Shown: positions 1 to 29,183 of the stretch, one piece after another
How positions within the stretch are numbered: position 1 is the first letter of the stretch
Layout: every line of letters starts with the position of its first letter
Virus record (IMG/VR): IMGVR_UViG_3300038673_000364
Location: 1 to 29,183 of that record
Reading direction: 5' to 3' (one strand)
Source: a virus
Taxonomy: Duplodnaviria; Caudoviricetes
Length of the DNA stretch: 29,183 nucleotides
Made by a program: the position numbers and the translations under genes
The notes under the pieces: generated by a model
What the model was told of the DNA's origin: nothing
The model's database searches: none
Seen by the model: only the letters and a program-made list of their open reading frames with translations

Positions 1-67
1 TGGTAATTGGGACAGCCCACCCAAATTCACCTTTGGAATTCAGTGCTAAATTCCTTCCGCCTATCTG
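1..67. repeat. Direct repeat of 1951-2017 (66/67 nt identical), start of a GGRNL cassette; truncated by the window edge
   Basis: tggtaattgggacagcccacccaaattcacctttggaattcagtgctaaattcct(t/g)ccgcctatctg occurs at 1 and at 1951. The offset of 1950 is in frame. Confidence 0.95.
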
Positions 68-2359
68 TAAATTATCAATAGCTCCTGTTATATTACTGTC
101 AACTTGAAGCTTTGTATAAGCATCAGTAATACCATATCCAGTAAGAGTAGTGGGTTTATTCTGTAAATCACTAAAGTTTCGTGTAGTTAGTTGATTTAAG
201 TTAGTAAAGTTGCCTGAATGATATATAGTATTATTATTAAACTTAATTGCAGCTTCTGTTAGATACAGTCCTACAGTTCCATTTCAAGGATCTATATTTG
301 TTGAATAAGGTAAAATTGTAATAGCTCCAGTACCAGTACCTCCTGTATTGTGTTGTCCAATTTGAGGGTCGTAAATATTTTGAGAAACACCTCCTTTATA
401 CCATTTTATAGCAGTAGTATAATTGCTAGTACTAGCTTGATTTTGAATAATACGTACATTGTTTGGAATAAATAAGTTTCCACTAAGCGTTCCACCAGCC
501 AATGGTAAATAATTATTTGGATTAAAATTGCCAGAATGCCAAACTTTATATGAATTATCTGTACAATATATTTCACCATCAATAATCATATTAAGTACTC
601 CGCCGCTGCTGCTATCATACTTAAAAGCTACTTCACCTTGTCCATTGTTAGATACAAACCCAAATTCTCTTATTCCGGGAACACTAGCACCAGTCCAGCT
701 TCCACCTACCGGTCTATATGTGCTACTATCTAAACTCCAAGTATCAGCACCTGTCCTCTTTAAGAAGCCAGTACCTGTTAGTGCAGCTATAGCAGTTAAA
801 TCACTATCTTTTGCTTGGAAGTTACTTGTTAATAAAGAATCTGAAGCAGATATACCATAACCAGTTAATGTTGTAGGTTTGTTTTTTATATAGGCATAGG
901 ATGTAGTGTCAGTAACACTCCAATCGCTTACTTGGTCTTCGGGTGCTGGCGAATCATCCCATCCTTTATTTCCTTCAACTAATTTTATATTTCTTATCGA
1001 GGCATAATTACCGATAATATTATTCTTAACTGATACTATAAGAAGATTTGCAGAACCAGCAACATAACCTCTCCAGTCACATACAAAATAACCTCTTTTC
1101 CATAATTCATTTGTGTTTTCTAAAATTCGATATGAATAACCGAATGCGTTCCTCCAATCTAACTTAACCATTCCTCCATCATGGTTTGTTTTATAGTCAA
1201 AACTAAATACATATTCTTTATTCTCAATAGGTTTAGAGAAAAAAGATTGTATAAATTGGTATCTGTATGCACGGCCATTATCGTTTGTTGTAGTTGTAGT
1301 AACGGTTATTTCTTTTTCACCTTTTGAATTTATTATTGAACTAACAGTTGACTCTGATGGATAATCTGCACCTATTAATGATATTGTTTGTCGATTTGCA
1401 ATCAAGTTCCTCCCGCCTATCTGGAGGTTATTTACTGCCGTTGTTAAATCACTCTGTAAAGCTACATTGGTATCCAATGCCCAAATATCAGTTCCTGTTC
1501 TTTTTAAGAATCCTGTACCTGTTAATGCAGCTATAGCAGTTAAATCATTATCTTTAGTCTGAAAGTTACTTGTCAATAAAGAGTCTGAAGCAGATATACC
1601 ATAACCAGTTAATGTTGTAGGTTTGTTTTTTATATAGGCATAGGATGTAGTGTCAGTAACACTCCAATCGCTTACTTGGTCTTCTGGTGCTGGTGTCCAG
1701 TCGGTTGATTTGTTGCCTTTTTCGAGTTTTACGTTTTTAACCGAATCAGCATTGTATATATGTGGGAAAATCTCGTGTCCTAAATAATCATTCTTTATAA
1801 ACGTGAAAGTTACGCTTTTTCTCCTCCATCCAGTTCCTGATGGGTCATAAGTTTTTGTTATACTATTGTTTATGAAAATAATTCCATTTACATTTCCTAT
1901 CACATCAAAAGATAAAGTATATGTATCACCGATATTTAAGGGTTCGGTAGTGGTAATTGGGACAGCCCACCCAAATTCACCTTTGGAATTCAGTGCTAAA
2001 TTCCTGCCGCCTATCTGGAGGTTATTAACAGCAGTAGTAATATCTCCAGGTGTGGCTATTCCAGCTTCAGTTAAAGTATTATTAATTCATTTACTACCAT
2101 CCCATTTAAGTATTTCTCCAGCAGTATTTCCAGTAATGGTCACATTAGAATGACTGTCTAATGTATGTGCAGATGGTGGAAACGTTGCTGGCTTACCTCC
2201 TATATAACCTCATAAAGTATCAAAGAAAGTATTATGAGTTCAGATTCTTTTAGTATCTTGAATAAATACTATAGATTTACTATCAATCAATCCATTGGCT
2301 AAGTCTGTATCGAATCTAGCTTGTGTAGCATAATTAAGAAATTTTGTCTTATAAGCCAT
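1..2359 (-). CDS. Modular tail fibre / receptor-binding protein (TGA=Trp; 3' end runs off the window)
   Basis: ATG at 2359 (MAYKTKFLNY...) is in frame with ORF 284..1903. Only TGA codons interrupt it (2240, 2210, 2087, 284), and the frame stays open to position 1. Contains repeated QIGGRNL...PAPED cassettes, NKPTTLTGYGI linkers, and YLPLAGGTLSG and WHSGN fibre motifs. Confidence 0.85.
750..1693. repeat. Two-copy ~200-nt direct repeat (750-949 / 1494-1693) with a 101-nt identical core (840-940 / 1584-1684)
   Basis: Both copies encode PAPEDQVSDWSVTDTTSYAYIKNKPTTLTGYGISASDSLLTSNFQ..D.DLTAIAALTGTGFLKRTG. The offset is 744 nt. Confidence 0.95.
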
Positions 2360-2373
2360 ATATTATAAAGTTA

Positions 2374-4368
2374 TTAAAAAGCATAGGTAACTGTACCATC
2401 AGTTGCTACTTCAGCTCATCCTATTTTAACTTCCTTACCTGTAGCGTCCCAATTGAATTCTTCTCCAAAAGTTAATATTTCAGTACCTATACTAGTAGCA
2501 GAAGATGCTCCAGGAGTCCTTAATTTAACATCTCTTCAAGTATCTATAGCTCCTAATGTAAGTACATCCCCAGTAACAGATAAAGTAATATTAGCACCCT
2601 GTTTAATGGTTTTACTAGGAGAAGTAGATGGTTTATAAGTCATTATAGTAGCATCATTTACATCTTTAAACAATAAATCATAGAATGAATAAGTTGTATT
2701 TAATGAACTTATAGTTACTACACCAGCTGCTTTAGTAAGTGTAACATTAGTCCCAGCTTTTATATCAACAGTTTTAGCTACACTACCATCATAAGTGTAT
2801 AAATTAGTTCCTTCTGTAGTTCCTGAATCAAATTTTAGAGTTAATGCAGTTGGATTGGGAAGAGAGCTTACAGATTCAAATCCTGTAATATGACCTTGTG
2901 CATCATATTTTATTTTTCCTAAAGTAAGAGTTGTAAGTGCAGTAATACTATTAGTATGCTCTACAGTAAATACATTAGAAGCTAAAGAAGCTTTTAATCC
3001 AGAAGTAAAGTTAATAGCATTATTTGTAGTTCCAGATGGTATATAACTACCTACTGAAGTTCCAGAATTATTTATACCTAAAGATTGAAGAACAGTACTT
3101 ACAGTAACTTTATTATTTGTCCCATCTCAATCTAATGAAATACCAGTACCACTATCCATTCTAAACGTTGTAGAGGATGAAGCAGAATATACTTCTGTAC
3201 CATTGATATTTATAGCTCTATAAACAGGATTAGCTCAAGCTGGAATACCACTTACTATTTTTAAAAATTGCCCCTCAGTTCCAGCATTAAGTGTTTTAAC
3301 TGTCTTAGTACCATCTCCAACTACTAGTTGATTTGCAGTTAAAGTACCAGAAGTTGTAACAGAACCATCTATATTAGTTTGTACAACAGTCCAGTCAGTA
3401 TTTATTACTGTAGAACCTGTAGCTGGGCCATCATTAATTGCTATTATTAAGTCACCTACTTCACAAGGATTGCCTGCATAAGTACCAGCAGTTATAACTT
3501 TATAAGTTCAACCAGCTTGATATCCATTAGTAGGAAGTGTTGTAACAGTTCCTCCAGTACCTATAGTACCTTTAAATACCATTGCATCATTTGCAGATAT
3601 TAAACCATTTACTGTATCCATTACTGTTTTAACAGCAAGTGGAGTAGCTGCAATACCTCCTGCTACCCCAGAAGTAGAAGTAGTAGAGTCTGATAATTTT
3701 AAGTGTCCAAGTACAGAATCACTACCTACTACACTAGTGTGTGATAAAGGAGCATATTTACTAGCTAAGTTAGTACCATTTTCTTGAATAGTAATGGCAC
3801 TAAACAATCCATTTGAAGGATTAAAAGTAATTTTAGAAGTTTTATATATAGCTTCTGTAGCAGTTGTTGAAGCTGCTGAACCTAATAAATAATGTGTAGT
3901 ATTAGTAGCATCAGCATTACTTGCAAGTACATTATTTAGTGTAGCAGTTCTGTTAGTTACAGAAGAGTAGTGTCCGTATGCACTGAAAGTTATTTGTGGA
4001 ACTACTATTGTAGTAGAACTATCAGCAGCAGGCCCAATTGTTTGGTTTGCAGCAAATGGTTTACTATGAGATAGTGTAGTTTCACCATCTGTAGTTGTAG
4101 CATTTATAATACTATCTCCAATTACTGATACAACACCTACATTAAAAGATGTTATAAGTTTGCTAGTAGCATCAGTTATAGTTATTGTGTTGTCAGTAAG
4201 TACTGAAGTAAATAATGGGTTTGCACTATCATTAAATAATTTAAAGTACTGCCCATGTGTTCAAAGATAACCATCTTCCATGAATACTATAGACCTCTGA
4301 ATGGCTGTCTTGTCTGGGAAAGCAGCTTCAAACCCTGCTTTAGTTTTTGAATAAATTAGTTTACTCAT
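2374..4368 (-). CDS. Tail/fibre structural protein, 664 aa (TGA=Trp)
   Basis: ATG 4368 (MSKLIYSKTKAGF) to TAA 2374, in frame with ORF 3508..3807. TGAs at 4261, 3508, 3235, 3127, 2536, 2416. Thr/Ser/Gly-rich, with a fibre-repeat-like LGHLKLSDSTTSTS..AATPLAVK segment. Confidence 0.8.
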
Positions 4369-4381
4369 TTATTAGAAATTG

Positions 4382-5587
4382 TTAATTAATATACTTCCAT
4401 CTAATAGATAAATTATTATTATCCACTAAGAAATCATCTGTAAATCTTAAGTTATCTGTTATATCAGTAAGTTGGTTATCCTGATTATATCCTTTTATAG
4501 AAACAGAACTGAAAACTAACTCTCCAGTTGTTACATCTATTCCACCACGTAATCCATTTTCTGTTCTTATTTGTAAGTTATCTGGTATAGCAGGTATTCC
4601 TATAATATCATTATTTACTTTAATACCATTTACTGTCTTATTATCTATTATCCCAATTAACTCATTTTTAACAGCATAAACCATATAAGGAGATGCTGCA
4701 ACACCATTAACAACACTTGCAGAGTTTATATCTGCATTATTGCTTGATGGCGCTGGTACCCCATTTAATTCGTCCTGAAGTTTAACATGTCCATATAGAT
4801 TTAGTGAAGCACCACCATATTCTGGTTCTTCAGATAAGTGTATTTTTGGATTAGCAGTACCAGTAATATCTCCTTCTATTGTGCCAATAATGTTACCATT
4901 AGTTACAACTAAATTACCAGATATAGAAGAATCTCCACCAGCATTTATACCACCATCTACCTCTAATCCATGAGTATCAGCATTGTAGGTTACTCCAATA
5001 GCTTTTCTAGTAGTATTAGTTTCTGTTAACTCATTATCAGAGTACCCAATTAATAAATTATAATTCCCAGTTAGAGCTGCATTACTAATCTGTTCTACAT
5101 AGTCTCTAATCTTTATATTTCTGTTTGTAACATCAGATATGTGTCCCCAGCTATTAACTATAAATCATGGTATAGTAATTAAGCTAGCATTGTCATGAGA
5201 AGATGTTTCACCATAAGATCCAGAAGTAATATTTGTATTTTCGTGTATTAATTTTTTGGCTACTGAGTCCCATCTTAAAGGATACTCTGTAGTTATAGAA
5301 GTTAATGCTGGACTAGAGAATATAATATCATTTCCAAGTCCTTTTCTTATTACTATATTATCTCCAGAAGCAGACATTGTAAAATTACTTTGCCCTATTT
5401 CTACATTAATAATATTATTTTCTTCTGTAACATATACTCCTGGAGAACCTATACTAAAATAATGACCTAGTATCCAAACTTCTCTTGTATCCTCAATAAA
5501 TACTAAAGGATTTAAGTTATCTGGAATATTAGGCAACTCTCTCTGAAAAGCAGCTTTTGTTTTAGCATAAATTATTTTGCTTTCCAT
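4382..5587 (-). CDS. Tail-associated structural protein, 401 aa (TGA=Trp)
   Basis: Joins ORFs 5165..5599 and 4382..4684 through one TGA at 5165. The N-terminus is paralogous to the two downstream genes. Contains YGHVKLQD and AASPYMV fibre-like motifs. Confidence 0.8.
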
Positions 5588-5591
5588 TTTT

Positions 5592-5948
5592 TTATTCAAT
5601 AATTTCTATATCAAGTAATTTATCTAATTTCATTAAAGCACTTGAAACATCATCATTTGTATTTATAAATATTCCAGAATTAGCTGCTTTTAAATCAATT
5701 GCAGTTAATACTGGGTTATCCTTTATTTTGTGTCCATTTATGGTACTATTATCCATGAAATCTTCTAACTCATCTATTCTGCCTAATAACTGATTAAGTG
5801 TATCTATAACAAATGCATTGTCTGTAAAAGTAACTCACTCAGTACCATTATAGAGTTTTATAGATAAATCATTATAAATTCATACATGATAAATTGTAGG
5901 AGGTTCTTCATTTCCTCTCCATATGTTAACTTGTCTATTGTTTATCAT
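5592..5948 (-). CDS. Hypothetical virion protein, 118 aa (TGA=Trp)
   Basis: MINNRQVNIWRGNEEPPTIYHV(W)IYND...YNGTE(W)VTF; two TGAs, ends in TAA. Fills the gap between neighbours and is missing from the ORF track. Confidence 0.75.
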
Positions 5949-7017
5949 AGGTAATATGTAATTGTCCTAATCCAGAATTCACTGTTCTGTATAGGTAGTA
6001 ATTAATTCCATTAATAACAGTCCCTCCGATATTTCTAAATCCACCTAATATATTATCTACAAAAAGTCTTGCATTCATATCATTAGGGATGTACAAATAT
6101 ACAAAATTATTAGCATTTGAATTTACTATTATTAAAGAATCTTTAGTTTTTGTCATAGATGCTACCACATCACTAGTACCATAGTAATAAGCATTTACTT
6201 TTTGAAAAGTAAGATACTTGTTATATCACTTATCATTTACTTTATAAGAGAAGTGTATTGAAAAGCTATTAGTTATATTATAAAAATTATACTCTCTAGC
6301 AAGAGGACTTAATAAAGAACCGTTAACATAAATTTCTTGTGGATTATTATAGAAGTCTCAAGATAAAGTTATTGTTTGAGGAGGATCATCTACAAACATG
6401 TAATCTTTATTTAATTTAAGCCATTTTAATGTATTATCTTCATTTATGGCTAATTTAGCATTAACTCATTTTGTAGAAGCAATTCTATCTGAATCATCCT
6501 CTATACTAGGTAATGTAGTTGTTGGTTCGCCTTCTAAGTGTGGGGAATATTTATCAACTTTTTGATCTAACCTATAATTAAGTTCTATAGCCCATTGTAC
6601 TAATAAATTATTAATAATTTCAGAATACATATTTACATATTCTATAAATTTATTAGTAATATAAGCATACAAATCTTGTTGATTCTCTATAGAGCCAGTG
6701 ATATTCCCCCACACTAAAGCATACTCTTCTGCTATCCCTAAATTATATCTAGCTTTGGCTCTTTGATAGTCGCTTACTAATTCAGAAAATAGATTTTCTA
6801 ATTTAAAATAACCCTCTTCTGATACATCACCATAGAACTTTTCTATACCACAAGACTCTAATAAAGCAAGCTCCTCATTATCTTTTGGTACTTTAGGTAT
6901 ATATTCTAATTGTGGAACTTCTACGTCTTCAATTATAGGTTCTTTTGGATTTAATAAATAAGAATTATCATCTATATTTATAAGAGAATCTTCTTGATTT
7001 AAGTCTATAAATTCCAT
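5935..7017 (-). CDS. Putative tail/virion protein, 360 aa (TGA=Trp)
   Basis: Joins ORFs 6466..7017 and 5935..6168 through three TGAs. Has a SPHLEGEPTT...RIASTK(W)V fibre-like motif and ends in TAG. Confidence 0.78.
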
Positions 7018-7018
7018 T

Positions 7019-7969
7019 CTATAATATTATTACTTGATAAGAATAGGTAATTGGATCTAAAAATGATAAAATTGTAGCATCATTCACTTTATGAATTGTC
7101 TTTGATATAGAAGTTGAGAAATCAGTATTTCCTATTGGAGATACTTTATTAGATATACTTCCCTCTGTATAAGCAACAGGTTCATGGAATAGATTATTGT
7201 AAGTATTTCATAGAAAATGAGAATTATAACATCCTCTTATAAAAGTATTATGCTTAAATTCCGCCTCAAATATATTATTATAAGTATCACCTATAAACAC
7301 ATTATTTCAACAATTTTCTTTTAAAACATTGTACTCACATAAAACTGTTTCTGAAGAATCTTCTACTACATCATTTTCTCTTATTGTTGAGAATGTAAAA
7401 AGATCTAAATAAGGACTAGCTATCTCTATAGTAGTATTTCTTAATTCTTCTCTAGTCCTTCTAAATTTTACATTCTTAAAATCATAGTATGCAGAATTAC
7501 CATTATTGTCTTTTAGTCAAGTAATTTTACCTTTAGTTTTAACACCGTCCTCAAGTGTTTCCTGTGTAATATCATATTCTACTTGTCAATCTTTACCTAC
7601 AATATAAGCTCTAGAATCTAACTTATTTACATCTAAAGCAGACACAAGCAATCTATATACTGGAGACGGGTTTATAGTAGAACCTCAAGTTTCTCTTATT
7701 GTACCTACATTTGAAGAATATATTGTTTGAAAGTCAGTAATTATATATTTTGCTCCTACTATTAAAGAATTTCTATTTATAGTTTCTAATAGTGTTAAAT
7801 ATGTTAATTCAATTGGAGCAGGTTGCCCATCTTCTCCTATATAATCTACAACTCCAATATTCCTTCTTAATTCTTTCTTCTCAAATTCTGTAAGTCCACT
7901 TAAAAGATCTGTCTTTTTAAAGTAATCTTTTAAATCAGATATACAAGCATATCTATTTTTCGGCAACAT
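7019..7969 (-). CDS. Putative virion protein, 316 aa (TGA=Trp), Asn/Phe-rich beta-helix-like C-terminal half
   Basis: Extends ORF 7685..7969 through five TGAs to TAG at 7019, one base before the next ATG. Confidence 0.75.
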
Positions 7970-7970
7970 A

Positions 7971-8153
7971 TTAATTATTTACTAAAAATTCATAAATAGG
8001 TTCTACATTATCTATATCATTTCATACTTGTACTAATGATATCATATGAAGTATCATACTGTAATCTTTATAATGACCATAAGATGCTTCATATAACCAC
8101 TCATCAAATCTATGTATGGTTTGTATTTTTAAATTAGTTACATCCGCAGCCAT
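7971..8153 (-). CDS. Hypothetical protein, 60 aa (one TGA=Trp)
   Basis: MAADVTNLKIQTIHRFDEWLYEASYG...VQV(W)NDIDNVEPIYEFLVNN*; fills the gap between neighbours. Confidence 0.65.
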
Positions 8154-8868
8154 TACTTGAAGGTTTTATATCAGTGCAAATAGTATTACACTTGTTTAAC
8201 TTTTCTAAAAATCTTTGTGCTTCATATAATTGTGCTGTATCCAAACAATACTTAATAACATTTATAAACATCCATATTAAATCTCTATCATTAACTTTTT
8301 TGTCTAAAGTTGTACTATTACAAGTAGGTAGATCTTTTAATATGTCTTTTACTAAAGTACTAAAACATTTATTTAAATAATACATTGCAAATGTATTCTT
8401 ATCTGACCTAATTATAGTATTTAATTCAGATGGAGCTTCATTATAAAATTCAGAAAATGGTACTTCTGTTGAACTATTCCCATTTCATAAGTATATTTTA
8501 CCATTATCATAAAAATATACTTTGTTATATAAATTAAAATTTTCTCCCAATCCTATTGCAAAATCTATTCATGTTTTTGTAGGTATTATTATGTGTGCAA
8601 TTCTATACAAACCATCTTTATCAAGTTGAAGCTCTGATCTATCTGCACAACATACTTCATGATTTACAAATTTATATTCTTTAAAAGTTTCTAAACCTTC
8701 AGAATTCAAATAAGATATTGTATTAATAGTAATAGAATGATCTCATCTATATGCTCTGTGACTTATAGTTACATTGTCTTCTGCTAAGTATTGCCCAGCA
8801 TCAGATTCTAATCCCTCTATTAATAAACCAAATTCTCCTAATTTTGATATTTTAAATGTTGCCTCCAT
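8134..8868 (-). CDS. Hypothetical virion protein, 244 aa, C-terminal GCGC (TGA=Trp)
   Basis: The ATG overlaps the portal stop (TAATG). Three TGAs; in frame with ORF 8134..8385. Confidence 0.78.
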
Positions 8869-11042
8869 TATATATTTTTTATTTCATTATTATTACTGTT
8901 ACTATCGTAAAGTTGAAGAACTTCAGCCTTAACTTGATTTTCTTTTACTTTTAGTTCTCTTTCTTTAAGATCTCTGTTTGTTCTAGCTTTATACCAAGCA
9001 ACTTCAGTTTCTTTATTTAATCTTTCTTTTTCAATATTTAACTTCTCTTGGTTAAGCTGTTGTACTTGAGATTGTAACTTTCTAATTTCTTCTTGAGCCC
9101 TCTGAACTTCTTTTGAAGCTGCCTCTAATTGTTGTTGCATTTGCATAGCTTCAATTGATTCTTCTCTTTTCTTTCTAATAGCATTAGTTACATCAGATTT
9201 CATTTTAGTAAGACTCTTAGAAGTTATAATATCTATAACAATTTCAGGATCAATATTATTATTCTTAGAGAATTCAAAACTCAATTGTTTCAACAGTTCA
9301 GAATCTTTTATCATTTCAGAAGTATCTGTAATATGTATATCAAAATCAGTCATTGTATAATATTCTGGTAAAGCTGTAAATACTTTGTTAAGTCTGTCAC
9401 CAAGTATAATAGTTCCTATAATTCCATCCTTAAACACGATTTTACACATATCTAATAGATCTAGTAATATTTCTCTGGTCACTAAATCCATCATATAAAA
9501 GAATTGTTTAGTTGTATAACTAGAATACCTTATACCAACTTGTACATTAGTTACAGCATCCCTTTGTTCTATACCTCCTAATTTTTCTCTAAATACTCCA
9601 GTAATTGCACTACAGGTATTTTCTATTCTTTCAAGAGCTAGATCCAAAGCTTGCATAGCCTGATAAGATATAGTATCATCATATCCTGCAAAAGTTGTAT
9701 TCATAGGTTGAGTTCCCTCTTGTGAAGAATCTATTAATGCAGTACCTTGCTTTTTATAAGCTTTTCATTTCATAACTTTTTCTGCAAGGTCAGTTCCTAA
9801 TACATTAGGAAGATATGCTAAATCAATCCAGTCTCCTTTAGTGCCAGATTCAGCTATTAAATTGTCTTTATAAAAGTTAATAACATCTCATTTATCCTGA
9901 AGATTTGCTGTTGCTAATATTAAAGAGAATGGATTACCATTTCTATCAGAGTAAAATACACCGTTTACTGACAAACCACATTTAGTAGGATTAGAAACAC
10001 TTCTAGTAACATTATTAACTTTACCCATTAAAATATATATACTATATCCTATTCTTATACCTCTATACCTATTTGTGATAAATTTACCATCTTCTTTATC
10101 TACTTGTAATCATTCAACATCATAAACTGGAAATCTCCTAAGTTTGAAATTAGAATTAAGATTATATAAAGGAGTTACTTCAAATCCACCTAATATACCT
10201 TCAGATGATGGGTCAGCTACTCCAACTATAGAATCTCCAAAACTTCTGACATATGTGGAATCATTATCAACATATAAACTAGTATCTAAAGAATCTATAT
10301 CTTCCTGAGTTAAAAGTTCTCCATAATTTTGAAGTATTTCATTCTTAGTCATATAATCCCTAATAACTACTCTTTGAGAATCTTTATGAAACTTAGAAGA
10401 GAAGTTTCTATCTAAGAAAGTATGTAATGGATTTAAAGCTTTTAAATCTACATTAGTTCCTTCTGCATTTTCTAGAGTTCTGTAATAACAGGTACCAGTA
10501 ATTAGAAGATCTGTTAATAGTAATCTTCCGTTATTTAAAAAATCTATATCTCTAGACTGCATAGCTCATTCAATAATATTTTGAGCAGCTATTTCATATT
10601 CAGATATATAATTACTTTCTAAAGATTTTTGCAACTCATCAAGTTCGGCAGATAATCTAGGATTATCACTATATTCTCCATTAATTATGCTTCTTATGTG
10701 TTCTTTTATTCTATCAGCTAATGCTTGATTAACATATTTCAACCTGTCCTGACTTATTTTAGACAGAGTCTCTTTGTCCTTACAAGATACTTTTGGTAAT
10801 ATAGGTATAGTTAGGTATTCTCCAACTAACACATCTATATGTTTCCTAACTAAAGGAACAAATTCAACAGATGTTGGAGTACCAATACCATAGTTTTCTT
10901 CTAAGTGCCTAAATTGTTCAGGATCTCTTCTTCCATGATAATAGTTATAAGCTTTTATTAGTTTAATTTTTTCATAAACTAATTCTGTTATAGCTCTATC
11001 TATCTCGTGTATGTATTCCTGTTCTTTTTCACTATATTTCAT
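8868..11042 (-). CDS. Portal protein, 724 aa (TGA=Trp)
   Basis: Three ORF-track fragments share one frame and join through TGAs at 10566, 10110, 9888 and 9765. Motifs AYNYYHG, ENYGIGTP and AITGVFREKLG, a coiled-coil C-terminus, and a position just after TerL fit a crAss-like portal. Confidence 0.88.
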
Positions 11043-11310
11043 ATTTTTTTAGATTTCCAGTCCTCCGAACTTGATAAAAATATATCTTCATATAATTTCT
11101 AGTTTTTAATTCTTCATATATATAAGAAAGAAATTCTTGAGGATCAGTTGTTTGTAAACTTATAGTTGTTGGCATCACATCATCTGGAATACCTAAGATT
11201 AGGGAGTAAACTCCATTATCATTAGTTACTTCTAATCTTCTATTATAAGTTGCTTTATATAAAGTCTTTATATAGTCACGAATCGTATTCTCTAATTCTT
11301 CTATTCGCAT
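11032..11310 (-). CDS. Hypothetical protein between terminase and portal, 92 aa
   Basis: Intact ORF with a TAG stop overlapping the portal start; contains no Trp. Confidence 0.75.
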   Translation of the reverse strand: MRIEELENTIRDYIKTLYKATYNRRLEVTNDNGVYSLILGIPDDVMPTTISLQTTDPQEFLSYIYEELKTRNYMKIYFYQVRRTGNLKKYEI

Positions 11311-13375
11311 CTTTTTCTCAGTCTGTTTTAGGTATTACCCCATAATGTCTATATCCATTACTATCTGTCCATCACCCAAAATCTCTAAAGTTTTTAGCTA
11401 CTTCCTGTCTTTCAACTGGAACTTTTGAAGATAACTCTTCATCTGCCAGTTCAGCCATAATCATAGCAGCAACAATATCAAACTCTCTTTTTCTTTCATC
11501 AGAGTATCCTAATAGTTGTTCTAACATTTCTCTAAATGTTATTGTATTAGCATAGTCTAAACAAAAATCATAGACAAGTTCTCTACCGTGATTTATAGTT
11601 TTTTCATTAGATGGTGCTCCATACATATTAGAATTAGACTTAGAAACATCAGATAGTGTAGCTCTAGGTCTCTTCATAAGCATGTACATATATTTTTTAT
11701 CTCTAAAATATGTAAGTAAGGCTGTTCTGGTAGATTCAAGAACTGCTTTTGCTCCATTATAATATGTTAGTAGTTTTGCTGCATTCTCGTAAGCTTCTCT
11801 AGGATCTTTTGGTCTATCCTTATACATAGCTACATATTGTGGAGGATTTAAACCAAATACTCTTTTCTTTATAAGAATACAGAAATCTGATAATTTGCTT
11901 TGTTCCAATGTTGCTGAATCTTTAGAACCTATATCTATAGAGTCTATACCTCCTACATATAAATTGTTAAATCCAGCCCCACTATCTCCTAATAAAGGAT
12001 GTTCTGCTATATATATATTACCATTTGGATCTTCTCTTCATAAAACTTTTCCAGTTCTTTCTCCTCTATTTTCTCCATCCTTATATGTTTCCCAAATTAA
12101 ATATCCTCTTTTAGGAGGATCTATAGTTTTATATATATCCAATGCAGTAAGCTGTTCTGTCAACTCTTCTCTTGGAAACATATTATCTTCCTTTTGAAGA
12201 AGTGCTTCTTCTATGGTAAAACAGAATTCAGTTTTATAGTTCATGAATTCTTTGGGATCTAAAGCTTTCTTTTCTCTTTCTTTATTATACCATTCTATAG
12301 CTTTATCCCTATTACAATATCCTCTGTTGTCAATTAAAGAATAGACAATTCTATATGCTGGAATAAACATTCCAGTAGTTTTATATGAGCCGTCAGCTGT
12401 GAAATTGTGTTTTACTGGGAGAAGATTAAAAGATTCTGGACTAGTAATCATATTTTTTAATCCTTCCATAGATCCAGCTTTAGATGAACCACCAGTACCA
12501 AAAGCTATTCGCATACCAACTCTTTTTCCACCTAACACAGTTATAAGAGCTTCTCCCTTCGTTCATTTCCTAGAAAGTTCTGGATCTGCTCCAGCCTCCT
12601 CATAGATTAACATTTGTACACGGTCACCTCTTAACTTATCTGGTTCATCTACGATTATTCCTTGTATTTCAGACATTCGTCCTATTTCAGCTGAATCTTT
12701 TGTTTTTTTAGAAGCTCTTTTATGAGTATTAGTATTTATTACCATTCTTACCCTTTTTAAAGCTCCTTCAGTATTTTCATTAAGTCAGTCTAATTGGTAT
12801 CATAGTTTTAATAGTGTTGGATCTAAGTGTTTTTTAGAATAAGCAGTAACTAATATCCTATAGTTAGGAATCATAGTATAGTGATTTACTGCTATAGCTG
12901 AAGCCATTTCTGAAAATCCAAGTCCCCTAGACTTTAATACTGCAACATCTTTACCTAACAACTGACACATTTCTATATAATGGAAATATTCATATTGAAA
13001 AACTAGAAAAGATGGAAAACCATAAGTTTGATTAATAGTATCTATCTCAGAAGTTTTTAGATTATAGAAATTTAAAAAGAAATAATTATCTCCTGTTATT
13101 TTATAACCATTCACTTCATAACCTTCTATACACCTCCTCATTCTTTCATCCCAGAATTCTTTATATTTTCTAGTTCCATATATTGTATTAGAATATCTTC
13201 CAGTGGATTGTTTCCTAATAGCATCTTCTCTAAATCAATCAGGATTAAAATCTAAACCTTCCTTGTCATTTATAGGTCTATACTTTGTCAAGAAATATGA
13301 TTTCTCTATATCAAAACAATCTATAGTATCGTTAGGCCCATAGTCTCAATACTGTCCTTCTATTATTGCTCCCAT
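11255..13375 (-). CDS. terL: Terminase large subunit, ~706 aa (TGA=Trp)
   Basis: Four ORF-track fragments lie in one frame. Walker A LKSRGLGFS, Walker B LIYEEAG, motif C FGTGG, nuclease YVGGIDSID and FDIVAA. TGAs at 13346, 13235, 12800, 12785, 12563, 12038, 11372, 11318, 11276. Confidence 0.93.
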
Positions 13376-13377
13376 AA

Positions 13378-13947
13378 CTAATCATAAAATCCTGGCTCTA
13401 CGTCACCTCGTAAAGTAGTTTCATTAGACAACCCCTCTTTAACTTCCTTCTCTAACTCATTAATAGAAATTATAAGATCTTTAGCACCCTTGATTTCAGC
13501 GATAATATCTTTAGTTTTAAATATAGGTTTACCATCTTTCCTTTCATTTACATCTACATTTTTTAGATAATAAATAACATTATCAATTGTAGTCATACAA
13601 GCTTTTAACAGTCTTATAGATTGATTTTTTTCTTGTAAGTCATTGTATTTATTACATGCTTCTATAAATAAAGGATCTTCTAATTCTTTATCTGTTAGTC
13701 CTGAATCTTCAATGGCTGCTAATCTTCTATCTTCTTCAGAAAACTTGAAATATGGACTTTCTCAGTCAAAATATAAGAACATAAATATGAATTCTTTTTG
13801 TGCTAGTTCTTGATTTTCTCCTGAAGGATCAGATTTTGTCTTATTCCTTTTAGGATTTAATAAAGCTCTGAATTCTTTTATTACTAATACTCGATCATCT
13901 AGGATTTCCACATTATTAGTTTCCCTATTAAATTTAAAATATTGCAT
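13378..13947 (-). CDS. Conserved crAss-like protein upstream of terL, 189 aa; candidate terminase small subunit (TGA=Trp)
   Basis: Joins 13762..13947 and 13378..13596 through FD(W)ESPY. Predicted helical and directly upstream of terL. The TerS call rests on position only. Confidence 0.6.
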
Positions 13948-13949
13948 AT

Positions 13950-15470
13950 TTATTTATTTTTACATCCACAAGAACAAACTTCAACTATTGTTCCTCCAGC
14001 TTCTTTCTTAAGAACAAGATCACAACCACACTTGCATTTTCTGTTCTTTTTACTTTTTAACTGTTTAAGCTTCATTCCCTTCTTAGCATATTCTACTTTC
14101 TCAGGAGTCTTAGACTTTATATATTCTTCTACAACAGTAGTAGGTGACTTTTTAAACTCTTCCCAGAATTCTGGAGAATCAACTTCACTTATAGCATCAA
14201 CTAAAAACCCAGCATACTCTTCCTTTATATTACCTTCATCATCTACTATATCTTCTTCATTTAATCCACTTGCTTTTAAGAGTTCTGCTGCAAAGTTTAC
14301 TATTAACTGTTCTCTATCTTCTGATTCATCATTCATATCTATAGTTCCACCTTCTTGTTTTTTACTAGCTAGTGAATCTAGCAATTTAAATTTATATTTA
14401 TACCTAGCTAAATCTTCTGGGCTAGTAACTCTATCTCCAGATGGCATAGTATATATAGTATCAGCTTTAGGTGTTAATGGGTTAACAATCTTTCTTTGGG
14501 AAGTTAGAGTTCCATTACCATATGGGATTTTTTTAACAATCTCTGAATAGATTGCATCTCCTCACGGTCTTCTATAAGAATAACCATATTCTTCAGAATT
14601 CAATTGTACTTTATTATCAGGTCTCATACCTAGTATGGCTTGAATAATATTTAATCTTGGAATAGAGCCTCCTTTTTTATAACTATTTATTCAATTTTTA
14701 TTAATACGTGATTCCCAATTAGTGCCTTTCTGATAAAAATTATTTGAAGCTGCAACATCATTAGATGGCATATAAGTATTAGTTGGTATAAAATACGTAT
14801 TCGGAGTTTTTTCAGAATAATTACTTGGAGGAGGAGGCACTAGTCCAAAATAATACCATATATTTTGTCTTGCGCCTCATCCATTAGGAGGTGTAAGATA
14901 ACTATTTGGAACACTCTTTTTATTATTTGTATTTACTATTCCAGTGGTAGTCTTAGTATTTTTTGTTGAAGACTTAGATTTAGATTCTGTAGATGTCTCT
15001 GCACTAGTATTACTAGAAGTATTATCTACAGGCTGTTGTAAAATAATATTTCGTATATTTTTTCACTCTTCTCATCCTCCAACAGGAGTAAAATATTTAT
15101 CTGAGCCACTTTGGTTATTACCTGAATCTGCTATTTCAGTAGTATATAGTTTTCCTTTATATTTAAAAGTTTTAAGACCACTCTGCCTAGCCTTTGAAAA
15201 AGCTTGTCCAAAAGAAAGATTATCAAGACTATTAATATCACTATTAAACTTATTAGTAACTGTACCTAAACTTGGAGTAGCAGCTGGTACCTGTATTTGA
15301 GAAAGTCTGTCTCTCCGTGCAGTCTCTTCTGCATCTTTTGCTATTGCATCTGAAATTTGAGCTTGCTGTGCACGTCATTCAGCCTGATTAGCCCTAGCTT
15401 CAGCCATTATTTGTTGTGGAGTCTTACCTCCTGGTTGAAATTTTTTTACTTTTTCTTTATTGTATTTCAT
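13950..15470 (-). CDS. Low-complexity putative internal virion/cargo protein, 506 aa (TGA=Trp)
   Basis: ATG 15470 is in frame with ORF 13950..14447; six TGAs. Recurrent xxxGG motifs (FQPGG, YKKGG, QEGG, EAGG), a SFGQAFSKARQSGLKTFKYKGKLYTT motif, and a C-terminal CKCGC...CSCGC. Confidence 0.72.
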
Positions 15471-15500
15471 ATTGATTAAGTTTACTCAGTTTGAGTAATA

Positions 15501-15707
15501 TTAAAGTTTAGTCAAGTCTTTGGTATTTCATATTGCCTCTTGCAATTCTCCATCTTTTGTAAATCATCTACATAATATACCCTGAAAATAAGGGTTTTCT
15601 TTAAAATATCTAGTTACTTTCTTAACTACCAACATAGTTGGTTTATTTGGCATATCCTTTTTTAATGTAACCAGATCTCCTGGCAAAAAATAAACTTTGT
15701 CTTCCAT
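15501..15707 (-). CDS. YodC/DUF2158-like small protein, 68 aa (two TGA=Trp)
   Basis: MEDKVYFLPGDLVTLKKDMPNKPTMLV...GIICR(W)FTKDGELQEAI(W)NTKDLTKL*. The family's CxWF Trp is encoded by TGA. Confidence 0.7.
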
Positions 15708-16261
15708 TACTTTATCCCCATCCTTATCTTTAAATCATTATTTATAATAGCTATAATCTGCGGCTCAGAAGTTACTAGATAGCCTAGATTCATAAAAGGG
15801 AGTGGATACACTGTTCTAGAATCATAGTACACATCATCTCCTATTTTTATATATTTAACATCTGGGCCAATTTCTACTACTTTAGCACAAGCAACTAGTT
15901 CTTTAGCTTGATCTATCTCTCCTGTATCAGTATTAAAGTATTTTCCGTTTGGTTCTATAAAAATACCAGTATCAGTTACTACTTTTACATAAGGATTAGA
16001 CGGATAAGGCATCAAAATTAACCTATTTCCATTAGGAATTAGTTCTAATCCTTCTAATCTTGCTTCAATTTCTTTTTGTTTTGCTAAGTGTGCTTCTTTT
16101 AATTTTTGTGCTAGCTCTTCAGCTTTCTTTTCTTCTTCTAATTTTCTAGCTTCAGCAGCTATTGGGTTAGTAGGAACTACTATATTTTTTGACATATTCC
16201 ATTTACCCCTAAGTTGATCTAATTCATTTCCCATAATTTCATTACCATTAATTGTTTTCAT
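15707..16261 (-). CDS. GroES/Cpn10-like co-chaperonin with N-terminal coiled-coil extension
   Basis: LIPNGNRLIL...TDTGIFI...AKVVEIGPDVKYIKIGDDVYY matches the Cpn10 pattern. Confidence 0.7.
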   Translation of the reverse strand: MKTINGNEIMGNELDQLRGKWNMSKNIVVPTNPIAAEARKLEEEKKAEELAQKLKEAHLAKQKEIEARLEGLELIPNGNRLILMPYPSNPYVKVVTDTGIFIEPNGKYFNTDTGEIDQAKELVACAKVVEIGPDVKYIKIGDDVYYDSRTVYPLPFMNLGYLVTSEPQIIAIINNDLKIRMGIK

Positions 16262-16309
16262 TATTAAAATCTCTATTTTTTTCTTACCTGAGTATAATAT
16301 TTATAACAT

Positions 16310-16582
16310 CTACCACTTTTTCAATGGACAATGAGCCTCAGGTACTCTTGTTTTTGCCATAATGCGGCAGTTACAACCATTTATATAACCATCTATCTGT
16401 ATAAGGGATAATTCTCCAGTTTTTGGATTTATCCATTTATGCTTATCACATATCTCTCCAAGTATCCTGTCTTTAGTTAATAATTTGCACTCTCTACAAA
16501 TCTTTATTCTTTCATTAAAGAGGTCTTGCTCTTGATTTAGTAACTCTTTAATATGTCCAGATATTATTTGATCCAGCCCCAT
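16310..16582 (-). CDS. Cys-rich putative Zn-binding protein, 90 aa
   Basis: RIKICREC...ICD...GCNC...AKTR...CPLKKW pattern. Confidence 0.75.
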   Translation of the reverse strand: MGLDQIISGHIKELLNQEQDLFNERIKICRECKLLTKDRILGEICDKHKWINPKTGELSLIQIDGYINGCNCRIMAKTRVPEAHCPLKKW

Positions 16583-17496
16583 TGTTTATTCCTCCTTTTA
16601 TAATCCTCATATGCTATTTCTTTTTTGTAAAAGGAAAGCATTCTTTCTACATCATCTTTTCTATACTCACATTTATAAACTGTTTTGTTGTCATTATGAT
16701 CATGATGCAACAAATACAATCCTGTAACCTTTAAATTAGGATTATTTTTTTCTATAATCCAAGCGTAAGTAGATAATTGAAGTTCATAATGATAGTAATT
16801 TACATCATCTAAATGATTTAAAGGATAAAGCATCTTTTCACTTTTCTTCTTTTTTCTATCAAAATAAGATTTAGTCTTTATTTCAGCATTTGATTTATAA
16901 TCCAATATGATAACTTCATTACCATTTACTATTATAAGATCTGCTTGTCCAGCTAATCTAAGAATACCATCATCAGATACTCTACTTAATAAAGCTTCTG
17001 GTAATACATAGTATCCTTCTTCAATTTTATTAGAAGTATTTACAGAAAATTTTCCACCATCTGAAAATATTGGTAAATTATATTCTTTTAAAGCAGAGTA
17101 ATCTCCTGCTAAAGTTTTAAGTTCATAATCTTTATGAATTTTTGTACCTCTTGCACAAGCTCTTTCTCTCTTATCTCTCCACTCTTCTAATATAGTATCT
17201 ACCTGATTATTAAATACTTCCTCATCAATACTTAAGTCTTTTAAAATATTCATATTAAATACTTTAGTTTTTAATAAATCAGATTTAATATATTTAAAAT
17301 CTTCTGGATTTACTAAAGTTTCTAAAGCTTTATACTTACTCCAAAAATATTCATCAAAAACAGAAAATTTATGAATCAAAGTTGTTACCGATATACACTT
17401 TTGAAGATCTCCTTTAGTCCAATATGTATGATTTTCATCATTATAACTTACTTCATCATTCTCTTTATCTACTTGAAGTTTTTCAAATTCTAACAT
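16564..17496 (-). CDS. PD-(D/E)XK (Cas4/RecB-like) nuclease
   Basis: SVTTLI, RGTKIH, AGQADLI, ILDYKS and YELQLSTYAW motifs. All six Trp codons are TGG. Confidence 0.88.
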   Translation of the reverse strand: MLEFEKLQVDKENDEVSYNDENHTYWTKGDLQKCISVTTLIHKFSVFDEYFWSKYKALETLVNPEDFKYIKSDLLKTKVFNMNILKDLSIDEEVFNNQVDTILEEWRDKRERACARGTKIHKDYELKTLAGDYSALKEYNLPIFSDGGKFSVNTSNKIEEGYYVLPEALLSRVSDDGILRLAGQADLIIVNGNEVIILDYKSNAEIKTKSYFDRKKKKSEKMLYPLNHLDDVNYYHYELQLSTYAWIIEKNNPNLKVTGLYLLHHDHNDNKTVYKCEYRKDDVERMLSFYKKEIAYEDYKRRNKQWGWIK

Positions 17497-17533
17497 AATT
17501 ACACTTATTTATTTCTACTACATGTAGTACATG

Positions 17534-17541
17534 CAAAATTA
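17534..17541 (-). promoter_or_regulatory. Bacteroidota-type -7 promoter element TAATTTTG
   Basis: Matches TAnnTTTG followed by CA. Intergenic, ~37 nt upstream of the nuclease ATG and just downstream of a terminator. Confidence 0.6.
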
Positions 17542-17576
17542 CAACTAATTTATAGAATAAATTATAAAATAGTGTT

Positions 17577-17629
17577 AAAATAAAAATAAGCATACTACTA
17601 ATAATCTCTATTAAAAGTAATATGCTTAT
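17577..17629 (-). terminator. Intrinsic terminator after phoH
   Basis: - strand ATAAGCATATTACT...AGTAGTATGCTTAT stem followed by TTTTATTTT. Confidence 0.65.
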
Positions 17630-17661
17630 ACAAAAAATTTATATTTAATTATTAGTATGTA

Positions 17662-18345
17662 CTATATCCCATTCTCTCGTAACTTTATAAGTATCTTTGG
17701 GATTATAGGATTTCTAACGCAATCTTCATCTGTAAATTCTATAGTTCCTACTAATGGATCATCCTTAAATATATCGAATATCTTTTCTAATGGAGAGTCT
17801 TCCATTTTCTTTCTATCTATTTGTTCAGTATCTCCCATTAGTATATACTTACTTTTGTTACCTATTCTAGTAATTAATGTTTTAAAAGTGTGAAAAGATA
17901 AATTCTGCACCTCATCAATAATAACAATACTATTGTCTATACTTATACCTCTAGCAAAAGCTATAGGAAGAACACTAATCAACTTTTTATCCATTAAAGA
18001 TTTAGCTGCACCTTCTCCACATAGTTTATCTATATTCCAAGTAAAACTCATAATATATGGATCTAATTTTTTAGATACATCTCCAGGTAATGCTCCCAAA
18101 TCTTCTTCTGGCACAACTGTTAAACTTTTAATAACTATAATTTGTTTATAATATCCACCAAGTAAATCAAGTGCTTTTGCTAAAGCTACATAAGTTTTTC
18201 CACTACCTGATGGCCCTTTACAGATAACTATTTCTTTTTTATCTATTAAATCAATAAAATCTTCTTGCTTTTTAGTTTTAGGTTGAAAATCTTTAACTAA
18301 TGACTCCTGATAATAACTAGGGAGTCTGTTCTTTTGTTTACCCAT
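17662..18345 (-). CDS. phoH: PhoH-like ATPase, 227 aa
   Basis: GPSGSGKT, LGALPGD, FARGISI, IIDEVQN, MGDTEQID and DCVRNPII. Likely start is ATG 18345, not the ORF-track start. Confidence 0.93.
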   Translation of the reverse strand: MGKQKNRLPSYYQESLVKDFQPKTKKQEDFIDLIDKKEIVICKGPSGSGKTYVALAKALDLLGGYYKQIIVIKSLTVVPEEDLGALPGDVSKKLDPYIMSFTWNIDKLCGEGAAKSLMDKKLISVLPIAFARGISIDNSIVIIDEVQNLSFHTFKTLITRIGNKSKYILMGDTEQIDRKKMEDSPLEKIFDIFKDDPLVGTIEFTDEDCVRNPIIPKILIKLRENGI

Positions 18346-18373
18346 GTTCAGATTAATAGTATTTTTATTTAAT

Positions 18374-18405
18374 AATATAACCTGCCATAGATAGCAGGTT
18401 ATATT
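18374..18405. terminator. 12-bp perfect hairpin upstream of phoH (terminator or processing signal)
   Basis: AATATAACCTGC-8 nt-GCAGGTTATATT, with only a weak U-tract. Confidence 0.45.
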
Positions 18406-18488
18406 GACTAAGTCATTGATTAATATGAATACAATCACTTCCTAGAGATATATATATAAATCTCTCTCTTTTTCATATATCATACTGA

Positions 18489-18653
18489 CTATTGTGTAAA
18501 ACTATTTTTATCTTGAGGTTCTATACCAAGAATAATATCTACCATCTTCTTATTTAATCGATCCTCAAATTTTTCTTTTTTTAATATATAATTAATATAT
18601 ACTATCCAAAAAGGCTCCATGATTTTATATATACACTTTTTAAAATATATCAT
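18489..18653 (-). CDS. Hypothetical protein, 54 aa
   Basis: ATG to TAG open frame below the ORF-track cutoff; co-oriented with its neighbours. Confidence 0.45.
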   Translation of the reverse strand: MIYFKKCIYKIMEPFWIVYINYILKKEKFEDRLNKKMVDIILGIEPQDKNSFTQ

Positions 18654-18667
18654 ATTTACTTAATATA

Positions 18668-18844
18668 TTAAGCTTTTTTATATAAAATTCTCCATTCTTC
18701 AGTATCTCCAGCAAGTTCTGGACAATTCTCTAAAAGAACCTCTCTAATTTTTTTATTAGAAGGATTTCCTAATTTTAGTCTTATCTCTTTATAAGAATAT
18801 CCTTTTTTTCTTAATTCTATTATCCTTAAATCAAGTTCTAGCAT
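18668..18844 (-). CDS. Small helix-turn-helix protein, 58 aa
   Basis: IIELRKKGYSYKEIRLKLGNPS is an HTH-like pattern; ATG at 18844. Confidence 0.65.
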   Translation of the reverse strand: MLELDLRIIELRKKGYSYKEIRLKLGNPSNKKIREVLLENCPELAGDTEEWRILYKKA

Positions 18845-18891
18845 GTTAATTATTTCTAAATACAATAGACACTGTTTTAATCTATTTCATG

Positions 18892-18962
18892 CACCTTCTA
18901 AGGGATTCAAACCCCTACTAATTGTTTTGAAGACAATTGTGCTGTCGTTACACTAAGAAGGC
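18892..18962 (-). tRNA. Opal-decoding tRNA, anticodon UCA (tRNA-Trp/Sup)
   Basis: GCCTTCT TA GTGT AACGACA GCAC A ATTGT CT-TCA-AA ACAAT TAGT AGGGG TTTGAAT CCCTT AGAAGGT G forms a full cloverleaf. Short variable loop, G73 discriminator, anticodon at 18928-18930, CCA not encoded. Confidence 0.93.
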
Positions 18963-18976
18963 ATATTATAAAGGGA

Positions 18977-19183
18977 CTATAAAAGCCCCTTTATTTCTTC
19001 TAAATAATCTTTAAGTTTATTGACGGATCCATAATAATATCTTCTATCAATTTCTGGATCAGAAAATATTTCAAAACTGGAACCATCCAATTCATCTAAC
19101 CTCACAAACCAGTTACCATTTTGAAACTCATTTTCAGATATTTCTTTGAAATTGAACTCATTTAATATATCTCTAATTACCAT
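18977..19183 (-). CDS. Hypothetical protein, 68 aa
   Basis: Intact ORF with TAG stop, directly upstream of the tRNA. Confidence 0.7.
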   Translation of the reverse strand: MVIRDILNEFNFKEISENEFQNGNWFVRLDELDGSSFEIFSDPEIDRRYYYGSVNKLKDYLEEIKGLL

Positions 19184-19187
19184 ATTA

Positions 19188-19195
19188 CAAAGTTA
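19188..19195 (-). promoter_or_regulatory. Bacteroidota-type -7 element TAACTTTG
   Basis: TAnnTTTG only 4 nt before ATG 19183, with an AT-rich intergenic stretch upstream. Confidence 0.55.
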
Positions 19196-19268
19196 TGAAA
19201 TTTATTTTTATTAATTTATTAAAATAATATTTTTAATAAAATAATTAATTAACTATACCCTTATTTGA

Positions 19269-19451
19269 CTACTTAAAAAATACTTTATTAATCATAACCA
19301 ATTCTTCGGGTTCAGAGTCATCACAGTATTCAAATATATCAATTCCATCTCTAGTTTCAACAGTTAAGCACCTTTTACCCTCTATTTTTGGAGGCACTCC
19401 TAAAGATACAGGATGATATATATATATTTTTCTAGTCGATACCAAGTTCAT
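19269..19451 (-). CDS. Hypothetical protein, 60 aa
   Basis: Intact ORF overlapping the upstream gene. Confidence 0.6.
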   Translation of the reverse strand: MNLVSTRKIYIYHPVSLGVPPKIEGKRCLTVETRDGIDIFEYCDDSEPEELVMINKVFFK

Positions 19452-19680
19452 TTTTAGTCTCCTTTATCATTTGATCTAAAACTATTCTTTCTATTTCGTC
19501 TATTGCTTTATCAAGGAATCCATAAGAAGCCATTAGTTCTACATCTACAATAGTTTCTACATTCTTTTTTACTTTGTATTCTATGTATATAATATTATCT
19601 ATTCTTTCATACACCCTTTCTAATTTATACTGACTATCAAATATTAAATTCAGTACGTCTAAAAAATTCTTTAATTTCAT
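19432..19680 (-). CDS. Hypothetical protein, 82 aa
   Basis: Intact ORF with TAG stop. Confidence 0.7.
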   Translation of the reverse strand: MKLKNFLDVLNLIFDSQYKLERVYERIDNIIYIEYKVKKNVETIVDVELMASYGFLDKAIDEIERIVLDQMIKETKNELGID

Positions 19681-19829
19681 TGTTTATACATTGTTATTGT
19701 TAATATTAATTCATTTTCGTCACCAAATATAGAATATTCTATTCTATCTTCTGATTCTGACTTTGTGTATCTAAATTCTGCCTCAGCTAATTCAGATATA
19801 TACTTAGATAATAGTTCTATATCATTCAT
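19677..19829 (-). CDS. Hypothetical protein, 50 aa (52 aa if the TGA is read through)
   Basis: MNDIELLSKYISELAEAEFRY...TMYKQ then TGA AAT TAA. TAATG coupling at the start and ATGA coupling at the end. Confidence 0.65.
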   Translation of the reverse strand: MNDIELLSKYISELAEAEFRYTKSESEDRIEYSIFGDENELILTITMYKQ

Positions 19830-20101
19830 TACTCTAGTAATTTATTAACTGTGGTAAGATATATCTTTAATAGTTCTAATTTATCTGCTTTTACAACTGT
19901 TTTATACTCTGGAGGTACTATATACTCTGGAGCAGGTGTCCAATCTGTTTCAAAGTGAGGTCTAATTTCCTCCTTCTCTTTTTCTTCTAGTATTTCAGCT
20001 TCAAGCTTTTCACTGTAACTTTTTAAAAACAATTCTAGTTTGTTAGATATATTTCTAACTACTGATTCTAAGTTGTCAATTCTCTTATTAACATCTTCCA
20101 T
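19829..20101 (-). CDS. Hypothetical protein, 90 aa (first gene of the leftward arm)
   Basis: Intact ORF with a coiled-coil-like N-terminus. Confidence 0.7.
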   Translation of the reverse strand: MEDVNKRIDNLESVVRNISNKLELFLKSYSEKLEAEILEEKEKEEIRPHFETDWTPAPEYIVPPEYKTVVKADKLELLKIYLTTVNKLLE

Positions 20102-20205
20102 AAATTCATATTTTAAATTGATTATAATATATCTTAAATAGTATTAAATTAAGTTAACAAATTATTTAACTTAATTTTTAACATCTATAATATCCTAGTT
20201 GCATA

Positions 20206-20213
20206 CAAAAGTA
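20206..20213 (-). promoter_or_regulatory. Bacteroidota-type -7 element TACTTTTG
   Basis: TAnnTTTG about 105 nt upstream of ATG 20101, with TTTA at roughly the -33 position. Confidence 0.5.
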
Positions 20214-20420
20214 TAAACTTGTTTTTATGTAAAATACTAATTATAAATATTTTTAATATCTAAGTTTCTTATTAATATAGAATACAATAATTAGTATATA
20301 AAAAATTATTTATGTACTTTTAAGATGATCAAACTACTCTGTAACTTATAGATAAAATTTCTTGAAAAAATGCAATTTATGAATTAGTATTGTATATATT
20401 ATATTATATATACATAATAG

Positions 20421-20680
20421 TAGTATATAATAGTAATATTGTGTATTTATATATGTAATTTATTAGTATATAATATAGAAGATACTTTATAGTATATATT
20501 TTTAATATTAGTATATAATATGTTACTTATATTCTTCTTATAATTATTTCTTTATAATAGAATAAGTATAATATCTTAATATATTAGTATATAATATAGA
20601 AAGTATAATATATTCTGAATTTATTAGTATATAATATAGTATATTCTGGATATATAATATAGTGTTAGTATATATAATAG
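20421..20680. repeat. Iteron-like direct repeats TATTAGTATATAATAT(AG)
   Basis: Exact 16-mers at 20461, 20506, 20582 and 20622; degenerate copies near 20421, 20650 and 20665. Confidence 0.75.
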
Positions 20681-20748
20681 TATAGGTAATATATTATGTA
20701 ATATAACTTATATACATTTCGTACTATATATTATATTGTGAGAATCGG

Positions 20749-21013
20749 AAAAATTTTTTATTTTTTTTTTCATTCTGGATTTTGAAAATTTTTTTTAAAT
20801 TTTTTTTATTTTCTATGATATATATGTGGAACCTAGAAAATTTTTTATTTTTTTATTACACGTGTATGTAACCTTCTAATAATGAAAAATTTAAAAATTT
20901 TTTTATTATATATGCAAGTAACCTAAATTCTAAATTTTTTTATTTTTTGTAACATATATATGTAACCTATAAATTTTTTTTTAAATTTTTTTTATTACAT
21001 ATATATGTAACCT
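20749..21013. repeat. Array of ~45-nt units: AAATTTTTTT tracts plus (CATATA)TATGTAACCT
   Basis: AACCT at 20830, 20870, 20920, 20964 and 21009 (spacing 40, 50, 44, 45), each preceded by A/T tracts. Confidence 0.8.
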
Positions 21014-21108
21014 GTTTCCATACTTACCCCCAACCTTGCTGGGCAGGAAAAGCAAATTTGTTTTGTTTTTGTCTTGCCAATTTAACAAACAAATAAAATT
21101 TTAAAACA

Positions 21109-21672
21109 ATGGAAAAAGAAAAAGTAACCCCTCAATTAATTAGTGATTTGCGCAAGCAAGCAGGACAAAGTGAGAAAAGAATTAAAAACGCCGCAAGAAT
21201 GTTTGAAAGGACGCCCGAAAGCGGTGTTTTTGTTACGCCCGTATTGAAAGAATTTGAGTTGGAACAACCCGATGGTACAACTCGAAAGGTGCAAAGTTTG
21301 GGCTACCTCACTGATAAAGGGGACTTTGTCAGCGAATCGGCGCTGACAAAGAGTAACATATTACCTGAACTCGTCCAGATTAGGACGGGTGAAAGAAAGG
21401 GTCGGTATATGTTGCGTATGCAACGTTTGACCGATTTAAGGAAATTTGGAAAAAGCCAGGATGAGCAGCTTGCAAACCTGGCTGGTAAAGCATTCTCAAC
21501 TAAGCCCGTTGAAATTCGGGCATACAAGGCTCAGTACTTAGAAAGTGCTGAGACCTTTGACGAGGTTACTGTCGATGCAGGCGCAGTAACCCCTGAGAGT
21601 GAGGCTGAAATCAAGAAGTCGCTTCTGTCCTGCACAGAAGCCGCAACGGGCTATGAGTTTATCATAAAATAG
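21109..21672 (+). CDS. Hypothetical protein, 187 aa (first rightward gene, stand-alone unit)
   Basis: A-rich leader, visibly higher GC than its neighbours, own terminator. Confidence 0.85.
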   Translation: MEKEKVTPQLISDLRKQAGQSEKRIKNAARMFERTPESGVFVTPVLKEFELEQPDGTTRKVQSLGYLTDKGDFVSESALTKSNILPELVQIRTGERKGRYMLRMQRLTDLRKFGKSQDEQLANLAGKAFSTKPVEIRAYKAQYLESAETFDEVTVDAGAVTPESEAEIKKSLLSCTEAATGYEFIIK

Positions 21673-21681
21673 CCCGTTAAG

Positions 21682-21716
21682 AAAGATAGGGAGGGAAACC
21701 TCTCTATCTTTTTTTT
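21682..21716 (+). terminator. Rho-independent terminator
   Basis: AAAGATAGGGAGG-GAAA-CCTCTCTATCTTT followed by a T-run. Confidence 0.9.
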
Positions 21717-21797
21717 AAATTGAAGTATTCTTTAGTACTTCAATTGAATAGTTTGATAGTTCTATAAAAACTATCGAAGTATAATTTCTAAGAGAAT

Positions 21798-21995
21798 ATG
21801 GATGAGAATAAAATCTATACTCTCGTAGGTTATTATGGAGATGATAATATCTTTAGAGCTTTGTCTGGAGAAGAAATCTCTTGTATAACCTACAGAGAGT
21901 ATAACAGATATATAGTTGGAAAGCTATGCTGTGTAAATATGAGGTATAGTTTCCAACTAAACTGCTGGATAATATTCCAAGCAGTATTATTATAA
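21798..21995 (+). CDS. Hypothetical protein, 65 aa
   Basis: Intact ORF. Confidence 0.6.
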   Translation: MDENKIYTLVGYYGDDNIFRALSGEEISCITYREYNRYIVGKLCCVNMRYSFQLNCWIIFQAVLL

Positions 21996-22050
21996 GGGAG
22001 ATGCCGAAAACCCTTTAAAAGAGTAGGCAATAATTAAATAACAAAAAATC

Positions 22051-22614
22051 ATGCACAGGTATTATTTGTCTTCAAATGGAAACATTCTTAACACAGAGTT
22101 AAGATGTTTTCAAACTTCTACAGGAAACTTTCTGAGGAGGGTATTTGATTCTGAAATGGATTATCTAATGGAGGTACTACCTCCAGTAGAATTTCCAGAA
22201 GGTTTACCAGAACCAGAGTTACCAATCTGGATATATCTCTGGGAAACTAAAGAGATAGAAGGAGAGGAAGTTTATGATGTTATTGCTTTTACTAGAGAAA
22301 TTAATGGTAAAAGAGAATATGCTATTCTTTATGTAACTAATGATGACATACATTCTATTGATGTAAGAATAGTAGATGTAGATATGATTATTTACATGAA
22401 GGATGAGAATAATTCTGATGGAGAAGCAGAACTTCTCAGCTATGCTAGAAAAGCTTCTCTAGAGGAAGTATGGAATCTTGGCAATCCAGACTTTAAAGGT
22501 AGAGTAAAAAAGTACAAGATATTAAAAAGTCTTGGTATCAAACCTCCTTATGAAGAAAAGATTGAGAGAAGGAGGAGAAGAAAAGTTAAAGTAGCACACC
22601 ATAAAACTGTATAA
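22051..22614 (+). CDS. Hypothetical protein, 187 aa (paralogue of 22896..23360)
   Basis: Shares YY...G.I, G.FLRRVF, FPE...E.PIW, FTR...REY and A.LEEV with 22896..23360. Confidence 0.8.
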   Translation: MHRYYLSSNGNILNTELRCFQTSTGNFLRRVFDSEMDYLMEVLPPVEFPEGLPEPELPIWIYLWETKEIEGEEVYDVIAFTREINGKREYAILYVTNDDIHSIDVRIVDVDMIIYMKDENNSDGEAELLSYARKASLEEVWNLGNPDFKGRVKKYKILKSLGIKPPYEEKIERRRRRKVKVAHHKTV

Positions 22615-22616
22615 AA

Positions 22617-22888
22617 ATGGAAACAACAAATACATTAGTTAGTAGTCCAGAAGAGATTGCTAACTTGTTCTTTGACATTCTGAATTCTGGACAAATTCCT
22701 GTAACTGAAGTAATTTAAATGAAAATGAGGTTATAGAAATAGATAAAATCTTAGAACAGAAAATATTAAATGATATTCCATCAGTTATGGATTTTGTTGG
22801 TTTCTATGCCGATACTGTTTTATATAGGTATGAGTTGCATTATACTGATAATGGACTTCCTTACATTTTTGTTGGTAAATTAAAATAA
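22617..22888 (+). pseudogene. Frameshifted small gene (~90 aa if repaired)
   Basis: METTNTLVSSPEEIANLFFDILNSGQIPVTEVI* stops at 22716-22718. The -1 frame continues LNENEVIEIDKILEQK...FVGKLK* to 22888. Confidence 0.6.
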
Positions 22889-22895
22889 CTAAAAT

Positions 22896-23360
22896 ATGTA
22901 CAACTATTACATACATGAAACAGGCGACATCTATAATGTTAAGAAAGGATGTATGCAGAATATAAGAGGAAAATTCTTAAGAAGAGTTTTCCCAGAGTAT
23001 GAGAAATACATAATAGAGAATTCTATTCCATGTGTTTTTCCTGAGAATATTAAGGATGCTGAAGTTCCTATTTGGAATCTTCTTTGGATTGTAAATATTG
23101 GATCTGATAAAGTATATTGTTTTACCAGAAAACAAGAAGGGTTTGACAGAGAGTATTGTACTTTATTAAATCCTGCTACTAATAAAGAAGAGAATACTGC
23201 TGAAATTGTTGATACTGATATATATCCAATCTATAGTAGGACTGATTATCCTAAAGTTTTGGGTGTAGATAAGATAGAACTAGTAGAATCTTCTTTCTAT
23301 TCTGAAGCTACTTTAGAAGAAGTATTTGGTCTTTATTTATCACAAATTTCTAAAAAATGA
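22896..23360 (+). CDS. Hypothetical protein, 154 aa (paralogue of 22051..22614); ends in TGA
   Basis: The TGA stop sits in an ATGA overlap with the next ORF; an in-frame TAA follows four codons later. Confidence 0.8.
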   Translation: MYNYYIHETGDIYNVKKGCMQNIRGKFLRRVFPEYEKYIIENSIPCVFPENIKDAEVPIWNLLWIVNIGSDKVYCFTRKQEGFDREYCTLLNPATNKEENTAEIVDTDIYPIYSRTDYPKVLGVDKIELVESSFYSEATLEEVFGLYLSQISKK

Positions 23361-23452
23361 AAAAGAAATTAAACTTCTATACTATAACATTATCTGTTAT
23401 AAGTATATATTTACTATTTCAAATAGTAATGGGAATAATTACAAATATTTAG
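23357..23452 (+). CDS. Small single-TM peptide, 31 aa
   Basis: MKKKLNFYTITLSVISIYLLFQIVMGIITNI*; ATGA-coupled and fills the gap to 23456. Confidence 0.55.
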   Translation: MKKKLNFYTITLSVISIYLLFQIVMGIITNI

Positions 23453-23455
23453 ACT

Positions 23456-23740
23456 ATGGAAATAAAAAGCAATCCATCAATAGTTAAAGAACTATTTGAT
23501 AAAGTAACTTTTCCATTTCTTGGAACTGACATTATTGCTAGTTCTGGAGAGACAGTACATTCATATTGTCATGTACAGTATGATCCTGAAAAGGATGAAA
23601 TGTACTATAAGTCTGTAGAAAATGATTACCATAATAGGGTATCTGGATCTATGAAATATGATCACAGTAAATCTCTAAGTGATAACATTGCTGATCTAGG
23701 AAAATCTTTCTTGGATAAAGTTTATAATGAATTGAAGTAA
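23456..23740 (+). CDS. Hypothetical protein, 94 aa
   Basis: Intact ORF. Confidence 0.75.
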   Translation: MEIKSNPSIVKELFDKVTFPFLGTDIIASSGETVHSYCHVQYDPEKDEMYYKSVENDYHNRVSGSMKYDHSKSLSDNIADLGKSFLDKVYNELK

Positions 23741-23949
23741 TAATATTAAAAAATATTATTCTGGAAATACATTATAATCATATCTGTAATCTGTATATTA
23801 AATTTCTTATCAATTATGCAATTTATTAACTAGTATTGTATTTTTTATTATTAATAATATTAATATGATAAAAATTATAAATTGCATATTTAATAATATT
23901 TTTAATATAACAGAGATATTGATATTTAAACATATAATGCTTAAAAATT

Positions 23950-24174
23950 AAAATAGTTGAATAGTAAAATAAGAGATGTAAATAGTTGTGGGTAGAGTAA
24001 AGTAGGGTAAAGAGATCGTATTACCTTATTCCCCTACTCTCTAAACATTCTCAATCTTTCAAATTTACTTTCTTATAGTGAAAATGGGTCGTTATTTATC
24101 GTTTATCCTAAAACATCTTATAATCCTTTACAAATACCTAAAATCCATTTTTCACTATCTATTCAACTTATTTT
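23950..24174 (+). ncRNA. Candidate structured non-coding element (~225 nt, branched)
   Basis: Nested helices 23950-23964/24159-24174, 23969-23983/24063-24076, 24001-24010/24021-24030 and 24076-24087/24145-24157. G-U pairs favour the + strand. Confidence 0.5.
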
Positions 24175-24328
24175 ACAAAACAAGGATCAAACAAAATTTT
24201 CAATTTACTAGTTCACCTAATTTGAAATTATAAACAAAAATTAATCATTTTTATCTATATATTTTTATTATCATGCTTGAACCAAAAGAATATAAATTTG
24301 AAAAACCGTATATATCCTGTTTAGAACT

Positions 24329-24583
24329 ATGACAGAACAGTATTTTATTTGGATAAGTAAGGGGTTATTAGAAGATACTATAGTTCTATTAACAGAAGTT
24401 GTAGATGGCTTAATTAATAAAGTAATAATAGCATCTACAAATACAACAAGGGAACCTGTAATAAATCTTAGCATACTAATTAATAAAACTATTGATGAAG
24501 CTATAGATGTTGTAAGTTCTTATGCTAATAGTCAAAACTATGTCGATAAAGAAGCAATAGTTACTGTTTCTAAAGTTTGTTAA
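24329..24583 (+). CDS. Hypothetical protein, 84 aa (paralogue trio, 1 of 3)
   Basis: INLSILINKTIDEAIDVVS matches 24612..24902. Confidence 0.75.
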   Translation: MTEQYFIWISKGLLEDTIVLLTEVVDGLINKVIIASTNTTREPVINLSILINKTIDEAIDVVSSYANSQNYVDKEAIVTVSKVC

Positions 24584-24611
24584 GTATAAATTTTAAATAT
24601 ATAAATAAACT

Positions 24612-24902
24612 ATGGAAGAATTTTACTGCATTTACATAGATGAACCAAATCTAGGTTCTAATACAGAAGCTTTTGTGAAAATAAATCATAACACAATTGT
24701 TTCAATAAAAGATACATCAAGACCTAAAAAATATCAATGGGATGGATGGAAAATTAATCTTAACATTCTAATAGGTAAAACATTAGATGAAGCTTTGGAC
24801 ATTTTATCCGATTCTCTAAATGAAACTAAATACACTTCTGGTGAACCTTATGTCTATTATACAGTAATATCAAAAAATACATACTATAAAGTAACAATTT
24901 AA
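24612..24902 (+). CDS. Hypothetical protein, 96 aa (paralogue trio, 2 of 3)
   Basis: INLNILIGKTLDEALDILS; KKYQWD and PYV are shared with the next gene. Confidence 0.78.
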   Translation: MEEFYCIYIDEPNLGSNTEAFVKINHNTIVSIKDTSRPKKYQWDGWKINLNILIGKTLDEALDILSDSLNETKYTSGEPYVYYTVISKNTYYKVTI

Positions 24903-24916
24903 AACTCTAAAACAAA

Positions 24917-25207
24917 ATGGAAAAGAAGTTTCAATTCCGAGTTTCTGAGATATCTCTTAGGGACTCTTCATCAGTTGTTGTCTCAGTAGAAGACAACATC
25001 ATAACAAAAGCAGTTAGTATTGCTAGTAAAAAGTGTCACTACTGGGACGATTGTCTTCCTAAAGCCAGTAATATGGTAGGAAGAAACATTAATGAGGTAG
25101 AAAAAGAAATTAAAAAATCTATCCTACTATATCAAATGAATGGTTATACTCCTTATGTAATAAGAAGAGAAGTTAAACCTAAAGATAAATGCAGTAAATA
25201 TATTTAA
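24917..25207 (+). CDS. Hypothetical protein, 96 aa (paralogue trio, 3 of 3, divergent)
   Basis: KKCHYWDD...NMVGRNINEV...PYV. Confidence 0.75.
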   Translation: MEKKFQFRVSEISLRDSSSVVVSVEDNIITKAVSIASKKCHYWDDCLPKASNMVGRNINEVEKEIKKSILLYQMNGYTPYVIRREVKPKDKCSKYI

Positions 25208-25209
25208 TT

Positions 25210-25572
25210 ATGAAAGCTTCTGAAAATAAGTTAAAAATAGAACTTGAGGGGCCAGCACTTGGTACCCTCAAGTGGTTTGAAAAGTTCATGTCTAAAAGCA
25301 AGTTTGTAATAAAAGGAAATGAAGAAGAAACCCCAAGTATTTTTTTAATACACCTGAAAGATGACAGATTAATATGTAAGAAGAAAACAGAGAAAAGTGA
25401 TGAAAGGTTTTATAACATATCATCTAATGGATGTGCTTACATATCTCCAGAATATGAAGGAAATAAAGAAGGACTTTTTGATTTTCCCCTAACTCCTAAA
25501 TGTAGAGAAGCTGTGGAAAATACAATAAATGAAGCAATGACTTTGTTTGTCAATTGGTGGAAAGAATCTTAA
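25210..25572 (+). CDS. Hypothetical protein, 120 aa (paralogue of the next gene)
   Basis: GTLKWFEKFMSKS...GLFDFPLTPKC...WWKE. Confidence 0.8.
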   Translation: MKASENKLKIELEGPALGTLKWFEKFMSKSKFVIKGNEEETPSIFLIHLKDDRLICKKKTEKSDERFYNISSNGCAYISPEYEGNKEGLFDFPLTPKCREAVENTINEAMTLFVNWWKES

Positions 25573-25583
25573 ATTAGAAGAAA

Positions 25584-25958
25584 ATGGAAATATATTTAAA
25601 TCATAAACCAACTTATGTTGGTACTTTAGATTGGTTTGAGGACTTTATGTCCGAAAGTGATTTGGTAATAAAAGAAATAGTTAATGGTATTCCTGGATTA
25701 TTCTTGCATAATAAAGATGATATGGGAAGAGATTGCTACCACTTTTTATGTAGGAAAGACCTAAATGATGGATATTATGATGACTTTAATAAGACAGCAG
25801 ATGGTTATATCTGTGTTTTTCCATCAACAAAACTATCTGAAAATGGACTATTTGATTTCCCATTAAGTCCACAATGTGAAAAGGCTGTAGATAAAATGAT
25901 TTTGGAAGCTAAAAACTTGTTCAAAAAATGGTGGGAAAATGATGGAATACCATACTAA
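25584..25958 (+). CDS. Hypothetical protein, 124 aa (paralogue of the previous gene)
   Basis: GTLDWFEDFMSES...GLFDFPLSPQC...WWEN. Confidence 0.8.
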   Translation: MEIYLNHKPTYVGTLDWFEDFMSESDLVIKEIVNGIPGLFLHNKDDMGRDCYHFLCRKDLNDGYYDDFNKTADGYICVFPSTKLSENGLFDFPLSPQCEKAVDKMILEAKNLFKKWWENDGIPY

Positions 25959-25970
25959 AGTACTGAATAA

Positions 25971-26333
25971 ATGGAAGAAATAATTAAAAAATTAGTAGCA
26001 TTAGCTACTGAATATGCAGAATTTATGGAAAGAAAACCAACTAATCGTGAGGTTGTTTTCTGGTATAGTGAGGACTATTCTGAAAAAATATCTGCATACT
26101 TTACTGAAGGAAAAGAATATGTAGTTACTTTTGGAAAAGTTCATATAGCTGAGTATAAAAGCACTATTGAATTTCCTTTCAGTTATACAATTGAAGATCT
26201 TGAAAAAGAATATGACAGGGCTAAACTTTTCTTTAAAGAAGAAAAGGAAAGAGTTAAAAGAAAAATCCAAGAAGCTAAGGAAATTGAAATTGAGTGCCTA
26301 AAAAAGCAATTGGAAGAGTTGGAAAAAAGTTAA
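25971..26333 (+). CDS. Hypothetical protein, 120 aa, coiled-coil C-terminus
   Basis: Intact ORF. Confidence 0.78.
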   Translation: MEEIIKKLVALATEYAEFMERKPTNREVVFWYSEDYSEKISAYFTEGKEYVVTFGKVHIAEYKSTIEFPFSYTIEDLEKEYDRAKLFFKEEKERVKRKIQEAKEIEIECLKKQLEELEKS

Positions 26334-26399
26334 TAAAAAAGTCATTTGTTGTTAGTAGGAGAATTCTTAGTAGTTCTCCTACTTTATAAAATTAAAAAA

Positions 26400-26615
26400 A
26401 TGAAAATAGATAAGATCTTAAGACAACATCGTAGAGACTTCCATGCAATTTATATCTGTGAACATTGCGGATATAAAGAGGAGAAAAGTGGGTATGATGA
26501 TAATTACTTTCATACTGAAGTAATTCCAAAAATGGTATGTCCTAAATGTGGTAAAACTGCTGATAGTGACTATAGACCACTACAAACAAAATATCCTGAT
26601 AATTTTGAAATTTAG
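26400..26615 (+). CDS. Zn-ribbon protein, 71 aa
   Basis: CEHC...CPKC. ATG 26400 follows an A-rich leader; the ORF-track start at 26346 is probably too early. Confidence 0.8.
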   Translation: MKIDKILRQHRRDFHAIYICEHCGYKEEKSGYDDNYFHTEVIPKMVCPKCGKTADSDYRPLQTKYPDNFEI

Positions 26616-26641
26616 GGATAATTTCTTTAAAGATTTATATA

Positions 26642-27013
26642 ATGAAAACTTATGAACAAATTAAAGAATTTTTAGAATCTTTACCAATAGATAAAAATAT
26701 TGTAGATTCTATTGATATAAATATGATAGATCAAAACAATCCTTTTGATTCTATCTTTAATTACCTTTCTAGCATAAATGGATTTCATAAGAAATTTGTT
26801 AACTCTAAAGAAGCTATGGATTATTTAACTAGGTATGATACATCTCTAGTTACAAGTCTAAATTTAGCTGGAGGATATGGATTAAGTATATATGATATAA
26901 ATGCCATAACTTTAGCTACAGTATTATCTAACGAAAGAGGTATAAATAGTCTATATGAAGTAAAAGATCAAATAGAAGACTTCTTTAGAGTTAATAATTA
27001 TTTTGAAAATTAA
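26642..27013 (+). CDS. Hypothetical helical acidic protein, 123 aa
   Basis: Intact ORF containing EAMDYL..YDTSL..SL.LA..YG. Confidence 0.78.
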   Translation: MKTYEQIKEFLESLPIDKNIVDSIDINMIDQNNPFDSIFNYLSSINGFHKKFVNSKEAMDYLTRYDTSLVTSLNLAGGYGLSIYDINAITLATVLSNERGINSLYEVKDQIEDFFRVNNYFEN

Positions 27014-27015
27014 AT

Positions 27016-27315
27016 ATGGAAACAGTAGAATATAAAAAATTAAGAATAATCCTAAGTAAACTCTTAGACAACACAAATAAAGCATTTGAAACCCTTATGT
27101 TGCATCTAAATGAGTTAAAGGACTGTAATGACTTTGGTTCTATAAACAAAAAAATTAGAATTATAAGTGAAGATTATGAAAGGTTTAAATTTTATGCAGG
27201 TAGGTTAGATAAGTTACAAGCACTTTATAGCTTATCAAGCTCTACAAAAAGTATGCATGAAACTGTAGAAGAGTATATAGATAATTTGGGTATTTATACT
27301 AAAGTTGTAAAATAA
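27016..27315 (+). CDS. Hypothetical protein, 99 aa
   Basis: Intact ORF with TAA stop. Confidence 0.75.
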   Translation: METVEYKKLRIILSKLLDNTNKAFETLMLHLNELKDCNDFGSINKKIRIISEDYERFKFYAGRLDKLQALYSLSSSTKSMHETVEEYIDNLGIYTKVVK

Positions 27316-27557
27316 TACAAATTAATAAAATTGTACCTCCAACCTTACAAATTTATACACCGAATGGTGAATTATTAGGAACTGTTAATGAGTATGAATT
27401 TCTAGATATTAGGGTGCAAATTAAAAAGCAACAAGTATCAGGTTACTATGGTATTTTTAATGGAGAAAGAATTAATATTGATAGGAATGGAGAATTAGAA
27501 AAGTATCCTAATGGTTTGTTGGATACAATGACTGGGTATTATCTTGAACTTACATAA
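27312..27557 (+). CDS. Hypothetical protein, 81 aa, with non-canonical ATA start
   Basis: Open frame (I/M)IQINKIVPPTLQIYTPNGELLG...INIDRNGELEKYPNGLLD...LELT* fills the gap exactly. There is no upstream ATG (in-frame TAA at 27300). Confidence 0.6.
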   Translation: MIQINKIVPPTLQIYTPNGELLGTVNEYEFLDIRVQIKKQQVSGYYGIFNGERINIDRNGELEKYPNGLLDTMTGYYLELT

Positions 27558-27574
27558 TAAATTTTATTTTAATT

Positions 27575-27760
27575 ATGACAGATTATTTTATTAAGTTGGA
27601 GGGTATAACAAAGAGAGAATTCTTTGCTATAGAAGCAATGAAAGGATTACTCTCAAATCCTGAACAAGTTAATGCTACTGATTATAAATGGGCAGCAAAA
27701 ACTTCTATTGAGTATGCTGATGCTCTTTTAAAAGAATTGAAAGATGAATTACCTCAGTAA
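27575..27760 (+). CDS. Small conserved phage protein (G.T.R..FA..AM.G...ADA.L pattern)
   Basis: GITKREFFAIEAMKGLLSN...YADALLKEL. Confidence 0.8.
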   Translation: MTDYFIKLEGITKREFFAIEAMKGLLSNPEQVNATDYKWAAKTSIEYADALLKELKDELPQ

Positions 27761-28154
27761 AGACCACTGGAATTATAGGGTAATGGCGAAGGGATACAAA
27801 AATGAAGTATATCTTGGTATATATGAGGTATATTATAAAGACGATATTCCTTCTTCATATTCTAAAGATCCAGTAACCATTGAAGGAAATAACTTATTTG
27901 AGCTTGATAAAGTCTTATCTTTAATGACAGAGTGTTTGGGAAAATCAATACTTTGGTATGGAGAGAAGTTTCCAGAAGAATATAGAAAAAGAGCTACAGA
28001 TTATTTTATTTTACATAAAGAATTTGAAGATTATAAATTAAAAAATCCTTTTAAATACAAACTAGAGTCTATCTGGTTTGAATTATACTGTCTCATTACA
28101 AATAATAAATTAATAGGATGGATTAAAAGTAAATTCAAAATCAATCAAATATAG
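27744..28154 (+). CDS. Hypothetical phage protein, 136 aa
   Basis: WNYRV...IYEVYY N-terminal pattern, common in small phage proteins. Confidence 0.78.
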   Translation: MNYLSKDHWNYRVMAKGYKNEVYLGIYEVYYKDDIPSSYSKDPVTIEGNNLFELDKVLSLMTECLGKSILWYGEKFPEEYRKRATDYFILHKEFEDYKLKNPFKYKLESIWFELYCLITNNKLIGWIKSKFKINQI

Positions 28155-28207
28155 ACAAGAAAGGCTAAACATTGATACCTTATAGACTTATTCTATAGAA
28201 GATACTA

Positions 28208-28574
28208 ATCTTGAATTGACAAGATAACTATTCCTTATGAATAGTTGGAGTAATCCTAGACGTACCATTTGCTCGGAGGAAGCAATATATAAAATTGGTG
28301 CGAATGAGTCCTCAGCAAAGATAAATCAACAAAAGGACAGGTTTAACCGACCTGCACCAGCTATAAGGAAGAATTATAGCCACAGTTTTGCAGTGAGTAA
28401 GACACTGTAGAGGGGAAAAGAGTTCATAAGTGAAATGATACCCCACTGCTATTTGAAAAAGTAGCAAGATAAGTAAGAGAGACTCATCAACTCTTAAGCT
28501 TATTGAAAGCGCCTTGAAATGAGGATTGTATAAGTTGATTTATCCTGACCCTACTTCTAAACAAATGAAGAGGG
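28208..28574 (+). ncRNA. Candidate large structured ncRNA (~370 nt) with pseudoknot, class unassigned
   Basis: Lies in a 450-nt gap between genes with raised GC. More than 10 helices, GNRA loops, a perfect 11-bp long-range stem (28320-28330/28534-28544) and ATGAGTC/GACTCAT complementarity. Confidence 0.7.
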
Positions 28575-28605
28575 TGCTAATAAGAATAATTTAATAATTA
28601 ATAAT

Positions 28606-29031
28606 ATGAAAAATCTTATTGATGAATTTGTAGCTTTTTTAGAAGAAAATAATATAAAAGAACTTTATAAAAAAGCTCTTATAGAAAATGGAGTAATAAA
28701 CTACTTGCATTTCTTAGAAGATAGTAAACCACGTAATTTTATATGTGGTGCATTCTCTTGGAGTAATACTCCAGAAGGATATAAATTTTGGCAAGATGTA
28801 GATTTAAAGTGGGTTACTTTATTAAAGGAATTAGAAACTCCTATTAAAGTAGGTGATAAATGTATATTTTGGAATGATAATCCAGAGTTGGTAGTAGTTG
28901 GAAGATTAGATAAAATAAAGTTAGATAAAGACTTAGAGAATCCTAGTTTTTATCAAACTGGATATTTATTATTTCAAAATTGTGAAAAATATTCTGAAAA
29001 AAGATTAACTGAAATAGCAAATAATGTATAA
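28606..29031 (+). CDS. Hypothetical protein, 141 aa
   Basis: AFSWSNTPEGYKFW motif followed by an SH3/KOW-like IKVGDKC segment. Confidence 0.8.
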   Translation: MKNLIDEFVAFLEENNIKELYKKALIENGVINYLHFLEDSKPRNFICGAFSWSNTPEGYKFWQDVDLKWVTLLKELETPIKVGDKCIFWNDNPELVVVGRLDKIKLDKDLENPSFYQTGYLLFQNCEKYSEKRLTEIANNV

Positions 29032-29183
29032 AGTAAGTTTTGATTTTGACGGCGTATTAGACAGAGAAGATGTACAAAAATATGCTAGATATTTAGTAGA
29101 TAATGGATTTGAAGTGTGGATATGTACATCAAGATTAAGCAATGATGCCGCACCGAGTGATAGGTGGAACGACGACTTGTATC
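29024..29183 (+). CDS. HAD-superfamily hydrolase/phosphatase-like protein (5' part only)
   Basis: MYKVSFDFDGVLD (DxDG motif I)...VWICTSR (motif II); open to the window end. Confidence 0.75.
   Translation, partial: MYKVSFDFDGVLDREDVQKYARYLVDNGFEVWICTSRLSNDAAPSDRWNDDLY

Follow-up and report, generated by a model that had tools for sequence, protein, structure and literature searches.

We analysed a 29-kb stretch of phage DNA (29,183 nt, hereafter the window), which is a partial genome. Its minus strand carries 14 consecutive frames that are open in code 4 (positions 2-15707) and, upstream of them, a short leader, a tRNA and small genes, whereas the plus strand carries small early-type genes (Table 1). 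The AT-rich stretch between the two strands is likely a divergent promoter or origin region. Promoter scans of the window gave no excess over shuffled sequences, the second of them with a Bacteroidota motif. Three of the four TGA codons of the first tail gene lie within its first 91 codons. The N-terminal half of the 506-aa protein is strain-specific, and a closely related strain (L002) has a GIY-YIG endonuclease gene there. A Pfam search with the YodC-like protein gave no match.

Table 1. Features of the window, with profile matches and counts of in-frame TGA and TGG codons.
Feature	Positions	Strand	Remarks
Tail/fibre protein, open at window end	2..2359	-	phrog_1330 tail, E 2e-19; 4 TGA, 16 TGG
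Tail fibre-repeat protein, 664 aa	2374..4368	-	PF03406; 6 TGA, 2 TGG
Paralogous tail-type protein, about 401-405 aa	4382..5599	-	1 TGA, 4 TGG
Late protein, 118 aa	5592..5948	-	2 TGA, 1 TGG
360-aa protein, weak tail fibre match	5935..7017	-	phrog_4209, E 8e-4; 3 TGA, 3 TGG
Late protein, 316 aa	7019..7969	-	5 TGA, 0 TGG
Late protein, 60 aa	7971..8153	-	1 TGA, 1 TGG
Conserved 244-aa protein after portal	8134..8868	-	Counterpart of similar size at this place in Lera; 3 TGA, 1 TGG
Portal protein, 724 aa	8868..11042	-	phrog_6547, E 1e-52; 4 TGA, 2 TGG
92-aa protein, overlaps TerL end	11032..11310	-	No Trp codon
Terminase large subunit (TerL), 706 aa	11255..13375	-	phrog_6681, E 1e-72; 9 TGA, 4 TGG
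Likely terminase small subunit	13378..13947	-	Position and size as in Lera; 1 TGA
506-aa protein	13950..15470	-	6 TGA, 3 TGG
YodC-like protein, 68 aa, first recoded gene	15501..15707	-	Name from the preliminary description; 2 TGA
TGA-free leader, four genes	15707..18345	-	0 TGA, 10 TGG
GroES-like chaperonin	15707-16261	-	Leader gene, 0 TGA
90-aa protein	16310-16582	-	Leader gene, 0 TGA
PD-(D/E)XK exonuclease	16564-17496	-	Leader gene, 0 TGA
PhoH	17662-18345	-	Leader gene, 0 TGA
tRNA, anticodon UCA, 72 nt	18891..18962	-	ARAGORN; RF00005, 59 bits
Five small genes upstream of tRNA	18977..20101	-	Same strand as tRNA
AT-rich non-coding stretch, 15% GC	20102..21108		Coding strand and GC skew switch here
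Small early-type genes	21109..29182	+	Same reading in both codes

A preliminary description of this DNA had counted about 47 in-frame TGA codons by hand, as the sole interruptions of 13 of the 14 genes. An exact count in code-4 translation gives 47 TGA and 37 TGG codons, with at least one TGA in every frame except 11032-11310. Reading through was said to produce tightly packed genes that end in TAA or TAG, and this is what we found: the intergenic gaps range from -56 to +30 nt and, of the 13 closed frames, nine stop at TAA and four at TAG, the remaining frame, the first, being open at the window end. The coding density comparison proposed there is equally clear, since open reading frames of at least 100 aa cover 44, 95 and 51% of positions 1-15707 in codes 11, 4 and 15, respectively. 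The corresponding values are 51, 51 and 60% in 15707-20100 and 48, 48 and 54% from 21100 to the end. Hence, the gain appears in code 4 with nothing comparable in code 15, and in 1-15707 but not elsewhere, which makes it specific for both TGA and this block.

The concentration of TGA in the block is not a chance effect: the four genes just upstream have 0 TGA against 10 TGG (Fisher exact test, p = 0.001) and the plus-strand genes 0 against 29 (p = 7e-9, with three doubtful or terminal TGA set aside). Recoding is limited to late genes. Early genes encode Trp almost exclusively by TGG (26 TGG in 17 genes) and translate the same in codes 4 and 11. The block had been presented as a recoded virion and packaging module. 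This is true of the packaging and tail genes, but not of the whole virion module: in a near-identical strain, 0 TGA and 15 TGG were counted in the capsid block. The 17 plus-strand early-type genes end in TAA (13), TAG (3) or TGA (1), the last lying 4 codons before a TAA, and the small gene at 19671-19829 has a TGA two codons ahead of a TAA, overlapping the start of the next gene. We rejected the idea that such TAA codons are backup stops behind TGA-ended early genes: the window has these 2 cases, but the distances in G016 and G017 are like those behind TAA.

To assign a residue to TGA we scored the homologue columns of four outgroup phages that do not recode TGA. Of the 62 outgroup residues at TGA columns, 30 are W, 21 Y, 10 F and 1 N, so that 61 are aromatic, for a background of 1.3% W; Gly, Cys and Arg are absent from all 62. 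Such a check had been suggested earlier for TerL and portal, and its outcome favours Trp. At TGG columns the same phages have W in 36 of 50 cases, so that outgroup Trp is rarer at TGA (48%) than at TGG columns (72%). Among the matches listed (14 relatives), at least one has TGG at 19 of the 47 TGA sites; 22 of the 47 are kept as TGA in at least one relative, and six have either no aligned relative or a non-aromatic residue. Most relatives have F, Q, E or N at TerL codon 686, and TerL codon 700 is fixed by the overlapping gene. TGA and TGG also replace each other between strains, as in the polymorphisms at 9765 and 9828. Within the window, the three paralogous N-termini align as previously reported, with TGG, TGA and TGA at the Trp position, and the Trp of the YodC-like gene is encoded by a TGA at codon 48. 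Together, these comparisons support the reading of TGA as Trp in late genes. We detected no clear avoidance of stop contexts in the base following TGA (chi-square p between 0.04 and 0.15 in four genomes).

Could the host itself use code 4 (TGA = Trp) or code 25 (TGA = Gly), with the phage simply following it? Bioreactor and wastewater samples, where the phage or its relatives occur, can contain hosts with either code. Yet none of the 62 column residues is Gly, early genes use nearly only TGG, and sister clades either keep the standard code or recode TAG, which makes this very improbable. Code-25 phages of recoded hosts are described as carrying TGA in about 90% of their genes (bioRxiv 10.1101/2021.08.26.457843).

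A crAss-like placement of this DNA is upheld by profile matches of TerL (phrog_6681) and portal (phrog_6547), to which the major capsid protein (MCP; phrog_11589) of the related record G001 can be added, and by named crAss-like relatives, to which TerL is 24-32% identical among the matches listed. It is 44-55% identical to TerL of gut genomes of 159-178 kb, whose tRNA order matches the zeta_14 and zeta_12 rows of published tables. The window and its relatives form a separate TerL clade (support 100/100) in a tree that is midpoint-rooted, without outgroup or labelled Zeta sequence; the link to Zeta rests on the tRNA-order fingerprints of G027/G028 and G030. Six related accessions are absent from the supplements of Yutin et al. 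2021. Zeta genomes measure 145-192 kb, against 29 kb for the window, 59.6 kb for G001 (rated 32% complete) and 178 kb for the clade member G017 (rated 100% complete). A virion RNA polymerase block is a further trait of Zeta phages; G016 has very large late ORFs. Clade members come from bioreactor, wastewater and subsurface runs, not from human gut, and in at least one bioreactor run the phage reaches a very high abundance. The hosts expected for Zeta phages are Bacteroidota; contigs of the clade were binned in one Bacteroides MAG and one Lachnospiraceae MAG.

The tRNA at 18891-18962 heads the late strand, in a conserved place upstream of the TGA-free leader. It folds into a cloverleaf with a UCA loop, a 7-bp acceptor, a short variable loop and G73, and its CCA end is not encoded. 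The preliminary description did not list it. G73 and CCA are reported as major identity elements of E. coli tRNA-Trp (PMC2965240), and the gene is likely an opal suppressor tRNA-Trp. All 11 clade records that reach this place have a UCA tRNA on the late strand, upstream of terL; it is intact in nine (the window, L003, L005, L008, G005, G017, G018, G019 and L222) and interrupted in L002 and G036/L077. No UCA tRNA was seen in L009, whose sequence stops 8 kb upstream of terL. In the gut Zeta-type genomes G027, G029 and G030, the UCA tRNA sits on the early-strand tRNA side rather than heading the late strand. Searches for a phage release factor or tryptophanyl-tRNA synthetase (TrpRS) returned no RF-1 or tRNA-synt_1b match in five related records, one of them complete, with positive controls; this absence rests on relatives because the record of the window is itself only 29 kb long.

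ARAGORN labels this tRNA as SeC, because of the anticodon alone. A selenocysteine reading of TGA finds no Cys among the 62 column residues and a 72-nt tRNA whose 7-bp acceptor and short variable loop differ from the extended acceptor and long variable arm of tRNA-Sec. Decay or mis-sequencing of the genes fares no better: TerL and portal of 10 clade loci are interrupted by TGA, never by TAA, apart from a single TAG in L008 where TerL is aligned, and the TGA sites recur in strains from several studies. The homologue columns and the TGA-only interruptions refute these readings, to which we give practically no weight.

In strain L002, which is 94-98% identical to the window, the same tRNA is split after U34 by a 620-nt insert carrying a homing endonuclease, at the point between window positions 18930 and 18929. 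The window itself has no intron. The insert has a U at -1 and a terminal G, and its exons join to a tRNA (ARAGORN i(34,620)). With pairs chosen by eye, the core helices are fully paired (P1 5/5, P2 9/9, P3 7/7, P4 6/6, P7 5/5). The Rfam group I intron model did not match the insert at E<=1, but according to Williams 2020 (bioRxiv 10.1101/2020.01.27.920355) this model lacks bacterial seeds. We interpret the insert as a putative group I-type intron, predicted to be self-splicing. The same family splits the UCA tRNA of gut Zeta-type genomes. In intron mode, ARAGORN gives UCA at 23 of the 36 loci and a different anticodon at several; a second join is possible at some, and for L068, L072, L073, L091 and L092 we left the exon join undefined. 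Many copies show a second, CCA-bearing anticodon-like arm. A search of ten intron-bearing records with the phrog_6681 profile gave no match, as did its control.

Since the insertion is inside the anticodon, there is no UCA before splicing, and the intron might be a purpose-built gate for the code switch, the more so as copies lacking the endonuclease persist. This is unlikely: nine clade records, the window among them, combine an uninterrupted tRNA with the same recoding, most intron copies bear the endonuclease, and intron-plus and intron-free alleles share one run. In this run (X10) intron-free (joint at 3133) and endonuclease-less alleles occur together, whereas X5 has the full intron. Contigs of the RNA runs X15 and X17 leave the tRNA/intron site uncovered, and late-gene coverage in X15 consists of short pieces only. 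As the window has an intact tRNA and yet recodes the same genes, the intron of the sister strains would rather be a mobile passenger, which must splice for late expression but would not set the code. The idea that intact tRNAs are escape alleles, set apart from the intron alleles by their anticodon stem, is a lead at most: six of the seven distinct ones differ at pair 29-41, but the stem of G017 is that of L002.

The use of TGA is uneven among late genes. In the late block of the window, TGA makes up 56% of Trp codons while 79% of Lys, Glu and Gln codons end in A (p = 2e-6), and the direction is the same in all four other genomes. In G016, the capsid block has 0 TGA and 15 TGG against 145 and 106 in the remaining late genes (p = 4e-6), for a third-position A bias of 0.81 in MCP and also in TerL. 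MCP has 0 or 1 TGA in all 15 TGA-lineage records examined, where the counts of the lightly recoded G027/G028 carry little weight. In TAG lineages MCP has 1-2 TAG against 8-13 CAA/CAG (three records) and the chaperonin has no TAG (5/5). That capsid and chaperonin genes avoid the reassigned codon points to partial read-through. Alternatively for MCP, the preference for TGG could stem from decoding speed, given that UGG is read by two tRNAs, instead of from premature termination.

A rival reading is an adaptive timer or dose dial, which extends a model from the work of Borges et al. and of Pfennig et al. (bioRxiv 10.1101/2021.08.26.457843; 10.1101/2022.06.29.495998): late TGA codons would be selected, the tRNA would gate their timing, and protein amounts would depend on how many UGA a gene contains. 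The tRNA heads the late strand in 11/11 clade records, the chaperonin/YodC-like boundary of recoding is identical in TGA and TAG lineages, and the endolysin and likely holin of G001 use TGA only (TGA/TGG 2/0 and 1/0). But TGA is below the neutral A-ending expectation in 5/5 genomes, orthologues show no consistent gain of Trp, and the leader boundary drifts (the exonuclease has 5 TGA in L010 and 3 in G029). We regard selection for timing or dose as possible but doubtful, and as compatible, in the form of a second layer, with our preferred explanation. An enrichment in Trp after recoding was considered and rejected: TerL of the TGA clade contains 10-12 Trp, more than the 7-8 of three outgroups but fewer than the 13 of L030, and portal and other genes show no trend.

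We consider it probable that the window belongs to a Zeta-type crAss-like phage whose late packaging and tail TGA codons are read as Trp, partially, by its own UCA tRNA. The window would be the start of the late strand, and in-frame TGA at Trp positions would be decoded by the UCA tRNA, charged by host TrpRS and competing with host release factor 2. Transcription of the late unit would start with the tRNA, so that UGA read-through would set in as soon as late genes are transcribed; a hard switch would be unnecessary, because early genes read alike in both codes. With presumably partial read-through, TGA, favoured by the A-rich third-position bias, would accumulate in low-copy late genes (9 of the 13 Trp codons of TerL) and be excluded from major capsid and chaperonin genes. 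A more tentative version is a leaky dose dial using host enzymes only, in which UGA-rich genes are kept low and capsid is UGA-free, one small tRNA setting low terminase output without phage release factor or synthetase. In this version the suppressors of these phages would be hidden, not absent: the tRNA gene would be the dedicated homing site of the mobile group I intron family, and the second CCA arm present in many copies could aid recognition by host TrpRS.

That stop codons are reassigned in late genes of some Crassvirales was rightly given as known: Zeta phages with TGA = Trp late genes were published by Yutin et al. 2021 (PMC7886860) and for phage Lera (PMC12386605), and the window is a known phenomenon in a new clade. 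Lera has the same gene order (exonuclease, small gene, 555-bp chaperonin, small gene, variable gene, TerS, TerL, portal, tails), with genes of 729/735 bp and then 180/183 bp (Lera/window) between portal and tails. MCP, chaperonin and exonuclease are unsuppressed there too, but the portal is recoded in the window and not in Lera. The phages of Borges and Pfennig are likewise described with recoded structural and lysis genes, dual-coded early genes and, for CTA, a suppressor that opens the late strand at its 5' end; an avoidance of the reassigned codon by capsid genes was not found in the text searched, and the word 'capsid' does not occur in the main text of either paper. Codon avoidance in capsid and chaperonin genes under two codes predicts a measurable partial read-through, which would separate tolerated drift from a regulatory timer. 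Two Jade genomes have RF1 or TrpRS, in contrast with 0/5 relatives of the window. The peptide-level proof given in one study concerns TAG = Gln only (PMC9523058); none for TGA = Trp was found in the literature on recoded phages considered here.

The L002 insert resembles the class Leu.3Ug group I (IC3) introns of Williams 2020 in its insertion after the third anticodon-loop base, U at -1, terminal G and ORF-bearing and ORF-free forms, but sits in a phage opal suppressor, whereas that survey covered bacterial and archaeal genomes and its text names no Trp or UCA case (bioRxiv 10.1101/2020.01.27.920355). In Lak megaphages, also recoded, introns are reported in phage tRNA genes (Devoto et al. 2019, PMC6784885), but these are unclassified and in Tyr and Thr tRNAs, and the phages are TAG-recoded and encode RF2. 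The intron-encoded endonuclease belongs to PF11645, the family of I-Ssp6803I, a cyanobacterial tRNA intron enzyme. Intact, endonuclease-bearing and endonuclease-less alleles at one tRNA locus of near-identical strains provide a natural control for intron timing of the code switch. Supplementary Data 1 of Yutin et al. lists no suppressor in 38 of 39 TGA rows (PMC7886860), whereas that of the window is plainly visible, and code-4 genomes with a detected suppressor are given as few by Borges and Pfennig (35% and 3/17; bioRxiv 10.1101/2021.08.26.457843; 10.1101/2022.06.29.495998). As an intron hides the tRNA from standard searches, split tRNAs likely explain the missing suppressors of these 38 published Zeta genomes, and give a checkable answer to the suppressor gap in the three papers (1/39, 3/17 and 35% with a detected suppressor).

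The preliminary description had proposed that the late block on the - strand reads TGA as Trp. Across the 14 consecutive - strand frames of window 2-15707 we counted 47 in-frame TGA and 37 TGG, with at least one TGA in 13 frames, which matches its counts exactly. Each of the 13 closed frames is terminated by TAA or TAG, and the spacing between frames ranges from -56 to +30 nt. ORF coverage of the block is 44, 95 and 51% with codes 11 (standard), 4 (TGA as Trp) and 15 (TAG-recoded), respectively, and code 4 leaves it unchanged in the rest of the window. The read-through products of the terminase large subunit (TerL) and portal genes match phrog_6681 (E 1e-72) and phrog_6547 (E 1e-52), and further ones match tail families.

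A TerL search returned 52 viral loci using three codes: ten (L001-L010) with 7-12 TGA each, 33 standard-code, eight TAG-recoded and a short fragment in which TGA occurs once. Residues were compared with four outgroup representatives (L011, L026, L030, L051). At the window's TGA columns (n = 62) these carry W 30 times, Y 21, F 10 and N once, against a background W frequency of 1.3%, as anticipated for Trp; at its TGG columns W occurs in 36 of 50. Gly or Sec is excluded by these columns, which hold W, Y, F and N only. Both codons swap freely within the clade of TGA-recoded Zeta-type crAss-like relatives (across six loci, 30 TGG at TGA columns and 45 TGA at TGG columns), and SNPs flip TGA/TGG at two portal sites (sequencing runs X6 and X12). 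Six of the 47 TGA sites are unsupported; most of these fall within 13950-15470, in its strain-specific half. Judging from these alignments, the window's late block almost certainly reads TGA as Trp; the proposed recoding is real and had been correctly read.

Several other features of the window deserve mention. The 506-aa protein at 13950-15470 has four copies of a short lysine-aromatic-x-x-GG-like motif, possibly protease cleavage sites, and a Cys-rich C-terminal tail. It has about 260 N-terminal residues (14690-15470) more than its counterpart in L002, a locus of genome record G001 that is 94-98% identical in nucleotides to the window over the main aligned blocks. In L002 this place is taken by a gene for a GIY-YIG endonuclease (7814-8659), which contains one TGA, and PhoH is preceded by a D12-class adenine methyltransferase, which the window lacks. 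TGA codons of the variable tail gene (window 2-2359; L058:14205-17258) are concentrated in the conserved N-terminus and, in G001, also in the last 140 codons; Trp codons of the swapped middle are almost all TGG, as if it were a recent gain from a standard-code donor. Among the early genes, a DUF805b RNA motif (Rfam) lies between two genes at 21994-22029 (+), with 51 bits, above the gathering score. The switch in coding strand and GC skew falls in a 1-kb segment (20102-21108) that has 15% GC, contains short repeated motifs and differs among strains.

The preliminary description overlooked the putative decoder, a late-strand UCA tRNA with G73 and an ordinary cloverleaf fold. In E. coli, tRNA-Trp identity depends chiefly on G73 and the CCA anticodon (PMC2965240). 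All 11 clade records that extend far enough upstream of terL carry a UCA tRNA there, on the terL strand, and in two of them it is split; this count leaves out six records ending earlier, plus L009. Five related records yielded neither a release factor nor a synthetase of the Trp/Tyr type. The four TGA-free genes between the tRNA and the recoded block hold 0 TGA and 10 TGG, and early genes barely use TGA. On this genomic evidence, the UCA tRNA is very probably the decoder of TGA.

The tRNAs of the window and L002 have A19-U56 in place of the usual G19-C56 tertiary pair, and the T loops of those of L005 and L060 have A54/U58; these look like compensatory tertiary changes. UCA tRNAs of 93-96 nt have a further stem-loop within their variable region, of which the CCA loop is kept and the stem varies. 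This arm, found in many intron-split UCA tRNAs and in intact ones of G005, G017 and L222, is missing from the window tRNA; it could help TrpRS recognition. TGA-recoded G017 (24197-24271) and G028 (148.3 kb) also encode a CUA (amber) tRNA, for which Lera, a published Zeta phage with late-gene TGA recoding, provides a precedent (PMC12386605).

Coordinates of putative suppressor tRNA genes and of the TGA-free capsid block
Feature	Location	Strand	Remark
tRNA, anticodon UCA, 72 nt	window 18891-18962	- (late strand)	
Two-arm UCA tRNA	L060:4830-4925	-	
Two-arm UCA tRNA	G017:161242-161337	-	gene intact
Two-arm UCA tRNA	L222:460-552		gene intact
Two-arm UCA tRNAs	L063, L071, L078-L081, L086, L089		
Split UCA tRNA with group I-type intron	L002:3101-3792 (G001)		
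Capsid block without TGA inside recoded late strand	L057:11257-17264 (G001) and relatives		

The L002 tRNA is interrupted after U34 by 620 nt with a terminal G, which encode a PF11645 endonuclease (PD-(D/E)XK) and show pairings for P1-P4 and P7. Rfam makes no intron call on this insert, and the split gene is missed by default ARAGORN and by the Rfam tRNA model. Run X5 contains the full intron allele within one contig, X10 an intact tRNA allele together with an ORF-less intron allele, and X6 an insert at the same tRNA site. A core-motif scan found 13 viral loci, 10 of which join to a UCA tRNA at U34, and an endonuclease scan found 23, of which 20 do so (21 after a further ARAGORN check); the scans have two records in common and include many near-duplicates. 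Code 4 raises coverage in all six examined intron records with a resolved join, and eight of ten endonuclease records examined have a same-family TerL with 3-11 TGA. The gene encoding the UCA tRNA is a probable homing site for this intron family. ARAGORN in intron mode reports a second split UCA tRNA at G029:56053-56916 (-), with a 775-nt insert at position 38, a possible miscall.

All 39 TGA rows of Yutin Supplementary Data 1 (PMC7886860) are Zeta, and a suppressor is listed in one, a zeta_14 genome, where Sup stands between Leu and His. The tRNA order of G027 nearly equals this row. The intron likely explains many of the 38 missing suppressors, because the split UCA gene of G027 holds the place of Sup between Leu and His; this reading comes from related records.

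Recoding is uneven. In the near-identical strains G001 and G016, the scaffold-MCP-first ring-type gene block has 0 TGA and 15 TGG, against 145 TGA and 106 TGG in other late genes (p=4e-6), with the same third-position A bias (0.81) in the major capsid protein (MCP) and TerL genes. MCP is a high-copy protein. Its gene has 0 or 1 TGA versus 6-9 TGG in 15 of 15 TGA-lineage records examined, several being near-duplicates, and 1-2 TAG versus 8-13 CAA/CAG in three TAG-lineage records, in which TAG makes up ~40% of Gln codons of TerL and portal. Reassigned codons are absent from the chaperonin in every matching record of either lineage, and TGA use is below the A-ending expectation in five of five genomes. 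Exceptions exist: the exonuclease of L010 and G029 contains TGA. In the Lera table, MCP, chaperonin and exonuclease are unsuppressed (PMC12386605). The unevenness rather likely reflects partial read-through with host RF2 competing, although slower decoding at TGA may be an alternative source. Recoding looks costly. Our narrow literature search found no account of capsid genes avoiding a reassigned codon; bioRxiv supplements may bear on this.

Starting from the observed codons, residues, tRNA, tRNA position and allele polymorphism, we propose that late transcription would first give the UCA tRNA, which host enzymes would trim, extend by CCA and aminoacylate with Trp. The charged tRNA would then decode UGA, competing with RF2. 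A-biased mutation would load low-copy late genes with TGA, high-demand genes being kept clear. An adaptive timer, as discussed by Borges et al. (bioRxiv 10.1101/2021.08.26.457843), may act as a second layer.

TerL shares 24-32% identity with the named crAss-like phages among the matches listed; with unclassified gut phages the value is 45%. All 14 TGA-bearing TerL rows group in a single clade (support 100/100), of which G017, rated complete, spans 178 kb. Putative Zeta membership of the window is based on synteny and tRNA-order fingerprints. Of the matching runs, the 14 rows that contain at least half of the words, two of which may be the window's own source, come with the labels bioreactor, wastewater, subsurface, soil and activated sludge. 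In run X3, summed contig depth over window 9500-21200 reaches tens of thousands, and many variants coexist; this very abundant and diverse population suits proteomics.

TGA recoding itself belongs to an already known phenomenon. What is added here is a visible decoder, an intron polymorphism among near-identical strains and the pattern of capsid avoidance. We found nothing in the literature on an intron-split opal suppressor tRNA of such phages: the introns covered by Williams 2020 (bioRxiv 10.1101/2020.01.27.920355) occupy the same site class, but in bacterial tRNA-Leu, and Devoto 2019 (PMC6784885) concerns different phage tRNA introns. The arrangement given by Pfennig et al. (bioRxiv 10.1101/2022.06.29.495998), a suppressor at the late strand 5' end and dual-coded early genes, is the same here, and the gene order and gene sizes of Lera in PMC12386605 agree with those of the window.
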